A DNA stretch of 62,003 bases, the filler included, from Hausera hauseri (Eukaryota), in NCBI GenBank assembly GCA_046269625.1. It is 10 parts of 10 records of this genome, joined end to end, with 100 filler letters (N's around TTAATTAATTAA, not from the genome) between each part and the next. Parts side by side here need not be neighbours in the genome. Positions count along the whole stretch, not along the records: positions 53,838 to 62,003 come from JBJURY010746542.1; 9 more parts are not named here. One strand, 5' to 3'. Within the stretch, counting starts at the first letter, position 1, and each line of letters begins with the position of its first letter. The translations under genes were made by a program, and so were the position numbers. The notes under the pieces were generated by a model. The model was not told where the DNA came from, did not search any database, and was given only the letters and a program-made list of their open reading frames with translations. This document shows, in pieces, positions 1 through 62,003 of the stretch.

Positions 1-2286
1 GACCTACAAAAAGGATACTATCAGATAGAAGTGAAGGAAGAAGATAAGCCGAAAACGGCCTTTTCGATAAGTAAAGGATTATGGGAGTTCAATAGAATGC
101 CATTCGGTTTAAATACGGACCCCGGACCTTTCAAAGAGAAACAGAATTACTACTTTTAGACGCATTATATTCTATGGTGTATATTGGTGATATAATTAGA
201 GCATCATCAAATTTTCAACAACATTTGAAAGACTTACAAGACCTCTTTGATTGATATGAAGTAATGGGTTTAAAAGTAAACCCGAATAAATGATTATTTC
301 CTCAAACCGAAGTCGATTTTTTTGGACATCGAGTCGATAGGTACGGTGTAAAACCTCAGGACAGATTATTAAATAAAATTAAAGATTTTCCAAAACCAAC
401 TACAGTTAACGAATTACGCCGACTTTTAAGGCTAGCAAATTACTATCAAAGATTCATAAAGAATTTTAGTAAAATAACCAAACACTATATGAGTTGTTAC
501 GCGAAAATTTAAAAAAGGTAATATGGACAAGTGATTGCCAGAAGGCTTTTGAGGACTTGAAAGAAAGATTATTGAGCGCTCTACTCTAATCTACCTGACA
601 TGACTAAACCGTTCATACTTGCAACGGATGCAAGTGACTATGGAGTAGGAGCGGTATTATCACAAAAGGACGAAGATGGCAAGAACATCCAGTTGCTTAT
701 GTGTCGAGAAAATTAAACAAACATCAAAAGAAATATGCCGTTATTAAAAAAAATTGCTAGCGGTAATATTCGCACTGGATGTATTCTTACCGTATATTAG
801 TGAGAATAAACCGTTTGTAGTTTATACAGACCATTGACCACTGCAATGGCTGAAGAAACATAAAAATCCCAATAGTAGACTACTACGATGGGCTTTAAAA
901 CTTCAACCTTATACGTTAGATTTTCAGTACAAACCCAGCACACGAAATGCTAACGCGGATTATTTATCAAGAATGTCGCAGAAAGAGATTGAAAGGAAAG
1001 AAGTAAATGCAGCGGTATGGAGCATGAATGGATCCGTAGAGAGGATAAGAGAAAATTAACGAGAGGATAAAGAAATAAAAGCCATTAGAAATTATATACA
1101 AAATAAAATTATGCCCAAGGATAAAGAATTGGCTCGTCATTTAACCAAATTTATTGATGCGTATGAAGAAAAAGATGAATTTCTATACTATATTCATCAA
1201 AATGGATCTGCGTTAGTAATTCCAAAGAAAAACCGAGCGGTATTACTGACCAAATATCATGACGGATTATTAAATGGACATCAATCACTAAGAAAAACGA
1301 TAAACAAATTAAAGAGGAAACACTTTTGGTCTACTATAACAAAGGATGTCCAGAATTGGTGCGATAGCTGCAAACTGTGTGAACACAAAAGAATACGGGA
1401 TCTAAATTTAGAGTTCCTCTGAAAGTATGGGATAATCCACCTGCCCCCTTTGAATTTACTGCGATGGATATAACGGGACCCTTACCAATGACAAGAAACG
1501 GAAACAAATACATCCTGGTATTTATAGATTACTTCACCCGATGGGTTGTTGCTCTGCCCATGCCAGATATGAAAGCGGAAACAATAGCTGAAAAATTTGT
1601 AGAAAATATAATATTTAATTATGGAGCTCCTCGAATCTTGTTGACAGACCAAGCATCTAATTTAACTGGTAATGTAATGCAAGCAATATACGATATTATG
1701 AAGATATTGAAACTGCGGGCCACTCCGGGCATCCAGGGAATAACGGATTGGTTAAACGATATATAAAAGATCTGAAGGAAAAGCTGCAAACAGTAGTTAG
1801 TATAAGACAAGATGACTGGGATTAGTACATTAATACATGTGTCTTTGTGAATCGAACATCTTTAAACGAAGCCACTAAAGAGACACCCTTTTATATGATG
1901 TATCTAAGGGATTCCAGGCTACCGATTAATATGGATTTTAATATTCGGCCCATATCTCAGTTAATGGAAATAGAAGAATATAAACAATTAATGCAGAAAC
2001 GTCTGCAATTATTATGCAAAGTAATAAAGGATAACCTGAAGGAATATAAAATGAAGGATAAAAAGTAGCATGACGAGAAGACGAAGCAACCGATAATCAA
2101 AGTAGGAGATAAAATAATGTTATACACACCGGTAAATAAGAAGGACAAGACATGCAAGCTAGATAGACCTTATAAGGGACGGTACGAATTAGAAAAGTAG
2201 ACCTACCTAATGTATGTTTAAAGAAAAATAACACCAAAATTAAAGTACATGTCAGTAGATTTAAACCTGCCCCTAAGGAGAGCAAA
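1..2286 (+). mobile_element. pol: Ty3/Gypsy pol (RT C-terminal part, RNase H, integrase), degenerate with frameshifts and stops
   Basis: DLQKGYYQI and EFNRMPFGL (RT); FILATDASDYGVGAVLSQ and ANADYLSR (RNase H); HHCC zinc finger HDGLLNGH...CDSCKLC, DITGPLP, IDYFTRW, LTDQ (integrase). RT-RH-IN order is that of Ty3/Gypsy. Confidence 0.95.
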
Positions 2287-3690
2287 TTGAGAAACGATGA
2301 TCAGGAGTTTGTATGTTCCATTAATTATGAAAAGAGAAGTAATAAAACCCCAAATTACGAGATACACAAATATCTCTGTTTAATGATTTTTATAGGAATA
2401 CCAGGCCTATTAGCCCAAACGACAAAACCACTCAATCCATGGATGAGAACATTCCCTTCAAACGAAACGTTAGAAAGTAGTTTGATAAAAAGTATTTCTC
2501 ACGAGATATCCTATACAAGGAAAGGTGAAAAATGTATCAGATTTATGATATTTGAAAGGTTACCCAACCAGTATATGATAGGAATTCAACTAATCCATGA
2601 GTATAATTACGAACAAATCCCGAAACAACAAAAGTATTACTGTTGTCTTACTTATTGGAAAAACCCAACGGATTGTATAGTAGACGACTCTGGTAACTCT
2701 CATATACTATACCCTGATCAAGAGGCATAAGAATAGCTACCAATGGCAATATACCAAGTGTCGAGGTATCATACAAGTCCATAATAGACGAACAATGAAT
2801 GTGACTAAATTAGACGAGATAATAATAGCTCAAATTACCACTAAGCCGCTAGGATTTAAAAGCGGACGACGTTGTATCGAAATTAGAACGACGATAGAAT
2901 TGGAAGAGAACAGAGCAATAAGTATAACATTTACCGACGTCCAAAAGAAGCAAAAGATACCCACAAAATGCCAACTGACTCATAAGCATCTCCGAGTCTG
3001 CTGTAACGTTTTACGAGGAAAAACCTGACTTAGAATTTGTGTTAGTACGAAAGGATTCAGAGAGTATCAAGACTAACTCATCAAGGACCCAAAATATATG
3101 TTCAACTCAAAAATATTGAATATGACGACGATGGGCAACCAAGTGTTACGACACCTGTTACGAAATCCTCACTGTTTAATAAAATAAGAGAAATGACCGT
3201 CCTTATTCAACCTCACGCTTCATCCTATCGTTATAAGCGTTCCGTTTTAGAAAATGTTACAATATCTTCCACGTCCACCTCCCTAGTTGTAGCTACCCAA
3301 CCTGATTTAAACTTTTATAAAATTAAACTGATCTGTAAACTAGACCTAAAGATTGTCGCCAAAGGCGTAATTACGCCAGATGATACTATAGTACCATGCG
3401 CCAATCTAAGTCCAAACACCAAGTATATAGTCATATTGCAACTGTAAAACGATGACAATACGATAATTTCCACTAAATTACTAACGGCTTCAACAAAAGC
3501 CAAAATACAGTAAAAAGTAGAAAGCAAAATAAACACAAGTTAGAGTAAAAGTCCACCAAAATTACGTTATACCTATTCCCGAATAGAATTAATAATAATA
3601 TGAACGGTTTACCCCATAGTTTTCCTAATTGTGTTAGTGTTTATTATAAAAATAATTGTTTGTACGAAAAAACGTCGCAGATCAAACTGA
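2287..3690 (+). pseudogene. Post-integrase type I membrane protein (signal peptide, two Cys-rich units, FN3-like domain, TM anchor), degenerate
   Basis: In frame with the integrase tail (VHVSRFKPAPKESKLRND...). Signal-like YLCLMIFIGIPGLLA; two C...CC units; CANLSPNTKYIVIL (FN3 L-x-P-x-T-x-Y motif); TM VYPIVFLIVLVFIIKIIVC followed by TKKRRR. Confidence 0.7.
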
Positions 3691-3930
3691 GTTAGAATAG
3701 ACATGCGACGTATACCGAATATCTTGGATACTGATAATCCAAGTTGACGATGGCTTCTGTGGATTGTTGTCGACGCAATCCGAAAAATTAAGATAACTGA
3801 ATATTACTCAGTTACCGCAAAAACCAATAAGAAATTTAAAATAACAACGATTACCAAATTGAAATATATGATAACCGTTGTACTATATTTAAGATTTTGT
3901 GATATGTATATGACGTTGATTTTTATAGTA

Positions 3931-5232
3931 ATGGACATTCAAGCCGTGCAGCGCAGCAAGAATTTTTATGAAAACACCAGAAATCATCTCATAAACGCAA
4001 ATCCTTCCAACCAATATCATATCCGAGTCAACGAAAACACCTACAGTCTTAATTATCCACTAGTTCAGCAGATGCCCAATAATCTCAAAGGGTATGCAGT
4101 GGGAAATCGATCATTGGCGTTAGTTCACATAACAAAGGCCACCTTATTTCTTCTGCAAAATTTGATTAGCTTTCCGGATAAATTTTATAGTGTTAATATC
4201 TACGACATCATCGGCAAGTTCCAGATAAAATTAAAGGACGTGAAAACAAATCAGCAAGGAGAATTAATCAGTTTGGACCCAAATCACAGAATGATGCTCC
4301 CATTCGATTTAATCAAAAGAAAAACCCTCAAGATTCGGACGTTAACCAATCGAATCATGCTCGGAATAGAGCTAATAAAAGCAGAACCCATCTGGACGAC
4401 ACCCGCACAAGGGAAGTGCTTCAACTTGACGGAACCCGACTATTTAAAATATACCAGTAGATCGTATCGAAGGATGCCTCAAGTCTCTAACGAAAATATC
4501 GTAGTTTCTGCAGTCAATTTGGCATATGATCAAAATAACCAGATTACGCCGTTAGAATGTTCAGTAATAAACCTCCAGGGAGATACCCTGTTCTATACAT
4601 TAATAACCCCACGACAAAGAATCAATAATTTTGATTCCCATATGACAGGACTTACCGAAAACAACATTAACAACCAAATGGATGCTAATTCATTCTATCA
4701 AAAGATTTCAGCCCTTTTGAATGACAAGATAGTTGTTGGAGCCGGAGTACTAGAGATGTTACTGAAACATCTCCTTTGTCCACTACGTCGAATTATGGGA
4801 GTGCGTAATGTGCTTTATCACAAAGACATAATTCGGACGTACAAACTGAAAACAAAAGCCTATAAGGAGTTGGCCAAAAAGTTCTATGAAATGAAAGGAA
4901 TGACACTCCGCAGTATGGCACTGGTACAATGTTACCACGCCTTATATAAAACTTTACGATGGGATGACGAATTGATAAATGAGACGACGGCCTCGGACAG
5001 GGTCCTAATAATACCAAAATAGCCATCTTCCACGAAACGAAGGATCGAGATAGAGGAAGAAGTATTAATAGATGGCGAAATCTTTAAGCCAGACGGATTA
5101 CGATACAAATCAAAATCAGGAAAACTATCTTCCGTTTCCTGCCATCCAATCATTAAATTCGGGACAATTTTCTTCTGCCCCGCCCTCCGCAATCTGATCG
5201 AATTTCAGTCCACAGCACTAAATGAAAAATAA
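3931..5232 (+). CDS. 3' accessory ORF with a DEDDh/REX4-ISG20-like exonuclease fold lacking catalytic acidic residues (one stop at 5020-5022)
   Basis: ECSVINLQGDTLFYTLITPRQRINNFDSHMTGLT...QKISALLNDKIVVG matches the REX4/ISG20 pattern S(I/L)VN..G.VLYD..(V/I).P...V.DY...VSGI...L.G.I.VGH. Probable ATG at 3931 after acceptor TTTTATAG. Confidence 0.7.
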
Positions 5233-5271
5233 AGTCAGCACTAAATGAAAATAAATAAACAAACCTCTGAA

Positions 5272-5371
5272 NNNNNNNNNNNNNNNNNNNNNNNNNNNNN
5301 NNNNNNNNNNNNNNNTTAATTAATTAANNNNNNNNNNNNNNNNNNNNNNNNNNNNNNNNNNNNNNNNNNNN
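5272..5371. other. Artificial contig spacer N44-TTAATTAATTAA-N44 (also 9829-9928, 16919-17018, 21565-21664, 29116-29215, 33336-33435, 39870-39969, 46770-46869, 53738-53837)
   Basis: Nine identical 100-nt blocks whose core puts stop codons in all six frames. Confidence 0.99.
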
Positions 5372-5950
5372 CCTGCGACTGATGGCAGCTGCCGACCAAC
5401 TCTACGAGTCGCTGGTGCCCTCGGAGAGTCAACTGATCCCAGACCGTCAAGATACTCGTGGACGGAAACCCATGACCAGGACTCACTGTCCACGCGATGG
5501 TCCCACGTCAACCCGTCGTCGCCGGTTGGAGCCGGAAAGAATCAAATCGTCATCAACTGATTCTGGTTCGGACGACATGCCGATCCGTTCACGCCGGAAG
5601 TCGGTTATCAACGCGATTCTCTCCTCCACTGAGGATTCCTATACCTCGGCCGACACCGATTGTAATAAAAATAAACGTTGCGACGATTATTCAGCTTTAT
5701 TTCCCTGTTTTTTGTTCGCTTTCGTTTGGTTTTATTGTTTTATCGACTTGGTGTTACGGGATAAAATTAAGTCCTGCATTAAGCATCAAACAACTAAAGT
5801 TCACTTTCTCCGCTAGATTCACTTTTCTCGGTTTCATTTCCGGAGGGCAATAATTCAGGAGTTTTCAATTCCTCGTCTTGTACAAAGGTTTGTCTCTTCG
5901 TTTTACTTTTTCTTTTCAGTATCCGATTCTGATGCTGGAGGCTTTTCGGC

Positions 5951-6880
5951 CTACCCACTGAAGCAATAATTGTTTTTTCGTTGCTTATTTTTGTGCCTCT
6001 TTTCGCAAACTTGCTGCTCCTTTAACTCAAGGTACAGCCGTTTTAGTTCAGCTAGCTTATCCTCATTTTTTACTGTATGAGTCTTGCTTTCTTTTAGTTT
6101 ATATCTAATTGTTTGCTGAAGTTTTTCTATCGTATCTTCAAGCTCTGTATCGGTGGTCTCATATTCTTTGTCTGCGTCAGACATGTTTCCAATCATTTCG
6201 ACATTCTTTTTCTTTTGATTAAACTGTGCCTGATTAAGACAGGATTGAGCCATATGTCCATATTTTTGACGTGAAAAACACAATGGTTGCCCATCTTCAT
6301 TGACCGGAGGCTTTATCATTGCAGATTTCTGGACTTTATTTTGCCAGAAAACCTTTTTCTGTTGCTCTGGCTGATTTTGATACTGAAGGGCACATGCATA
6401 CTCTTGCACGGTTCCACCTTTTCTTTGACGTCGTCTGTTAAACTCTCCAATTTGACCTTTTCTTGACGGGTTTACTAATAGTGTTTCCTCCATGGCGTTC
6501 TTAAGGCTAGTTCAATCAGCATTGTCTTCATCATCTTTTGTTTGCGTATAAGCACTGAGTGCTATACCTTTAAGGTGTAAAAAGGGAGTCGCTTCATCCT
6601 AAGCTCATCTGCCTATTCGTAACTTTCATAGTACATTTCGTACTGCATGAAAAATTCGCTGTAGTCTTGATCCGGCTTGGCTTCACATTTGTCCATGGGT
6701 AACACCATGACTCCAATCAAATTGCTACCTAAACTTGGACCTAATCCTGGACTTGACATTGGGTTATTTTCTTCTATTCTGATTTGAGGATTTTCGTCTG
6801 ATTTGGAACTACTCCTTGCCGAATCAGTGCGTGAAATTGTATTATTAGCGTTAACTCTGCTTCGAGTGTTATACGCCAGT
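5951..6880 (-). pseudogene. gag: Degenerate Ty3/Gypsy gag
   Basis: AYNTRS N-terminus; RLP.HLKGIALSAY; RRQRKGGTVQEYACAL (capsid major-homology-like); decayed zinc knuckle LCFSRQKYGHMAQSC. Confidence 0.8.
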
Positions 6881-9800
6881 GTGTCTCTTCACTCGGGGCA
6901 CAAGTGTTAAGTTTAAAGATCCGAAAGGAGTTTGGGTCTCGCGGCATCAAACTTATGTTATTACTTAATTACAAGAGAAGCTTAGGGTTTCTCAGTACCT
7001 TTAGGCAAGGTTTAATATTTATTCTTCTGAACAGCCTGTGGGGTCTGTTGAATAGGCTAATTGACCCTTATGTGAGTTCGGTCTCAGGAGAAACACTGAG
7101 CGAACACCCCTTACTTATTAGATTTTAAACATCTGGCAAATTACGGGGCCGGAATACCAGTTATTTGTTTCTTACTACATAATTCCTTACTTACGATTAC
7201 AAAGCAAGAGATTAATTATTCAAATATGACACAATTAAAACAATACTGATTACAATAGAGAAAAATAAATAAAATCAATAAAATACAATAATAAAACACT
7301 TAAAATCACTATAAAACATCGAAGAAGTCATTTGAATCAGTGTTAAGTCAATTACGTCAGTTTTTCTTTTACGTCGTCTAATAACTAAATAACACTAGTA
7401 TTTATACTAATCTATGGCACACATTTTTGTTAATGAATTTATTACTTAATTTTTAAATTGTTGAATTTATGGATTGGAAAAAGGTAAAACTGCTTTATTT
7501 AAGCCGCATGAAAATTGGATTTTAATCCTTAATTTAATTCTGACTTCAATTAAATTTTAAAATTTAAAATTAAATTAAGTTTGCTTTACTTGTTCTTTAT
7601 CACTAACTGTTTTCCTAATTCCAAAAGAAATAATCGTCTGTGGGTTTTGATTTCATCCAGTCGGAGTTAGTCGTAGTCCAAGCTACTAATACATGTAACA
7701 TCAATTATATTATAAAACAGTAAAGAAGATTACTCTGCAAAGTCGGAGGATCAAAATCCTGAAGTTCAACTGCTTTGTTTTCGTTCATAATTGAAATAAG
7801 TCCAAAGAGTTTTTAAAGTATTTATTTATCCATTATTTAAACAAATTAAAAATAAATAATAATTTGCTTATTATTTACTTTTGCTGCTCCATTACTGTAT
7901 GTGTACACTACTACATAACAGACGACATACTGAATTAACGGCACTTCTTTGTAAAATTAATATATTTGTTAAAATATTCATTAAAACGTAATGTTTCTTT
8001 TATTATTTATTTATTATTTTAAATTTAATGGTAAAAGATTGCGGCTGTGGTTCTGATAATTCGTGCAATGTTGTAATCAATGTATAATATAAAATCACTG
8101 GAAAAGTTAAGTTGGACACAATACTAGTGAGAGTTAATTATGTTAAACTACAGATCATTTTATTGAAATTTAAACTTATATAATCTTTCATTCAGCTCAC
8201 CAGACAGTAAAACGGAAAATATATTTAATAGTTATTGTTTTATTGCATAGAAAATCACTGCATATTCTACATGTAGCTCAATGATACCAACCACATTTGA
8301 GCAAAATAATAATTATATACATATAATAAATTTTCAATTCTTATTTTCTGTTAGTAAGTATCTTCATTCATTCAAAGAAACATAATTTTCACTAAGAAAG
8401 ATAAACACATTTTTCTGCAATAAAGCTAAGCAAAAGATGGACAAGAAATAAAACAACAATCACACTAAGAAGATGAACAGTTTGACATTTTGTATACATG
8501 AATAGCTTTGTGTCAGTTTGATGAACAAGGCCGTCTCCTGTGTAGACTAATTTCCTCAGTTTGCTATTGGCATCTATTTATTTCATGGTCAGTAAATATT
8601 ATCAGATCATACAAAAATATGTTGCCAACACATCTGCAGAGAATGATGATGTTTTTAATAAGAAGAACCAATGAAAAAGTTCCGAATTATCTTCTTTAGA
8701 CGTTCCATGTGCAGATGCGCATTTTTAATACCAAAAGGATATTTATTTGACCAATTTGGCGTTAGTAATTTGCAGGCTTAAGCCAATATTTCGATTGCAT
8801 TGAAGTGTTTGCTCACATTCAATATCCAATAGTTCCATAAGTCGACATGAACAGTACTCGAATAGTAGCATTTCCTAACACTTGACTGTAAATTCATGTC
8901 GACAAAGGTGGACAACTTTGAATGTCGACGTCGACATAACTGTTATAAGAGTTAATGACAAAGCGGTAGAATTTTTGTCAAAATAAACGGGATGTCGAGA
9001 TTAGCGGCATCAACGTTAGTAGGTAGCACTATAATTAGTTTTATATAGTTTGAGGATTAATGGAGCAGTTTTGCTGAACTTTGTCAAATGTATTGACGAT
9101 AAAAGAGTAATTCGTTACAAGTATCATACATGTATCAAATTCTTATGTAAAAATCAAAGTTGTTACACGGTAAATTATAGAGTTAATTACCGTACTTAGT
9201 GCATTCATCTTTTTGTTTTTTATTAAAATAAAGAATTCTAAGGCTAATTAGTTAAAATATCCAAAGGAACATCAATTACAGATAGGCACAATATTGAAAC
9301 ACTATCGTGATCGGGATTAAATAAATGTTGTGGCGAAAAGTAGACCACAACGAGAAATGTCATGGCCACAAAAATATCCGGTTAACGTCGTCCGATATAT
9401 TACGAAAATTTTCGTCTTATATGTATATTGGACTGTGTCCTCCGTAGCTTTCCGACATCTTGACCACAAGGACATTGCCTAATCAAGAAGATTTGTCTAA
9501 AGACAATTTACGTTTGACTCGTCGACTCAATAGTGAAATTGTGTGTTGTGACAAAAGTTTTGCTATTCAGAAAAATGGTATAAATCGTCGTACTAAAGAG
9601 GATCGATTTGTTTTGAAGTACCAACTACTGATTGTGAAACATAAAATTATTATGTGAGATAGGGAGATAATTCATCTCAAATTTAAAAATGTTAATCTCA
9701 TATGATTACACTCAATTCCCGATTAACCGTAATCGGGTTATCCCCGTTGCGGCTTAACCACGATAAGCCCAAAATAAAAAAAATCGTCCATGTACAGTGG

Positions 9801-10230
9801 AATCTGTGGCCCAAAGACATATAAGGGANNNNNNNNNNNNNNNNNNNNNNNNNNNNNNNNNNNNNNNNNNNNTTAATTAATTAANNNNNNNNNNNNNNNN
9901 NNNNNNNNNNNNNNNNNNNNNNNNNNNNGAGAAAATCGTCAGCTACACCGAATAGAGTAGTGGATGGCGAATTATACGAATTGTCACACTCGGCTGTATC
10001 ATAACAAAGTCAAGTGATATGATATATTTGTCTGGACGATCATTCATACCGACACTTGCAGTTCTGAATCAGTCTCTGGCGGTAGTGAATGTAAAAAATA
10101 CCAACGATAAATAGTGTTTTCTTTACAGTATTCTGGCGGTATTGAAATACGACGAAGTGGACAGACATAGTGTATCTCGTCCGAAACAGTAAAGAAATAT
10201 TTTTCAGAATCGGATTTCGATAAAAGCTGA

Positions 10231-13037
10231 ATGCCGATGAAACTGAAATCCATTCCGGCTTTTGAACGAAGTAATACGACACTGATAATCAACGTGTTCC
10301 GGTACAAACCAGTCGTAGAAATACCGGCGGATGAAGAAATTTACAAAAATCCTCATGTAAATATACTCTATCGAAGTCGGAACTCAAATGGTCACTCAGT
10401 AGTAAATTTGTTGCTACTGAAGCAAGCAGATAAATTTCACTACGTGGCAGCAACCAACTTTGACAGACTACTTAACATGGTTCACCATCAGTTTGTCCAA
10501 AAGTGTATACAATGTAAATGGTATCCTGTATATCTGCGTGGATTCAGGTCGTAAACATCATGGAAGAAACATGTGACTCTGTGCAGACAAAATTCATCGG
10601 AAACCACAATGTATGTCATGCCCATCAAAAAGGAACTCAGGTTCACAGATTGGTCAAAAACAGACAGTCCGGCATATGTGGTATATGCCAATATTGAGGC
10701 AATTCTACCACAGCACAACGTGCACGATCAAAAGCACGTTCCAATCGCCGTTGGTATGTTGATTGCCCAAATAAAAGCGGTTGGTTAGCCACAGTATTAC
10801 GCCTTTCACGCCTGGACCTGTGTGCGTGATTTCCTGCAGCGTTTGGAAACGATAGTAGAAACGGAAATCACACCGCGGTATCACAATAACAGCACAAAAC
10901 CCCTGATTTGGACAGATGAAGATGAACGCCTAACGTTTGCAGCCACCGATGAATGTTACCTGTGCCACAACAAAATATTGCCGGAACGGCTCGTACCGGA
11001 TCACGACCATTTTACCGGTCAACACTTGGGAGCAGCATGCAACCATGCAATTTGGCAAGAGGGGTGCGGCCATTCCTGCCGGTGATATTTCATAACTTCA
11101 GGGATTATGACTGTCACCATATTCTGAAATGGGCCATAAACGGATTTCCGCACTGGGAGCTATCCATAATCCCAACAACAATGGAGAAGTACCTGTCCCT
11201 ATCGGCAAGCATAAACCGGTTTCAGGTACGGTTTCTTGACTCATTGCAGTTCCTCAATGAGTCTCTAGCAAAGCTCGTAAATGCCTTGTCGAATGTGCCG
11301 CTAACACTGACACAGTTCCCCACACATATTGCACGCAGCAAAGGCATATTCCCATATGACTTTGCCGTGTCATATGAGCGACTCCGGACAACAGAGGAAT
11401 TATCGCCGCCATGGACAGGTATCACAGAAGATGAATATCAGAGAGAACAGGAATCTTGGACAGAGCTCGGTTGTAGAAACATTTTGGACTCTATGCTTCA
11501 GTATCTAAAACTCGATGTATACCTATTAGTATATGTGTTTCAGACATTTCGGGCTAAAGCGTTGGAGGAAGATGGATTAGAACCACTCAACTTTTACTCA
11601 ATACCTGGAATGAGTTGGACATCGGCACTAATGTCACTGGATCGTGACATTGAGCTGCTACAAGCTCAGAAATGTACCGACTGTTTGATGTTGGCATTCG
11701 TGACGGTATGACATTTGTCAACAAGCATCACGTAACTAGTGATGACGAGGATACAACGTCAATGTTGTACATCGATATTAATAACCTGTACGGCTAGGCG
11801 CTTTCACAACCCTTGCCGTAAGCTTCATTTGAATGGATAATGGACAAACAAGAACTGGATACATTGCTGGACAGTCTGCCAGCAACAAGCACGGCAGAAA
11901 GCAGCTCAGTTGGCTACCCAATGGAAGTTAATCTTGTGGTACCGGATGAGCTGCATGACTTTCTGGATGAACTACCGGTCGCATCAATTAGCCAATGTCC
12001 ACCCGGTGGCTCATAAGTAAAGAAACTGCTCATGGCACATAAACCCAAATCGATTTCTATGGTTCTTTGGCGTCTGCTGCAGTTTTACATGCGGCTCGGT
12101 GTATGCGTCACACAGCTGCATCGTGCAATCCGCTTCAATCAGGTGCCGATATTTAAGGCGTATATTGATGGGAAATCTGGGAAACGCGCTGCAGCTTGTA
12201 CAAAGTTCGAAAAGGACTATTACAAGCTCAAAAACAATTCACTTTACGGGAAAACAGTGGAAAATCTGAAGAAGCGGCTCAATGTGCGCTAGTGCAACAA
12301 CGACAAACGATTAGTTACGTACACCAGTAAGGCTCAGTTCACGCGGTCAATGCACATTGCCGATGGATTGATCGCCGTACTTCTAAACCGCGAAAAAGTC
12401 GTACTGGACCGGCCAAGCTACATCGGACAAGTGGTATTAGACCCGAGCAAGTTGCGAATGTACGAGCTCCAATATCGAGACTTGGCACGTTACCGGCAAA
12501 TGTTCGGCGGCGGCGGCGGCGGCGGCGGTGGCTGCGAGATCAGTATCGTTGCCTGTGACAGACAGTTTCTTCCTTGAGATGAAAAACATCAATCGAGACC
12601 AGCTGCTCCGACAAATGATGTCAGGTAGACTACTGGACACGTCCAACTACCCACCGGACCATCCACTGTACAGCAGCGCGATAAGAAACAAAATCGGCTG
12701 CTTCAAGGACGAAAGTGAAGGCGGGTTTCAATACAGCGAATGGATATTTTTGCGCCCAAAGTGTTACAGTCTTCTGACAGACTGTGGACCGAAAATGCGG
12801 GCAAAAGGCATCCACCTGAAGCATACGGAAATGAATCACGGTGATTATCGCCATGCCTATGATGGACAAGAAAACTGAGAAGGAGGAAAGGCTGTTGTGT
12901 CTCAAACGACCATACGATCGATTGAGCACCAGCTATATACCATCACAAATAAAAAAGTTGCTTTATCATGCAACGATGACAAGCGAAAGTGAGTGGGGCG
13001 AAATATGAGTTGGGCGTACGGACATTGGCGTTTGTGA
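10231..13037 (+). pseudogene. pPolB: Protein-primed family B DNA polymerase of a Polinton/Maverick, with an endonuclease VII-like insertion; degenerate
   Basis: FHNFRDYDCH (ExoII), FLDSLQFL, KGIFPY, YLKLDV (ExoIII), YIDINNLYG, KLKNNSLYGK, TDS, GCFKDE, LRPKCY, AKGI, DDKR, YGHW; CYLC...DHDHFTG..GAAC motif. Confidence 0.92.
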
Positions 13038-13329
13038 TAGCACACGTTCAGTAACAAAACAGTTCAGTCAGTACAAAGATGCAATTCAGACCAGCCAGAT
13101 CATTGTGACATTTGTGATCTTTGTTTGTTTTACATTCATCTGCTGTACATGTGATCAATAAAGTATTTGTACACTAGTTTTTGTCTTCTGTTTTATAACA
13201 AGGAAATGCGGCTTAAGTTGGGTTATCGAAAAAAACCTCATATTACTCAAAATCTCAAATACTTTTCACAACACAACACAAAAACTCATTTTATTACAAA
13301 TCCTAATCTAAAAACACCAAAAACTAAAG

Positions 13330-13698
13330 TCAATTCATAAGGGTAAACTTCCCCAACTTCCACATTAGCGATTTAATACCACACAGTTCTTTATATCCTT
13401 TTAGCTTCATTGCTACGTATACTTTTACTCCTTCTGTTGACAAAACTGCTGTTTGCCCATTCGCACGCACAATTTTAGCCATGTTGCCTTTAAGAAAAAG
13501 CAAGGATGTGTCCAGAATATCATTGGACAACATTAAATCATTGTCCACTTTCTTCATCTTTTCCTCCAATGCATCCAAGTCACTGTCACCTATTTTCTTT
13601 GCCAAAAGGCCATATTTTACCTGATTCATTTTGATCAGTGTTGATAACTGCACTACAATACGGGTTCGCAGGAAATGTAGATTGTACCCGTTATACAC
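13330..13698 (-). CDS. Polinton-associated hypothetical protein
   Basis: Intact ~100-120 aa ORF within the Polinton gene block; no motif recognised. Confidence 0.35.
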   Translation of the reverse strand: MYNGYNLHFLRTRIVVQLSTLIKMNQVKYGLLAKKIGDSDLDALEEKMKKVDNDLMLSNDILDTSLLFLKGNMAKIVRANGQTAVLSTEGVKVYVAMKLKGYKELCGIKSLMWKLGKFTLMN

Positions 13699-14072
13699 TC
13701 TGGACTATCTGATGGAATACGGGCCGTACTTGGACTCACTGTTGCTTTCTAAATGCATATTAAGGACAAAAATAGTAAAAATGAAATGGACTTACTGCAA
13801 CCTGGCACAATTGAACTGTCGTTGTTGTTGTAGATGCTGTTGTATTGTCGTGCAGACATTTTAGAGACAAAGTGAAATGAAAAGACATCCGTATTTATAT
13901 CAACTTTTATTTTCATTCTAAACAATAGACATTTAATTTGTAAGTATTTCCTCATATCATAACAAAGATATATATTGTCTCATCACAATGATACATACAC
14001 TAGTTCTGAACTAATCAATTGACCAATATGAACCATGTTTATAGAAAGAAAGAAAGAGAGAAATACATTTAT

Positions 14073-14543
14073 TTATTTGCATAAAATATAGTCAATACAA
14101 AGCCGTAGACATTTTTTGTAAGCAGAATTCGGTCCATGATCACGATATGGACATATAATATTGTCTGATATTGATGTTGAATACGTCGTCATTCGGAACT
14201 CGGGAAACTGTGAATGGAGTTGTGTAAACTTTCGTCCGTCAATTTGATCTTTAATGTAAAATACGGTATTTTCAATGTCAAAACGATCACAAATATCTCC
14301 CATAATACACATCGCACAGAAAACTGAATTGCCTTCATACCAGTAAAGTCCATGACGATGTCGAAAGAGAAATCCGTTTGTAATTTTAGCTTTTTCCGTC
14401 AGGTCATTCCACACAATACCGGGCTTGAATATGTACAGAAGCGGCTTGAAAATGTTACCGACGTCCATAATGCATAATTCCTTTATCAGGTACCGGGCAT
14501 TATCATCTTGGAAAGCTTCAATATCTATGAATCCTGTCGCCAT
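14073..14543 (-). CDS. Polinton-associated small DEDD/DnaQ-like exonuclease-fold protein
   Basis: N-terminal FIDIEAF...IKELC (ExoI D-x-E), F.P, HGL.W..G; Cys/His-rich C-terminus. Confidence 0.6.
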   Translation of the reverse strand: MATGFIDIEAFQDDNARYLIKELCIMDVGNIFKPLLYIFKPGIVWNDLTEKAKITNGFLFRHRHGLYWYEGNSVFCAMCIMGDICDRFDIENTVFYIKDQIDGRKFTQLHSQFPEFRMTTYSTSISDNIICPYRDHGPNSAYKKCLRLCIDYILCK

Positions 14544-14929
14544 TACTTATCTCTGGTACAAAAATCATTTTTGTTTATAACACAAACCAATCATTACATT
14601 TGGCCTTTTAACGTCGGTTTTGCTGCTGCTGCTTTCTGAGCAAGTTCTGTTTCGTTTCCAGACAATCGGCCTGCAGACAATCACCCGGTTTTTCTAATTG
14701 TCGGATAGGTGATTCCAGCAGTTTGACATTAGAATCGTCCTTTTTGTTGTAGCCAAACAACCACGACCAATCTGAACTTTCATCACCATTGGCATCATTG
14801 AGTTGAATTGTTTTATCGTCGTCTTCTATGGTAGTAATGTCTGAATGAGCATGAGAATGGTATTTATAGTTTGTTGTTTTTCTGCAATGTACATTATTTT
14901 GATTCACTAAAACATTTATGTGATTTTTA

Positions 14930-15347
14930 ATTTGATTGATCATAAGTTCATAGTCCACTGTCCCAATACCGAATACAACAATTTTTCCAGTGCTAAACAC
15001 ATTGACACAAAGTGGGCGAAATGATGTCAGTCTCAGTGCAGGATACAGTTCGGGTTCATACGTACATTCAGTAGCAGCGGTCATTGCTAATTTGTACAGA
15101 TTGATTGCTTGATGTTAGTCAAACTGAGTTGTTACCGTTAATGATTGGATTTTGTCAATGACAATTCCGAATAGCAGCAGTTTATTGTTGTCAGCTGTGA
15201 TTGCTTTGCGACAACCCATAATACGACACTTTCTCGATTGAAATACGATGCATGTAAAATCCGGTGGACACGGGAATACATACTTCCTCGGCTTCCATTG
15301 ATTAAAAGGTAGTATGTTAATGTCACCACTTGGCAACATGTCCGCAA
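14930..15347 (-). pseudogene. TATA-binding protein-like gene, frameshifted
   Basis: Two TBP-like repeats: TCIVFQSRKCRIMGCRK (cf. TALIFSSGKMVCTGAK) and YEPELYPAL...VNVFSTGKIVVFG (cf. YEPELFPGL...LLIFVSGKVVLTG). Confidence 0.8.
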
Positions 15348-15463
15348 TAATTGATATTAACTATCATTATGGAAACAGTGTTTATACTATAAATATTTAT
15401 ATGCGCGCGTGTAAAACGATTATAATCAAATCATGTGATGAGGAAAGGTTGTATTATTGTTAG

Positions 15464-15835
15464 ATAAAGCTGCAGAATGATGCAATTTTCCAGATTGTAG
15501 GCCCAAGTGAAAGTGGTAAAACACACTTTGTGTGTAAACTATTGCAGAACTACCGTGACATGTTCCATTCACCGCGGTATAATCACATATACTGGCATCA
15601 GGGTGCTGGTGATGATGGTTAGTCCGGTTTGACACAACGGGAATTTTCTACACGGAAATCCATAACGTAATTGATGGGTTTGATGAGAAATGGCCAGAGA
15701 GATTACGCAACCGTGATGTTATTGTCACTGACGATTTATTTCAAGAGGCAACAAAACAATCGGACTTCAACAACCTGTTCCCGAAGACTGCATGACACAG
15801 TGGTGTGACGGTTATTTTCATTACTCTGGATATTT
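15464..15835 (+). pseudogene. A32/FtsK-like packaging ATPase of a Polinton, frameshifted and truncated
   Basis: Walker A VGPSESGKT at 15497-15523; Walker B DVIVTDD; NLFPKTA*HSGVTVIFIT resembles LFT..SHH.N.SVIFITQ. Confidence 0.85.
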
Positions 15836-15849
15836 GCATCGAATATTGA

Positions 15850-16131
15850 GTGATAAGCATTTATTTGGTACTTGGTAGTAACAGATCATTATCACAACAT
15901 GACAACGACAATGACAATACCGCTAAACAGTTTACCGTGCACTTGAACCAACCGGTTGATTTAGGCCACGGAGCCTGCGAAGTGCCTTTGATGGAATTCA
16001 TGTTTACATTTTCACCAATGACAATACGTCAGAGCAGTGCTATTTACTTTAACCGACACGAAACGTACCCGATTTCAAGTCGTTTGCAGACAATCCGACA
16101 CAATAACCGATATGTTATTCGCAATTATTGA
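15850..16131 (+). pseudogene. Polinton minor capsid (penton-like) protein, N-terminal fragment
   Basis: YLVLGSNRS...NTAKQFTVHLNQPVDL...EVPLMEF resembles the Maverick motif FY.TLPSN.S...NT...F...L..PI.L...WEV.L.EI. Confidence 0.65.
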
Positions 16132-16510
16132 ATTTCCGTAAAGTACCACAACCAGTCTAAAGCTTCATTTCCGTCGAATCCAACATGATTAATTCTGAAA
16201 TCGTTTCCATTTACAGTAAACCGCAGCAGGGCAGGGAATTGCCGTATATCTTCGGTAAACAGTACGGCTCTCGATAGTTGCGTACATTGGCACATTTAGC
16301 ATTTCCGGTGTTGAAGCGTGCCGATGCAGTGGCAACAAAAACAGCACAGGACATGCTATATGAAAACAAATCGATTTTACAATAACTAAATAAACACGCC
16401 TTGTCGGAAATAAAAAGCGCTGCACCGGGAGTCGTTGAATCAGTCGCCGTAGAGCATCATCGAGTTCGTCAGCTATAAACAAACGTCGTCGTCGTATGAT
16501 TTTCGGTTGA

Positions 16511-16918
16511 TTGATGACACCTGCAAAATCTGAATTGTGTATATTTGACAAAAGCACGCCACAAGTTGTTATTGACAATGCAGCTTTTGAAGAAATCTAC
16601 CCCGTTGATTCGGTTTCAACGGATGACAACATTGAGATTCAATTCAACATTATGGCATCGGACAATAAATACCTGGATTTGAACGATACGCTACTATATG
16701 TAAGTCATTGTTAAAAAGGACGCGTCAACGGTTCTCGCTATAACAGACACTGTCACACCGGCCAATTACTTTTTCTTCACACTGTTCCAGGAGGCTTCAC
16801 TGACTCTGAACAGCGTCAAAATCGAAGGCAACACCAGTCTCTACAGTATCAAAGCACTCATTGAAACGGCTCTGAATTACAGCACAGACACGAAAACGAC
16901 TCATTTGACGAAAACCAT
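16511..16918 (+). pseudogene. Polinton major capsid protein (double jelly-roll), N-terminal part cut by contig end
   Basis: KSELCIF...QVVI...EIYP...IQFNI...YLDLNDTLLYV, then PANYFF.TLF...LN...Y..KALIETALNY: the conserved Maverick MCP N-terminus. Confidence 0.85.
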
Positions 16919-17018
16919 NNNNNNNNNNNNNNNNNNNNNNNNNNNNNNNNNNNNNNNNNNNNTTAATTAATTAANNNNNNNNNNNNNNNNNNNNNNNNNN
17001 NNNNNNNNNNNNNNNNNN

Positions 17019-17106
17019 CAAAAAAGAACTCTAATCGTTCTTGTATAACCCAAATTAAGAATTCAAATCGGAGTTTTAGACGTCTTAGAAGAGTCTTAAT
17101 GCACAT
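17019..17106 (-). CDS. LTR-encoded small ORF, partial (MCIKTLLRRLKLRFEFLIWVIQERLEFFF...)
   Basis: Homologous to 43878-44036 with many synonymous codon differences. Confidence 0.7.
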
Positions 17107-17580
17107 TAATTGTTAGAAAGTATTTTTTCTATATCCCTTGTTTTGTTTAATCTAATCCAAATATACAATGGATTCGAAGGAGCTGTAAATTAAAGGAAAG
17201 AATTATTTATTTCTTACTGTTAAGGTTTTATTTATTTATTTGTAAGTGGCGTACCCTACTTGTGCTTCAGGTGCCAACGCTATTACTTAATGGGAATAGT
17301 TAATATTACTTATTAAAGAAGAGATCAATAAGTCAAACAATCTTTTCTTAGAATTGTTACTTCAAATCTTCTTTGTTCTGGATTCGGAGTGGTTTCCCTT
17401 TTTGTCAAGACTTCAAATAAGAATGAAAAATATATTTCAAAATGGAACTAAATATCAATGGTAATATAGTTACAATGACAAACAACAATAGTCAAAATGA
17501 ATATAAAAGAAAAAATTACCAGTTTTACCGTTTTATAAATTTATATAGGGAATCTAACCCAAAAATTTCTCCTTTGTTTG

Positions 17581-17690
17581 AAAACAGTAGAAGTCCGAAT
17601 AGGAGTAATCGAAGGAATTTAACCTTTTGTGCAATAATTCAAAATTGAAGAAGTCCGAATAGGACTAATCGAAGGAATTTAACCTTTTGT
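17581..17690. repeat. 60-bp-period tandem duplication in the LTR
   Basis: AGAAGTCCGAATAGGA(G/C)TAATCGAAGGAATTTAACCTTTTGT at 17589 and 17649. Confidence 0.9.
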
Positions 17691-18122
17691 AATGGAAACT
17701 AATAAACATTTTAGTTAACTTGGACTAAATTTATGTTTGATAAATTTCTTTTTTTTGTGTGTGTTCGTTGAAATTTAGGTTTGTATTTATACTAATTTTT
17801 CTCTTTTTAAAAAGGAGGTGTTAAGTTGCTGTTTTTAGCAACTTGTATATGGGTTTTTAGTTGCTTATTTTAGTAACCTTTACTGTTATTTTTCTGTGAA
17901 GTTTGGCACACATTGTAGCATCTAAATGCAGTGGTTAGTAATAACTTTAACATCTTATTTTGTTCATCGAACATCCATCGTCACTATTCATAGAAATCAA
18001 TCAATATTTTGTTCAGTGCAAAACAACTGCAACCACGCATTCTGTGAGTTACAATCGAGGCAGGTGATGTTGATTTAGTTATGGACATTACTTACTTAAC
18101 AAATGAATCTTAATACTTAACA

Positions 18123-18135
18123 TCTTCCTCCCCTT
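18123..18135 (-). promoter_or_regulatory. Polypurine tract
   Basis: AAGGGGAGGAAGA directly before the LTR start TGTTAAG on the minus strand. Confidence 0.85.
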
Positions 18136-18327
18136 AAACAAATTTTCGTCAAGAAAATTTATTGTACGGCAAAACTGGTAAAATACTGTAAGAATAAAAC
18201 ATGATTTACACTGTAACATAAAGAATGGAAGTATACATAAAATACAGTGAAGAAAAGAAAAAATAGCAAAAAATTAATGTCAAATTATTCATAATGTTCA
18301 TTAAAAACGGGGTTTTGGTTACCCATT

Positions 18328-21300
18328 TTAACTCGCCATTTTCACTATCAGTTGATGCGGTTGATTGTTCATTAATATAGGATTATCAGTTTTTTGAAGT
18401 CCATATAAGTTTTCTAGTATGTATCCGTTTGACCCTTGGTATAGAATCATTCGGATGTTTGATTTCGCGTAGTCCATTTGAAGGATCTTACCATTCCTTG
18501 GTTTAGGATATGGCGTGTCATCCAATTGCATGGGTATTGGCTGGAAATTTACAATTACTTCATGATGTGTTTGTTGGAGGATCTCATATTCAACTCCAAA
18601 AACAGCCATATGTAGAGTATTATGTGTCTGGTGTTTGTAGACTAATCCAATAACTTTACCAAAATTAGCATTGGAGATCAGTAAGTTTCCATTGTACGTA
18701 TGTAACGTAGTTGTCGGTATATACGTTACGTTGATTATTTGTTTCGAATTTCCATAAAATAAAATAGACAACCGAATTTTATTATCAGGTAGTTCTTTTG
18801 TAGCAAATTTTTTGAGATATTCCTTTGTATGTTCTTTGAGTTGCTGTATAATCTTTCTCTCGTCATCCGTATGAATCTCAATTTTTTCTTTGATATAGTC
18901 GTTATGATATTTTGAATCTATTTGGTCGAATGAACCGTTAGCAATTAGATTATTGATTGGAGGCGTCCATTGTAGGTTCCATTTTTCATTTGTACAGGTT
19001 TTATTTAGACTTTCATAAATATTGATAATGGCGTCCATGATTGATTCCGCGTTTTTTGGGAATTCGTAACTTAATCCGTATAATTGTGGTAATTTTGTGA
19101 GACATTGTTTGATTCCTTGTTCATTGAAACGATTTGTGGAATTTGAAATTGCGAAAAGATCTACTATCCAATGTAAAATATCCAGGGGTATCCTTAATGA
19201 TTGTAATATTGTAACCGTATTAACGCTGATAACGGTGTATCCAAACAAATACTTGATAATTTCTGCTCGTACCATTTCTTCGTCTGTTGATTGATTTATG
19301 ATGGGTAGGCTGAGCCCGTGGTAATGTTCATTCGAATTGTCGATCTTTATTCTTGGGTTAATGAATTCACGGTAAGTTATTAATCCGTTTGAGTCTGCTA
19401 TTATGACTTCAACAGGCAGTGGCTGTCCTCTTGTCGAATAGGATAAAGAGGTACTCAAATATCGGTAATTGTTGGTTCTGGTTAGCTGGAAATTCTGCTG
19501 TATGTCTTTTGGCGGTTTTTGGGCAAACATTGGTGGGTTTAGACCAAGATAATTATCCATAGGTTGACATATTTCTACGGCTATCACAATTGGAATAGTT
19601 AATGGTCTGAAATGGATAGGAGTTTGGAATGCTCTTGCTTTGATTTCTAATGTAGTTTTCGAGTTTATGATTGCTTCTTGAGGATTTGCTCCATCATAAA
19701 TTTCTTGTTCGGTTCGAAGTTGGATTTTACCTTGAGCCATGTGTAAAAATACGCATTTGAATGGTAATTTTATCCCGAAAATAGTACTCAAGTTTATGTC
19801 ATATAGTGCCTTATCTATTCGGATAATTTGGAAAGTGCGATCATTCGTCGTCATCGTTTTTAAATTATTAGGTAGAAATCTCGCCTCTGGGAAGAATATA
19901 TCATCTGTAGATTTAACAGCTTCCATTATAGTATTATAGAATTTTGGTGGAAAGATATTTCTTGGATCTTGATGATGCTTTACAAATTTCTGAGATAATT
20001 CTGTCCATGTCCTGTTTAGTATCTCATCTTGTTTGCATTCTTCCATATTTCGGATTATTGTTTCTCGCAACTTGAGATATTTCTTTGGTGGGAGATCTTC
20101 GATTTGGATTCCCTTTCGTCTTATTTCAATCATTGATTTAACTTGTGGCACATTACTGGAAACTGGTTTGGAGATGGGTATCGATAATATACCTCTTGAC
20201 ATTGGTAATTGAGTTGGATTACTGAAGGAGAACTGGGATGAACATGATTGAGTTGGTAGCACAACCCTTCTTTTAGGGTTTGCTATGACTGATATAATTG
20301 ACTGATCTGAATCTGATTCTGTGGATGAAGCGTCGAGATCGATATCTGTGTCCATTATTGTTGGAAACTCATCCCTTTTTTTAGAGATATTGTCTGTTGT
20401 TGCTGATATTTTATCCATATTTGGTTTTGAAAAAGTCGCTGTAAGAAAATAAAAATTTTTTATAGTATTTGTAATAGAGTAGGTGGTTACTCTATAGGTT
20501 TCTTGCTGACCAATTTCTATTGGTCTTTTAGACTTTGTGTAAAGTATTGTGCTTTGGTTGGCACATTTGTGTGTTGGTATATAAAATTTACTTATTTCAT
20601 GTGTGTGTTTATAAAGTTTTTTAAACTCCCAAACGCCAACTGCCCACTCCACACCAAAATCTGATCTAGTGGTTGCTAAACATATTAAGCTAGTTGTTAC
20701 TAATAGAGTTTTGTTCATAATAACTCGTTTTTTAGAGATTCTTTTTAATTCGATAATTATGAAAGGTGTGGATATAGAGAGTAACAAGAGTATTACTATT
20801 ATAGAAGGTATTATGGTTCTTAGCATGGTTATTTGACTATTAGGACTGGTAGTTAATTGGGTTGGTGTATTTATTAGAAATTCTTCGTGTATTACATATC
20901 TATCGGTTCTAGTTAGGGTTCTAACCGTTTGATGCTTTGTTTTTGCTTGGTTTTGAGTAAGAATGATCAAATATTCCTCGTCAGGTTGGAGATCAATACA
21001 TCGAGTTATTCTTTCTTTTTCTTTCATGACAGTGTATATATTATGGTATTTTCCTACGCAAGTTATGAATATGGGATCTTTTACTAATTGTAAAGTTTTA
21101 AATTCAATATATGAATCCGAGGGGGTGATGAGTATTTCAGGTATTTTACTTAGTTTGGAAGTAGTAATTTGATGGTTACTAAAAGTTGATAATGCTATCA
21201 TGGTTGGTGAAGTTATTTGCTTTACTTGGAAAAATTGTAATAGCGACATATGGATATGAAAGTTCAGAGCCTTTTCGCCGGACTTATGTTTGAACAATCT

Positions 21301-21564
21301 AGGGAAATAATATGTTATTTGTAAATCAACGTCGTTTGTTAAGGTCGGTCTCTTTACCATGACTTTGTCTATTAATTTTGGTTCATTGTCCTTTTCTTGG
21401 GTAAAGAAGAAGTTAGGGCCTATTTTTTCTACGTGTACCTGTCTTGCTATAGGCAGGATTTTCTGGTTTGGTTTCAATAACATTCTTGTTGTTAGAAAGT
21501 AAAGGTCTATAAGACAGATTTCATTTAATAATGGAATTGAACAACGTTTAGTTGATAACCAAAT
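18328..21564 (-). CDS. Intact Gypsy 3' ORF (>1078 codons, open to the contig edge): FN3-like ectodomain, TM, second hydrophobic segment, then accessory protein with an inactive DEDDh-like domain
   Basis: RCIDLQPDEEYLIIL (FN3-like); IIPSIIVILLLLSISTPFIIIEL-KRISKKR (TM plus basic stop); EVIIADSNGLITYREFINPRIKIDNSNEHYHGLS (DEDDh fold). Lies just 5' of PPT/LTR; collinear with 39970-42584. Confidence 0.85.
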   Translation of the reverse strand: MWLSTKRCSIPLLNEICLIDLYFLTTRMLLKPNQKILPIARQVHVEKIGPNFFFTQEKDNEPKLIDKVMVKRPTLTNDVDLQITYYFPRLFKHKSGEKALNFHIHMSLLQFFQVKQITSPTMIALSTFSNHQITTSKLSKIPEILITPSDSYIEFKTLQLVKDPIFITCVGKYHNIYTVMKEKERITRCIDLQPDEEYLIILTQNQAKTKHQTVRTLTRTDRYVIHEEFLINTPTQLTTSPNSQITMLRTIIPSIIVILLLLSISTPFIIIELKRISKKRVIMNKTLLVTTSLICLATTRSDFGVEWAVGVWEFKKLYKHTHEISKFYIPTHKCANQSTILYTKSKRPIEIGQQETYRVTTYSITNTIKNFYFLTATFSKPNMDKISATTDNISKKRDEFPTIMDTDIDLDASSTESDSDQSIISVIANPKRRVVLPTQSCSSQFSFSNPTQLPMSRGILSIPISKPVSSNVPQVKSMIEIRRKGIQIEDLPPKKYLKLRETIIRNMEECKQDEILNRTWTELSQKFVKHHQDPRNIFPPKFYNTIMEAVKSTDDIFFPEARFLPNNLKTMTTNDRTFQIIRIDKALYDINLSTIFGIKLPFKCVFLHMAQGKIQLRTEQEIYDGANPQEAIINSKTTLEIKARAFQTPIHFRPLTIPIVIAVEICQPMDNYLGLNPPMFAQKPPKDIQQNFQLTRTNNYRYLSTSLSYSTRGQPLPVEVIIADSNGLITYREFINPRIKIDNSNEHYHGLSLPIINQSTDEEMVRAEIIKYLFGYTVISVNTVTILQSLRIPLDILHWIVDLFAISNSTNRFNEQGIKQCLTKLPQLYGLSYEFPKNAESIMDAIINIYESLNKTCTNEKWNLQWTPPINNLIANGSFDQIDSKYHNDYIKEKIEIHTDDERKIIQQLKEHTKEYLKKFATKELPDNKIRLSILFYGNSKQIINVTYIPTTTLHTYNGNLLISNANFGKVIGLVYKHQTHNTLHMAVFGVEYEILQQTHHEVIVNFQPIPMQLDDTPYPKPRNGKILQMDYAKSNIRMILYQGSNGYILENLYGLQKTDNPILMNNQPHQLIVKMAS

Positions 21565-22146
21565 NNNNNNNNNNNNNNNNNNNNNNNNNNNNNNNNNNNN
21601 NNNNNNNNTTAATTAATTAANNNNNNNNNNNNNNNNNNNNNNNNNNNNNNNNNNNNNNNNNNNNAAATGTCAAACCATAAAGAGGCCAAATATCTAACCA
21701 AATAATAATAATAAATTTGCCAAATATATAACCATACAGTAATAAAAAGGCCAAGTATCTAACCAAACAGTCAAATATCTAATTTCTTTAATCTTGTGAA
21801 GCCAATCATTGCAAGTAAAACTTTGCTTGAAGAACAACTGAAAGCCAAATCAGCTTGCTTTTATCTCACCGCAAGAATTGAACCACGGCAGCCAGTTCAA
21901 CCATCATCTTTCTGTACACATATAGATGACACAATCACATTATTGAATGTCAGCCAATGTCAACCAAGATGTCTTCCATTACCAGGATACAAGGAAGTTC
22001 ACAGTCTACCACCTAAATACCTACCTGGACAGTTGGAAGACTAACACCTTCACAGCTCTTTTTAGGACTACACCTGCCCTTTTCAGAACTCACCCAGGTA
22101 ACTGATTGAAGAGTTATAACAATAACAACCACCATTCACTACAATG

Positions 22147-22345
22147 CGGGGTGCTCTGTGGCTCAGTGGTTAGGATGCTCACCTCGGAATCTGATGGTAG
22201 GGGTTTCAAAACCACGCAGGATCCTACTCACGATGGCCTGGCCATCTGTTGTGCGTTTTAGTGGGGCCATTAAAATGTTGGCAGCTCTTGCTGATGCCCC
22301 TACGCACCACAAGGTGTATGGATCAATTTTTTTTCCGCTGTAATG
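22147..22345 (+). mobile_element. tRNA-derived SINE
   Basis: Box A TGGCTCAGTGGTTAG and decayed box B GGTTTCAAAACC followed by a non-tRNA tail. Confidence 0.6.
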
Positions 22346-22461
22346 TCCTAACACTGACCAAGATCATGAAATGATTTCATTCTCTGAACCTCATAAATAA
22401 ATATCAATTTACATAATTTTATGTCAGCACACAAAACACATCCAGTTTCATGCAAAAATAC

Positions 22462-25400
22462 CTGAGTCTGATCTTGAAGCAGAATGTCTTCCATGAGCCA
22501 GAACCGTCTGCAAGTGCACAAACATTTCAGTTAATTTACCCATTAAAGAATAACATTGCAACATTTTCAACCTTGTCTTTTTTTCATTCCAACATACAAC
22601 TTGGATCATGCTTCTTTAGTAACTTTGTTGTCAGGTTCCATACTGGTACCTACATTTGTATATTTACAGATATTTTCTTTCTCTCTTTAAAATTTGGCTA
22701 CTCCTTGATTTACGTAGAATTAATATGTAACGAGATGTACATTATGTGTGAATGAATGCAAGAGTATGAGCGGTGTGAGAAAAGAAGGGCAGAATGTAAG
22801 ACGGGCCTGTGTGCCCAATTTTTATCCCTTTGAAAATAAAGTTGATTTGATTTGATAATAATGTTTACCACCCCTGATGAACTATAGGTGAAATTCGCCA
22901 ATCACGCGGTGAGCATTCTGATAATGAATTCCAGGACAAAACATTAAACATACATGAAGGTAATTTTATCTCTGTCAGCTCTGTGCATGGACACCGAGTT
23001 AGTATTCTGGTTCACAGAATGTCTGGCAATGAGATTGGGTCTGTTTTGAATAGCTGCTCGACTGCGTCAAAAATCAGGTTAAGGTCATCCAAGTTAGTAT
23101 GCAAATGTTATTTTCACTGCACGATGGTGCTGTCCTTAGATGCTACAATTTCTGCGTTGGTCAAACACCCTCCGTACATCACCAGCAAAGTACTCATGCA
23201 TGGCAACTCCTCTCTTCATACCAAGCTCTATTAACCTGTTGGTAAAGGTGATGCTCTGTGAGACCTGTATTCCTAAAGATCCATTGCTCCTCCCTGTGAA
23301 ATCACACCTTTGCTTGTCAGCGAATCTGCATGTTTGTCACCTGTCACACCTGCATGCACATGCACAAAGATGAAGGTCAACCTGCTAATAGTTAACCTCA
23401 TAAAAGAGTTGAGCCACTGCCTGCACCTATACATCCATACATCCATCTTTGGCTTCATTTGACATTTAAACGTATCACTCAGTAGAACAAGAGTAATAAT
23501 TCTTATGCAGGATCAGCCATGGGGAAAACTTCCTCTTATCATGTGCAGGAGCAGCAGATAGACAGCCCTGTCTGTTTCTAACAGGAGCACCTGGTCCAGA
23601 AAACTATATGAAGCTGTCTTGAATAACTTATCTGGAGATAATGGTAGACATTCTCTCAGATTTGATAAGGTTGAGAAGCAGACTGCTCAGTTAGGAAAAT
23701 ACATTAGTAATAACAACAACTAAACTGTAGACACATCAGAGGTTACAACAACTTACTGTAATAGACACATCAGAGGTTACAACAACTTACTGTTCAATGC
23801 CCAGGTATGCCATTAAGCCCATATCACTCTGTCTGTTGAGTTTGGTCACCCTTTCCCAGTAGCGGTCATCACTCTTTTCATTGTATAATGCATACAAGTC
23901 AAACAAGGGAGGATAAATCTTGGGCAGAAAAATGGGATATAACAGGCTTGCAGACGTAAACACTTCTCTAAAAGAAGAAAAAAATTGCCATTTTATGCAA
24001 GCGTAAAGAATAGAACATTAGGATGGATGTAACATTATGTTACAGGCATTTTTCTCACTGCGAAAGACGGGGCATTATGGCTGAATATTAGAACAAGGTC
24101 CCCAGTCAATGAATTCTATGAGGTATTCTGAAAATATGTCAGTCACAACAATAGTGTTGCAGTTAGTGCGCTTGTTTTCAATCATATGGTTGTGGGTTCA
24201 ATCCCAGCTGTGGTGTGTTGAATTTTTATGACCAAAACGACCTCATGGATAAACCCAGCCTCATGACATTGGAAAAGTAAAAGCGACCTGGTGTTATGCT
24301 GACCACATACCTAAATACGTGCCGTTGGTCAATGAAAATGTGGATACCAACTCCACGTTCCCTTGAAGTCTTTAAAGTGTGGATGGGGCCTTTTAAGTCT
24401 TTAAAGTGTGGATGGGGCCTTTTAAGTCTTTAAAGTGTGGATGGGGCCCATTTATTTGCACTTTATGATTCTGAAAATGTAATGTTATATCTATTTTGTC
24501 TCCAGCTTTCCTTGAGGCATAAGGCACCAATGAGTAATTGACACCAAGATATGTCCGGGTTATGTAAGGTCAGGCTCATTCCGGATTTTTCTGGTTTGTA
24601 TCCGTTCTCTATTTATAGTTTACCTCCAGGTCTCTTCAAGTCACCCCGTGCTTTTATTCCTGCTTGATTTCATCTCAGATCAGGCCATGCGTTTCTTGAT
24701 TTTGTGCATCCTCAGTTTAAGGCACTTCAATTTCCACCTTCTTTTCTCAATTGTTTCCCCATTAATGTTAGTGATGACTGTGCACTGTGTTATTTCCCCA
24801 TTTCTTTGTTCTCCAATAGATTGCAATGTCTTCCCTTAAATATCTTCCCTTAGAGCCTCTGAATGACTAGCTGTTTTAGTGTTCGTTGTCCATGTCTCTG
24901 ATCCATATAGGAGAACTGTGTGAACATTTGACTTGTATGTATTAAGGTTGCCTGTGTCCAGTATGTTCAAGATTTCTTTTTGCCCAGTTCCCTGAATCTT
25001 GCATCCAACCATTTCATTTTTGCAGTAATTTCTTTTTTTCCATATGACCATCCTTGACATCATAAGTCCCATTTTACTTGAATGTTACAATGTTATACAA
25101 AAGAAGTCTTCTGTATTGGTACTGGTCTTGAATTGTATCCTACAAATCAGCGAATATATTTTCTTATAATAATATTTAAGTGGAAAACACTGATTTTGTA
25201 ATAAACACATGTGTTTTTATACTTCACACTAACAAAGATAGTACACAACCAGAGTGGTGCCATGATGAAAGCATACCAACAGAGGTGATGTAATAAAGGA
25301 AGCATACCACCTAAACAGTGAAGAAATAAAGTAAACATACCAGCCGAGAAGTGCAGTAACAACAAACAAAAAAAGCTATCATCATCAGGTGCCAACTGTA

Positions 25401-28323
25401 AGAGCCATAAGTCATCATGGACAAATCTGTCATTACCATTGAGAAAGAGATTCCTGCTGTATTATATCGAACCCATACTAATGTATGGCTGCGAATCTTG
25501 GACACTGAGTAAAAAAATTAGAAAATTCTTAAAAAGCAACAGAGATGTGATTTCTCAGAAGAATGTTGAAAATCCCTTGGACCGCAAAGAGAACAAATGA
25601 AGATGTTTTACAAGAAGCAGATGCAGAAAGAACGCTTACCAGTAAGATCAGAAAGAAACAAACATCTATGATTGCCCATATTTTAAGAAGAGAAGGTCTG
25701 GAGAACTTGGTCACACCGGATGGCAAAGTGGATGGCAAAGAATGAAGTGTCTGGATGGTTTGCAAAATGGCTCAGAAGTAGGTCAACAGCAGAGATGACT
25801 GAGGACACCAGGAATAGCGAGAAATGACAGCCTACACTTCACAGCATGGCACCTGATGATGTTGTCACCATAATGCCAGGCTGCCTTTATTTTTCCAAAG
25901 AATTTCTCCGGTACCTATTTTTGAGGCTGGGTGGGCTTCCAGAGCCGTTTTGATAAAAAAAAAATCCAGTACCCACAGCAGGGATTTAATCCATGACCAC
26001 ATAATCAGCAGAAGAGTGCACTAACCACTACGCCATCGTGGCTCCCTTCCACTACTTTTATTGCCTGGTAATTTGCTTGTGGTGACCAACTTCTCCAGGC
26101 CTTCTTATCTTAAAACATGGCTAATCATAGATGTTTATTTCTTTCTGATTTTACTGATAAGCGTTCTTCCTGCATCTGATTCATGCAAAACATCTACATT
26201 TATTCTCCTGGCTGTCCATGGGATTTTAAACTTTCTTCTGATAAACGACGTCCCTGTCCCTGTTGCGTCCCTGTTGCTTTAAAGAATATTTCAATCTTTT
26301 ACTTAATGTCCATAATGTTCACAGCCATGTAGGAGTATTCTTATTCTTTCATTCATGTTGATCTATCTCTGCAGATGTGTCTCCCTGATGAGCTGCACTG
26401 TGTTCTGGAGCCATATATCTTTGTGTCTAGTGAAGTTTCTCTTGGCCAGTGAGTGTGCCTCAATGGATCATACTGGGTTCAGTTTTGGAGGATATGTTCC
26501 GCAGTCTGGGGTGACTGTCCACACATGCACAAGGCAGATTCACCTATTTTTTATTCTGTGTACATATGGCTGCAGAGTCGGTTGTCCTATTCTGAGGCGA
26601 AATATTGTGACTTGTTCATTTCTATCCAACATATGACAGGCATCTGATAATACTGAACATGATTTCTTGTGTTTCTTTATCATACTCTTCTTGTGGCCAT
26701 ACGTTATTGAGATGTTTGGTTGCTCCATTACAATATCGCCTTTGGCCAGAGTATCAGCTTTCTCATTTCCTGGAAATCCACAGTGGGATGGGATCCATTG
26801 CATAGTTACTCGTTAATGACTGCTAATTTTGGCCAGAGTGTCTTTCAGCTCTGTCAGTTTTCTGCTCTCAAGGCTCTTCTAAGACCGATTTTGCATCTGA
26901 CAGGAATGTGAGCCAAACTTAGATCTTGAGATTTCCTCAGCTGCCGCAATAATTGCTCTGACTTCAGAATTGCAGTTATTACTGTGTTTTCCTGTTGGTT
27001 TGCTGACAGTACTGATATACAGGAGTATGGATTTGATATAACATTGTAGGACATGACTCTTTCTTAACTACAATGACAGATTTGTCATACACAATGTTTT
27101 TGGAATGCTATTTTTGCCCATGCAATTCTAATTTCTATGTCGCATATACCATCCGATGTTATGAGAGTTCAGAGACATTTCTGTTTTACTTTTGTCCTTT
27201 TTATCTTTATACTGACAGGTGGTTATTATTCTTAGAAACTGTGTTACTTTTTTGTATAAAGACAGAGTCCTTTCCATTTACTCTCAATTACTATGTTTAG
27301 CATCTCTCATTCACTGGTATAGTGTAAATTATTTTAACTGTATCCTCCAACTTTTAATCTGGGCATCATCTGCAATTGATCTCATTATGCTTTCACTGTA
27401 CATGTGTTCTATCACCAGACCGACCTGTTCTCTCTGACTGCAAGTTATCAGCCCTGAGATGAGGGCCAGAATGGCTTGCCAAGGGCCCTCACAAAACTCA
27501 CACTATTTGTTTAATCTGTTTAAGTAGCACGAGAAGAAGAACCTGTATATAAGGAGAAATGTAATGCCAGGCATGAACAAGATGGATGTTACTTGTTATT
27601 TATCTCCACATCACCGAGTGTCTGCTCATCTGGATGAGCCCTGATAAGGGCATAGTCCTAAGAAGGATCCTGGAGTAGTTGAGAATTCCTGTTGTCTCAG
27701 TGGTGTCTAGGAGGGTGGATCGAGGTCCTCTGGCTTTAGTGCAATGCTTGGCCTCCTAAAAGTGACCCACCTCTCAAATGGACCATGACGTTACAGCAAG
27801 CAAGTCTAAGTGGAAAAAACATTTATACAACAAGAAGGAAAAGGAATATAAAATGTATATGACAGTCACAAAGAAAACTAACCGACAAGACAAATCAGTC
27901 CTCAGTTTGGAATCATTTAGAATAAAAAAAAGAACACATAAAGAATCTGGAACAAAACTGCTGGAAAAACACACAAGAAAAAAAAAAGGAATATTTTGTG
28001 AGGACATAAAAACAGCTTATGCGTCATAAAGAATGTATCAGTCTGATTGGAGACATCAGGTAACACAAGATCTTTAAGCTCCTGATAACAAATATTGTGA
28101 GAACTTAAATAGTAACAATGACAGTAAAACTAATAAATCTAATGTGGCTGTCATGACACATTATGATGATGTCTACAATAATGAAAGATCTTACACTTCA
28201 GGATCGTCAATCTCCAAACCCTCAGAAAACTCCTTAGCCTCCTCAGTTGTTCGGGGAATACCACGTGATGGTGGATAAACGTGCACTGGACCTCCATTTA
28301 CTGGTAATGAAGGAAACAGGATC
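22462..28323 (-). CDS. ALS2: Alsin (ALS2-like) C-terminal region; exons 28195-28323, 23791-23967, 22462-22507
   Basis: Spliced peptide ILFPSLP...DDPEVEVFTSASLLYPIFLPKIYPPLFDLYALYNEKSDDRYWERVTKLNRQSDMGLMAYLGIEQRFW matches alsin (LLPRLYPPLFMLYAL...YWECVLRLNKQPD). GT-AG borders and phases are consistent. Confidence 0.88.
22980..23640 (-). mobile_element. Non-LTR retrotransposon RNase H fragment
   Basis: FIFVHVHAGVTGDKHADSL resembles (W/F).PGHAG..GNE.AD.L; degenerate. Confidence 0.6.
24150..24450 (+). mobile_element. tRNA-derived SINE with 29-bp x3 tandem tail (24366-24449)
   Basis: Box B GGTTCAATCCC; AAGTCTTTAAAGTGTGGATGGGGCC repeated three times. Confidence 0.6.
24500..24950 (-). mobile_element. 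RTE-type LINE 3' fragment
   Basis: YKSNVHTVLLYGSETW. Confidence 0.7.
25400..25860 (+). mobile_element. RTE-type LINE 3' fragment; related inverted copy at ~26050-26340
   Basis: LMYGCESW...RRMLKIPWTAKRTNEDVL...HILRREGLENLV. Confidence 0.75.
25866..26045 (-). mobile_element. tRNA-derived SINE; related copies at ~28980-29110 and ~32345-32410
   Basis: Head GGAGCCACGATGGCGTAGTGGTTAGTGCAC; shared body AGGTACC.GAGAAATT..TTG.AAAATAAA.GCAGCCTGGCATTATG. Confidence 0.7.
26340..26900 (-). mobile_element. Non-LTR retrotransposon RNase H plus C-terminal fragment
   Basis: QWIPSHCGFPGNEKADTLAK and QVTIFRLRIG. Confidence 0.8.
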
Positions 28324-29697
28324 CTATGGTAGTTAAAGAAATGAATTCAAATTAAAAGATTTTAAAAAATAAAGGAAGGTTGACGGAAGGCAAAGAACAA
28401 AAAAACAAAATGGAAAAAAAAACAAAGCAAATAATTGTAGTAAACTGATATTTTGTGAACAAATACAAAATGTAACAATACTGGATGGAGGAAATGTATA
28501 TTAAAAAAACAAAAAAAAACATCTAGGACATAATATTTGTTCATTTGTTTCAGATTTTTCCAATTACCATTGATGACATTTTGCAGATACAAGGACAGCT
28601 CAATTTCTGCCTGCCGCTTGGCCTTTTTGTCCTCTGACAATTCACCAAGAAATATTTATTTGCGAATGCAGTTACAATCCTTTCTGCTCACATATTCCAA
28701 CACTATATGTCTTCTATTATGAAATACTGCTAAAAAAAGATGGTAGCCTGACAACACTTGTGCGACTCATTCTCGCCATTTAATGTATGTATTTGTGTGA
28801 ATCTCATGTAACATGTTTAAGGACTGTCAATCACCACAGGATTAGTGCTTTGGGAGGAACTGAAAAAGTGACACGAAAGCCTATGGACCTTTCCAGAATG
28901 GAAATGATTTTCACAAATGATAGACATATAACAAAGCTGCGATAGAGTACAGGATTGTGCACTCACTTGCTAATAATAAGATCATAGGTTTTACTCCAGG
29001 TAGGGAACTTATCCAACCAAAATAGCTACACAGTCCATCAAGCCTAAAAAAATTAGGTACCAGAGAAATTTTCTTTGAAAATAAAAGCAGCCTGGCATTA
29101 TGTTGATCATATTATNNNNNNNNNNNNNNNNNNNNNNNNNNNNNNNNNNNNNNNNNNNNTTAATTAATTAANNNNNNNNNNNNNNNNNNNNNNNNNNNNN
29201 NNNNNNNNNNNNNNNATTTGATATATAAAATGGCTACAAGTCAAACACCCGATCATACTGCGTATTGTGAATTATATGGAAAATAATAAAAAATACCATC
29301 AGCTTTTAAGTCATTTAAAATTAAAAGCACGTAATGATAAATTAAATAATTATAATGTTTTTAGTTGAAATGGGAAACTTCGTTCACAGGTATCTCTTGC
29401 AAAAAATTTTGTGTGAAATTCGTCAACTTCTGATAACCATATTTTTCTGCCTGTCTCATCATAACTTCAAAAAATATTCCTTATGATTTTCTGAACTAAA
29501 CTTCTTTTTACGATAAATACAAAAAAAATCTGGCATATTAAAATATTCTCAGAATGACAAATCAAAACTTCCTAAAATCGCTATGAAAAGCAAAATGGAG
29601 AATAGAAATTTTTTAAATTCGAAAAGTTAAACTTTATTGTATTATTAAAACAATCAAAAAATATCTATATGTTCAATTGATTCTTATTCACCCCATA

Positions 29698-31107
29698 TCA
29701 GTGCATTCCGTAACATTTATGATTCATCACTGACTGAATGAAAAGCAATTGATACTCACTCCAATCTAGTGCAGCAAATTTCGACTTAAATGATTTCGAA
29801 ATAACCACTTCATTCGGTATATCAATGTAATTGCGTAGGGGTGGAGAAAAATAATAATCCACTTTTAGAAACTCTTCATCGATTCGATCGTTTTCTGTTG
29901 CGTTTCCATATTCTGCTTGTAATGCTAATCCAGCCAAATACTGAGCTTCCGACAAATCTAGTGGAGGGCAATTTCGATAGAGTATATCTTGTCGAAGTTG
30001 AAGATAGAGAAGTTTCTGATTAAACTGTTGCATTTCACAAAATGAATCTTTATTTGGATAAAATTTCATGATGTAGTAAATATGAAGGTATTTATCGTCG
30101 TTACTATCTGGATGTGTTCTTTGCCGTTAAATAAGATATTGAGATAATTTCTGTACATTGGTATCATCGGTAGTAAAAAAGAATTCGTAATCAAGTTTTA
30201 TGGCGAATCCGAAATTCACGAACTCCAAATCTGGATAAGACATTTGAGTCAGACTGATAATATTGCTGATTGTGTGGCGTTTGTTGACGCTTGTTATATG
30301 TAAGGATGTACCATTCAGAAAATGTACGAGCAGTTCAGTATGTATCAGTCGATTACTGTTTGATTTTACAAACATCGACTTCTTGCGTTGCTTGCTCAAC
30401 GTTGCATAGGATATTTCATTTTTCCGAATGAGGATTTCGGGACCCAGCACATGCCTCATACTATCCAATCTGGCTGTAGTTGATTTTTTGCCTGATTTCA
30501 ATTGAGCAAGTTGTTCTTTCAAGCCGAATGAATGATTTAGAACATGATGGTCCAAGGATTCATTGTTATTGGCATTCACGTTTGAAGATTTGATCGGCCC
30601 ATTAAGTCTAGATTTTCGTCTGGCTCGAACACGTTCCAAAGTAGCGGTTATGTTTTCTTTGCTGAACTTTGCCAATGAGTCTAACGAGGTCAACATTAGA
30701 TTTTCATAATTTGCTTTGAACAATGGCTGTTTTGCAGCATCTCTGTCATTGTCACTTTGGGGTAGGGAGAATGATGACGATGAATTTTGATGGCTTGAAG
30801 CGCTAGAGCTGGTATCAAACAGTTGAAATTGGTGAGGCAGAAATTGTTTACCTGTAACACCAATGCAAGCAAACGAACTTTGTAATCCATCACTGTGTCG
30901 AACTGCACTTTTACCAACAGCAGATAGACTTCTCGGTCTAACCTTTTTCGGCCTTTTTTCTGCTAATTCATAATATTGGTAGAGGTTCATTAAGTAGTAT
31001 CCATAAGACCTTCCGACAGTGTATGTTTTAGCCTTGTTGGAACATATCTGCAGTAATTCCGATAGTGTTAGTCTATTGTCAGCATTACTCTCCGTCATTT
31101 GACGCAA
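29698..31107 (-). pseudogene. PTPN13/FRMPD2-like KIND-end plus FERM domain gene, with in-frame stops at 30127 and 29698
   Basis: MTE....RLTLSELLQICS (KIND end); LGPEI; VHFLNG; FGFA....EFFF; KFY; LYLQLRQDIL; LAGLALQAEYG; YGMH. Confidence 0.75.
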
Positions 31108-31469
31108 ACACAGAGAAAGTATGTTGCTGATTAATGGATATTGACTCTAAACAAAGAATTCTTCATTGCAAATACAGATTACACAGATAATTATTAATTT
31201 CTTCTGTGTAACATTGAACTTAACAATAAAAAATAAAAACGTCAATCTATCATACAATCATAATACGTATTTGAAAAAAATATTCAAAAAAAATTTTTTT
31301 AAATAAAAAATAATTTCCAAAAAAAATATAAAATGACTATAAAGTTATTTCCAATTTGACATTTCACACTCACAAGATAGAATAATTTTATCAGAATTCC
31401 ATGTTTTATGAATTTCAACAATCACAAATTTATTTCCATTAAAGACTATTCCAAAATCCTTTACGAACT

Positions 31470-31990
31470 TCAACCGATCAAACAAATAAAAACAACCGTA
31501 CTAAAATTACCTGAATATTTATTCGTCAATGGGCCCAACATATCGTCATTTTCATCATCAAAGTCGGATTTCCGTCTCATATTACCAGATTTCCACGTCT
31601 TACCCAGATTCAACTCGTCATCGTTTTTCGGACCCGGTGATTTTCTAGCACCAGGCTGCCATCCGCTGTCTCCAAATGACTTTCTTGACAAACTCGGATT
31701 TACCGACGATCGAAATGACGTCGAATAATCCAAGTCTATTTCAATTTAGTCCACATTAACAAATGGTAAACATTTTCAAAATGACCTTCACCATCGTCAA
31801 CTGCTATGTCAGAATCTGTGTCGATTGATTTCGGCGTAGGAGTGCGTCGCCTTGAAACTTTCGATTCCAGTTCTTTTTGAAAATCATTTTTTGGTTTTTC
31901 TGCAGTATTTTTAGTCTTCATAAAACGATTTCGACTGGTATTATCCATTTCAACATCGTCATCGTCACTATCGTCCAAAAGACTTGGTTT
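31470..31990 (-). CDS. Probable host exons of a low-complexity charged protein, with a ~50-nt intron near 31736-31786
   Basis: Two adjacent ORF segments separated by GT...AG; no recognisable domain. Confidence 0.4.
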
Positions 31991-32959
31991 ATTTAATTTG
32001 TGCATTAGAAAAATAAATATCAATGAATTATGTCAAATATTTACATTTTGGCTGCACTGCCTAAGGGCGTTGGCGAGCATGTCTCTCCACATCTTAGGGT
32101 GTATGGTTAGCGGCGATCAAAGGTAGATTTCTTATTCTTCTTCATACGCTTTCAGAGGTTAGGAGGAGATAATAATATTTTGTATTGATAGTAGAGGTTG
32201 TTGGAGAGGGAGACAATTCCTCCTCGTTCAGTTTTTATTTCTTATGGTCAGAGTTTAGACAAATAGTGCCCTCTACGAAGCTGGTCGTCAGTGACTGTCC
32301 CAAGATTTTTCTTCCATGGTGTTTTTTGTGCCGGCCAGGCCTAGGGAGCCACAGTGGCATAGTGTTATTGCACGTGTCTCCCAAGTGCATGGTCATAGGT
32401 TCAATCCCAGATGACGCCACAGGATGGAGGAGGTATATAGGTAAATAATTAGGTGGGCAAGCTGAAATAATAGTGGGTAACAGGTGTTCAGTGGTTAATT
32501 GAATATTCAAGGGAATTAATTAGGCGAACAGATTGAGAGATAATAGGGGATAACAAGTGTTCATTGACGTCACAGATGACGACAGGGCGACGTCCCGATA
32601 ACGGCATAGGATGTAGGAAAATCATATAGGAAAATAATTAGGCTAATAATCTGAGATAATAGTGGGTAACAGGTGTTCAGTGGTTAATTGAGTATTCGGG
32701 GAGAGAGATGATGTGTAGATGAGTTTGATATTGGGTGGCGTAGTAACAACCGTATAAGTCTTATAGGAAAAAATATATACATATAACTCTTTAGGACATT
32801 CTTCCTTATTTCTAATGTTATTACAAAGGATATTTCGGCCATGTAGTATGGCTAACGTAGGAGATTTTTTTTATGCTCTGGGGAGTTAGATAGTCTGCTA
32901 TAGGTATTCAATTGTTTTATTTTCTCGTATAAAAGTAACTATAGTTTTACACGACTTTG

Positions 32960-33335
32960 TGTTAGAAACTCTTTCACCTCCCAGAGGTGCCCCACCTTGT
33001 AGTAGTTGGGAGGCTTGTGTGCCCCTGTGACCCCGAGAGCTAAGCTGGCGGTGGCTTGCTACCAGAAGGTTCAACCAAGCCAGACAGGTCAAAGGGTAGG
33101 GACCAGACTATGAGGGACCCACTGGTCCTCCAGGTTGGGGGTGGGTTGCAGGATTAGTCGCCCGGCATCGTAAAAACTATGACTACGAAAACCTCGAAAA
33201 GAACTCAAGAACCTACCGCCCTGGGAAAGGATGGGGCTTCTCCTAGGAGCAGTATGATGCCTGGTGGTGAAAGCCAGAACATTCTGGAAGCCAACAGACT
33301 ACAGATACAAAAAAGTTGGGCTACACCTGGAACCA
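32960..33335 (+). mobile_element. 5' end of an RTE-clade LINE
   Basis: 5' UTR pattern GGTCCTCCAGGTTGGGGG...CGTAAAAAC leading toward a TWN endonuclease start at the contig end. Confidence 0.5.
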
Positions 33336-33435
33336 NNNNNNNNNNNNNNNNNNNNNNNNNNNNNNNNNNNNNNNNNNNNTTAATTAATTAANNNNNNNNN
33401 NNNNNNNNNNNNNNNNNNNNNNNNNNNNNNNNNNN

Positions 33436-36400
33436 TAGAAACATTTCTCTTTGTTCAAACACATTAGTACATCGTACTAAGTGCAGCGTAATTGCGAGTA
33501 CACAGGCCAGTGGTCATGTAAGTCCAGCCTGATATACAGTAGGTCCGTGGGAAGACTTAACCTTCATGACCTTGCTGTCATCGGAATGTCGTCAGCGTTT
33601 AGCTGCCTTCTGTCTTACCAGCCTTTATCAAGCTATTTCCGATTTCAATTCGAAAATCTTTCAATGCCATGTATTTCACCTCCCCTATGCATCAAAGGTC
33701 TTATACAGCCACGCGTTATATACTGCTGTATCAATGATGTGATACAGTATTCTTATATATCATCTTCGGCTGCGCAAGCATGTCTGCTTTATCGACACCT
33801 CCATGTGAGTGTTGTATGCTTTGACGATCTCTGGTCTGTCGACTTTAATGTATTTTTCTCGGATTTATTCTATCTGCGACACTTAACGACCGAATCAGTT
33901 TCAATATATGACTATGCCAGCACCACCGCTTTATTGTCGAACCATTTGACTACATTTATATCGGAATGGTTCGCATATTTCACGTCAAACAAACCGCGGT
34001 CCCTTTTATTCAATTCTTTATCAGTCTACAGAGGACATAAAAGGAGAGTCAGGATTGATAACTTGTATTTTAAACCTCAAAAACATTCTGAGTAGTTGAT
34101 ATTTTGAGCACAAACAGAAAATATGTCCAAGAACTAAATGGTAGGCATTAAGTCGGAAAATTCAAATTGATAAATCAATTATCAATTATTAATTTTAAAC
34201 TTATAAGAACAGATAAGTGTATTCACATGGTTGGGATAATCTCACCGATCTGCTAACCCCTCTAGTGCAACCACATTAGGCGCTACATCACCCTATGGCA
34301 AAATGAAGATTATAAAGAAGGAAAAATAAACGTAGAATATCGTAAGGAAAGCTTGTACCTATTTGGTTTTGGTATCTGTCAGACGTTGGATTCCATCTAT
34401 GAACTCTCTACTGTAGGTGCTAAATGTCACTTCGTGTGACCTGTTAGATGTTGCTGGCGCTTGTGGAGTTGTTTGAGTTAGAGATGCTGTGGACTTTGCG
34501 ATGTTGTGGGAAGATGTTCCATGAAGAGGTAAAAGTGGAGAAGAAACTGAAGAGGAAAAAGATCACGCGAAAAAGGCGAAACTGGAGATGGAAGCGAAGT
34601 TGAAGTGAGTAGTAGATGTGCAGGCGATGACGGCGAAGTAGGTAGTGGAGGAGCAGTGGACGATGAGGGAAATGACAAGAACTGATTGTGACGCGATAGC
34701 GATAGCTGTAACGGATCAAAATCATCGAGGAAATTAGATGATAGTTCGATGGGAGAGAAGTTTGAGTTAGGATTTGAAACAGGGCTGTTATCCTGGTCAT
34801 CATCAACGAAGAATGCTGGCTTAAGATTAGAAATGTGTACATTTTGAGGTCTGTCCTTACGGAAAATAGCGGTGTGCGAAGAAAGGTTGGGTAGTTTATA
34901 AGGGCCAACATACTGAGTCCGAAAACCAGAGTGTAACGGATCCTTCAGCCACACAAACTTGGCTGAGTATAGGTCCTCTGGAATATACGATGTCTTTATT
35001 AATACGGAGGCGAAAGGCGTTTGATTTAACATCTACAAAGTGGGACTGTGCCGCACGAATAACTTCAGTTGACGGACTTTCATCGAGGTTGGAGAGCTCA
35101 AATAGGGCACGAATTGGTGTCCCAAAGGCAGCCTCAACTGGAGCACAACCTGTGGTTTTGGATGGCGTGTTGCGCCAACCGAGTGGGATAAGTGGAAGAA
35201 TTGAAGTTCACTTATGATTGTTTGCCAAGGTTTTCAAAGAAATCATGGTGCGGTGAAATCTCAAGAAGACCATTTGCTTGGGGATGGTACGGTGTTGTGT
35301 GGAAATGGGCCATTCCCAAGTGCTTTACGAGGGATTTGAAAAGGTCAGCTTCAAATTGCGGACCCTGGTCCGTTATAATGTGACGTGGTGAACCAAAGCT
35401 GCTGATCCATATTTTGATAGACATCTGCTACCGAATAGGTATTTGTTGATCGAAGAGGAAAGGCTTCCGGCCAGCGAGAAGCGCGATCCATCATAGATAA
35501 GATGTATTGATAACCGTTGTCGGATGGTAAGGGGCCGACAAGATTTAAATGAACGGTGTCAAAACGAGACGTACAAGGGAAGTGGTAAAGTGGTGGTTTG
35601 AGGTGTTTATGGACTTTATATTGCTGACATGCTACACATCCCTTAACCCAGCCTTGTACATCTGTACGCATAGTTGGCCATACAACGTGGCGTTGCAGTA
35701 AACGAAATGTGACTTTCGAACCCGGATGATGAAGCGAATGAAAGTGAGTGAAAGCTGTCTTCTGCAACGATGGAGCAAGAATGATTTTTTATTAGTCGAG
35801 TTGGATGTGTCGTAGGCGATGCTATCGATGATCTCAACAGATTTAAAAGCTTGGAGAATATCAAATGATGGCTGATTACTTCTCAGGATTTCAGAGAAAA
35901 TTGGCTGAACTGTAATTGAGCTGACCGACCGCGACAGAAAGTCTACTACTAAATTTTCGGTGCCCGAAATATATTTTATAAAAAAACTAAATGTCGACAG
36001 ATGATATCTGACGTTATTGTCTGGGTGATGGCTGTTTTAACGTCATGATATAAAGTAGAAGTTTATGGTCGGTTTGGATGACAAATTGACGTGAAAGAAG
36101 CAAATGCTTGAAATTCTTTACCTCTAGAACTATGGCCAGGATTTTACGATCGAATGTTGAGTATTGGCTTTCTGGATGCGTGAGCTTTCGGGAATAGAAT
36201 TCTAACGGCTCATCAACACCATTGTATATATGGTGTAATATCACACCAGTGGCTGTGGTAGAGGCATCGGCGGTTAGTATTAGTTCCGCGTTGGGTTTTG
36301 GAAAAGCCAGAATTTCAACGGTTTTCAGACCTTCACGAAGACGATCAAATTGGTTTATTAGATCAGAAGTCCAATGGATTAATTGTCTTTCCGGATGAGA

Positions 36401-38901
36401 GGTGTGCGAAAGGTGCCATTAGTTCGGAGCAGTGTGATACATTTGTGTACGAAATGCAGTGTCCCTAGAAAACTCCTCATGTCGGTAGTTGTAGTTGGTA
36501 ATGCCACATTTTCCAATTGTAAGCGATCAGGCGGGGGGAGGCGTTTAATGACCATCCGGAGTAATTACGTGTCCTAAAAAGTTGATGCGTTTCTGGAAGA
36601 AATTACATTTGGTGAAATTAATTTGTAGGTTGCTTTGATTCAATCTGTGGAAAATAAATCGGAGATGCTCATGATGTTTGATGGAGGTTGAAGCGACTAG
36701 TATGTCGTCTATATATGGATGAGCAAAATCAAGACCTGAGAGTACGGTGTCAATGTGGCGTTGAAAGGTCTGAGATGCATTACGTAGGCCGAAAGGGCAT
36801 GAAAACATATTCATAAAGGCCAAACGGTGTGATGACAGCAGTTTTTGTAATATCATGAGGTGCAACAGGAATTTGATGATAGGCCTTGTGCATATAAATG
36901 GTAGAATAAGTATTGGTGTTATTCAGTCTATGAAGGATGTCCTTAATGAGTAGTAGTGGATAGGCATCTGTAATAGTCAAGTTTAATTGACGGTAGTCGC
37001 CACAAGGCCTATAAGTACCATCTTTCTTTGCTACTACATGAAGAGGGGAAGCCCAAGGTGAATTTGATCTCCGAATGATGCCAGACTTTTCAAGTTCATT
37101 GAATTCCTGTTCCACAGCTTTACGTTTTATAAGAACAGATAAGTGTATTCACATTGTGGGGAAAATTCATGTGAAAATTCACCGATCTGCTAACCCCTCC
37201 AGTGCAACCACATTTCAGGCACTACAATCCCCTCAGTCGATTTTGTGCTATTGTCCCCACTACAAGAATTCCTTAAGTCTTGAGACTTTGCAGCAGTTCT
37301 TTTGAGGTGAACCAGTTGCCAAAATAGCATCGAAAATTCACACTGAATGGAAGCGTTTCAGTCAAACGCAGCATCACTGCTCCACCAACTCCTAAATTGT
37401 TCACTGCATCAACAGTATCATTACCCATGTAAACCAGAAAATCATATACTAACTTTTATGTCCCACTTATGAGGCTTGCTCTTTATATATTGTTTCATTC
37501 CATTTCTAACCTTGAGTGGTATCATTTGTTCATCAATAGAATGCAAAGGTACTGGTTCAATGTTCAATCAATTCTGATGAAACTGGTCAATCAATGGACG
37601 AACTTTAAAAAGGATGTAACCATCTTCATCTTTAAAATTAGTGTTGTCGTTCTTAAGAATGTAAGTTCGTAGATTGTCAAATCGTGTCCTGTACGTCACA
37701 TTTGCAATGTTACTGATATGACAAGCCGGAGACCAAGTACATTCTGCACCTTGGCACCCTAAAGATTGACGTGAACAACTGCATTACGATGAACTGTTCA
37801 CTCATCAGCGGTGCATCGCAGGACTATTCCTTTCTGCATAGATATTAGTTTGTAGCAGTGTGTTCAGACATCCCTCGATCAAAAAACATTCTAAAATATT
37901 CATATGAACTTGTGGCGTCTGGTGGTTGAGAGAATGGCTGCCCACGAAATTCAAAATGCGCTTCACGTCTTGTCATTTCTTTGACAACTCCAACGATAAA
38001 CCTTCTTAGCTACTGCACGAGAAGTATTGATGTCACCATCGTCATGTAAAGAATCATTTTCAACATCACCTGTTTCAGTGCTTACTTCAACACCCCCACG
38101 ACTCTGAACTTTCACCACGAGTCTTGTTCGACGACGCTGGAGTCTGGATTCTTTATTTTATGATTCTGACTTAACACTCGACTGTGCACTCGATGTCTCT
38201 GGCACAAAATCTTCATCCGATTTTTAGTGTCATGAAATTCATGTGCATTTTCAATATCTGATACTGTGTCATCTGGAATGTAAACAAGATACAAAACTTC
38301 ATCCATACTATAATAATTTCTTGAACTCGTCGCAACTCTGTCAAGTGAATCTGAAAACATAAACAAGCAAAATTAATAAAACAACAAGAAAATGTCTACA
38401 TTATATGCACATTCTTGATTACACACCGCACACCACACACAATATAGTTTGCATGATAATTAGGCTGCACAGTGCACATGTACACTTATATGGTCGTACT
38501 TTGCCTTATGAGCCAAATGTTTCAAATTTGCAAAGTTACTTTTATCGCCTTTTTAGCTCTAATAAATATAAAATTCCTTCACAACTAATGAATGATTATT
38601 CGTCTAACATCGTTTATTCACCATTTTAGCTAATGAAAATAAAATTTTCGAACCCTGAGATTAGATAGAAATCGTCAATGTGTACGCATTATCTACTGAG
38701 AAAGTAAACATTCATATGGCGTCAGCTGATCAAATGTCACAAGCTGAGCATAGAATTTGGCAGCAAAGAACTGTTGTAATAGTGCAACACGTCCCCAAAG
38801 GGCATAGAAACACACGTAGGCTCAAAACTAGATGACTGCAAACTGTTATTAAATTATAAATAACAGTTGCAAATTTGCAACTTCTGACCCCATAGGGTTA
38901 A
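33436..38901 (-). mobile_element. Degenerate piggyBac transposon split by a Gypsy insertion (parts 37227-38897 and 33436-34037)
   Basis: TTAA|CCC terminus at 38895-38901; KVRPLI, DEQMIP, KPHKW, NWFTS, GT..QNRLRG|CPL, KW.DNK, RPEIVKAYN.HM; Cys-rich C-terminus (HWP...CLNKEKCF). Confidence 0.8.
34038..37226 (-). mobile_element. Internally deleted CsRN1-like Gypsy element (partial 5' LTR 37127-37226, RT-RH-IN, 3' LTR ~34038-34287)
   Basis: SPWASPLHVV, PCGDYRQLN, YIDD, TADAS, TDQGPQFE, PYHPQANG; both LTR copies start TGTAG and share ~90 bp. Confidence 0.88.
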
Positions 38902-39288
38902 ATGGTGTGTTTAATTCAGAATGATTGTGACAATATTAATGTAAATGATTCTGAATGTTTGTTTATCGGTACTATGTAGGTTGATAAATGTCGCGCGGAT
39001 GTATTTTTAAATAATACATATTTAATTAATTCCGTTTTTCGACGACATGTGCGGATTAACGTAACTGTAGTAGGAAAAAAACACAGGTCTCAACTTGCGT
39101 GGGAAAAAATTGCAGCGAATTAGGGAGTGAAGGCTATAAATGCTGAATTCCGCGTGCTGTAAAACTTTTCGCTTCTAAATGCTCATAAGGGGGAAAAGAG
39201 CAGCGCTGAATCACATGCTATATGACATCAAGTCCAGCCACAGGAGAAAGGGAAAATTTATGTCTTCTCTATTTTGCAATCAATCAAG

Positions 39289-39417
39289 ATCCCAGAGAGT
39301 TGTTTGGGTAAAACTGCCCCTGTCTGGATTCAAGACGATGCTGCTACCATGTGTATGCTGTGTAGGCTAACTTTCAATGTGGTCCGCAGGAGGCATCATT
39401 GTCGTGCATGTGGCAAA
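39289..39417 (+). CDS. FYVE-domain exon, FGD-family-like
   Basis: [20 protein letters not shown]...[11 protein letters not shown] followed by GTAGG donor; 129-nt phase 0-0 exon. Confidence 0.85.
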
Positions 39418-39969
39418 GTAGGCCAAATTTTCTTCCTTAATGTATAATGCATACATGTTCTTTTATCTTGCATGTTTTATAAGCTTACATTTGTTATGTA
39501 GGCAGGCACAACATGTAAGAGAGCACAGAATGTCTATTTTCATTTCTTTAGGCTAATTATTTTGTTCCATGAAGATTTTATTTAAATTATATTGACTTAC
39601 CAAATTTTTAAATTTTATCGTGTAGCCACTAGTCATTTAACGAAATAATTCTAATATTTGGTATTCAACTTATTATTTTCATATTTGTGTCGTACTTATA
39701 ATAATTCTCCTTTTACAATTTTTGCCTTTCATGCAATTTTCTATAATTTACCGTATGATTTTGGTAATGCATTAAAATTATTCAGCAACCGTGGACTACT
39801 TCCTCCTCCAGTAACCCCCATGAGCCATTCGTTTTTGAAGGAGCATATTGGAGGCAATTATGAAAATTANNNNNNNNNNNNNNNNNNNNNNNNNNNNNNN
39901 NNNNNNNNNNNNNTTAATTAATTAANNNNNNNNNNNNNNNNNNNNNNNNNNNNNNNNNNNNNNNNNNNN

Positions 39970-40510
39970 TAGATGCATTGACCTCCAGCCTGATGAAGAA
40001 TATCTAATCGTTTTCACTCAACACCATGCTGTAACGAGACATCGAATAATTAGAACTCAAACAAGAACTAGAAAATATTTAGCACTTGAAGAATTTCCAA
40101 TTTATACAACCCTACATCTAGTAACTAGGCCCACTACTCAAACCAATATGTTGAAAATCTTAATACCCTCCATAATAATAGTATTCTTTCTACTGTCCAT
40201 ATCCGCACCCTTTGTAATCATAGAATTAAAAAGATTTTCTAAAAAACGTACTATTATGAACAAAACCTTGTTACTCTCAACCAACCTAATATGCTTAGTA
40301 GGTTGTAGTGTGGCGTGGACGGTCGACGCTGAAAGGGATAAAACGTTTAACGTTAAAAATAACTACACTAAATTACATACACTACACAGAACGATAACAA
40401 TGATATACACATCAAAAAGTATAAGCAAATCTCAACCAATATATTTGCAACAACATAAACAACAAATAAAGCATCGAAGGGTAACCACCTACCTTCTAAC
40501 AAACCATTAA
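39970..40510 (+). CDS. C-terminal part of the Gypsy FN3/TM membrane protein
   Basis: RCIDLQPDEEYLIVF then LIPSIIIVFFLLSISAPFVIIEL-KRFSKKR-MNKTLLLSTNLICL, collinear with the 18328-21564 ORF. Confidence 0.8.
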
Positions 40511-40545
40511 AAATGACCTGCTATCAATTTATTTTTCTTTTCAGC

Positions 40546-42584
40546 ATGGATAATTTGAATACGCTAATTTATATACCCGAAAATCAAGGAGAAGAATTTA
40601 ATCCCGATTTGGACGGATCCAGTACAGAGTCAGATTCTAATGCTTCTATTATATCTATACTGCCAAATCCTAAAAGAAAAGTTCTATTACCTAATCAAGA
40701 ACAATTAACCTCTTTTACCTTTTCAAATGCATTGGCTACACTAATGACTAGAGGAATATTGGCACCCAAAACAAAGGATAAAAACCTGAGATAAGGAAAA
40801 CATCAATATCCATTTTGGACATCCGTTGCAAGCCTATAACCTATGATGATCTACCAGATCATAAGAAACTCAAATTACAAACCCAGATACTCAATAATAT
40901 ATCTCAAACCGATGAATACCAGTTATTAAATCGATCTATCAATGAATTGACTGATAAAAATTTATTCGAATCTACGATCCAAATCGAAATCTATATTCAT
41001 CCAAATTTTATGCTTATCTAACAGAATTAACTGAATCGCCAACGGACATTTTATATCCTGAATGCAAATACTTGGATAATGGATTGAAGACTACTACTCT
41101 CAATGATAGATCATTCAGAATACTAAAAATCGAAAATCCTGTATATAACTGTAACCTCACCAAATTGTTCGCCATACATGAAGATATTGACAAAGTTCTT
41201 GTGCACCTTGCTAAAGGGAAGATTCAACTAAGAGCACATTCCGACACCTTTAATGGACTTGATGAAACACGCACCATATTAACCAGTAAAAATTCTATGA
41301 AATTAGAACTGGCTGCTCTCCAAACACAGATTTATTTTAGAGTATAACTAACACCAGTAATACTTAGTATAGAAACATGCCACAAATCAGATCCAATGAT
41401 AGAACTTAAGAAACCCTTATTTCATAGTAGACCACCTTCAGGTACTATCAATTACAAGCTAACAATAACTTGTAATTATAGATATTTGGCTGCCTCTTTA
41501 GTTTATGCTGCTAATGGTGATCCTCTACCTATAGAGGTTATAATAGCAGACGAAAAGCAGCTAATCCTCTATCAAGCTTTCCTAAACCCAAGAAGGCGGA
41601 TATGAAATACAAACGAGCACATCCATGGGTTAAATATGCAACTTATACAAGAAGCTGCAGACGAAGATGTAATACGAAAAGAATTATTCAAGTTTCTTTT
41701 TAAATACGTAGTGGTCAGTGTCAATACCAATGCCATTTTAAAAGCACTACGAATGCCCAAGAGTCTGACATTCGGAAATTTAGATCTACTAGCTACGAAA
41801 AATACAAAAGAACGTTTTAAAGAACATGGATTACGAATTATTCTAACCCAATCGCCAACAATTTATGATTTTTCTTATGATTTTCCCAAAACCGCTGAAA
41901 CAGTTCTACAAGCGATATTCGAAATATATAACAAAGTCGAAAACTCATGCTCTAACGAAAATTGGACATTCGACTGGAACCCGCCTCGAAAGAATCTGAT
42001 AGATATAGGAAGATTCATACAAATTGAATCCACTTATCATGAAAATTATCAATTCGACAAAATCGAATCTATCTCTCCAATTGACGAGATGAAAATTAAT
42101 ACAGTTTCCATTTTAAAGCCAAAACCGGAAATAACATTTACAAGGCTTTCTATTTTATTATATGGAAAATATGGTGGATCTATAAATGTGCGCTACATTC
42201 CTCAAGCAATATACTCCATAACCACAGAGCACCTAATACTCCCAAATAAAAATTTTGAATGTGTTAGGTATAGTATATAAAAATGCTACTCATCAAACGC
42301 TCCACCTAGCCATAATTGGTGGTAATATAGAAGAATTGTTAAAAGTAGAACACGAAACGTTATTGACGCATCAACCAATTCCAATACAACTGGAACATAC
42401 TCCTATTCTCAAACCAAGGAGAAGACTACCAGTTCAATTAAAAAATACTGCCAAACAAAAGGTCCGTATGATTTTGTATAAAAACAAAACTGAACTAATA
42501 TTGGAAAATCTGTACAAAATGCCAATTTCAAATCAGTCAAGCGAAGAACTACTCCAATCAGTTTATCCGGCTATCCAAATCTGA
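40546..42584 (+). pseudogene. Gypsy 3' accessory ORF with an inactive DEDDh-like domain, degenerate
   Basis: Collinear with the C-terminal ~700 aa of 18328-21564 (DLD.SSTESDS, GKIQLR, PLP(I/V)EVIIAD, HGL, NE.W...W.PP); several stops and frameshifts. Confidence 0.85.
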
Positions 42585-42769
42585 CTTTATATCTTATTTG
42601 TGATGAACAAGTAATTGATTAGACTTTAATCTTTGTGATGATACTTTTGAACATTTTGTAGTTTTATTTTTATATGTAACGAATTTTATGCTTTTACTGT
42701 ACATATACTAGTGCACTATGTAAAAATGAAAGGAGTGACTTATCAAAATTTTCATAAGAAAATTTTTAT

Positions 42770-42785
42770 AAAAGGGGGTGGAAGA
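42770..42785 (+). promoter_or_regulatory. Polypurine tract
   Basis: AAAAGGGGGTGGAAGA, matching AAGGGGAGGAAGA in the other copy. Confidence 0.8.
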
Positions 42786-44103
42786 CGTTACAGAATGAGG
42801 TCAGAAATTAATTGATGATTAATTTATTTGAATTATGAGTACAAAATGTCAAGAAACATTTTTAAAATTTGTAAACATCATAGTTAGATTAATGAATCGT
42901 GAAATTACAACTAAAATCAGTCCAAAACAGTAATGCGTTAATTGCTGGATGTTGAAAGCAAGTTTTGCTTAATTACTGATTTGAGTTTTTTTTCGCAATG
43001 ACAAAGTGTCAACTACTACATTCATGATTTTATCGATTAAACGATGTAATTTAAATGATAAAATGATAACTATTTCATCAATTGAAAATGCTACACGAAA
43101 GCATTTAATAAACTAAAATTATGACACAAAATATACAGTAAACGGAGTATGTCGATGTTACTGCTAAATCAAACAGTATTATTAAACAGCACTTATTTTG
43201 ATAAACGAAAATTATCAATATACAGTAAATGAATTATATCGTTTGATTTTATTGATGTTACTGCTAAAATTAAACAGCACTATTAAACACCCACTATAAT
43301 TGAACCAACACCTATATGAATTAAATCAACACCCATACAAATTAAATCAACACCCACAAAGTAAATAAGCAAAACACCCCTGACAAAATAAATTTCTCCC
43401 AATAACGTAAAAATACTATAAAAGAAAAACCAAAAAGAATGAGAATGAACAGCAGTTAACATAGAAAATTTACTCAATTACGAGTCAAATATCACTCCTT
43501 TTATTTTCAAATTATTCGTGATTATTGTACATTTCTGGGTTCAATTCCCATCTTGTACATTTACGAAATTGCAATTTTGCTTTTCAGTTACTAATTGGAC
43601 TTCGGTAAACTTTTATTTATTTTTGTAAGAAACCATATTATTTGTTGTTCTTTCTATTCTCTATAATTAATTTTAAACTCAATCCCACAAATTAATCAAG
43701 CGGCAGCGGTCGAAACCAAAGTAGACCATCGCTGAACTACACAAAAGTAAATAAATTAAAACATTAAGGGAAAATAATTCTTTCTTTTGATTTAAATATT
43801 TTCCTTCTCAATCCATTTCGTTTGGATTAGAACAAATCATACATAAGGGACTCCAACAACAATTGAAATTTCATTAAATGTTTACGAAAATTAAAAATTT
43901 CTTAAGAAAATTAAGAAACAGAATTGAATTTTTAATCTGGGTTACTGAAGAAAGATCAGAATTTTTCTTCGGAAGAAAAGCTATACAAAAAGAAATAAAA
44001 CATCAACAAGAATTAAATATGCAACGAAGCTTTTAATTAGAGACAAGAATCCGAATTTTTAAACTCTTCAATATAGTTTGAAATTTTGGACAGTGAACCA
44101 ACA
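42786..44103 (+). mobile_element. Complete ~1.3-kb LTR (CGTTA...CAACA; first base presumably T>C)
   Basis: Bounded by PPT on the left and PBS on the right; internal short repeats at 43131-43380; homologous to 17019-18122. Confidence 0.8.
43878..44036 (+). CDS. LTR-encoded 52-aa ORF MFTKIKNFLRKLRNRIEFLIWVTEERSEFFFGRKAIQKEIKHQQELNMQRSF
   Basis: ATG-to-TAA ORF below the ORF-track cutoff; protein-level conservation with 17019-17106. Confidence 0.75.
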   Translation: MFTKIKNFLRKLRNRIEFLIWVTEERSEFFFGRKAIQKEIKHQQELNMQRSF

Positions 44104-44107
44104 TTTC

Positions 44108-44126
44108 TGGCGACCCTAACAGGACT
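44108..44126 (+). promoter_or_regulatory. Primer-binding site, tRNA-Arg type
   Basis: TGGCGACCCTAACAGGACT versus TGGCGACCGTGACAGGACT, the complement of a tRNA-Arg(UCG) 3' end as recalled; 4 nt after the LTR end. Confidence 0.8.
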
Positions 44127-44287
44127 TGTCTCTAAATCAAAGTTACAATTAAAACACAAACATACCTAGAAAATGTCCTAATAAACGTGCGACTGTCGAC
44201 TCCACACAAAATCTATAACTTAAAGATCTAGTAGTAAACCTAGAACCTTTAAATCTTGCCTTATTATATCCAGACTTACAAAACGAA

Positions 44288-45397
44288 ATGGCACAACCTC
44301 CACCAATTAACTTAACCATTCATAAACCTCTAAATATTCCAAAATATAACGGCGATCCTGCCGGTTTACTCAAGTTTTTGAAAACTTATCGCTTATTAAG
44401 CGAAGGATTAGGCGTTGATCAACAAGCCTATATCCGTAGAATGCCCCTCTACTTAGATGAAGTAGCTCTTGACGTTTTCCAAGAAATAACTCCTGAAGAA
44501 AAAGCTGATTGGGATAAATTAACCTCTGCACTAATTAAACGTTTGATGCCAACGGTAACCCCAACAGCTCAACTAGCCATCTTACAAAAAAGATTTCAAC
44601 AATCTGGCGAAACTGTTACTCAGTATTCTTATGCCCTATCAGAACTAGTAAAAAATTACGCCAACACTGTTAAGACCCAAATCTTAATTAAAAAACCTAA
44701 CGCAAAAGAAGATGAATTAAAGGTTGAAACAGACATTCACCTATTAACCCAATTTTTGAAAGGTGTCAGAAAAGACATCAAAACAGACATCTTAAAAAGA
44801 AATTGCCTAACATTCAATGAAGCAGTGCGTGAAGCACAGAATCTCGAGGCATATGTAGGCCCTTATAAAGACGAACGATTTTCTAAGTCTAACCAAAGAT
44901 TTAACAATCAAAATTCGAATAACCAACAACAAAATCAGCAACAGAACCAATCTAAATCTCAAAATGAAAATAATCAACAACAAAGCCAAAATAGAACCCA
45001 ACAAAATCAAAATAATTACAATAATTTAAACAATACCAACAGTTCATATTCAAAGAATAATAATTATGGAAAAAGACAGAATAAGAATAACAATTCATCT
45101 AACCAATATCAACAAAAAGGACGTGTTGATGTTAATAGAAATGGTACACCTTTAGTTTGCCGAAGATGCGAACAAACAGGCCATAATTCAATAAACTGCA
45201 TGAACCTTCTATATCAACTTCCAAGAGTAAAACAAGAAAATACAGTCAATTTATCATCCCTTCATGAAACATTAGATGTTAAGCTAAAATTAGATAAATT
45301 AACACCCCAAGTTAAAGAACAATTTATCAATCAAGCCGCTAATGCTCGATTTTATGCTGTTAATGTAAACGATAAACAAAACAACGAAATCAAATAA
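44288..45397 (+). CDS. gag: Intact Ty3/Gypsy Gag (capsid, Q/N-rich linker, CCHC knuckle)
   Basis: IPKYNGDP...FL..Y; MPLYLDEVALDVF; FQQSGETVTQYSYAL; QFLKGVR; CRRCEQTGHNSINC. Confidence 0.92.
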   Translation: MAQPPPINLTIHKPLNIPKYNGDPAGLLKFLKTYRLLSEGLGVDQQAYIRRMPLYLDEVALDVFQEITPEEKADWDKLTSALIKRLMPTVTPTAQLAILQKRFQQSGETVTQYSYALSELVKNYANTVKTQILIKKPNAKEDELKVETDIHLLTQFLKGVRKDIKTDILKRNCLTFNEAVREAQNLEAYVGPYKDERFSKSNQRFNNQNSNNQQQNQQQNQSKSQNENNQQQSQNRTQQNQNNYNNLNNTNSSYSKNNNYGKRQNKNNNSSNQYQQKGRVDVNRNGTPLVCRRCEQTGHNSINCMNLLYQLPRVKQENTVNLSSLHETLDVKLKLDKLTPQVKEQFINQAANARFYAVNVNDKQNNEIK

Positions 45398-46869
45398 AAT
45401 AATTAAGACTATTTTCAGCATTCGAATTGAACTAATTAACGATACGAAAAAACAATTGAATGTATTTTGTTTTGTCCATTTTCACACCATTAAATGATAA
45501 ATTAGAATTCTCCTATTTTTATTATAGGACAAATGATTCTCTAGTTGGTCCTTGAAAAGGATTGGTCGGTATTTCTAGATAGTCGTGATAAAAAGTATTG
45601 ATCTGGTGCTTTTCACTTAGCGCATTGACTGTTTTTGTACCAGGATTAATTTTGAGTTGTATTGAGGCACAACAGCACATTTTTCTTGCAAGGAGACTTA
45701 CCTAATTTTATGTTAATTGCTGTTCTGTCGATTTTGTTCATTTTTATTTATATTCACGTTACTGTTTTCAAATTGCCGATTAATTCTTTGGCTCATAACA
45801 AGTTGGATGAATTCGTAAACAAAGGCTACAGATGGATCTGTTCGACATTCGGTGATCCGAGTGGGGACAAAATCCTTGGTGTTATACAAAATAATAAAAA
45901 CGGGGCGATCTTGGATTTGCACAAATTGCAACTGGTTGGCTATTTGTAATCCTCGCAGTGTAGCTGCGATAGACGTAACGAGATTGGAAACGGTCGACAC
46001 GGTTCTATTGATTGTTATTAAATCCTGATAGCCACTGTTATTTTGCTACATTTGACGATTTTATAACTCTACCGCACAACTATATCTGAAATTGCCGTTA
46101 ATGTAGAGCTTGGAATAGCAGCATTAAGTGTGGGTCTGGACCGCTCAGCAGCAAGATTCTGTGACGGATGATGAAAAGCCGCAATTACCGACAACGTCGG
46201 GGCAAAAACGCCGCACCGGTTAAACCGGCCAAAATGGTCCACTGGGCAAAACAACATTGTGAACACTACAATACATTTCATGAAACAAAATTATAATAAT
46301 GTAAGTTACCAAGTAATAATGTCGACTTTGGATTTCTCCGATCGATCAGTGTTTTATTCTTAGATACTATTAGTTAGATTAAATAGACAATGTAAATAAA
46401 TTTGTTCATAGTTTGTCCGATTACAACAATATTAATAATTTAGACTAAACACATCAGTGATCACAAACTATAAGCCGAATATTCGATGGATATTTCTTAT
46501 TTCAGCAGAACATAAAGGAAATGCTGTAAATCGAATGTTAAAAGAATATTAACTTGAGAAATGTGATGAAAATCTTGTCAAAGTTCAAAAGTTCTTACAT
46601 ATGGGGAATTTGAACAAGTGCGTAATGGCCTAACACTTACACACTCGAAATGCGTTATCCTGGCTTCTTTAGCAAGTTTTTTTTCATATTACCATACAAG
46701 CATTATGTTATGAACTGAGCAAATGTTCCAAAATAAAGATTAGTAAATATCAGAGTAGGCGGCTAATTGNNNNNNNNNNNNNNNNNNNNNNNNNNNNNNN
46801 NNNNNNNNNNNNNTTAATTAATTAANNNNNNNNNNNNNNNNNNNNNNNNNNNNNNNNNNNNNNNNNNNN

Positions 46870-47180
46870 GCACCGTATCCAAAATCGCCAAGCTTAACAT
46901 TGAGGTATCGATCCGTTGTTTGCTTTCCAAAATGAGAGAGACACATTTCGGAGAGATTGCTATTTCCGCTTAAAGTTGAATTTTCGAATCTGAGGAAAAA
47001 AACTGTACCCGCGACCGCGAAACCACATGGCTCCCCCTCGTGGCCAGATGAAGACTATAAAGAGAAGAATAAATGGAGATTATAGTAGGAAAAGAAGAAC
47101 TTGTACCTATTCGGTTTTGGTACGTGTTAGACGTTGCAGTCCATCTATGAACTTCTCCCTGCTGTAAGTACTAAACGTCA
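46870..47180 (-). mobile_element. 3' end, PPT and start of LTR of a CsRN1-like Gypsy element
   Basis: 47050-47180 resembles 34300-34440; GAGGGGAGCCA|TGTGG; 46870-47029 resembles 50380-50540. Confidence 0.65.
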
Positions 47181-47299
47181 CATGACGTTGTGGTGCCCAC
47201 AGCGGCCGGCGCCCTCTGGCCCATTTGGTTGGACACAGCCGGGCGTCCGTTGCCGCCACGTCGGGCCTATAGTCGGGCCCGATTTCTCGCTTTACGAAT

Positions 47300-47921
47300 T
47301 TAGCTACAGAGATTGACATAAATAGAACCATTCCCGGATTCCAACGGTGATACCACTGTTCATTTAGCCATTAAGAACAAAAATTATCAGACGATCATTG
47401 ATAAAGTATTAACGTTTCCCGTTGATTTATCAATCTACAATAACAACGGATTTAATCCTCTCAATTTGGCCGTAAATGACAGAAAATTAGAAGCCTTTCA
47501 AATGCTTTTAAAGTCAGAGGAAAAAAGCCGAATATTTCGAAGCCGAAAACGGCGAGTCAAACTTGCAGTTATCCATTCGTTGTAAGCAATTGGAAATATC
47601 GGACTTCATTTTGAGTAAAAATCCGACCGTAAGCTGTGCAACTGACAGAAAGTACGGTTTCACATCTCTTCATTGGGCTGTTTTTCAAAAGAATCCCGTT
47701 ATGATAAAAAACTTTTCAGATTAAATCCAAAGTTGATAAATATGAAAGACAGTACTGGAAAGACCGCGTTGGAACATTTGATTTATATGCACGAATTTTC
47801 TAAAGTGCTTAAAGAGAATATAATCTGTATTGGAATAAAGTTGATTGTAGAAAATACTGATGTCATTAATTGTGAATCAAAATGGTTTGCACAAGTTTAT
47901 TCGAGATACCTATCGATGTAA
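47300..47921 (+). pseudogene. Ankyrin-repeat protein fragment, frameshifted
   Basis: DSNGDTTVHLAIK, NNNGFNPLNLAV, YGFTSLHWAV, DSTGKTALEH. Confidence 0.75.
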
Positions 47922-48489
47922 ATTTAAATTTTAATTTGAAAGTCGTCGTTTACATTTTCATACAGACTATTTATTGAACAGAATGACGGATTTTTTGATC
48001 TCACACCGTGATGCGTAATCCATTTCGACGATTGTCTTCCAGTATTCAATTTTGTACAATCGCAATATTTTGATTCGTTTTTATGCAATTTTGTTTTGTC
48101 CAGATTTAATGATTTTTTACGTTTTCAATATTAACTTTTATATGTGGTTTTACGCTAATCCAGTTTTTTATTCATGTACATAATTGTTTGTTAAAAAATT
48201 AATTTGTTTTAATACAAGAAGTTAACCTGGAAAAGTTTGAAATTTGAAAAATGAAGACATTTGATTTGTGAACTTTGCATTCATTATTTCGATCCCAATT
48301 TATAACATTTGAATATTTCATTTTGCTTTTATGATTTTTTGATATCACTACATTGGAGCTACATTAGAACATAAACTTTCACAATTCGCCATTTTGACAT
48401 CATAACAATCTTATGGGTGGATTTAATTTCTGAATTTATCTCTCGTTTTCAAAGCTGAAATTTATTTGTTAAATCTAACAGACGTGATT

Positions 48490-51400
48490 TGTTAGATGTT
48501 ACTAATGCTTGTGGAGTTGTTTGAGGGAGAGACTGTAGATTTCGTGGTGTTTTGGGAGGATGCTTCATGAAGAGGGAAAAGGATCACGCGCAGAAGATGA
48601 GACTGGAGATGTGAACGAATCGTGCAATGAAGGTGAAATGAGTAGTGGATGTGCAGGCGATGACGGAGAAGCCAATGTTGAAAGAGCAGTGGATGATGAC
48701 GGAAGTGAAGAAAACTGATTGTGACGCGAGACTAAATGCTGCGAAAGACTAAAATCATCAAGGAAATTAAATGATGTATCGAGGGTAGAGAAGTTAGAGT
48801 TGGAATTTGAGACAATGCTGTTATCCTGGTCAACGAAGAAGGCCGGCTTAAGATTAGAAATGTCTACGTTGTGAGGTCTGTCTTTGCATAAAATAATGTC
48901 GTATGCAAAGAAAGGTTCACTAATTTGTAAAAGCCAACGTATTGGAGCCGAAAACCAGAAGGAGACGGATCCTTCAGCCATACAAACTTGGCTGAGTATA
49001 AGTCCTCTGGGATATAAGATTTATCTTTATTTGTAAGGCGGCAGAAGGCATTCGAGTTGACATCAGAAAAGTAGGACTGTGTTGCACGAATAACTTTATC
49101 TGACGGACTTTCATCAAAATTGGAGAGCTCAAATAGTGCACGAACTGGTGTCCCAAAGAGAGCCTCAGCTGGTGCACGGCCTGTGGTGGTGAATGGCGTG
49201 TTGCGCCAACCGAGTAGGACAAGAGGAAGAATTGAGATCCAGTTATGATTGTTGTTTGCCAGGATTTTTAAGGAAATCTTCATGGTGCGATAAAATCTTT
49301 CGAGAAGACCATTTGCTTGAAGATGGTACGCCGTCATATGGAGACGGGCTATCTCCAAGTACTTTACGAGAGATTTGAAAAAATCAGCTTCAAATTGCGG
49401 ACCCTGGTCCGTTATAATGTGACGTGGTGAGCCAAAACGGCTGACCCATATCTTGATAAATGCATCTGCTACTGAGTCAGTGTTAGCTGATCGAAGCGGA
49501 ACGGCTTCTGGCCAGCGAGAAGCGTGATCCATCATGGATAAGATATATTGATAACCATTGTCGGTAGATAGAGGACCCACAAGTGCTAAATGCACGGTTT
49601 CAAAACGAGAAGTGCAAGGGAAGTGGTAGAGTGGTGGTTTGAGGTGCTATGAACCTTGTATTGCTGACATGCTACACATCCCGTGACCCAGATCTGTACA
49701 TCGGTACTGATAGTTGGCCATACAACGTGGCGTTGCAATAGGCGAAATGTGGCTTTTGAACCCGGAGAATGAAGACAGTGAAAGTGATTGAAAGCTGTTC
49801 TAGTCCTTTTCGTGGGTAAAGTAAATCCATAGTAATGATAAATTCCGAACGATAAATTCCAAAAAAGGAGAAGCTGATTATTAACTTTTATTTCTTTAAA
49901 CTTCAATTCTTTTTAAAAAAACTGCGATCAATTATCTTTCATCAATATTTATTTACTTTATATTTATTTACACAACACTTATATACAATATTTCTTTACA
50001 CAATAATACTCTTCTGCCCACTAGAAGGGAATATTGTAAAAGTGTAAGATGAGGTAAAAAGTTATTTGTAAGGACATTTTGGAAATTTGTCAATTGAGGA
50101 AAGATATACACTGAATCATCGAAATTGTCTTCCAGGGATAATGAATGGTAAAATATTTTCGTTGATGTAAGTCTATGAATCTAAGACGGATGGATACAAG
50201 AACTGATAACTTCCCGTAACATTTTGTCTGTCATTACATGAGGGTATCTGGAAACTGGCCGCTCAATGCGTTTATGACAACTCACCTTACTGTATGACAT
50301 TCATCATATGGACTTATTTTTTGTTTCTAACATCGTGCTGTTCATTGTAAATTTTAGAAGCCGTGAATACAACAGTTTCCTAGTATCGTATCCAAAATTG
50401 CCAAACTGAACATTGAGATATCGACCCGTTGTTTGTTTTCTAAAATGAGAGAGTCACATGTTGGAGAGATGACTATTTTCGCTTAAGGTTGAATTTTTAC
50501 CTCTGAGGAAACGAGCTGCGCCCGCGACAGCTGTACCACAGCTGTCTTTTGAAGCGAAGGAGCAAAAATAATTTTCTTGTTAATCGAGTTGGAGGTGTCA
50601 TAAGCGACGCCATCGATGATTTTAACAGATTTAAAAGCTTGAAAAATATCAGATGATGGCTGATTGTTTCTCAGGACCTCAGAGGAGAAAATTGGCTAAA
50701 CTGTAATTGAGTTAACCGACCGCGAAAGAAAGTCCGCTACTAAATTTTCGGTGCCTGAAATATATTTCATGGAAAAACTAAATGTTGACAGATATGATAT
50801 CTGTCGTTCTTGTCTGGGTGAGGGCTGTTTCAAAGTCATTATGTAAAGTATAGGCTTATGGTCGGTTTGGATGGTAAATTGGCGTGAAAGAAGCAAGTGC
50901 TTGAAATGCTTTACCGCTAGAACTACACCCAAGAGTTCACGATCGAATGTTGAGTATTGACTTTCCGGTTGCGTGAACGTCTGGGAATAAAATTCTAATG
51001 GTTCATCGACGCCTTTGTATATTTGGTGTAATATTGCACCAGTTGCTGTGGTTGAGGCATCGGTAGTTAATATTAGTTCAGCGTTTGGCTTTGGAAAGGC
51101 CAATATTTCCACAGTTTTCAGACCTTCACGAAGGCGATCAAATTAGTTTACTAGATTTGGAGTCCAATGGATTAATTGTCTTTTCTACCCAGATGAGACG
51201 TGTGCCAAAGGTGCCGTTAATTTGGAGCAGTGTATCATGTATTTGTGTACGAAATTTAATGTGCCTAGAAAACTCCTCATATCGGTAGTAGTGGTTGGCA
51301 ACGTCACATTTTTTAATTGTTGTAAGCGATCAGGCTTGGGCAAATGCCCTTTGGGAGTAATTATGTGACCTAAGAAGTTGACATGTTTCTGGAAGAAATT

Positions 51401-53680
51401 GCATTTCTCAAAATTAATTTGCAGGTTGCTTTGATGCAATTTGTGAAAAATAATCCTAAGGTGCTCATGATGTTGTTGGATGGAGCTGGAAGCAACTAAT
51501 ATGTCATCTATGTATGGATGAGCAAAATAAAGACCAGAAATAACGGTGTCAATGTGGCGCTGAAAGGTCTGAGATGCACTACGTAGGCCGAAAGGCATGA
51601 AGTTGTATTCATAAAGGCCAAATGGTGTAATGACAGCAGTTTTTGGAATGTCATCAGGTGAAACAGGAATTTGCTGGTAGGCCTTGAACAAATCAATGGT
51701 AGAGTATGTATTGGTGTTATTAAGGCTATGGAGAATATCCTTAATGAATGGTAGTGAATAAACACCTGTAATAGTTAGGTTGTTTAATTGTCGATAGTCG
51801 CCACATGGCCTATGGGTACCATCTTTCTTTACCACTTAATGAAGAGGAGAAGCCCACGTGAATTCGATCTCCGAATGATGCCAGACCTTTCCAGTTTATT
51901 AAATTCCTGTTCCACAGCTTTACGTCTGCGTGGTGACAAGGGTCTGACCTTTTGTTTGATCGGCCTTTAATGCTCTGTAATAATGTGATGATAGGTTAAG
52001 AATAAGAGTTTGAAGTTGATTTAACTTTTAACTATGCGAAAGCATGATGTCGTGATGTACGATTTAAGATTGTAGTCTAGAGAAAGGAATGAATGAGGCA
52101 TATCATCAGAAAGAACAACTCCAATGATTGACGAAAGGTAACTGGCATTGCTACTGTCGACGCCTAATTTGGATTTTTGTTTTAGAATAGATTCATGATT
52201 GTCGTTCATAATTGAAGTATTACCGACTTTATCGGAAGTTTTTTATAGATTACGAAACATTCAACATGTTTACAGAGGAGTGCAATGAATGACTCGCTAA
52301 GTTGTGTACGAGACATATGTTTGGAGTGGCAATCGAGTTCCTACTTAAAAGACAGCCGTATTTGCAGTCGACCAATAGATCATGTGCGGCTGGAAAATCT
52401 GAGCTTATTGTGGGAGATTTAATGTTGGCTACGCGGAACTTCCAGACAAACTTATTTGGCAAGTTAACAAATGTAAAAGTCAATTCAATGGTTCCTGAAA
52501 CGTACAACGGTTGACCACTAGCAGTGAAAAACGGTGGACAGGAAATTATAGTGGATGTAGGAGTAAAGGACAAGGGAAGGAGTGAAAAAGCAGCTCCTGA
52601 GTCTATAAGTAAGTCGATATGTGAAGTATCTCTGCATAACAGCGCAGTTTTCAACAGAAAGACTACAGAGACGGTTTTAAAACGGCCAGAAGATTGAGCA
52701 ATATTGCCTACGACAATGTGCCGTAAAATCTGGCGGCATTATTAATTTTTTGAAGGATTTGGAGAAAAGGAAGAAGAGAAAAAAAGCGAGGAGATTTATC
52801 GTTGTAATGTTTACAACCGGGCACGCATGATCTAGCCTGTGACTGGTATTTGTTGTGGTATGTGCAAATAGGGTTGTCCACAGCGTACCGTTCGCTGTAA
52901 AACCAACAGCTCAAAAAGCATTTCCTAGCATCGCTTCAAAATTGCGTGTGATAAAAGCTAATCATACGTCCTCCAGGTGAAATGGATAGAGTAGAGTGTC
53001 TGGAAATGCTCCTCTTCCTTGAAGATCTTGTTTCACTTCGTCGAGGCCCATTAAGATTATTTAGTTGGGTAGTAATGGCCAAAATCGACTGAAGTAACTT
53101 GTCAAACTGTTGCTGCATTATTTGCAATTGTTGAGTAAAAAATGTTGGGCCTGTAGTTGGGGCACATGTGGTTTTAGCCGCAATAGAAAGAGAACTGTTG
53201 GTATGAAGAATCTCAAAGGATTTGTCAACTATTATTGCCAGTTTTTCGATAACAGTGGACTCGTCGACAACGGTGATTAAGGCTCTGATTGAGGTTGGCA
53301 AAGATGGCAAGAAATAACGGCGAATTAAATCCGCGTTATTCGTAGGTGTCATTCTTAGAGGGCTAAACTACAAAATGGCCGTTTGGAGAAAATAGGATGG
53401 CTTTTGGTTTCGTATCGCGTGGTCGCTAAAATACTTTTGTATTATATTTCCAATCGAAGGATCCGTGACATGCATTACAGCTTCACAGAGAGTCTCGTAA
53501 GGTGTCGAGGATTGGAGCAGCTCGAAGATGTTACTAATCTGCTGCTTGACGTTGGCAGGCAGAAGAACTTAAAGACTGTTGGCTTGCACAAAAGAATCAG
53601 TGGTGTTTTTTCTATTTTAGCCACTGTTGGTGGAATTAAAGCCATGTATTGTGCTCTGCTGTCCGATGGTTCTTAAAATT
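48490..53680 (-). mobile_element. CsRN1/Kabuki-type Gypsy gag-pol, degenerate
   Basis: Gag knuckle ICTYHNKY...ARSCVPGC; protease LIDSGA; RT PCGDYRQLN and YIDD; RH TTDAS, ELL, TDHK; IN TDQGPQFE, ANGLLER. Same family as 34038-37226. Confidence 0.92.
49799..50540 (-). mobile_element. LTR-derived insertion inside the integrase zinc-finger region
   Basis: Flanked by GCTGT direct repeats; starts TGTGG and matches the LTR at 46870-47029; absent at the equivalent site in the other copy (~35755). Confidence 0.65.
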
Positions 53681-53837
53681 GTCAAAAAATAGAATAATAT
53701 TAGGTTTGACCTGTATTTTTTGGTGCATGAGAAAACANNNNNNNNNNNNNNNNNNNNNNNNNNNNNNNNNNNNNNNNNNNNTTAATTAATTAANNNNNNN
53801 NNNNNNNNNNNNNNNNNNNNNNNNNNNNNNNNNNNNN

Positions 53838-55220
53838 ATGTGCCGATTAATAACATTGATATAACAAGCGTGCGGAAATGGAGAGGGATTTAGAATATCC
53901 GTAATTAAAACATTGCAACCGCAGATAAGAGAATTACGCGAAAGGATCCAGGTCGGACATGCGGCACTAATGAACTACGAGTTACCTGACACAGATAATG
54001 AAGCCAAGTGGGATGATTATCTATAAGGCCTAACCGAGCAAAGTCAAAGAACTCCAATACAAATTTATGAGTCACCTACTGGTGCACAGAAGATGAAATA
54101 TATCGTGCAAATGCTACTCGATCCTGCGCTAGATGAAAAGGAATTGAGTGGTGCATTGAAAGTAAACATAAGTGAAGAAAGGTTAAGGAAGTTAATTCCG
54201 ACTTTGACTAAGCTATCCAGTGAAAACACCGCCCACCGCGCTGTACTCAAGCTCTTAATAAGAGAGTACGCAAAGGTATTGAAAAATAAACATGAAGCAG
54301 AAATTAAAGTGAAAGTATCGTCTGAAGGAATGGATGATGAGGAATTTGAATGTACTAACTATACCACCGTTGGGGACATAAGACAACGGATAATGAATAA
54401 AGATGGTAGGGAAGAAGTTAATTACCGGCTCTATTTCAGAGGTAGGATAATAGATGAGCCAGAATTCTTAATAGACGTAAGGATAATACCACTCGAAGAA
54501 AACCGAATAATAGCAATAATCACCAGATAGCAAAGCAAAGATGAAGCCGTAAGAAAGGCACATACAGAGAATTGCGTTGGGAAAATCATGGGGATTCAAG
54601 ATGCCGCAATGTATTTCGAATACTTACAGACTGATGACGACAAACCGCAATACGATAAAAATTTAGTTCCTTTAAGAGAAACCGTACCACCTACAAAATC
54701 GAAACGACCGGTCGAAAGACCGAGAAAAACAAAAGAAATTGATTATAATGCAGACTTAATTAGGGAATTGAGACAACTATCCGTACCAACTCCAAGTTCA
54801 GATGATAATGAACTAATTAAGCTAATGAAAGACCTTATCAGGATAGTTAATTATACCGGACTCCAAGGCGACGTATTATGCGGAAAAGAAAGATTAATAC
54901 ATAATATAGCTTGGAAAATGAAGACGTCACGATTCAAATTAAGTAAAAGCACCCTCCCTGATAAAACGGTAATCGATAGAATCATGATAGACAATACGAT
55001 GGAAGAGTTAAGGAAAGTCTTGATATATTTGGCAGTAAGAACTAATCCTCTCCGAGAAAACGAATTCGACAGGACAATTGGGTTAGCTAGAAAAGCTGCA
55101 AGAAGGGTGCCTAAAGAAATAAAGTGGACTAAATTGTTTGAAAAAGAGGATAATACAAAACAGACTAATAAGTTAGAAGAAATGCTCCGAAATATCTCTC
55201 CGAACAAAGGAAACGAATCC
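53838..55220 (+). pseudogene. Upstream polyprotein segment containing a ubiquitin-like domain (54303-54527)
   Basis: Same frame as the glycoprotein start, with single stops at 54024 and 54528. IKVKV...TTVGDIRQRIMNKDG...YRLYFRGRIIDE...LIDVRI parallels ubiquitin TIENVKAKIQDKEG...QRLIFAGKQLED...LSDYNI. Confidence 0.7.
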
Positions 55221-57010
55221 AGTTGGTTAATCAACCTGCTAACGATAATGATGCTAGTAAAGCAGTTAGGAACAATTACCATATACGACTGTGATAAATT
55301 AATAGTGAGTCAGAAATATTCCTTGATAAACTTAGAAACAGGTGAAGATGCGAGGCTTCACAAGCTCCAGACAATAGAGATTAAATATATACTATATCAA
55401 CAACGTGAGTTAATCTCAATGGATGCAACAGAATGCACGATACATAGATCCCGTAGCGTGTTTCACTATGGTAATATGCACGGCCATTGTTCAATAATCA
55501 AACCTACCACACCATTGATACCAATGAACGTAGACATACAACATTGCTTAGGAGCCCGGTCAACCAGTAAAATGGTTTGGGACGGCATGGAATTGGAAGC
55601 CCAAGAAGGGAAGATAATCAGAGCTTACAAAGTGGCAGTGGGAAAATTGAACGTGCACACCGGTTATTGTGTCGGGGAAGAATATGACACAGGGAAGGGA
55701 ATAGAAGCAGGAATAGTAGTCGTAGATTTTTATGAAACCAAGCTAAGATCTTTAAGCGATGTTTCATAGTGTTACCAAACTATTTACCGAAAATCAGAAA
55801 TGTCACATTCATGATGGTGCTTGCACGTTCTGAAGTTCAGTTATCGTATGGAATCCATCCCCCAAGAAGAATTGTAATTTCATTAAAATCAGAGTTGAAA
55901 TTTAATGATACCACCGTGAAGCGTTATTCGAGCAAATAGGGAGGATATAATAGAACAATCCACACCGACGATACTAATATCAGATGTGCACGGGTTAAAA
56001 TTTATCAGAAAGAATATGCTATCGCGCTGCGATGTAGTTATGTATGCCATTAACTACGAAGCATTTTTTGTAGCAGAAAGAGAAATTGATATGACAACGT
56101 ATATTTTAAAAACACAAAATGTGCGGATCGACGATTACCTCAAAAACCAAGACGATTATTTCTATTACAAAGGGCAGACCGGGAAAGGTGAACTCTATCA
56201 CAAAATGATAACAAATGACTGCAGATAAGATATTGAAGTCATGAGAGCCAAACTGTCTTTAACTTACGCCAACCCAGAATTGGCATCACCGATTATACCA
56301 ATGAAAGAAGGTGTTTTTGGATGGGTTACCGGAGAAGTCCTATTAACCTACGAATGGGAGAAAAGAGACGTACCGATTAACGTAGAAGAGAAAATTTGCA
56401 TTCAAGAATTACCGGACATGTATAAGAATATGCCGAGACTAGCGATGCCACTTACCAGAGTATTATTGACAAACTCAACCGAACCAACAATACTGAAGGA
56501 ATGTAAAACGAGCTTAGGCGAACCAATCTTTAGTCGCAGTCGATCCGACTGGATAAGTCTACCAAATGGAGGTACGACTGCAGCTCCTAGTAAATTAACG
56601 GGGACAAATCTAATCAGAGGATTATCGGAAGACAAATTCGAAGATACAGCTAACAAAGGAATTTATAGGCCAAAGGACATAGAAGACTTTAGGCAATCTT
56701 TAGCATTTCCGCGATAGTGAACTTATAAACTGAATCGGGCCATGTCAATGGTCATGGATGACACCTGCTTTCAAGCGAAATGGGAATTGTTACTTGGTGC
56801 TAATCACTATCAAAGGGTAACTTCAGAAATATTGTACAAGATTTTGGGAAGATTTTTAATTTGCGGACAAGCCGCATCAGGATTATTAGCCATATACTTA
56901 TTAGTTTAGTTAATTAATGCAGTGATCCAAGCTATTATAAACGGATATGAAATATTTACTTGACAGGATTCTCTTGCAAAATTTTGACCGCAATTATCAC
57001 ACCCTTTCGA
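55221..57010 (+). pseudogene. env: Chuvirus (Jingchuvirales)-like class III fusion glycoprotein, degenerate
   Basis: Signal WLINLLTIMMLVKQLG then IYDC; ECTIHRSRSVFHYGNMHGH; TGYCVG; ELYHKMITNDC; TGEVLLTYE; CIQELP; PLTRVL; GIY...DIEDFRQSLAFP; membrane region GQAASGLLAIYLLV.LINAVIQAIING. All collinear with chuvirus-type G as recalled. Confidence 0.85.
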
Positions 57011-60000
57011 AAGATGCTTAAGGCCTACGAAAAAAATCGCTGGAAAAATGACGTAGAACGCCACGTCGGGTACTATAACCGCAAACGCCGAGGGAGGCCC
57101 TCTATTTTGTATAAACGTAAAAGTAAGACAACAGTAACACGAAAGGATCATTCAGATGATGACGAGCCTAAGGGAGGAGAAGTGAGATCTAGAATGAAGA
57201 AGCAAAAAATGTACTCAGTGATTAATGCGCCGTTACCTATCATGCCGCCAACAGCACCAATATATGAAGACTGCGACCGCAAATCAATCACATCATGCAG
57301 GTCAGAAATCTATCAAAAGCCCATTAATTATGAAGATCCTTATGAGAAGACAAAACAATATGGAGAACTATGGAAAATGAATGTTATCAACCAAGGACCT
57401 ACAGCAAACGACAATGGAATATTGTACTCAAAAAGAATACAGCGCCACATAGAATCGAAATCAACGATCTGGGAAAACCCGAAACTGTGTTCGATCTCGG
57501 GTTTACTATCTCAGGAACCGCTCATTGACAGTCACGTCAATGAGATGGCAAATAATAATTTATACCCAAACGGAAAATTAAGACAGTTAAGAGAAAATCT
57601 TTTCTCATTGCCAGAAATAACGATAAACGGATACAGAGTCTCTAGTATAAAACGGTCAAAGATAGCGTCAAATTCTTACGGAACAGTAGCAGAAGGGAGG
57701 CCTTTCGCCAAAATATACATCGAGAATTGAGAGGTGTACGCATTGATCGACACAGGATCAGAAAAATCATTTATAAAATATGAATTTATACAAACCACAC
57801 TGCGAGATCAGCTATGCTGGCCATTATTGTCAGATCCTGGTAGCGCAGGAGCATTTGGGCAAGTATCGAAACCGAAATTTAAATGGACTCCTATTTTTCA
57901 TATGATGGGCCAAGCACTCCAACATGAATTTGCCATAATGGACCAATTAACGGATAATGTAGTACTAGGTTGTGATATATTGAAACCGATACCAGGCATG
58001 ACAATCGATGTGCATAACGGAAAATTAATTGAGTTCGAACCAACAAAAGAAACAAAAGTAATAAAGGAAAGGAAATCGGGCGAAGTATGGATTCGGGTAG
58101 ATGAAGACATTCAGTCCAGAAACGAAATGGTAATTTTCGCACAAATTCGTCAAGACAAAGACCTACCAGTATATTTCGAACCTCAAGAGAATATCGATCC
58201 AAACCTTATGTTTAGAAATATTCTATGTAGATTAGTGATGGGACAAATACCTATCAAACTAGTAAACAATGCACCAATTCCCATAAGATTGCACGCTGAC
58301 ACTACTTTAGGTCACACTTGCAGAGTATTGGCAGTAACAATAGAAGAGAAACCATACAAGTGTGCTGAATTTCTACGTCATGTTAAAACCAAATTCTCTC
58401 CTGAGGCTTATTGCAAGTTCTACGAACTATTATGTAAGTACAGTTCAACAGTCGCACAAAATGAAGAAGACATCGGCAGAGCCAAAGCTCTACGAATAAC
58501 GATTCCATTAAGGAAGAAACCCGGCTTGAATGATGAAATCGGTCTAAAAGAACAAAAAATGTCCAAATGGTAACCACCTTTACATTCGTTGAGACCAGAA
58601 ATAACTAAAGAAGTAGAGCAAATGTTAAAGGCCGATATAATTCGACCAAACTACCGATCATGATACTCACCTATACTTATGGTTAAAAAAAACGGAACTA
58701 CAAAACATCGATTTTGTATAGATTATCGGGCATTGAACACACTGATGACGAAAGACTCGATTTCCATACCGTCAGTAAAAGAAGCTTTAGACAGACTCTC
58801 AGGAGCGAAATGGTTTACCACTCTCGACTTACAATCGGGATACTGGCAAGTGTAAATCGAAGAAGAAGATCTATATAAAGCAGCGTTTAAATCACACAAT
58901 GGCGTATACGAATTTAATGTTACGCCTTTCGGCATCACCACAGGACCAGCTGTTTTTGCGAGAATGTTTAATAAGATACTATGGGACTTGATCATTCATT
59001 GGCGTACTTAGACGACGTGATGATAGCATCAAGAACGGAGGAGGAACATTTAAAGGACATTGAGGATACACTCATGCGGCTAGAACAAACAGGGCTGAAA
59101 CTAAATCCAAAGAAATGTAAAAGGGCACAGAACGCAGTACCGTACCTCGTACACATAGTTGGAGAAGGAAGATCAAAACCAGACAAGTCACTGCTTGATA
59201 AAGTATCCGATTGTATGGAACCACAGAATGAAAAGAGTTAAGACACTGGTTAGCCCTATGTGGATATTACGCCCCTTACGTACCAGACAATTCAAAAATT
59301 AACGCGCCATTATATCGCCTACTCAAAAAACGAACTAAGTGGAAATGGTCAGAAGTGGAACACAAAGCGTTCGACGAAATGAAGAAAGTTTTGAGAAGCG
59401 AACCAGTTTTAAGATACATGGATTTTAATCTACCATTCATAATTAAAACAGATGCAAGTAAAGAAGGCGTAGGATACGAATTAGCTCAGAAACAAGAGGA
59501 CAAAGAATTAGAACATCCAGTAGCCTATGGAAGACGCCGGTTAAAGAAAGCGGAAAAGAATTATTCGGTTACCGAATTAGAAATGTTAGCCGTAAAAGAA
59601 GCATTACGACATTTTAACGTCTATGTCTATGGACAAAAGATTACCATAGTGACTGATCACAAAGCAGTTACAACATTGAAAGGACGAGATAATAATCCAA
59701 TATGTAGATTAAACCGTTGGATCGAAGAAATCTCACGATATAACATTGAATTTCAATACAAACCGGGTAATAAACACGTCGACGCCGACAAACTATCAAG
59801 ACTGAAGACAAAAACGAGTGCAATCACCACAATAAAAAAGTCACAACTCGAACAGTTAATTGAACGACAAAGTACTCTAATATTGGATAAGTCGATTAGG
59901 ATTACAGCTGAGCAAGCTAAAGACACGGTTATTCAGCAAATCATCGAGTTCATACAAAATGACAAAATTCCAAAAGGACGGCAACTGAAAAAGCATCTAC

Positions 60001-61180
60001 AGAAACACGGACATAAATATCGCGCATCGAAACAAGATAATACCCTATATTTCGAGCGGAAAGGAAGAAGACTAATAATTATTCCAAAAGGATTGCGTAT
60101 CTAAGTACTCATGGACAAACACGATTCATACTTATCCGGACACATGTCTTGGAAAAGGACATTTGAAAGGATATTAAATAAATATTACTGGCCAAGTATC
60201 TATATTTATGTAAAGAATTGGGTAGGAGTATGCGAAATTTGCGAAACAAAACAGAAAAAGACGAAAGGTTACGTAGCAGAATTAAAGCCCATAAATGTAC
60301 CAGATAGGCCCATGCAAGCCATGTCTATGGATATAGTAGGACCCTTGCCCAAGACTCACAAAAATAACAGATACATTCTGATATGCATGGACCGACTAAT
60401 GCACTTCGTCGAACTAGTGGCACTATTAGATAAAAAGGCAGAAACTTTAGCCAACGCAATGGTAAGAAAAATTATCTGCAGATATGGACCACCCAAATAG
60501 ATCTTAACAGACAGAGGAAGAAACTTCAAAAGCTAATTATTTGAAAAAATTACCAAGATATTCGAAGTCGAACGTTTAACTACTACGGTGTATCACTCCC
60601 AATATAATGGGATGGTCGAACGAATGAATGCAACAGTTATTCGGATATTATCAATAGTACTGGCAAAAGACCAAAAAGATTGGGACGAATTTCTAGAAGG
60701 AATACAATTCGCCATGAACACGACACCACATCCAGCAACAGGGTTTACACCGTTCTTTATGATGTATGGATGAGAAGCAATCTTACCTACAGATCTAGGT
60801 ATGACACCGTACGAAAGGAACATCGAGAAACTCGAGCAAAACTTTGCAGAAGTCTTATTGACAAGACTGCAAAGGTGTTGGGAAGTTGCAAAAACATTAT
60901 CGCTTGAATATGAGTAACAATTTAAAAAACGATATGATAAAAAAACTAAGCCTCATGATCTGGAAAGGGGAAATTGAGTTTATATACATTACCCGGTCGC
61001 AAAGAAAGATGCATCCTTGAAATTAACACGTACTGGGAGAGAACCTTACGAAATCACCCGCACAACGCCAACTACGGTCTTTATTAACAAAAATGGAAAA
61101 GAGGAAGTCGCATCGATCCAAAGAGTAGTTAAAACGGATATAGGACCAATTAAACACTACAATCTAAGACCGCAAGAAAA
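57011..61180 (+). mobile_element. pol: Glycoprotein cytoplasmic tail plus Ty3/Gypsy pol (PR-RT-RH-IN), degenerate
   Basis: ALIDTGS at ~57740-57760; RFCIDYRALN, LDLQSGYWQ, AYLDD; KTDAS, ELEMLAV, TDHK, DADKLSR; H..H...C..C, DIVGPLP, TDRG, GMVERMN. Confidence 0.95.
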
Positions 61181-62003
61181 TAAAACCTCTTCGATTGTCA
61201 CTAGACCAGTATCTTATGCACAGATAATAGTAGAATTATCATTGATTGCGGTTTTAACGCCCAAATCTAATGCGACCCATTAAAACAGATGCTAGAAGAA
61301 AATATAGCCAGTATAACGGGAAATCCAAAGGACAACTGTGTTCAAATAAACAAAAAAGGCGATTAATTAAGGGACGAGTAATTACAGTTCAATTCATTAA
61401 AGAGAACAAAGCAGATCCGGACCAACAGTACTGTCAAATTGACGTCAAACGACCGAAAATATGTTGCAAGTTACCCCAAAAATACAAATATAGGATTCAA
61501 TTAGACTTATATGAAGTTCGACTAAACCAGTCGAGTATTTATTTAGGAAGTTACCAGTTGGGAAATACAATCGGGCATGTTCCGCGGAAGATGACAAGTA
61601 GAATTACAAAAGCAAAGACTACTACTACTATATCCAGCAGAATCACTCCGACCAGTGGATTGTCTCAAAAGGAGCCAGAAATAATTACCATAAAATATTG
61701 GACACAACAACATGAAATACCGTTCTTGGTAGAAGAAGCACTTAATTATGATGTAGAAATAAACTGCCGAACAGAACATAATAATCAGAAGGTAACATTG
61801 GTTAAAGGCAGTCATCGAATCAATTGTATCTACTTGAAACCCAAAACTGACTATGTGATACAAATAAGTGCAGAAAATAGACAAAGCAAAACCTTTACGG
61901 TACGAACGTTAAAGGAGATCGTCTTAATGAAACCACTAATCGATGACGAAACGAAATGCGAAATCTCGACTACCGTTGAAACTGAAAAACTAACTAAAGG
62001 AAC
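61181..62003 (+). pseudogene. Post-integrase membrane protein (signal-like segment, Cys-rich unit, FN3-like domain), frameshifted and cut by window end
   Basis: YAQIIVELSLIAVL in frame with the IN tail; IASITGNP..NCVQI...YCQI....KICC aligns to 2795-3028; CIYLKPKTDYVIQISAEN is an FN3 C-terminal motif. Confidence 0.75.

What the first reader, a model, noticed from the sequence alone, without database searches (positions are those of the whole stretch)
18328..20418. Catalytically dead REX4/ISG20-like exonuclease fold carried as a retroelement accessory gene (three copies)
All three 3' ORFs (3931-5232, this one, 40546-42584) keep the DEDDh scaffold (E.....G...Y...I.P...I......(H/T)GL....L....V(V/I)). 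All lack the ExoI D-x-E (SAVNL, STSLS, AASLV) and the ExoII Asp. An upstream domain is also shared (RSLALVHITKA / RTFQIIRIDKA; GKFQIK / GKIQLR). Shared loss of catalysis with a retained fold, and a fully open ORF in this copy, suggest selection for a non-enzymatic role such as RNA-end binding or antagonism of host RNA decay or small-RNA defence (speculative).
Basis: partly seen in the sequence, partly recalled or inferred. Interest (0 to 1): 0.82.

Follow-up and report, generated by a model that had tools for sequence, protein, structure and literature searches.

The report
Dead exonuclease-like domain in repeat-element ORF
A multi-copy, probably retroelement-borne gene encodes a large membrane-anchored protein. 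One of its domains descends from REX/ISG20-type RNA exonucleases but has lost the catalytic residues, which is a rare and so far undescribed kind of transposon accessory protein.

Summary
The minus-strand frame is open from 18328 to the piece edge at 21564 (1078 codons, first ATG at 21483).

- **Layout:** the frame carries one transmembrane helix, a conserved domain of unknown fold (19489-19968) and a roughly 180-residue exonuclease-like domain (18949-19488).
- **Relatives:** Pfam, NCBIfam and word searches were blank. HMMER against 1.84 billion proteins found only two weak relatives, P0001 and P0002. Both domains match P0002 in the same order.
- **Exonuclease link:** a three-sequence profile hits ISG20L2 (E 4.5e-4), the PolC exonuclease (1.4e-3) and ISG20 (E 0.97, not significant alone). 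P0002 alone hits DnaQ (8e-4). Protein language-model features point to RNase_T/REXO5.
- **Catalytic residues:** the ExoI D-x-E and the ExoII Asp are replaced in every relative that covers those positions, and the window copy has no ExoIII His.
- **Selection:** variants among genomic copies lean synonymous (17 versus 21, dN/dS about 0.5, p 0.04).
- **Fold:** untested. AlphaFold failed twice (pLDDT 30-35) because the alignment is too shallow.
- **Retroelement context:** suggestive only. There is a polypurine tract followed by TG, a TG...CA inverted terminus and multi-copy depth, but no pol lies in the piece.
- **Function:** the proposed non-catalytic nucleic-acid-binding role is inferred.

The parts
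18328..21564 (-). Open reading frame of 1078 codons. The first ATG is at 21483 and the stop at 18328-18330. The frame is open to the piece edge, so the true 5' end is unknown.
20740..20817 (-). The only strongly hydrophobic segment, a predicted transmembrane helix (IIPSIIVILLLLSISTPFIIIEL). It is followed by the basic stretch KRISKKR.
   Evidence: Kyte-Doolittle scan
19489..19968 (-). Conserved upstream domain of unknown fold, containing LPNNLK..T.NDR and HMAQGKIQLR. It is shared with P0001 and P0002.
   Evidence: BLASTP to P0002 with E 2e-5; alignments
18949..19488 (-). DEDDh (REX/ISG20)-like domain of about 180 aa that lacks the catalytic residues.
   Evidence: BLASTP to P0002 residues 243-419 with E 5e-7; profile hits to ISG20L2, PolC exonuclease and ISG20; RNase_T feature hits
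19441..19449 (-). ExoI-equivalent position on strand beta-1. It reads S-L-S where D-x-E is expected. P0001 has N-L-A and P0002 has N-T-G.
   Evidence: the register is inferred from the beta-1/beta-2 spacing and is not aligned by HMMER
19207..19209 (-). ExoII-equivalent position. It is Ile here and Met in P0002, where ISG20L2 has the catalytic Asp of HND.
   Evidence: HMMER alignment to 7yw5_A
19015..19056 (-). ExoIII-equivalent helix (KNAESIMDAIINIY). No His stands at the H-x4-D position, and the acidic residue is ambiguous.
   Evidence: Read from the sequence and; the register is inferred
18331..18948 (-). C-terminal region of about 205 aa with no detectable relatives. P0002 carries a RING finger at its C-terminus instead.
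18123..18135 (-). Polypurine tract AAGGGGAGGAAGA, lying 192 nt after the stop codon and followed directly by TG.
   Evidence: 12 of 5000 shuffles give such a site
17218..18122 (-). Candidate 3' LTR running from TGTTAAG to CTTAACA (905 nt). An alternative end at 17819 gives 304 nt. It contains a 53-nt direct repeat. Other copies lack 17882-18118.
   Evidence: suggestive only

Best explanation
This is the 3'-terminal gene of a multi-copy mobile element, most likely an LTR retroelement. It encodes a protein of at least 1078 aa.

The protein has an N-terminal part of unknown nature, a single transmembrane helix followed by a basic stretch, and then about 800 residues that should face the cytoplasm. 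The conserved core of that region is a two-domain module. The first domain has an unknown fold. The second descends from REX/ISG20-type DEDDh 3'-5' exonucleases but has lost the ExoI Asp and Glu, the ExoII Asp and the ExoIII His.

I therefore infer that it is a pseudo-exonuclease. It would keep the nucleic-acid-binding groove, probably for RNA 3' ends, and act as a membrane-tethered binding or adaptor module for the element's own RNA or ribonucleoprotein, not as an enzyme.

Shown: the open frame, the multi-copy status, the homology to P0001 and P0002, the profile-level link to DEDDh enzymes and the missing catalytic residues. Inferred: the fold, the membrane topology, the retroelement context and the binding role.
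For: - **Real coding frame:** it is open for 1078 codons in AT-rich DNA, while all other frames are closed.
- **Multi-copy:** the ORF body sits at about 100-360 word depth, against about 17-21 for the contigs that match this locus almost exactly. Copies range from under 90% to over 99% identity, and a second organism holds them too.
- **Few relatives:** only two were found among 1.84 billion representatives, at E 8.6e-6 and 2.1e-4, aligned over query residues 515-860. Both domains match P0002 separately and in the same order, at 5e-7 and 2e-5.
- **Link to DEDDh enzymes:** the profile hits ISG20L2 at 4.5e-4 and the PolC exonuclease at 1.4e-3, with ISG20 at 0.97. P0002 hits DnaQ at 8e-4 and the PolC exonuclease at 3e-3, and these are its only strong hits outside the RING finger. 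The profile and P0002 both align to PolC in the same register. All ten best language-model feature hits are RNase_T/REXO5 clusters.
- **Catalytic positions replaced:** the ExoI positions are replaced in all three proteins, and the ExoII Asp in the two that reach it. The loss is therefore old and has been retained.
- **Selection:** 17 synonymous against 21 non-synonymous differences among copies, where a synonymous share of 0.30 is expected (p 0.04, dN/dS about 0.54). In the ORF body the count is 5 against 3.
- **LTR-like 3' end:** a polypurine tract followed by TG, and a TGTTAAG...CTTAACA pair of termini.
- **Topology:** one hydrophobic helix followed by KRISKKR.
- **Precedent:** exonuclease ORF3 genes occur in rotifer LTR elements, and the same paper names Maelstrom and EXD1 as inactive DEDD derivatives that still bind RNA (PMC5408684). 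A 2026 paper describes a nucleic-acid-binding module of PML (PMC13659232, title and abstract only).
Against: - **No structural support:** AlphaFold2 gave pLDDT 34.7 and 29.9, and Foldseek on the poor model gave nothing at E below 0.3.
- **No direct family hit:** the window protein alone hits neither Pfam RNase_T nor any PDB sequence. The DEDDh link runs through P0001 and P0002.
- **Bacterial enzymes do not match:** comparisons with E. coli DnaQ, RNase T and Orn were not significant.
- **No retroelement genes in the piece:** there is no RT, integrase or gag.
- **LTR depth does not fit:** the interior of the putative LTR sits at roughly the same depth as the contigs that match this locus, not at the doubled depth expected for two LTRs.
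- **Small selection sample:** the test rests on 38 listed variants out of more than 600.
- **ExoI register:** it is inferred from spacing and was not aligned by HMMER.
- **Acidic residues nearby:** P0001 and P0002 have acidic residues just after the ExoI position, so residual activity in those two proteins cannot be excluded.
Confidence: 0.5

Rival explanations
1. The same protein is carried by something other than an LTR retroelement, such as another class of mobile element, an endogenous viral element or an expanded host gene family. The polypurine tract and TG...CA signals would then be coincidental.
For: No RT, integrase or gag domain lies in the piece. The interior of the putative LTR sits at about the same depth as the contigs that match this locus. 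CTTAACA occurs twice, so the LTR end is ambiguous.
Against: A polypurine tract followed by TG occurs in only 12 of 5000 shuffles, and it sits 192 nt after the stop, where a retroelement polypurine tract belongs. The coding strand is A-rich throughout. There are many diverged copies, and their differences are dominated by transitions.
Confidence: 0.2
2. The resemblance to DEDDh exonucleases is spurious. The domain would have an unrelated fold, so 'dead exonuclease' would be a misnomer.
For: The window sequence alone gives no Pfam or PDB hit. hhalign against E. coli DEDDh enzymes gave E 0.41. No confident model could be made. The language-model score of 0.90 is reached by 4-10% of shuffled proteins.
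Against: Four different DEDDh structures (ISG20L2, PolC exonuclease, DnaQ and ISG20) are hit over the same stretch of the domain (beta-2, beta-3, the G(I/L) motif, helix B and beta-4). The profile and P0002 both align to PolC in the same register. Among non-RING hits these top lists drawn from 177,635 sequences. The domain length of about 175 aa fits a DEDDh core, and so does the strand-strand-strand-helix order of both low-confidence models.
Confidence: 0.13
3. The domain is a relic of a captured active exonuclease that is decaying neutrally and has no present function.
For: All catalytic residues are gone. dN/dS in the 5' part is about 0.66 and is not significantly below 1.
Against: A frame of 1078 codons without a stop, in DNA where about 4.5% of random substitutions would create one. 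The same catalytic positions are replaced, yet the scaffold is conserved, in proteins that share only 21-24% identity with the window protein. There is an excess of synonymous differences.
Confidence: 0.1
4. The domain is still a nuclease and uses non-canonical residues.
For: P0001 and P0002 have acidic clusters just after the ExoI position (AENEEG and GEDEKG). An acidic residue may persist near ExoIII (D844 here, Glu in P0002).
Against: The window copy has no acidic residue at or next to ExoI (STSLSYSTRG). It has Ile at the ExoII position and no His at ExoIII. Two-metal catalysis needs those carboxylates, as is established for the DEDDh family.
Confidence: 0.05

Closest known systems
REX/ISG20-type DEDDh 3'-5' exoribonucleases (ISG20, ISG20L2, REXO4, REXO5; Pfam RNase_T PF00929)
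   Same: The best profile hits are ISG20L2 and ISG20, and the feature hits are REXO5/NEF-sp. The shared stretch covers beta-2, beta-3, the P...G(I/L) motif, helix B and beta-4, and the domain is about 175 aa long.
   Different: No Pfam hit reaches any threshold. The ExoI D-x-E, the ExoII Asp and the ExoIII His are all replaced. The domain is fused to a transmembrane helix, an unknown upstream domain and a novel C-terminus, and it sits in a repeated element rather than a host gene.
DEDDy (RNase D-like) ORF3 of bdelloid rotifer Juno and Vesta LTR retrotransposons and Athena Terminons (Rodriguez et al. 2017, PMC5408684)
   Same: An exonuclease-superfamily domain is carried as an extra 3' ORF of retroelements, and its function there is unknown.
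   Different: The rotifer ORFs belong to the DEDDy branch, keep their catalytic residues (DEED) and lack transmembrane or coiled-coil segments. This one belongs to the DEDDh/REX branch, has lost its catalytic residues and lies downstream of a transmembrane helix.
Non-catalytic exonuclease-like proteins: Maelstrom and EXD1 (named in PMC5408684), Exuperantia (from my own knowledge) and the PXL module of PML (PMC13659232)
   Same: These are described as exonuclease-like proteins kept for nucleic-acid binding rather than catalysis. PML also combines such a domain with a RING finger, as P0002 does.
   Different: All of them are host genes, several of which act against transposons. There is no Pfam Maelstrom hit here and no sequence similarity to them was detected. 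In P0002 the exonuclease-like domain precedes the RING finger, the reverse of the order in PML.
TREX1, an ER-membrane-anchored DEDDh DNA exonuclease
   Same: A DEDDh-type domain tethered to a membrane by one transmembrane helix. TREX1 restricts L1 independently of catalysis (as cited in PMC10123124).
   Different: TREX1 is catalytically active, its anchor is C-terminal, and it is a vertebrate host defence gene. No specific sequence similarity to it was found here.

Membership tests
DEDDh exonucleases (RNase_T PF00929, REX/ISG20 subfamily) | A sequence match to the family model above its curated threshold | tested here: not met
   Pfam gave no hit at E up to 1 for the window protein, P0001 or P0002. 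Only profile-to-PDB hits were found, at E 4.5e-4 to 1.4e-3.
DEDDh exonucleases (RNase_T PF00929, REX/ISG20 subfamily) | ExoI motif D-x-E on strand beta-1 | tested here: not met
   The position reads S-L-S in the window, N-L-A in P0001 and N-T-G in P0002. The register is inferred from spacing.
DEDDh exonucleases (RNase_T PF00929, REX/ISG20 subfamily) | ExoII Asp | tested here: not met
   The HMMER alignment to ISG20L2 places Ile (window) and Met (P0002) opposite the Asp of HND.
DEDDh exonucleases (RNase_T PF00929, REX/ISG20 subfamily) | ExoIII H-x4-D | tested here: not met
   No His stands in KNAESIMDAIINIY. The acidic residue is ambiguous.
DEDDh exonucleases (RNase_T PF00929, REX/ISG20 subfamily) | RNase H-like alpha/beta fold | tested here: inconclusive
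   AlphaFold2 gave pLDDT 34.7 and 29.9, and Foldseek gave nothing significant. The strand-strand-strand-helix order is compatible with the fold.
LTR retroelement accessory (ORF3 or env-position) gene | gag-pol (RT, integrase) upstream in the same element | not testable with these tools
   The piece ends 81 nt upstream of the first ATG.
LTR retroelement accessory (ORF3 or env-position) gene | A polypurine tract followed by an LTR with TG...CA termini downstream of the ORF | tested here: inconclusive
   The polypurine tract at 18135-18123 is followed by TGTTAAG, and CTTAACA ends at 17819 or 17218. The depth of the LTR interior does not show two copies, and no 5' LTR is available.
LTR retroelement accessory (ORF3 or env-position) gene | A dispersed multi-copy family | tested here: met
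   1755 contig pieces at 80-100% identity in run X1 and 318 in run X2. The ORF body is at about 5-18 times the depth of the contigs that match this locus.
Maelstrom-type inactive DEDD-like proteins | A MAEL domain signature (Pfam Maelstrom, ECHC motif) | tested here: not met
   No Pfam hit. There is no Cys/His cluster in the domain.
Rotifer-type DEDDy ORF3 | The DEDDy branch with intact catalytic residues | tested here: not met
   The best hits are DEDDh enzymes, and the catalytic residues are absent.

The most novel reading that the evidence does not exclude
A retroelement lineage captured a host REX/ISG20-type exonuclease and turned it into a membrane-tethered catalytic-dead decoy. By binding RNA 3' ends or the partners of host 3'-5' exonucleases, it would shield the element's RNA from decay or from small-RNA biogenesis and trimming. 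That would be a transposon-encoded counter-defence protein of a new kind. The relative P0002 adds a RING E3 ligase domain to the same module.
Probability: 0.12. Interest if true: 0.85.

Novelty: new variant of a known kind. Interest (0 to 1): 0.58.

Why it matters
Extra genes of retroelements, other than env, are rare and mostly unexplained. The only exonuclease-type example I found in the literature is the catalytically intact DEDDy ORF3 of rotifer elements (PMC5408684).

This would be a transposon-borne DEDDh derivative that has lost catalysis yet stayed open and conserved over deep divergence. It mirrors host proteins such as Maelstrom, EXD1 and PML, several of which act in transposon control.

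If it binds the element's RNA or host decay factors, it would offer a testable case of a transposon using a repurposed host RNA-processing fold. The family is almost invisible to standard annotation. It has no Pfam hit and only two relatives among 1.84 billion proteins.

Tried and rejected
**Family and word searches**
- Pfam, NCBIfam and PHROGs scans of the whole ORF gave nothing. The one weak NCBIfam hit was noise.
- phmmer of the ORF and of the exonuclease-like domain alone against PDB sequences gave nothing meaningful. P0001 alone gave nothing either.
- Three word-index protein searches were blank or returned only the query itself.

**Searches for related loci**
- Viral and metagenome contig scans with the alignment and with P0002 found no relatives. 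The genomic context of P0001 and P0002 is therefore unknown.
- The cluster look-up showed P0001 and P0002 as unnamed ENA singletons, and the window protein is not in the collection.

**Structure**
- Both AlphaFold2 jobs, on three-sequence alignments, gave pLDDT below 35.
- Foldseek on the poor model gave no hit with E below 0.3. Several DEDDh chains appear among the top 50, but with TM-scores of 0.1-0.2, so this is not evidence.
- I did not add distant DEDDh sequences to the alignment to push the model towards that fold, because that would be circular.

**Other comparisons**
- hhalign and phmmer against E. coli DnaQ, RNase T and Orn were not significant, although P0002 aligns to DnaQ in the expected register.
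- Language-model features of the N-terminal 382 aa gave a top score of 0.78, which is uninformative. I could not call that part an env protein.
- The Rfam scan was blank and the tandem-repeat scan found only five short, low-scoring arrays.

**Considered and rejected**
- Two separate genes split at the MNKTLL methionine (20718). No stop codon separates them.
- Reading the depth profile as copy number. It mixes copy number with conservation.
Full report
**What is in the sequence**

The piece 17019-21564 has about 28-38% G+C, and the minus strand is A-rich from roughly 18270 to the edge. The minus strand carries one very long open frame. It runs from the stop at 18328-18330 up to the first ATG at 21483 (1051 aa), and the frame stays open for the remaining 27 codons to the piece edge. 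That makes 1078 codons, and the true 5' end is unknown. All five other frames are full of stops. A hydropathy scan finds a single strongly hydrophobic segment at 20740-20817, followed by KRISKKR.

**Relatives**

Pfam, NCBIfam, PHROGs and PDB-sequence searches of the whole protein were blank, and so was the word-index search. The exhaustive HMMER search of 1.84 billion representatives found only two proteins, P0001 (333 aa, E 8.6e-6) and P0002 (870 aa, E 2.1e-4). Both align to query residues 515-860. They are unnamed singletons from ENA assemblies.

Two sub-domains of the window protein match P0002 separately and in the same order. The upstream domain (19489-19968) matches P0002 residues 69-223 with E 2e-5. 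The exonuclease-like domain (18949-19488) matches P0002 residues 243-419 with E 5e-7. P0002 ends in a RING finger. The last 205 residues or so of the window protein have no relatives.

**Is it exonuclease-derived?**

Three lines of evidence agree.
1. The score is 0.90 and all ten best family hits agree. This is a lead only.
2. A profile of the window domain with P0001 and P0002, searched against 177,635 PDB sequences, returns four hits. Three are DEDDh enzymes: ISG20L2 (E 4.5e-4), the PolC exonuclease domain (1.4e-3) and ISG20 (0.97, not significant on its own).
3. P0002 alone hits a DnaQ domain (8e-4) and the PolC exonuclease (3e-3). These are its only strong hits outside the RING finger.

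All these hits cover the same stretch of the domain (strands beta-2 and beta-3, the P...G(I/L) motif, helix B and strand beta-4). The profile and P0002 both align to PolC in the same register.

The evidence against is real. The window sequence on its own hits nothing. Comparisons with E. coli DnaQ, RNase T and Orn were not significant. Both AlphaFold2 runs failed (pLDDT 34.7 and 29.9) because only three sequences exist, so Foldseek was uninformative. I put descent from a DEDDh exonuclease at about 0.85. The fold itself is untested.

**Catalytic residues**

- In the HMMER alignment to ISG20L2, the ExoII Asp of HND faces Ile in the window protein (19207-19209) and Met in P0002. P0001 ends before this position.
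- On strand beta-1 the D-x-E position reads S-L-S in the window (19441-19449), N-L-A in P0001 and N-T-G in P0002. This register is inferred from spacing, because HMMER did not align it.
- The ExoIII helix (19015-19056) has no His.

The loss is shared with proteins that are only 21-24% identical to the window protein, so it is old and has been retained. P0001 and P0002 keep acidic clusters just after ExoI, so I cannot exclude residual activity in those two.

**Selection and copy number**

Contigs from four public runs were laid on the piece. The ORF body (18387-20666) sits at about 100-360 word depth in run X1. Contigs that match this locus almost exactly sit at about 17-21. Pieces range from under 90% to over 99% identity, and a second organism (run X2) holds copies about 97% identical over a 1-kb stretch. 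The 5' end of the frame (21275-21564) reaches a depth of 18,000-31,000. Depth mixes copy number with conservation, so I do not read it as a copy count.

Of the 38 best-supported differences inside the frame, 17 are synonymous and 21 are not. With the observed substitution spectrum, a synonymous share of 0.30 is expected. That gives dN/dS of about 0.54 (p 0.04), and about 0.26 in the ORF body (5 against 3, p 0.06). This is weak support for purifying selection. It covers only a small part of the 600-plus variant sites, because the tool lists only the best-supported ones. The unbroken frame is the stronger argument, since about 4.5% of random substitutions would create a stop.

**Context**

The 13-nt purine run AAGGGGAGGAAGA (18135-18123) lies 192 nt after the stop and is followed directly by TGTTAAG. 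Such a site arises in 12 of 5000 shuffles. The inverse terminus CTTAACA ends at 17819 and at 17218, where 0.18 occurrences are expected by chance. That gives a candidate 3' LTR of 304 or 905 nt. I prefer the longer one because other copies skip 17882-18118.

Two things weaken the LTR model. The interior sits at roughly the same depth as the contigs that match this locus, not at the doubled depth two LTRs would give. No pol, gag or 5' LTR is available in the piece. Scans of viral and metagenome contigs found no related loci. I put the LTR-retroelement reading at about 0.65.

**Mechanism (inferred)**

By the positive-inside rule, the basic stretch after the helix places the 800-residue C-terminal part in the cytoplasm. 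A DEDDh scaffold without its metal ligands cannot carry out two-metal catalysis, but it can keep its substrate groove. The invariant P-R-x-K and G(I/L) positions in the three proteins would fit that.

The most likely role is therefore a membrane-tethered, non-catalytic nucleic-acid-binding or adaptor module that serves the element's RNA or particle.

**Comparison with what is known**

The nearest enzymes are ISG20, ISG20L2 and the REXO proteins. Membership fails on every catalytic motif and on the Pfam threshold, so the domain is a derivative and not a member.

The nearest precedent in transposons is the ORF3 of rotifer Juno, Vesta and Athena elements. It belongs to the DEDDy branch, is catalytically intact and has no transmembrane segment (PMC5408684).

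Functional analogues are non-catalytic exonuclease-like host proteins. Maelstrom and EXD1 are named as inactive DEDD derivatives that bind RNA in PMC5408684. Exuperantia is from my own knowledge. A nucleic-acid-binding module has been described in PML (PMC13659232, title and abstract only). TREX1 is a membrane-anchored DEDDh enzyme whose L1 restriction does not need catalysis (PMC10123124).

Five literature searches found no DEDDh-type inactive exonuclease domain reported in a retroelement.

**Verdict**

I rate it a new variant of a known kind (retroelement accessory ORFs and exonuclease-derived non-catalytic domains) and of moderate to good interest. Its main limits are the missing structural proof and the cut-off context.

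Noticed in passing
window 21275-21564 and 20971-21274: The 5' end of the open frame is far more abundant in the runs than the rest: word depth 18,000-31,000 and about 2,500, against 100-360 for the ORF body. Either this part is shared with a much larger repeat family or it is far more conserved. It is non-monotonic, with a dip at 20819-20970.
   Followed up: partly
window 17019-17170: The flank beyond the candidate LTR end is itself a high-copy repeat (depth about 2,400 in run X1). The element may sit inside another repeat.
   Followed up: no
window 17578-17630 and 17638-17690: Two copies of a 53-nt direct repeat (91% identity), 60 nt apart start to start, lie inside the candidate LTR. They could be a duplicated U3-type regulatory block.
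   Followed up: no
window 17516-17542 and 18155-18181: A 27-nt inverted repeat (85% complementary) has one arm between the stop codon and the polypurine tract and the other inside the candidate LTR, 612 nt apart. Its meaning is unknown.
   Followed up: no
window 17882-18118: Contigs in runs X1 and X2 join 17881 directly to 18119. Other copies therefore lack these 237 nt just after the TGTT start of the candidate LTR. This copy carries either an insertion or a U3 variant at this site.
   Followed up: partly
window 20668-20718 (minus strand): Just after the transmembrane helix and basic stretch, the frame reads MNKTLLVTTSLICLATT, which looks like a signal peptide. It lies near where depth drops about six-fold. 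It might be an internal start or a module boundary, but no stop codon separates the two parts.
   Followed up: partly
P0002 residues 744-796: The longer of the two relatives ends in a C3HC4 RING finger (Pfam E 2.6e-7). The same exonuclease-like module is thus combined with a putative E3 ligase domain in another organism.
   Followed up: partly
window 19533-19770, 20377-20639 and 21254-21479: Runs labelled as other organisms (X3 and X4) hold short contigs that are identical or nearly identical to this element, at very low depth (2-5). These could come from close relatives, from horizontal spread or from cross-sample carry-over. I could not tell which.
   Followed up: no

Follow-up and report, generated by a model that had tools for sequence, protein, structure and literature searches.

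In Hausera hauseri, a 52-codon open reading frame (ORF) lies wholly within the long terminal repeat (LTR) of a retrotransposon, and the peptide sequence that it encodes has very probably been under purifying selection in the replicating lineages of the element, judging from the substitution pattern between two diverged copies and among related assembly contigs. A fuller interpretation, in which a small accessory gene provides the first frame of the RNA begun in the 5' LTR and its selected peptide docks on membranes through a helix and grips a partner in trans, is advanced here as having slightly less than an even chance of being correct.

The carrier element and its setting

The window analyzed comprises 62,003 nucleotides of assembly GCA_046269625.1, in which ten unrelated contigs, with abundant retrotransposon fragments, are joined by N-padded spacers. 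The contig at 39970-46769 carries, in this order, pieces of a long accessory ORF, a polypurine tract (PPT), an LTR, a primer-binding site (PBS) and gag (Table 1). Here the LTR at the 3' end of one unit is also the one that leads into gag of the next, either in a tandem array or through an assembly join, and it is owing to this arrangement that the LTR is bounded on both sides. The minus strand of the contig at 17019-21564 holds the same long ORF, tract and LTR of a second, diverged element, and is cut inside the small ORF. Ty3/gypsy-type features are present in the form of the PPT, an LTR with TG..CA ends (TGTT at the start of the second copy, which the first base of the window copy does not match, and AACA at the 3' end of the window copy) and the PBS, and on these features the carrier appears to be a gypsy-type LTR retrotransposon. 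The PBS beginning TGGCGACC at 44108 may be of the tRNA-Arg type; neither tRNA genes nor Rfam matches were found in the whole window. The gag product matches Retrotrans_gag (E 1.2e-4; 22.7 bits, under the 24.1 cut-off) and Ty3_capsid (E 0.0018, also under the cut-off), and homologue searches with this protein returned nothing. No pol follows gag on 39970-46769, and pol is absent from the contig of the second element as well; a distant relative on contig 1, with 20-25% identity in the long ORF, shows the order RT-RNase H-integrase. On that contig, a run of ORFs behind integrase (2176-5022, plus strand) ends in this distant relative of the long ORF, and an FN3-like motif can be discerned by eye at 3046-3447.

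The long accessory ORF precedes the PPT and includes a hydrophobic segment. A profile of this ORF and its distant relatives (seven rows) matches DEDDh exonucleases, with ISG20L2 as the best match (E 2.5e-8), and the first acidic motif of the DEDDh-like domain seems by eye to be missing. The structural model is poor (mean pLDDT 42) and includes a possible cupin-like region, for which reason the cupin matches are only a lead. A full HMMER search with the long ORF recovered two distant unnamed proteins, and the other homologue search with it found nothing. One distant relative, P0003, has an additional C-terminal RING finger.

Table 1. Coordinates of the small ORF, its carrier and the second element along the window
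Feature	Position	Strand	Remarks
52-codon small ORF	43878..44036	+	Inside LTR; residues 5-31 conserved, tail more variable
LTR, 1318 bp	42786..44103	+	PPT upstream, PBS downstream; assigned from sequence
Polypurine tract	42770..42785	+	Assigned from sequence; similar tract at 18135-18123 in second copy
ATG-free stretch, 430 nt before small ORF	43448..43877	+	Presumed 5' leader
AATAAA	43750..43755	+	Putative poly(A) signal; a U-rich block, present in second copy too, comes after it
PBS, beginning TGGCGACC	44108..44125	+	4 nt behind LTR; assigned from sequence
gag, one CCHC knuckle	44288..45397	+	In another frame than small ORF
Long accessory ORF of preceding unit	39971..42584	+	Broken up by frameshifts and one stop; domain resembling DEDDh exonucleases
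Second small-ORF copy	17019..17106	-	Start codon at 17106; contig end cuts after 29 codons
LTR of second, diverged element, incomplete	17019..18122	-	Cut by contig end
Long accessory ORF of second element	18328..21564	-	Open for 1078 codons to contig end

Several other features of the window are recorded here in their own right. A 59-codon antisense ATG frame (43283-43462, minus strand) occupies the same LTR as the small ORF. Two decayed pol copies (34436-37125 and 48484-51925) are 79-84% identical, and an inverted repeat at 25532-26264 has 183-nt arms, 84% complementary and 367 nt apart. One contig bears, at 10953-15114, a fragment of protein-primed DNA polymerase B and a TBP-like fragment, which we take to be Polinton-like. 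A fragment of what looks like a host gene, at 29698-31146 (minus strand), encodes a FERM central domain. Lastly, at 54027-60500 (plus strand), protease-like, RT, RNase H and integrase pieces are preceded by a ubiquitin-like segment and a Monjiviricetes-type fusion protein, and an env-before-pol order is described for the planarian Burro elements in the available part of PMC6431247.

Coding constraint on the small ORF

Translation yields 52 residues followed by a stop, in agreement with the original prediction of a 52-amino-acid ORF within the LTR. The frame starts 1092 nt into the LTR in the window copy and 1016 nt in the second copy, and ends 67 nt before the LTR end and 71 nt before the PBS; its start lies four codons ahead of the conserved block in one copy and two in the other. 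In the alignment with the second copy (17100-17020), 18 of 27 codons specify an identical amino acid and 11 of those do so through different synonymous codons, which are exactly the counts first reported. With only two copies available as sequence, one of them incomplete, the comparison gives pN 0.18 and a saturated pS of 0.84, for a pN/pS of 0.21 (bootstrap 0.07-0.47); the remaining five frames show pN/pS of 0.55-1.06, and four of the five contain stops. When the same 25 base changes are relocated at random, at least 18 identical and at least 11 synonymous codons are obtained in 0.01-0.06% of trials. Allowing for any 27-codon window in six frames at 31% divergence, such a result has a probability of 0.0012 when the scan is confined to the alignable block (343 nt), rising to 0.0055 when it takes in the whole LTR. 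The length of the frame is ordinary, a plus-strand ATG frame of at least 52 codons arising in 145 of 1000 LTR shuffles, and the 18 identities are not significant by themselves, being attained in 52% of whole-LTR trials at 31% divergence. The signal of selection is carried by the synonymous excess, and not by the length of the ORF or the count of identities.

The surroundings set this conservation in relief. Upstream of the small ORF, the LTR flanks align at 38-65% identity per 50-column block, with runs of gaps, and a blastn comparison of the window with itself (E<=1e-5) detects no LTR-LTR match, which bears out the patchy alignment of the surrounding LTR that had been described. Between these two elements the long ORF retains 46% identity, with a pN/pS of 0.50 over 627 codons, against 67% identity and a pN/pS of 0.21 in the small ORF, which is hence the better-kept frame; 18 identities in 27 codons are reached in 3 of 340 windows of the long ORF.

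In principle, conservation of this stretch could reflect an RNA structure or some other cis-element, the open frame being a by-product. Each copy of the small ORF is predicted to fold into three hairpins, with a z score of -2.5 in the window copy, but z is -1.1 in the second copy and only four of the 26 and 24 predicted pairs are common to both, all of them at unchanged bases. The two-copy consensus fold is weak (-2.7 kcal/mol, with zero double-sided changes), the folds are no stronger than those of random recodings of the peptide (fractions 0.07 and 0.13), and structure would not favor synonymous change, so that this explanation retains next to no probability. The three hairpins of the ORF, together with a hairpin before the AATAAA (z -1.26 and -0.01, not significant), were rejected as conserved structures.

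Variants in the contigs of public sequencing runs provide a second view of the constraint. Six runs contain part of the stretch, with no RNA data set among those listed, which says nothing about expression; four were aligned on 43600-44400 and two on 43866-44050, the latter alignment comprising 60 contigs of run X1 and 13 of run X2, limited to those at least 80% alike. These contigs are assembly pieces, not copies, and X1 may be the source of the window itself; runs X3 and X4 do not cover the small ORF. The depth of X1 is 100-900 over the small ORF and exceeds 5000 from 44032 on, so many relatives share the PBS and gag without an ORF region at least 80% alike. We scored 36 differences, 33 of them from the 43866-44050 alignment and three from among the 40 rows shown of the 162 on 43600-44400. 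Differences shared at 5-90% of X1 depth, a class whose limits we chose ourselves, are synonymous in 11 of 17 cases, against 4.0 expected (P 1.6e-4), and under a stricter class limit in 11 of 20 (P 9e-4). By contrast, only one of the eight differences private to the window copy is synonymous and seven are non-synonymous; rare differences are synonymous in one of 11 cases, and private and rare differences together in two of 19 (shared versus remaining differences, Fisher P 0.001). Pooling all 36 leaves a weak excess (13 synonymous, 8.2 expected, P 0.04). The synonymous bias runs on to codon 41, and the differences in the final codons are mostly non-synonymous.

The frame itself is largely intact among these contigs. 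No frame-shifting indels were found in the small ORF among X1 and X2 contigs over 43866-44050, where the only indels listed form a compensated pair, an insertion and a deletion separated by three bases and seen in a single contig of each run, and single-base indels occur in non-coding 44066-44076 and 44133-44138 in 2-6 contigs, among the 12 rows shown of 29. One low-depth X2 contig has codon 13 changed to a stop. Read by eye, a loose-end row of X2 made up of one contig opens with a stop after codon 44, and such a row of X2 ends, likewise by eye, in an in-frame start codon directly before codon 6. Among shared variants, neither frequent frameshifts nor a dN/dS near 1 were observed. Because shared variants are synonymous-biased and private and rare ones are not, selection can be said to have acted on replicating lineages, and we interpret the pattern as selection during replication followed by decay of inserted copies. 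The purifying-selection signature claimed for the ORF (pN/pS 0.21, look-elsewhere P 0.001-0.006, synonymous bias among shared contig variants) thus holds across replicating lineages, but does not extend to the window copy, which is now decaying and no longer under selection, with seven of its eight private differences non-synonymous. That the ORF is a functionless piece of a captured host gene carried in the LTR is very improbable, given its presence at the same place in two elements with saturated synonymous sites, the synonymous bias of the variants shared among copies and the failure to find a family or homologue for it; an ancient host origin of the small ORF is possible.

Proposed translation from the element's RNA and predicted role of the peptide

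Upstream of the small ORF, no ATG occurs for 430 nt in the window copy and 600 nt in the second copy, with 21 and 11 ATGs beyond, so the small ORF would likely be translated first. The shuffle probability of this ATG-free run is too small, because the run was defined after the fact. Counterparts of the AATAAA at 43750 occur in the second copy, 126-134 nt ahead of its small-ORF start, and the presence in both copies of AATAAA and a U-rich block about 130 nt upstream would place the small ORF in U5. This hexamer is frequent in DNA so rich in AT. The claimed location, behind AATAAA-like signals and within the LTR ahead of the PBS (44108), is confirmed, and the reading of the frame as an upstream ORF on the genomic RNA agrees with the ATG-free stretches, given the presumed start and poly(A) sites. 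Both small-ORF starts have a pyrimidine at -3 and the gag start, 251 nt behind the small-ORF stop and 184 nt behind the LTR end, has a purine at -3 and a G at +4. The ATGs intervening before gag (44019 and 44173) are altered in nearly all of the aligned depth, and the presumed leader has a single ATG frame of at least 30 codons. In the simplest model, the RNA would start upstream, within the ATG-free stretch, and ribosomes would reach the weak start of the small ORF first, many of them scanning on to the strong start of gag, such that leaky scanning would yield both proteins from one RNA. Taken as a whole, this arrangement of an upstream RNA start, an ORF in U5 that is translated first and a Gag made by leaky scanning is probable on the sequence features.

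A spliced gag message that skips the small ORF is possible, given a donor-like site at 43747 and, 15 nt ahead of gag, an acceptor-like site at 44273. The tail, as the least conserved part of the peptide, could be taken to indicate that the small ORF instead supplies the first coding exon when a message is spliced to the long accessory ORF or another downstream frame, or that Gag itself starts here as in Ty1; splicing is the usual route by which third ORFs of LTR elements are expressed, according to the available part of PMC5408684. No donor-like site scoring at least 6/9 exists in the window small ORF, however, nor is any such site common to both copies, and the frame has its own stop, differs from that of gag and shows synonymous bias to codon 41, leaving little likelihood for a spliced exon. 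The small ORF might instead act in cis as a conserved-peptide upstream ORF (uORF), its nascent chain slowing the ribosome and thereby determining how much Gag is made or whether the RNA is translated or packaged. It has the first ATG of the presumed leader and stops 71 nt short of the PBS and 251 nt short of gag, a place that would suit such a role, but arrest peptides are usually conserved near their end, and here conservation peaks at residues 15-31 and the last codons bear mostly non-synonymous differences. For Rous sarcoma virus (RSV), the excerpts available of PMC5035971 propose that leader uORFs balance translation against packaging, yet also report that translation of uORF3 is unneeded for packaging. 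We consider action in cis quite unlikely.

The favored reading, a peptide made for action in trans, draws on the properties of the peptide itself. Its pI is 10.6, residues 1-14 have a hydrophobic moment of 0.71-0.79 and six Lys/Arg and zero acidic residues precede residue 17, in line with the basic amphipathic N-terminal helix of the original prediction. Five hydrophobic residues occupy one face of residues 5-16, and in residues 16-31 hydrophobic positions lie all round. Conservation is greatest for aromatic and acidic residues, and the core contains the fixed residues Glu17, Glu25, Arg26 and Glu28. The peptide is modeled as one helix (mean pLDDT 89.6), although a lone-helix model built from two sequences says little, and a complex prediction with two copies of the peptide scores 0.02. 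There is no transmembrane segment, the best 19-residue Kyte-Doolittle means of the two copies being 0.20 and 0.84, where the usual mark is about 1.6. Residue 2 is Phe in one copy and Cys in the other, without the Gly2 of myristoylation, and the basic stretch comes before the hydrophobic core. Searches for small-ORF homologues among proteins of 28-91 aa, JGI metagenomes and viral contigs, Pfam and NCBIfam returned none; the best Atlas match (0.75) is a lead only, and PHROGs gave one match (E 0.2).

The basic N-terminus and the pI could alternatively point to a nuclear regulator, whose basic helix would bind the RNA or DNA of the element and aid its transcription, read-through of its 5' LTR poly(A) signal or its export. 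A two-copy profile of the peptide does match the NarL DNA-binding domain, over 23 residues in its last helices (E 0.02), and in the portions available of PMC11952523 and PMC10309623 the sORF1 of 412 is nuclear and CERV exports genomic RNA. Nevertheless, the NarL match is lost with a single protein, no LuxR-type family in Pfam or NCBIfam matches the peptide at E<=10, the peptide starts too late for a helix-turn-helix and is modeled as one helix, its best-kept residues are aromatic and acidic, and the hairpin before the AATAAA is not significant. A nuclear regulator is accordingly held to be unlikely. A LuxR/NarL-type helix-turn-helix was rejected on the loss of the match with a single protein and its extent of only 23 residues.

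In the proposed mechanism, residues 1-16 would lie on an acidic membrane surface, such as that of mitochondria or the inner face of the plasma membrane, and the aromatic core (16-31), with its fixed Glu and Arg, would pack against a partner, Gag or a host protein, the charged tail forming a loose extension. The peptide would then act in trans, helping to place capsids or tuning the host cell during replication, in the manner of WDSV Orf C, which is encoded at a similar position. The combination of a membrane-docking helix with a partner-binding core is a tentative assignment from modeled features, in which we place somewhat less than even confidence, and it appears rather unlikely that a gypsy-type lineage has, entirely within its LTR, a dedicated gene for a microprotein that is membrane-active or directed to mitochondria.

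Significance and comparison with known systems

LTRs are regarded as non-coding, and frames as short as this one fall under annotation limits. The sORF2 of 412 has shown that a tiny ORF can carry a whole transmission mechanism. The screen behind the sORF2 relatives filtered on transmembrane and myristoylation motifs, both of which the small-ORF peptide lacks, and a selected LTR microprotein without a transmembrane segment points to a further class of hidden accessory genes, for which the contrast between shared and private variants offers a cheap screen of LTRs. If the LTR does encode such a membrane-active or mitochondria-directed microprotein, solo LTRs would also make it, because promoter and gene share one repeat, and would spread a host-modulating gene without the rest of the element.

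The comparison with known systems draws on the available portions of the sources cited. The 412/mdg1 sORFs of Drosophila resemble the small ORF in being short frames upstream of gag in Ty3/gypsy elements, with low dN/dS, amphipathic and basic motifs and reading from the genomic RNA (in the present case a presumed one). They are located, however, in the internal part of the element, after the LTR and ahead of gag (10.1101/2020.09.24.311225); sORF1 has about 110 aa, a predicted helix-turn-helix and a nuclear location, and sORF2 has 63-107 aa, a transmembrane segment and often Gly2 (PMC11952523). The small ORF, in contrast, lies inside the LTR and has 52 aa, and its leader has one ATG frame of at least 30 codons instead of two sORFs separated by a poly(A) site. 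Unlike sORF1, its product has one predicted helix and no predicted helix-turn-helix; unlike sORF2 and FAST-like fusogens, it has no transmembrane segment, no Gly2 and no polybasic patch behind a membrane segment. The suggested link to these sORFs consequently finds no match in position, size, transmembrane segment, Gly2 or helix-turn-helix, the comparison being one of descriptions, and in the available text of PMC11952523 and 10.1101/2020.09.24.311225, the word tRNA, which would bear on the tRNA-Arg priming attributed to 412/mdg1, does not occur.

Similar in position is Orf C of WDSV, an accessory ORF 5' of gag presumed to be read from full-length RNA, whose mitochondrial location is predicted to depend on an amphipathic helix at 78-89 (PMC3185748); it differs in being retroviral, longer and ending 7 bp before gag. 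Like the CERV protein of Cer1 in C. elegans, the small-ORF product is a clade-specific Ty3/gypsy accessory protein without homologues outside, but CERV has 517 aa and is encoded by spliced gag-region exons and a 3' ORF, not by the LTR (PMC10309623). The RSV leader uORFs are likewise small frames before gag on genomic RNA; they are discussed as cis-regulators, whereas here the peptide sequence itself is selected across saturated divergence (PMC5035971). Extra ORFs in plant elements are described in the internal region (PMC7264820), and the non-subscription literature searched, in part available as excerpts, yielded no precedent for an ORF that lies entirely within an LTR and encodes a peptide under selection. 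The carrier, for its part, resembles the bdelloid Juno and Vesta elements in having an exonuclease-like extra ORF before the 3' LTR, although their ORF3 is DEDDy and that of the carrier is DEDDh-like and also has a hydrophobic segment and a possible cupin-like region; the available part of PMC5408684 describes no peptide encoded by the LTR of Juno or Vesta. Set beside these systems, the small ORF is a real gene under selection in an unusual place, with a demonstrated coding constraint and a predicted role.

Follow-up and report, generated by a model that had tools for sequence, protein, structure and literature searches.

A chuvirus-like glycoprotein before pol and an FN3-type surface protein after integrase in decayed Ty3/Gypsy copies of Hausera hauseri

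By what route gB-type errantiviruses outside Drosophila get to new cells is an open question (PMC13524379). For the DNA described here, the question was whether several decayed copies in Hausera hauseri belong to a single Ty3/Gypsy lineage with a fusion glycoprotein (G), a second membrane protein, and accessory genes, as an earlier note on this DNA had proposed. The window, that is, the whole analyzed stretch of 62,003 nucleotides, consists of ten H. hauseri contigs joined by N spacers, and positions are counted along the whole stretch (Table 1).

Table 1. Features of the four contigs, in window coordinates
Position	Strand	Feature	Basis
1..2290	+	Reverse transcriptase (RT)-RNase H (RH)-integrase (IN) of a second, distant member; decayed	32-41% identity to 58826-61067; nests in G-bearing clade
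2370..3690	+	Signal-like segment continuing the integrase frame, then FN3 (3253-3435) and a membrane anchor (3616-3666); decayed	Hydropathy; repeat profile E 9e-5
3748..5022	+	ISG20-like DEDDh domain with N-terminal beta domain, without catalytic residues; hydrophobic segment before it	E 3e-8 to 18331-21564; 54% to P0001
17019..18135	-	Polypurine tract (18135-18123), TG start, LTR-like DNA, small ORF from 17106 to contig end	Direct reading
18328..21564	-	Single open frame, 1078 aa or longer: FN3 (21132-20908), anchor (~20802-20752), second hydrophobic segment, linker, DEDDh-like (19950-18937), C-terminal domain	Frame reading, profiles, hydropathy
39971..42584	+	Decayed FN3-TM-DEDDh-like frame	42-58% identity with 18331-21564
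42770..44125	+	Purine tract (42770-42785), LTR-like stretch (42786-44103; 1318 bp, CG...CA), 52-codon ORF (43878-44036), PBS-like site (44108-44125)	Direct reading
44219..45397	+	gag with one CCHC knuckle, ends in stop	tblastn matches confined to G-family proteins (84 bits at best; 0/99 others)
54081..54290	+	Small helical domain just before UBL, common to relatives	Aligns with 5 relatives, 5 invariant columns
54273..54527	+	Ubiquitin-like domain (UBL)	Pfam ubiquitin E 1e-3 (fails cutoff); relatives' UBL profile E 6.8e-6; tblastn P0077 42.7 bits
54741..55172	+	Helical region at position of Bcl-2-like domain in 5 relatives	By position
55221..56960	+	Signal-peptide-like segment, chuvirus-like class III fusion glycoprotein ectodomain, membrane anchor (~56860-56940)	PF24664, tblastn, hydropathy, cysteines
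56951..57730	+	G cytoplasmic tail and linker to protease, PTAP late-domain-like motif (57248-57259)	Direct reading, motif scan
57731..58573	+	Aspartic protease (PR; DTGS at 57749) and conserved block 58079-58327 at Burro "dUTPase-like" position	Relatives' PR-RT linker profile E 1.7e-13
58574..61180	+	RT (YLDD 59005-59016), RNase H (59346-59741), integrase; decayed	Pfam; blastp; trees
61209..61275	+	Signal-peptide-like segment in frame with integrase	Hydropathy 1.79; same position in relatives
61258..62001	+	Second surface protein ectodomain with FN3 domain (~61675-61920)	Repeat profile E 1.8e-7; structure model; fold match

Layout of the G-bearing contig

On one strand, contig 53838-62003 encodes UBL, chuvirus-like class III G, PR, RT, RH, IN, a signal peptide, and FN3. 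The earlier note had read the same order and ended it in an FN3 membrane protein; the order stands, but the FN3 membrane anchor is absent because the contig ends first. With about 20 stops and six frame changes in near-continuous frames, this copy is itself too broken to work. The PR-RT-RH-IN order with gypsy-type domains is the Ty3/Gypsy (Metaviridae) layout, the class III (chuvirus/gB-like) env upstream of pol is a feature of GAG-ENV-POL gB-type errantiviruses, and a Ubi/SUMO-like domain precedes env, as in Burro/GYPSM1. The contig begins behind gag, and the window gag at 44219 has no link to G; gag lies upstream of env in relatives P0076, P0077, P0079, P0087, and P0091.

G matched PF24664 (Monjiviricetes_fusion) at 55233-56711, before PR, with E values of 3.1e-10 and 6.7e-8, both of which pass the cutoff. 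Interrupted by stops and frame changes, it keeps 11 of 15 family-conserved cysteines, and tblastn gave 142 to 249 bits to the 14 best G-bearing relatives and 0 for 99 other polyproteins; a word-based search with the G ORF returned no matches. PF24664 was found in 21 of 120 listed polyproteins, and G preceded PR and RT in all 15 that were scanned. No furin site was detected in G of seven relatives or of the window. In 9 of 19 relatives, late-domain-like motifs lie no more than 100 residues from where G ends, with about 1 motif expected; this count, like that of the PDZ-type ends below, is inflated by kinship and Pro-rich linkers, and many controls are partial gene models.

The helical domain before UBL had no convincing match in PDB or Pfam, and the UBL profile was built from the UBLs of seven relatives. 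In five relatives, the domain between UBL and G matches Bcl-xL (E 5e-5); in the window, 54741-55172 matched neither the relatives' Bcl-2-like profile nor Pfam, PDB, or Atlas entries, and a Bcl-2 identity was not demonstrated for it. Ankyrin is present in P0077, P0114, P0125, and P0134, and none was seen on the window contig. The conserved block between PR and RT has no Pfam match, and the linker profile that detects it also matches 30 of 95 other gypsy polyproteins. Further downstream, the Pfam matches are to RNase H (E 6e-34) and integrase H2C2 (E 1e-13).

Genes behind integrase

The FN3 protein reads on in the integrase frame. Pfam fn3 itself fails the cutoff on the window FN3 domain. A profile of 22 repeats from 15 nonwindow sequences matches three window contigs (E 1.8e-7, 1.4e-6, and 9e-5), with 0 of 60 reversed decoys at E of ≤1 and 0 of 95 other polyproteins matched; the fourth contig shares 62% identity with one of these three over its FN3-TM piece. 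The structure check suggested in the earlier note bore out a fibronectin-like fold: the model from 53838-62003 has seven strands (pLDDT 84) and matches fibronectin FN3 with a Z score of 10.8 and an rmsd of 1.7 Å over 79 aligned residues, and most of the best 50 matches in the fold search were FN3 proteins. The modeling thus supports an FN3-type, seven-strand beta sandwich. A single-sequence model of 20710-21564 (pLDDT 37) was uninformative.

Among G-bearing proteins with a post-IN tail, 16 of 18 have a hydrophobic segment behind IN, compared with 5 of 78 other gypsy polyproteins. Class I PDZ-type C-terminal ends were found in 10 of 21 family proteins and in 2 of 95 others, subject to the inflation described above; in 18331-21564, the anchor runs on into a pseudo-nuclease, and therefore, that copy has no free PDZ tail. 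The FN3 module is swapped for Ig or other domains, or is missing, in P0078, P0087, P0088, P0091, P0092, P0096, P0129, and P0135, a pattern equally compatible with exchangeable cargo and with an attachment part.

The order IN-FN3/TM-DEDDh-like proposed in the earlier note for 1-5271 was confirmed. For 17019-21564 (minus strand) and 39970-46769, the proposed order FN3/TM-DEDDh-like-PPT-LTR(sORF) also holds, but the genes are not separate ORFs in 18331-21564, where they form a single frame. The continuation of 39970-46769 from LTR into PBS and gag was likewise found, with the CA end, the PBS-like site (44108-44125; differing from Arg tRNA ends at two of 12 positions), and gag all present. A PPT, a single LTR-like stretch, and a PBS-like site were thus seen in two contigs, and none was seen on 53838-62003. 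The small LTR ORF is common to 17019-21564 and 39970-46769; the 21 aligned codons include 14 identical residues, 9 synonymous changes, and 7 other codon changes. At 44219-45397, the gag profile scored 136 bits, versus 112 for the best nonfamily protein; the 1.4 kb behind it contains no G or pol and had no match among 121 polyproteins.

The relatives' DEDDh profile is closest to ISG20L2 (E 3e-27), and RNase_T was matched by 14 of 39 DEDDh search matches. Against the relatives' profile, the window copies score E values of 1e-30 or lower, a result that is partly circular since the relatives were found with window sequences. On profile similarity, the domain belongs to the ISG20/REX4-like exonuclease family. 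The four counted catalytic positions (D, E, H, and D) are all kept in 20 of 37 relatives, and 0 of 4 are kept in each of the three window copies; the captured antiviral-type nuclease gene looks inactivated there. The 9 sequons behind the second hydrophobic segment are close to the number expected from composition and so do not single out a luminal location for the fused pseudo-nuclease. A word-based search with 18331-21564 gave no matches, and all Atlas matches were below 0.9.

Intact relatives and alternative readings

According to the earlier note, the idea of one lineage would fall if G, the FN3 protein, and the DEDDh ORF never co-occurred in full-length copies. L001 and L003 carry all three on a single stretch of DNA, where a DEDDh ORF comes after a G-PR-RT-RH-IN-SP-FN3-TM frame. 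L001 is an open frame of 3012 aa (3700 aa including gag, as P0076), and L003 is one of 3207 aa with an extra SP-FN3-TM module between G and PR. The Burro-type arrangement, a single polyprotein with env in frame after gag and before pol, is open in L001/P0076 and L003 and near-continuous but broken in the window. Both loci came from a second metagenome scan, in which they alone of 10 loci reach pol; three viral-contig scans and the first metagenome scan yielded 0 loci. No paired LTRs were found in the examined parts of L001 or L003. The presence of intact relatives in public metagenomes suggests that the lineage is still alive. In the window, G and the DEDDh gene never lie together on any one contig, and the four contigs, with pol only 32 to 41% identical, are distant cousins and not one element. 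The intact relatives, the FN3 profile, and the pol clade support the proposal that a single lineage combines a fusogen with a second membrane protein and accessory genes, but the composite is a lineage-level picture.

We lean, if only slightly, toward reading the four contigs as decayed distant copies of a Burro-like gag-env-pol Ty3/Gypsy lineage in which one polyprotein carries both G before pol and an FN3-fold type I membrane protein after integrase, and in which the two would likely serve a budding, enveloped particle as fusogen and attachment protein. On this reading, the ER would take up G and the FN3 ectodomain by way of internal signal peptides. Cleavage by signal peptidase and by the element's own proteases, one to three in number, would set free Gag, G, RT, IN, and the FN3 protein. 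ESCRT could be recruited for budding through the PTAP/PPxY/YPxL motifs that follow G, and FN3 repeats on a Thr-rich stalk might bind the neighboring cell or junction, with PDZ-type C termini in relatives. The ISG20-like protein may counter host RNA defense; roughly half of the relatives would use it as a nuclease, and in the window's branch it would be a dead decoy that binds RNA. More tentatively, and with less than an even chance of being right, these copies might stand for a branch of enveloped metaviruses that is widespread but has not yet been described. In it, entry would be split between two glycoproteins derived from the same giant polyprotein, namely, a class III fusogen with ESCRT late domains on its tail and an exchangeable FN3/Ig attachment protein taken from animal adhesion molecules. 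Such a branch would have captured an ISG20-like nuclease against host RNA defense, killed and tethered to the membrane protein in the window's branch, and would have reached a complex-retrovirus lifestyle independently within Ty3/Gypsy. In herpesviruses, gB acts together with attachment proteins that are separate from it. A testable candidate for the attachment part here is the second surface protein, which very divergent members have retained behind integrase, and the ISG20-like gene is an added candidate counterdefense factor.

It is conceivable, albeit rather unlikely, that within the same lineage and layout, the FN3/TM protein is instead host-manipulating cargo, a receptor mimic or signaling decoy at the cell surface comparable to Burro's Bcl-2, BIR, and ankyrin, and that G alone does entry. 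The exchangeable ectodomain (FN3, Ig, or Cys rich), long cytoplasmic tails with PDZ-type ends that suit signaling, the ankyrin, UBL, and Bcl-2-like cargo of relatives, the additional module of L003, and the description of published gag-env-pol elements with G alone (PMC13524379) would all agree with this. However, the post-IN position and the SP-ectodomain-stalk-TM build are kept across members that are 32 to 56% alike in pol, and one-to-one synthesis with G from a single frame fits a structural role.

The RT/IN trees called for in the earlier note bear on whether 53838-62003 and the FN3/DEDDh contigs come from different gypsy clades, with the FN3 cassette swapped or separately captured and the composite never having existed. 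Both window pol regions group with G-bearing polyproteins (clade support of 96 and 99 SH-aLRT in quick trees), but pol at 57734-61180 forms a long branch whose support in the careful tree is 93/93, unstarred, and a position outside the family was not rejected (AU test, p 0.07). Two G-bearing proteins, P0135 and P0162, fall outside the clade. A split would also agree with the identity between 1-2290 and 58826-61067, which is near the 28 to 36% to unrelated gypsy at 49059-51850, with the finding that gag-env-pol elements are not monophyletic (PMC13524379), and with the lack of DEDDh on 53838-62003. It nevertheless seems improbable, given that the 20 best blastp matches of RH-IN are all G-family members, that the pre-UBL helical domain, UBL, and G are common to this contig and the family, and that the full module set is present in L001 and L003. 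Misassembly or chance adjacency of host and element DNA might be suspected from the short contigs and from the LTR-PBS-gag order at 42786-45397, which needs a tandem insertion or a collapsed assembly; the recurrence of the same order in open reading frames of independent assemblies and the intronless, co-oriented, near-continuous frames make it very improbable.

Comparison with known elements

The statement in the earlier note that env normally lies 3' of pol overlooks published gag-env-pol elements. The non-canonical nematode endogenous retroviruses (NERVs) of Sacco et al. 2022 reportedly have a continuous gag-env-pro-pol frame, and their extra ORFs are said to encode a small protein or helicase, not FN3/TM or DEDDh. 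NERVs share with the present lineage an ENV before POL in a metavirus (cited in PMC13524379). Errantiviruses of the GAG-ENV-POL type with an HSV/gB-type ENV have been described from Nematoda, Bryozoa, and Platyhelminthes (Chary and Hayashi, PMC13524379); these have a Ty3/Gypsy pol, a Chuviridae-like class III env upstream, and a signal peptide and anchor flanking the ectodomain, as seen here, and do not require a furin site (none was detected in the present G). The region behind pol is undescribed in that paper, whose main text is without fibronectin, exonuclease, accessory, or polyprotein. Compared by description, some of these elements may be members of the present lineage.

Burro/GYPSM1 are giant gypsy-like elements of planarians, more than 30 kb in length (PMC6431247). 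Like the present lineage, they combine Gag, a Ubi/SUMO-like domain, a BCL2-like domain (matched here in five relatives and not in the window stretch), a mononegavirus-fusion-type env before PR, a PR-RT block, and RT-RH-IN in one polyprotein, with ankyrin cargo in some relatives and accessory ORFs that are separate or fused (PMC6431247). By description only, the present relatives (2,700 to 4,100 aa) compare with 4,873 to 5,140 aa in Burro (PMC6431247), whose BIR and MATH cargo was not seen in the present lineage. The Burro section of that paper makes no mention of a post-integrase FN3 membrane protein or a DEDDh gene. The novelty claimed in the earlier note is thus narrowed: G in frame between gag and pol with UBL is already published (PMC6431247, PMC13524379), and what appears undescribed is the post-integrase FN3 protein and the ISG20-like gene, no description of either in such elements having been found in the literature searched.

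In the bdelloid LTR elements Juno and Vesta, too, pol is followed by a gene for a DnaQ-like 3'-5' exonuclease, and small TM-bearing ORF3s are present (PMC5408684). Their ORF3 exonuclease is DEDDy, RNase D-like, and catalytically intact and replaces env (PMC5408684), whereas the present gene is DEDDh and ISG20/REX4-like, has an extra N-terminal domain, stands alongside G, and is often inactivated. A Chuviridae-like G was captured by an LTR element in Anakin as well; however, Anakin is a BEL/Pao element of mosquitoes (PMC7642597), and the present pol is of the Ty3/Gypsy type. It is of note that one intact relative of the present lineage is mislabeled as a bacterial protein.

Gene order at 53838-62003 and in relatives

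Every module of the contig at 53838-62003 lies on the plus strand in nearly continuous frames, including a chuvirus-like class III fusion glycoprotein (G) and the protease (PR), reverse transcriptase (RT), RNase H (RH) and integrase (IN). The ubiquitin-like domain scored an E value of 6.8e-6 against a profile built from 7 relatives. Along the reading path, 21 stops were counted, a few being edge effects, together with six frame changes, and G retains 11 of 15 conserved cysteines; this element copy is dead.

Features located in the window, with strand and match details
Feature	Position	Strand	Details
Small helical domain	leftmost module of 53838-62003	+	common to relatives
Ubiquitin-like domain	53838-62003, after helical domain	+	Pfam E 1e-3, below cut-off
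Helical region and signal-peptide-like segment	53838-62003, between ubiquitin-like domain and G	+	
G	53838-62003	+	PF24664 Monjiviricetes_fusion, two pieces, each above cut-off
G membrane anchor	near 56890	+	tail carries PTAP at 57248
PR, RT (YLDD), RH, IN	53838-62003, behind G tail	+	
Second signal-like segment	61209	+	integrase frame
Open frame	61258-62001	+	entered via frame change; contig end reached before any anchor
FN3-repeat match	61744-61893		E 1.8e-7
FN3-repeat match	21132-20908		E 1.4e-6
FN3-repeat match	3253-3435		E 9e-5
RT-RH-IN, signal-like segment, FN3, anchor, DEDDh-like frame	1-5271		in this order
Single open frame	18331-21564	minus	at least 1078 aa
DNA polymerase B	10953-11708		Pfam E 2e-13; in 9929-16918
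TBP-like ORF	14611-15114	minus	E 1e-7
Small nuclease-looking ORF	14076-14546	minus	
Capsid-like pieces	near 16500-16916		by eye
Decayed gag fragment	5954-6666	minus	gag profile E 2e-10
Host gene piece, FERM central domain	29701-31146	minus	E 5.5e-9; stop at 30127
FYVE-looking host exon piece	39226-39444	+	by eye
Ankyrin-repeat-looking host exon piece	47322-47918	+	by eye

The earlier note had assigned four contigs to one Ty3/Gypsy lineage with two membrane proteins and accessory genes; its observation was confirmed in part, and its interpretation was supported in part. Linkage of the modules is supported because two intact relatives, the metagenomic loci L001 and L003, each carry G, the fibronectin-fold (FN3) membrane protein and the ISG20-like exonuclease-type (DEDDh) ORF on one stretch. 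The first outcome that the note named as speaking against its claim, full-length copies in which these three never occur together, was thus not what the relatives gave. A profile from the FN3-DEDDh pieces of the window retrieved 69 proteins, and an RNase_T match was present in 14 of the 39 scanned. Ten metagenomic loci were fetched with those proteins; L001 and L003 were long, and seven others besides L004 were too short. L001 has an intact open frame of 3012 aa (3700 aa including gag, as protein P0076) with the order G-PR-PR-RT-RH-IN-signal peptide-FN3-FN3-stalk-anchor, and downstream of it lie a coiled-coil-looking ORF and then the DEDDh ORF. In L003, DEDDh follows an intact frame of 3207 aa, and L004 links the FN3 protein to DEDDh. 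Searching with the L001 frame yielded 185 proteins, and 21 of the 120 listed had PF24664. G was upstream of PR and RT in 15/15 scanned G-bearing polyproteins, and a hydrophobic segment followed IN in 16 of the 18 G-bearing proteins with such a tail versus 5 of 78 others.

Relatives vary in their modules. An additional signal peptide-FN3-anchor module lies between two proteases, upstream of RT, in L003 (4090-4700), so L003 has three membrane proteins and as many protease domains. In many relatives (P0078-P0084, P0087, P0114 and P0134), an additional protease-like domain of the aspartic type lies between IN and the second signal peptide. At residues about 100-300, ahead of G, the outlying family member P0129 has another nuclease-looking stretch of a different kind (D-x-E and H-x-A-x-x-D by eye). 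P0086 is a full family polyprotein whose record names it a hypothetical protein from a Flavobacteriaceae MAG; it probably comes from a misbinned animal contig. Small ORFs of coiled-coil appearance flank the DEDDh gene (L001:9207-9875; L003:11571-12008; L004:1773-2207 and 2669-3061), and the two in L004 have a duplicated start in common.

According to PMC6431247, Burro/GYPSM1 has a single frame with gag, Ubi/SUMO-like, BCL2-like, env, PR, dUTPase-like, RT, RH and IN, and its in-frame env is related to mononegavirus fusion proteins. Similarly, five relatives have a Bcl-2-like domain (E 5e-5); in the window copy at 53838-62003 none was detected with the relatives' profile, Pfam, PDB or an Atlas comparison. 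Gag-env-pol elements with a gB-type env occur in nematodes, bryozoans and flatworms (PMC13524379), and rotifer LTR elements have DEDDy ORF3s (PMC5408684). We found no literature account of an FN3 protein behind IN or of an ISG20-like accessory gene in such elements; one may exist in figures or supplements, in Sacco 2022 or Grohme 2018, or in repeat databases.

Relationship of the four contigs

The frame at 18331-21564 encodes FN3, an anchor, a second hydrophobic segment, a DEDDh-like domain and a C-terminal part without an assigned family; a decayed version of this frame, 42-58% identical, lies at 39971-42584. Behind both lie a purine tract and LTR-like DNA with ends that align mutually. A small ORF in both LTR-like stretches (identity at 14 of 21 aligned residues; 9 synonymous versus 7 other changes) bears signs of coding constraint, as judged from these changes. 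Within 39970-46769, the LTR has CA at its end; next come a primer binding site (PBS)-like site, with two mismatches to the Arg tRNA ends tabulated in supplement 1 of PMC13524379, and then gag, an order that requires either a tandem insertion or collapse in the assembly. Family proteins were the sole tblastn matches of the gag at 44219, which was less exclusive by profile. This gag stops at 45397 with nothing recognizable downstream, and 45400-46769 had no match among 121 polyproteins. We regard the pairwise links between the window contigs (DEDDh-like, E 3e-8; FN3, 32% over 97 aa) as weak but real.

The 20 best matches of the frame at 59232-61100 were family members. Trees were built from subsets of 99 proteins with full pol, picked to thin near-copies. 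Both window pols fell inside the G-bearing clade in quick trees (SH-aLRT 96 with 56 rows; 99 with 31 rows and a mixture model); that of 1-2286 is nested there, and 57734-61180 forms a long branch at the base. The third gypsy of the window was outside in the 56-row tree. P0135 and P0162 carry G and lie outside the clade. Support in a careful 20-row tree was 93/93, unstarred. The AU test rejected neither a sister relation between the two pols (p 0.29) nor a position of 57734-61180 outside the clade (p 0.07). The four contigs represent a broad lineage rather than one element family, with 53838-62003 a probable member.

The FN3 and DEDDh proteins and a possible mechanism

The FN3-repeat profile was built from 22 repeats of 15 sequences, none from the window. 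It matched 0/60 reversed decoys at E<=1 and 0/95 other polyproteins, and its weak PDB matches were nearly all to FN3-bearing chains. The repeat has two conserved cysteines. A predicted model of a window repeat (pLDDT 84) has seven strands, and its nearest structural match is fibronectin FN3 (Z 10.8; rmsd 1.7 Å; 79 aligned). The profile of DEDDh relatives is closest to ISG20L2, ISG20 and SDN1. The four site residues counted (D, E, H and D) are kept in 20 of 37 relatives and are absent from 3/3 window copies and from P0001, their closest relative. In the window's branch, a hydrophobic segment precedes the DEDDh-like domain, and one copy is fused to the FN3 protein.

From this anatomy of layout, homologies, fold and residue loss, and from established viral polyprotein behavior, we infer a mechanism in which two internal signal peptides would yield an alternating topology and signal peptidase and the element proteases would free the polyprotein parts. 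G would act as a class III fusion protein without a furin site, late-domain-like motifs would drive ESCRT budding and the ISG20-like protein would dampen RNA defence. Such late-domain-like motifs occur within 100 residues of the G end in 9 of 19 relatives, which as kin are not independent, with about one motif expected.

On balance, we slightly favor an FN3 protein that would attach particles or place them at cell contacts; that it is surface cargo seems rather unlikely. Class I PDZ-type C-termini were seen in 10 of 21 family proteins versus 2 of 95 others, a set with many partial models. Several relatives have an immunoglobulin or other ectodomain, or none, where others have FN3 (immunoglobulin in P0092 and P0096; a small Cys-rich domain in P0087 and P0088), which counts against a fixed role for the second surface protein. 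It is conceivable, if somewhat doubtful, that the whole is an enveloped metavirus that has two glycoproteins and has captured an antiviral nuclease.

Other DNA in the window

The ten contigs, separated by N spacers, are AT rich. Judged by the FERM gene piece, the host is an animal-like eukaryote. The stretch at 9929-16918 is decayed and Polinton/adintovirus-like. At 34436-37125 and 48484-51925 (minus strand) there are two decayed pol copies from a different gypsy lineage; they share 79-84% DNA identity, and the latter lies outside the G-bearing clade.

Follow-up and report, generated by a model that had tools for sequence, protein, structure and literature searches.

How do the enzymes of a reverse-transcribing element reach the particle when the envelope gene sits within the polyprotein? 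The question arises at a locus of Hausera hauseri. The window, i.e., the whole stretch of DNA analysed (62,003 nucleotides, filler included), consists of short contigs chained by spacers (44 N, 12 bases, 44 N). One N-spacer ends at 53837, and the piece that follows it, 53838–62003 on the plus strand, is a retroelement fragment of ~8.2 kb, truncated by the spacer at its 5' side and by the window end at its 3' side, with neither Gag nor LTRs of this copy in view. Its features, all on the plus strand, are as follows:

53838–62003, +, decayed Ty3/gypsy-type retrotransposon, internal fragment (colinear with intact relatives by tblastn; sister contigs cover 30/30 and 28/30 bins)
53841–55220, +, region X, in the frame of the start of the fusion glycoprotein G (three stops; no Gag domain seen)
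54135–54488, +, helical stretch and ubiquitin/SUMO-like domain (Pfam ubiquitin E 0.001, below cut-off; profile match)
54840–55170, +, possible diverged BCL2-like stretch, a candidate by position alone (match in relative P0006 at the equivalent place)
55227–55283, +, predicted internal signal-peptide-like hydrophobic run (KD 1.66; layout matches 11/11 relatives)
55284–56882, +, putative class III fusion glycoprotein ectodomain, broken (PF24664; gB matches of the family profile)
56883–56957, +, predicted transmembrane anchor of G (KD 2.47; hydrophobic run 56883–56939; relatives align to 56957)
56958–57696, +, tail/linker, open, in the protease frame, following the frame break at ~56959
57697–57990, +, aspartyl protease with DTGS (RVP E 0.0066; relatives align through the stop at 57728)
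58031–58570, +, spacer between protease and reverse transcriptase (PR-RT), kept with relatives (24.4 bits versus 7.5 for the best shuffle)
58574–59235, +, core of the reverse transcriptase, with stops and a frame break at ~58985 (RVT_1 E 2e-15 and 6e-10)
59232–61130, +, RNase H and integrase with zinc finger and core, with a break at ~59230 and six stops (RT_RNaseH_2 E 2e-33, Integrase_H2C2 9e-15, rve 7e-11)
61215–62001, +, post-integrase region: a moderately hydrophobic run, a break at ~61260–61280, then an FN3-like frame open past the window end

Intact relatives are colinear with the window from the signal to the integrase in tblastn alignments. The copy in the window is dead and is itself incapable of the life cycle proposed below: the frame damage in reverse transcriptase, RNase H and integrase alone amounts to nine stops and breaks at ~58985 and ~59230. 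No direct repeat of at least 30 nt touching the element appeared among the 20 largest families listed. Overall, we are fairly confident that this is a high-copy, decayed Ty3/gypsy element, likely of the kind known as Burro, in which G precedes the protease and whose intact relatives carry G and Pol in a single frame with predicted threading through the ER.

The initial annotation had proposed a chuvirus-like class III fusion protein at this place, and profile searches agreed. Reading 55221–56957 with stops as X yielded a match to the Pfam family Monjiviricetes_fusion (PF24664; E 5.6e-35, 120.9 bits, cut-off 27), and the other two frames of the same interval matched no Pfam family. We then aligned the G frame of the window with 87 hits and compared the resulting family profile with the PDB, where all 37 sequences recovered at E up to 1 were herpesvirus gB (best 6e-4). 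These comparisons support G as a class III (chuvirus/gB-type) fusion protein at the level of the family. The window copy retains 10 of the 11 near-invariant residues of the G family. A single frameshift at ~56960 had been claimed for G; the break itself was recovered (at ~56959), but the reading frame is also lost at ~55752 and regained at ~55895, and it is interrupted by five stops. One of these, 55831, belongs to the shifted stretch; the others are 56226, 56715, 56718 and 56907, and the stop at 56907 falls within the transmembrane run.

Beyond the anchor, the frame read-out agreed with the tail of 256 aa that had been described in the protease frame with a single stop. The tail is open over 56951–57727 (259 codons from stop to stop, 256 counted from 56960), and its frame is that of GRPFAKIYIEN*EVYALIDTGS, in which the lone stop lies at 57728. 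This stop is inside the protease domain rather than ahead of it. A programmed read-through stop was considered and rejected, since 57728 falls within the protease and is absent from most sister contigs. The linker between G and protease measures 251 aa in the window versus 78–1406 aa in six relatives.

The remainder of Pol places the element in the Ty3/gypsy group: we found the order protease, reverse transcriptase, RNase H and integrase (PR-RT-RH-IN), a gypsy-type RNase H, an H2C2 integrase, and gypsy-type proteins as Pol neighbours. A search with Pol only recovered 65 generic gypsy proteins at 25–47% identity, and PF24664 was absent from the precomputed domains of these 65; these matches do not place the element. 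In a tree of reverse transcriptase and RNase H (21 rows), the window, itself a long branch, attaches where six G-fused rows separate from the 14 others and sides with the former (88/90). The tree of RNase H and integrase has 23 rows; of 72 rows, 22 had been removed for short cover and 28 for more than 70% identity. There the window, again on a long branch, falls outside the starred G-fused clade at a position that is not fixed, so that the placement by Pol is weak. The PR-RT spacer occupies the place of the dUTPase-like motif of Burro, and no Pfam match to dUTPase was obtained within it.

Upstream of G, the ubiquitin/SUMO-like stretch scored 21.3 bits against a profile of P0005, P0013 and P0020, and the highest of 500 shuffles reached 11.2. 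The stretch at 54840–55170 is the place at which P0006 carries a weak Pfam Bcl-2 match (E 0.00096); for a BCL2-like motif in the window, a profile of three relatives scored no higher than shuffles, and a sequence search of the stretch against the PDB returned nothing below E 0.38. Downstream of the integrase, the frame 61258–62001 reached 17.3 bits with a profile of three relatives, a score that none of 500 shuffles matched (highest 11.4). Domain searches of this frame gave FN3 leads (fn3 E 0.039; Atlas 0.87, a lead only), none above threshold. Four relatives (P0002, P0003, P0151 and P0012) carry more signal-like and transmembrane-like runs beyond the integrase in the same ORF. The post-integrase region likely encodes a second membrane protein, FN3-like in character.

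To ask how these parts were once joined, we turned to the relatives of G. A HMMER search with G against 1.84 billion representative proteins returned 215 hits, 12 of them at E up to 1e-30, and all 12 were scanned for domains. In nine of the 12, a protease follows G in one ORF (weakly in P0007, E 0.0018), and in four that ORF also includes reverse transcriptase and RNase H. The three without a protease end early: P0010 and P0011 stop inside the ectodomain and P0006 shortly past the anchor, as P0013 likewise does. The entire order G-PR-RT-RH-IN is present in one ORF in P0151 (4844 aa, a cluster member with ankyrin repeats) and in P0016 (2146 aa), the latter with weak capsid and CCHC matches ahead of G. 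Similarly, P0015 and P0005 run from gag or CCHC through G to the protease, and gag or CCHC features stand at the ORF head in P0005, P0015, P0016 and P0020. Additional copies of the protease are found in the linkers of P0003, P0005 and P0151.

The matches closest to G come from polyproteins of retroelements, at E down to 1e-66. Proteins of the size of G that stand alone were recovered at E 3e-14 or weaker, and the relatives with G after Pol (P0026, P0055 and P0122) are far weaker than the nearest ones, at E 8e-14 or worse; in P0055, DUF5641 is followed by G. Word-based protein searches yielded no longer relatives of G, and these are weak blanks, as the HMMER search did recover such relatives. 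The relatives share only 25–33% identity with the window in G, and they are therefore evidence for the layout of the family, not for that of the window's own lineage.

For the lineage itself, we examined sister contigs from two sequence runs, X1 and X2, which contributed 21,383 and 309 pieces, respectively, at a likeness of at least 80%; the contigs are short, and one of the runs may be the source sample. Sister contigs with many differing letters bridge the junctions between X and G (at least two), between anchor and tail (at least two) and between tail and protease (at least three). Codon 57728 is a sense codon in 39 X1 contigs (2238/2336 of the depth, 96%) and in 4/4 from X2. Variable sites in 57660–57800 fall mostly at third positions of the protease frame (18/23, p 1e-5), including 8 of the 12 located upstream of the stop. 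At 56959, seven X1 contigs and two X2 contigs differ in length from the window, corresponding to 17% of the X1 depth (880/5243, with an uncertain true site coverage of the remainder) and 68% of that of X2. With only 17% in X1 versus 68% in X2, the case for a private lesion is weaker for the break than for the stop.

The lesions of the window copy are not common to all sister copies. The initial annotation had asked whether they vanish among genomic copies: the stop is indeed absent from most, and at the break contigs differ in length from the window in the proportions given above. The opposite outcome, a stop and a frameshift conserved across copies, did not come true. Its proposal of an ancestral X-G-tail-PR-RT-RH-IN ORF holds up well, with protease joined to G in nine of the 12 relatives, extension into reverse transcriptase in four, and sister contigs bridging the junctions; these alignments support a single ancestral ORF. 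Taken jointly, the identity of the element and its ancestral single ORF are conclusions that we hold with strong confidence.

Two other readings of the locus need to be weighed against the single ORF. In the lineage of the window, G could terminate at its own stop at 56961, with the tail and Pol expressed by a programmed frameshift or as a separate ORF. The G frame does close directly past the anchor, viral-type G proteins terminate soon past theirs, and over most of the X1 depth no change in length is seen at 56959. Against this, nine of the 12 closest relatives are open straight through, nine sister contigs from two runs differ in length exactly at 56959, inspection by eye revealed no XXXYYYZ slippery heptamer in the G frame before the stop, and the window copy has many other breaks, so that we regard a genuine end of G at this point as improbable. 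A chuvirus-derived endogenous viral element (EVE) inserted into, or misassembled onto, an ordinary gypsy element is less probable still, to the point of being hardly credible. It would fit a window built as a chain of short repeat contigs, and chuvirus-type G EVEs of arthropods adjoin gypsy fragments in the part of that report considered here (PMC10084718). However, both borders of G are bridged by divergent sister contigs in two runs, the longest word common to the two borders is 7 nt, and the closest matches of G are retroelement polyproteins, with stand-alone G proteins again at E 3e-14 or weaker. A private insertion or misassembly of G was accordingly rejected, being largely refuted by the bridging contigs, and membership among chuvirus EVEs was set aside on the same bridged borders and on the nearest relatives being retroelement polyproteins. 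Secondary insertion, misassembly or absence of G from sister copies, which the initial annotation had named as outcomes that would overturn its reading, did not materialise in either run.

We next considered how a single ORF that places G between Gag and Pol would be threaded through a membrane. All 11 relatives examined have the same arrangement: behind a hydrophobic run comes a short polar segment whose last residue is Ala (10) or Gly (1), and G then starts with [YF]DC. This junction looks like a signal-peptidase site; in the window, the residue ahead of YDC is Ile, which makes a poor cleavage site. An internal signal peptide is a plausible topology for G, as judged from hydropathy.

A concrete model for the ancestral polyprotein is suggested by this signal-like site, conserved among relatives, together with the likely membrane protein beyond the integrase. 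Its Gag-accessory part would be synthesised in the cytosol, until the internal signal peptide directs G to the lumen. Host signal peptidase would cleave ahead of [YF]DC, parting Gag from G and thereby separating Gag from Pol during synthesis. The anchor of G would then bring the tail and PR-RT-RH-IN back to the cytosol, and a second signal beyond the integrase would export the FN3-like protein, which would have its own anchor and may help attachment. Pol, held on the cytosolic tail of G, would be collected at budding sites and released by its own protease, and G would let the particle merge with an adjacent cell.

We consider the core of this model, the packaging of Pol through a tether to Env, evenly poised between true and false. 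In its full form, the whole particle would derive from one flavivirus-style polyprotein comprising Gag, signal, class III fusogen, anchor, Pol, signal, FN3-like attachment protein and anchor; signal peptidase would set a 1:1:1:1 ratio, and Pol would be packaged between two anchors and not as Gag-Pol. This fuller version is distinctly speculative, and we think it rather unlikely. If true, it would constitute a new assembly route for a reverse-transcribing particle, resembling that of a flavivirus polyprotein, and it would provide the fusogen with a separate attachment partner in one chain, for which no earlier case was found in the literature searched.

The main competitor to tethering keeps the single ORF but does not have Pol ride on Env: splicing that removes env from the RNA could produce Gag-Pol, or the protease could release Pol early, with packaging through RNA or Gag. 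Foamy viruses package Pol through RNA or Gag. Splicing and delivery as Gag-Pol are usual in LTR elements as a matter of general knowledge, the additional linker proteases of P0003, P0005 and P0151 could cleave early, and a linker that varies from 78 to 1406 aa also speaks for this possibility; the conserved signal-like site counts against it, since it would separate Gag and Pol in the unspliced product. We judge this course a real possibility, though less likely than not.

The closest published counterparts are the planarian elements Burro/GYPSM1. According to the parts of PMC6431247 considered here, these are giant gypsy-like LTR elements of ~30 kb with one ORF of ~4900 aa, which encodes, all in frame, Gag, Ubi/SUMO, BCL2, env, PR, a dUTPase-like domain and RT; the env matches mononegavirus fusion glycoproteins and is presented there as the first case of an env set in frame between gag and pol, and Dugesia japonica harbours decaying Burro copies with stops and frameshifts (PMC6431247). 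Compared with this published description, the window shares a mononegavirus-type env in frame between Gag-side accessory domains and the protease, as attested by nine of the 12 closest relatives and by the absence of the stop from most sister contigs. It also shares the order PR-RT-RH-IN and, weakly, a Ubi/SUMO-like domain upstream of env, and its relative P0151 (4844 aa) is comparable with Burro ORF1 near 4900 aa. The searches of the window described above did not confirm the BCL2-like and dUTPase-like motifs of Burro. Membrane topology, a post-integrase membrane protein and fibronectin go unmentioned in the searched text of PMC6431247, whose figure may differ.

A second group comprises the GAG-ENV-POL errantiviruses, described in the part of PMC13524379 considered here as carrying an HSV/gB-type env ahead of a pol of the Ty3/gypsy type and as occurring in Nematoda, Bryozoa and Platyhelminthes, with nine flatworm rows of up to 215 copies in the supplement and some env ectodomains bounded by two transmembrane segments. 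On the basis of sequence profiles, the window resembles them in its gB-type class III env ahead of pol; those elements are intact with uninterrupted ORFs, whereas the window copy is broken by many stops and frame breaks. The main text of PMC13524379 as searched mentions neither a fused or in-frame polyprotein nor fibronectin nor Burro (its figures may differ). Env-tethered Pol and a post-integrase FN3-like protein were likewise not found in the searched text of PMC6431247 and PMC13524379; their figures, Grohme 2018 or Sacco 2022 may describe them. Non-canonical nematode ERVs, in which a metavirus captured an RNA-virus glycoprotein and env precedes pol, are also covered there (per the part of PMC13524379 considered here), and they differ from the window in belonging to a nematode clade.

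Membership of the window in BEL/Pao was rejected, as G lies upstream and only a sub-threshold Peptidase_A17 match (E 0.017) was seen, under the RNase H match. A continuous gag-env-pro-pol ORF has reportedly been found in nematode ERVs by Sacco et al. in 2022 (J Gen Virol). The mosquito BEL/Pao elements with chuvirus-like G (PMC7642597) and the Jingchuvirales G EVEs (PMC10084718) share the Pfam family of G with the window, to judge from the parts of those reports considered here; the BEL/Pao elements carry G past the end of Pol, as P0055 does, whereas in the window Pol is gypsy-type and G comes first. The initial annotation did not know a chuvirus-like G in this position; the parts of PMC6431247 and PMC13524379 considered here do not support its novelty. 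An env inside gag-pol is already published, in Burro/GYPSM1 and in the GAG-ENV-POL elements, and the window adds to these a divergent, dead example.

The main element, a decayed Ty3/gypsy fragment, likely encodes a second membrane protein downstream of its integrase, an FN3-like protein at 61215-62001. In intact relatives, this post-integrase protein lies in a single ORF with Pol and contains signal-like and TM-like runs. The Pol or 3' end of an element similar to the main one was detected in three other pieces of the window:

1-5271: Pol or 3' end of similar element
16975-21564 (-): Pol or 3' end of similar element
39926-46769: Pol or 3' end of similar element

The 16975-21564 (-) piece matched the FN3-like region of the main element at E 3e-5 and the 39926-46769 piece at E 2e-48. 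Each of these matching regions is followed by a TM-like run and by long accessory frames matching no Pfam family.

Other repeats, frames and fragments in the window are as follows:

5906-6756 (-): Gag-like fragment
10953-11711 (+): type B DNA polymerase (DNA_pol_B_2, E 2e-13)
14608-15114 (-): TBP-like frame (E 1e-7)
25532-26264: MITE-like inverted repeat (183-nt arms, 84% complementary, spaced by 367 nt)
30127-31146 (-): 339-aa open frame resembling a host gene exon, matching no Pfam family
34400-37130 (-): ordinary gypsy element, first copy, no env in view
48600-53400 (-): ordinary gypsy element, second copy, no env in view

The two gypsy copies are ~80-90% alike. We infer that the polymerase and TBP-like frames are parts of a Polinton- or adintovirus-like element.

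Among related proteins recovered by our search, P0003, P0005, P0151 and P0001 carry multiple aspartyl-protease copies between G and RT, with some copies also downstream of integrase. P0151 has six matched stretches, alongside ankyrin and C2H2 domains. Another relative, P0002 (HBK71150.1), is a G-PR-RT-RH-IN retroelement polyprotein whose NCBI entry is assigned to a Flavobacteriaceae MAG, probably through eukaryotic contamination of the bin. Since the Gag-like fragment is 54-75% identical to the head of P0020, a further related protein, sequence resemblance suggests that the host lineage is near that of the G-fused relatives.
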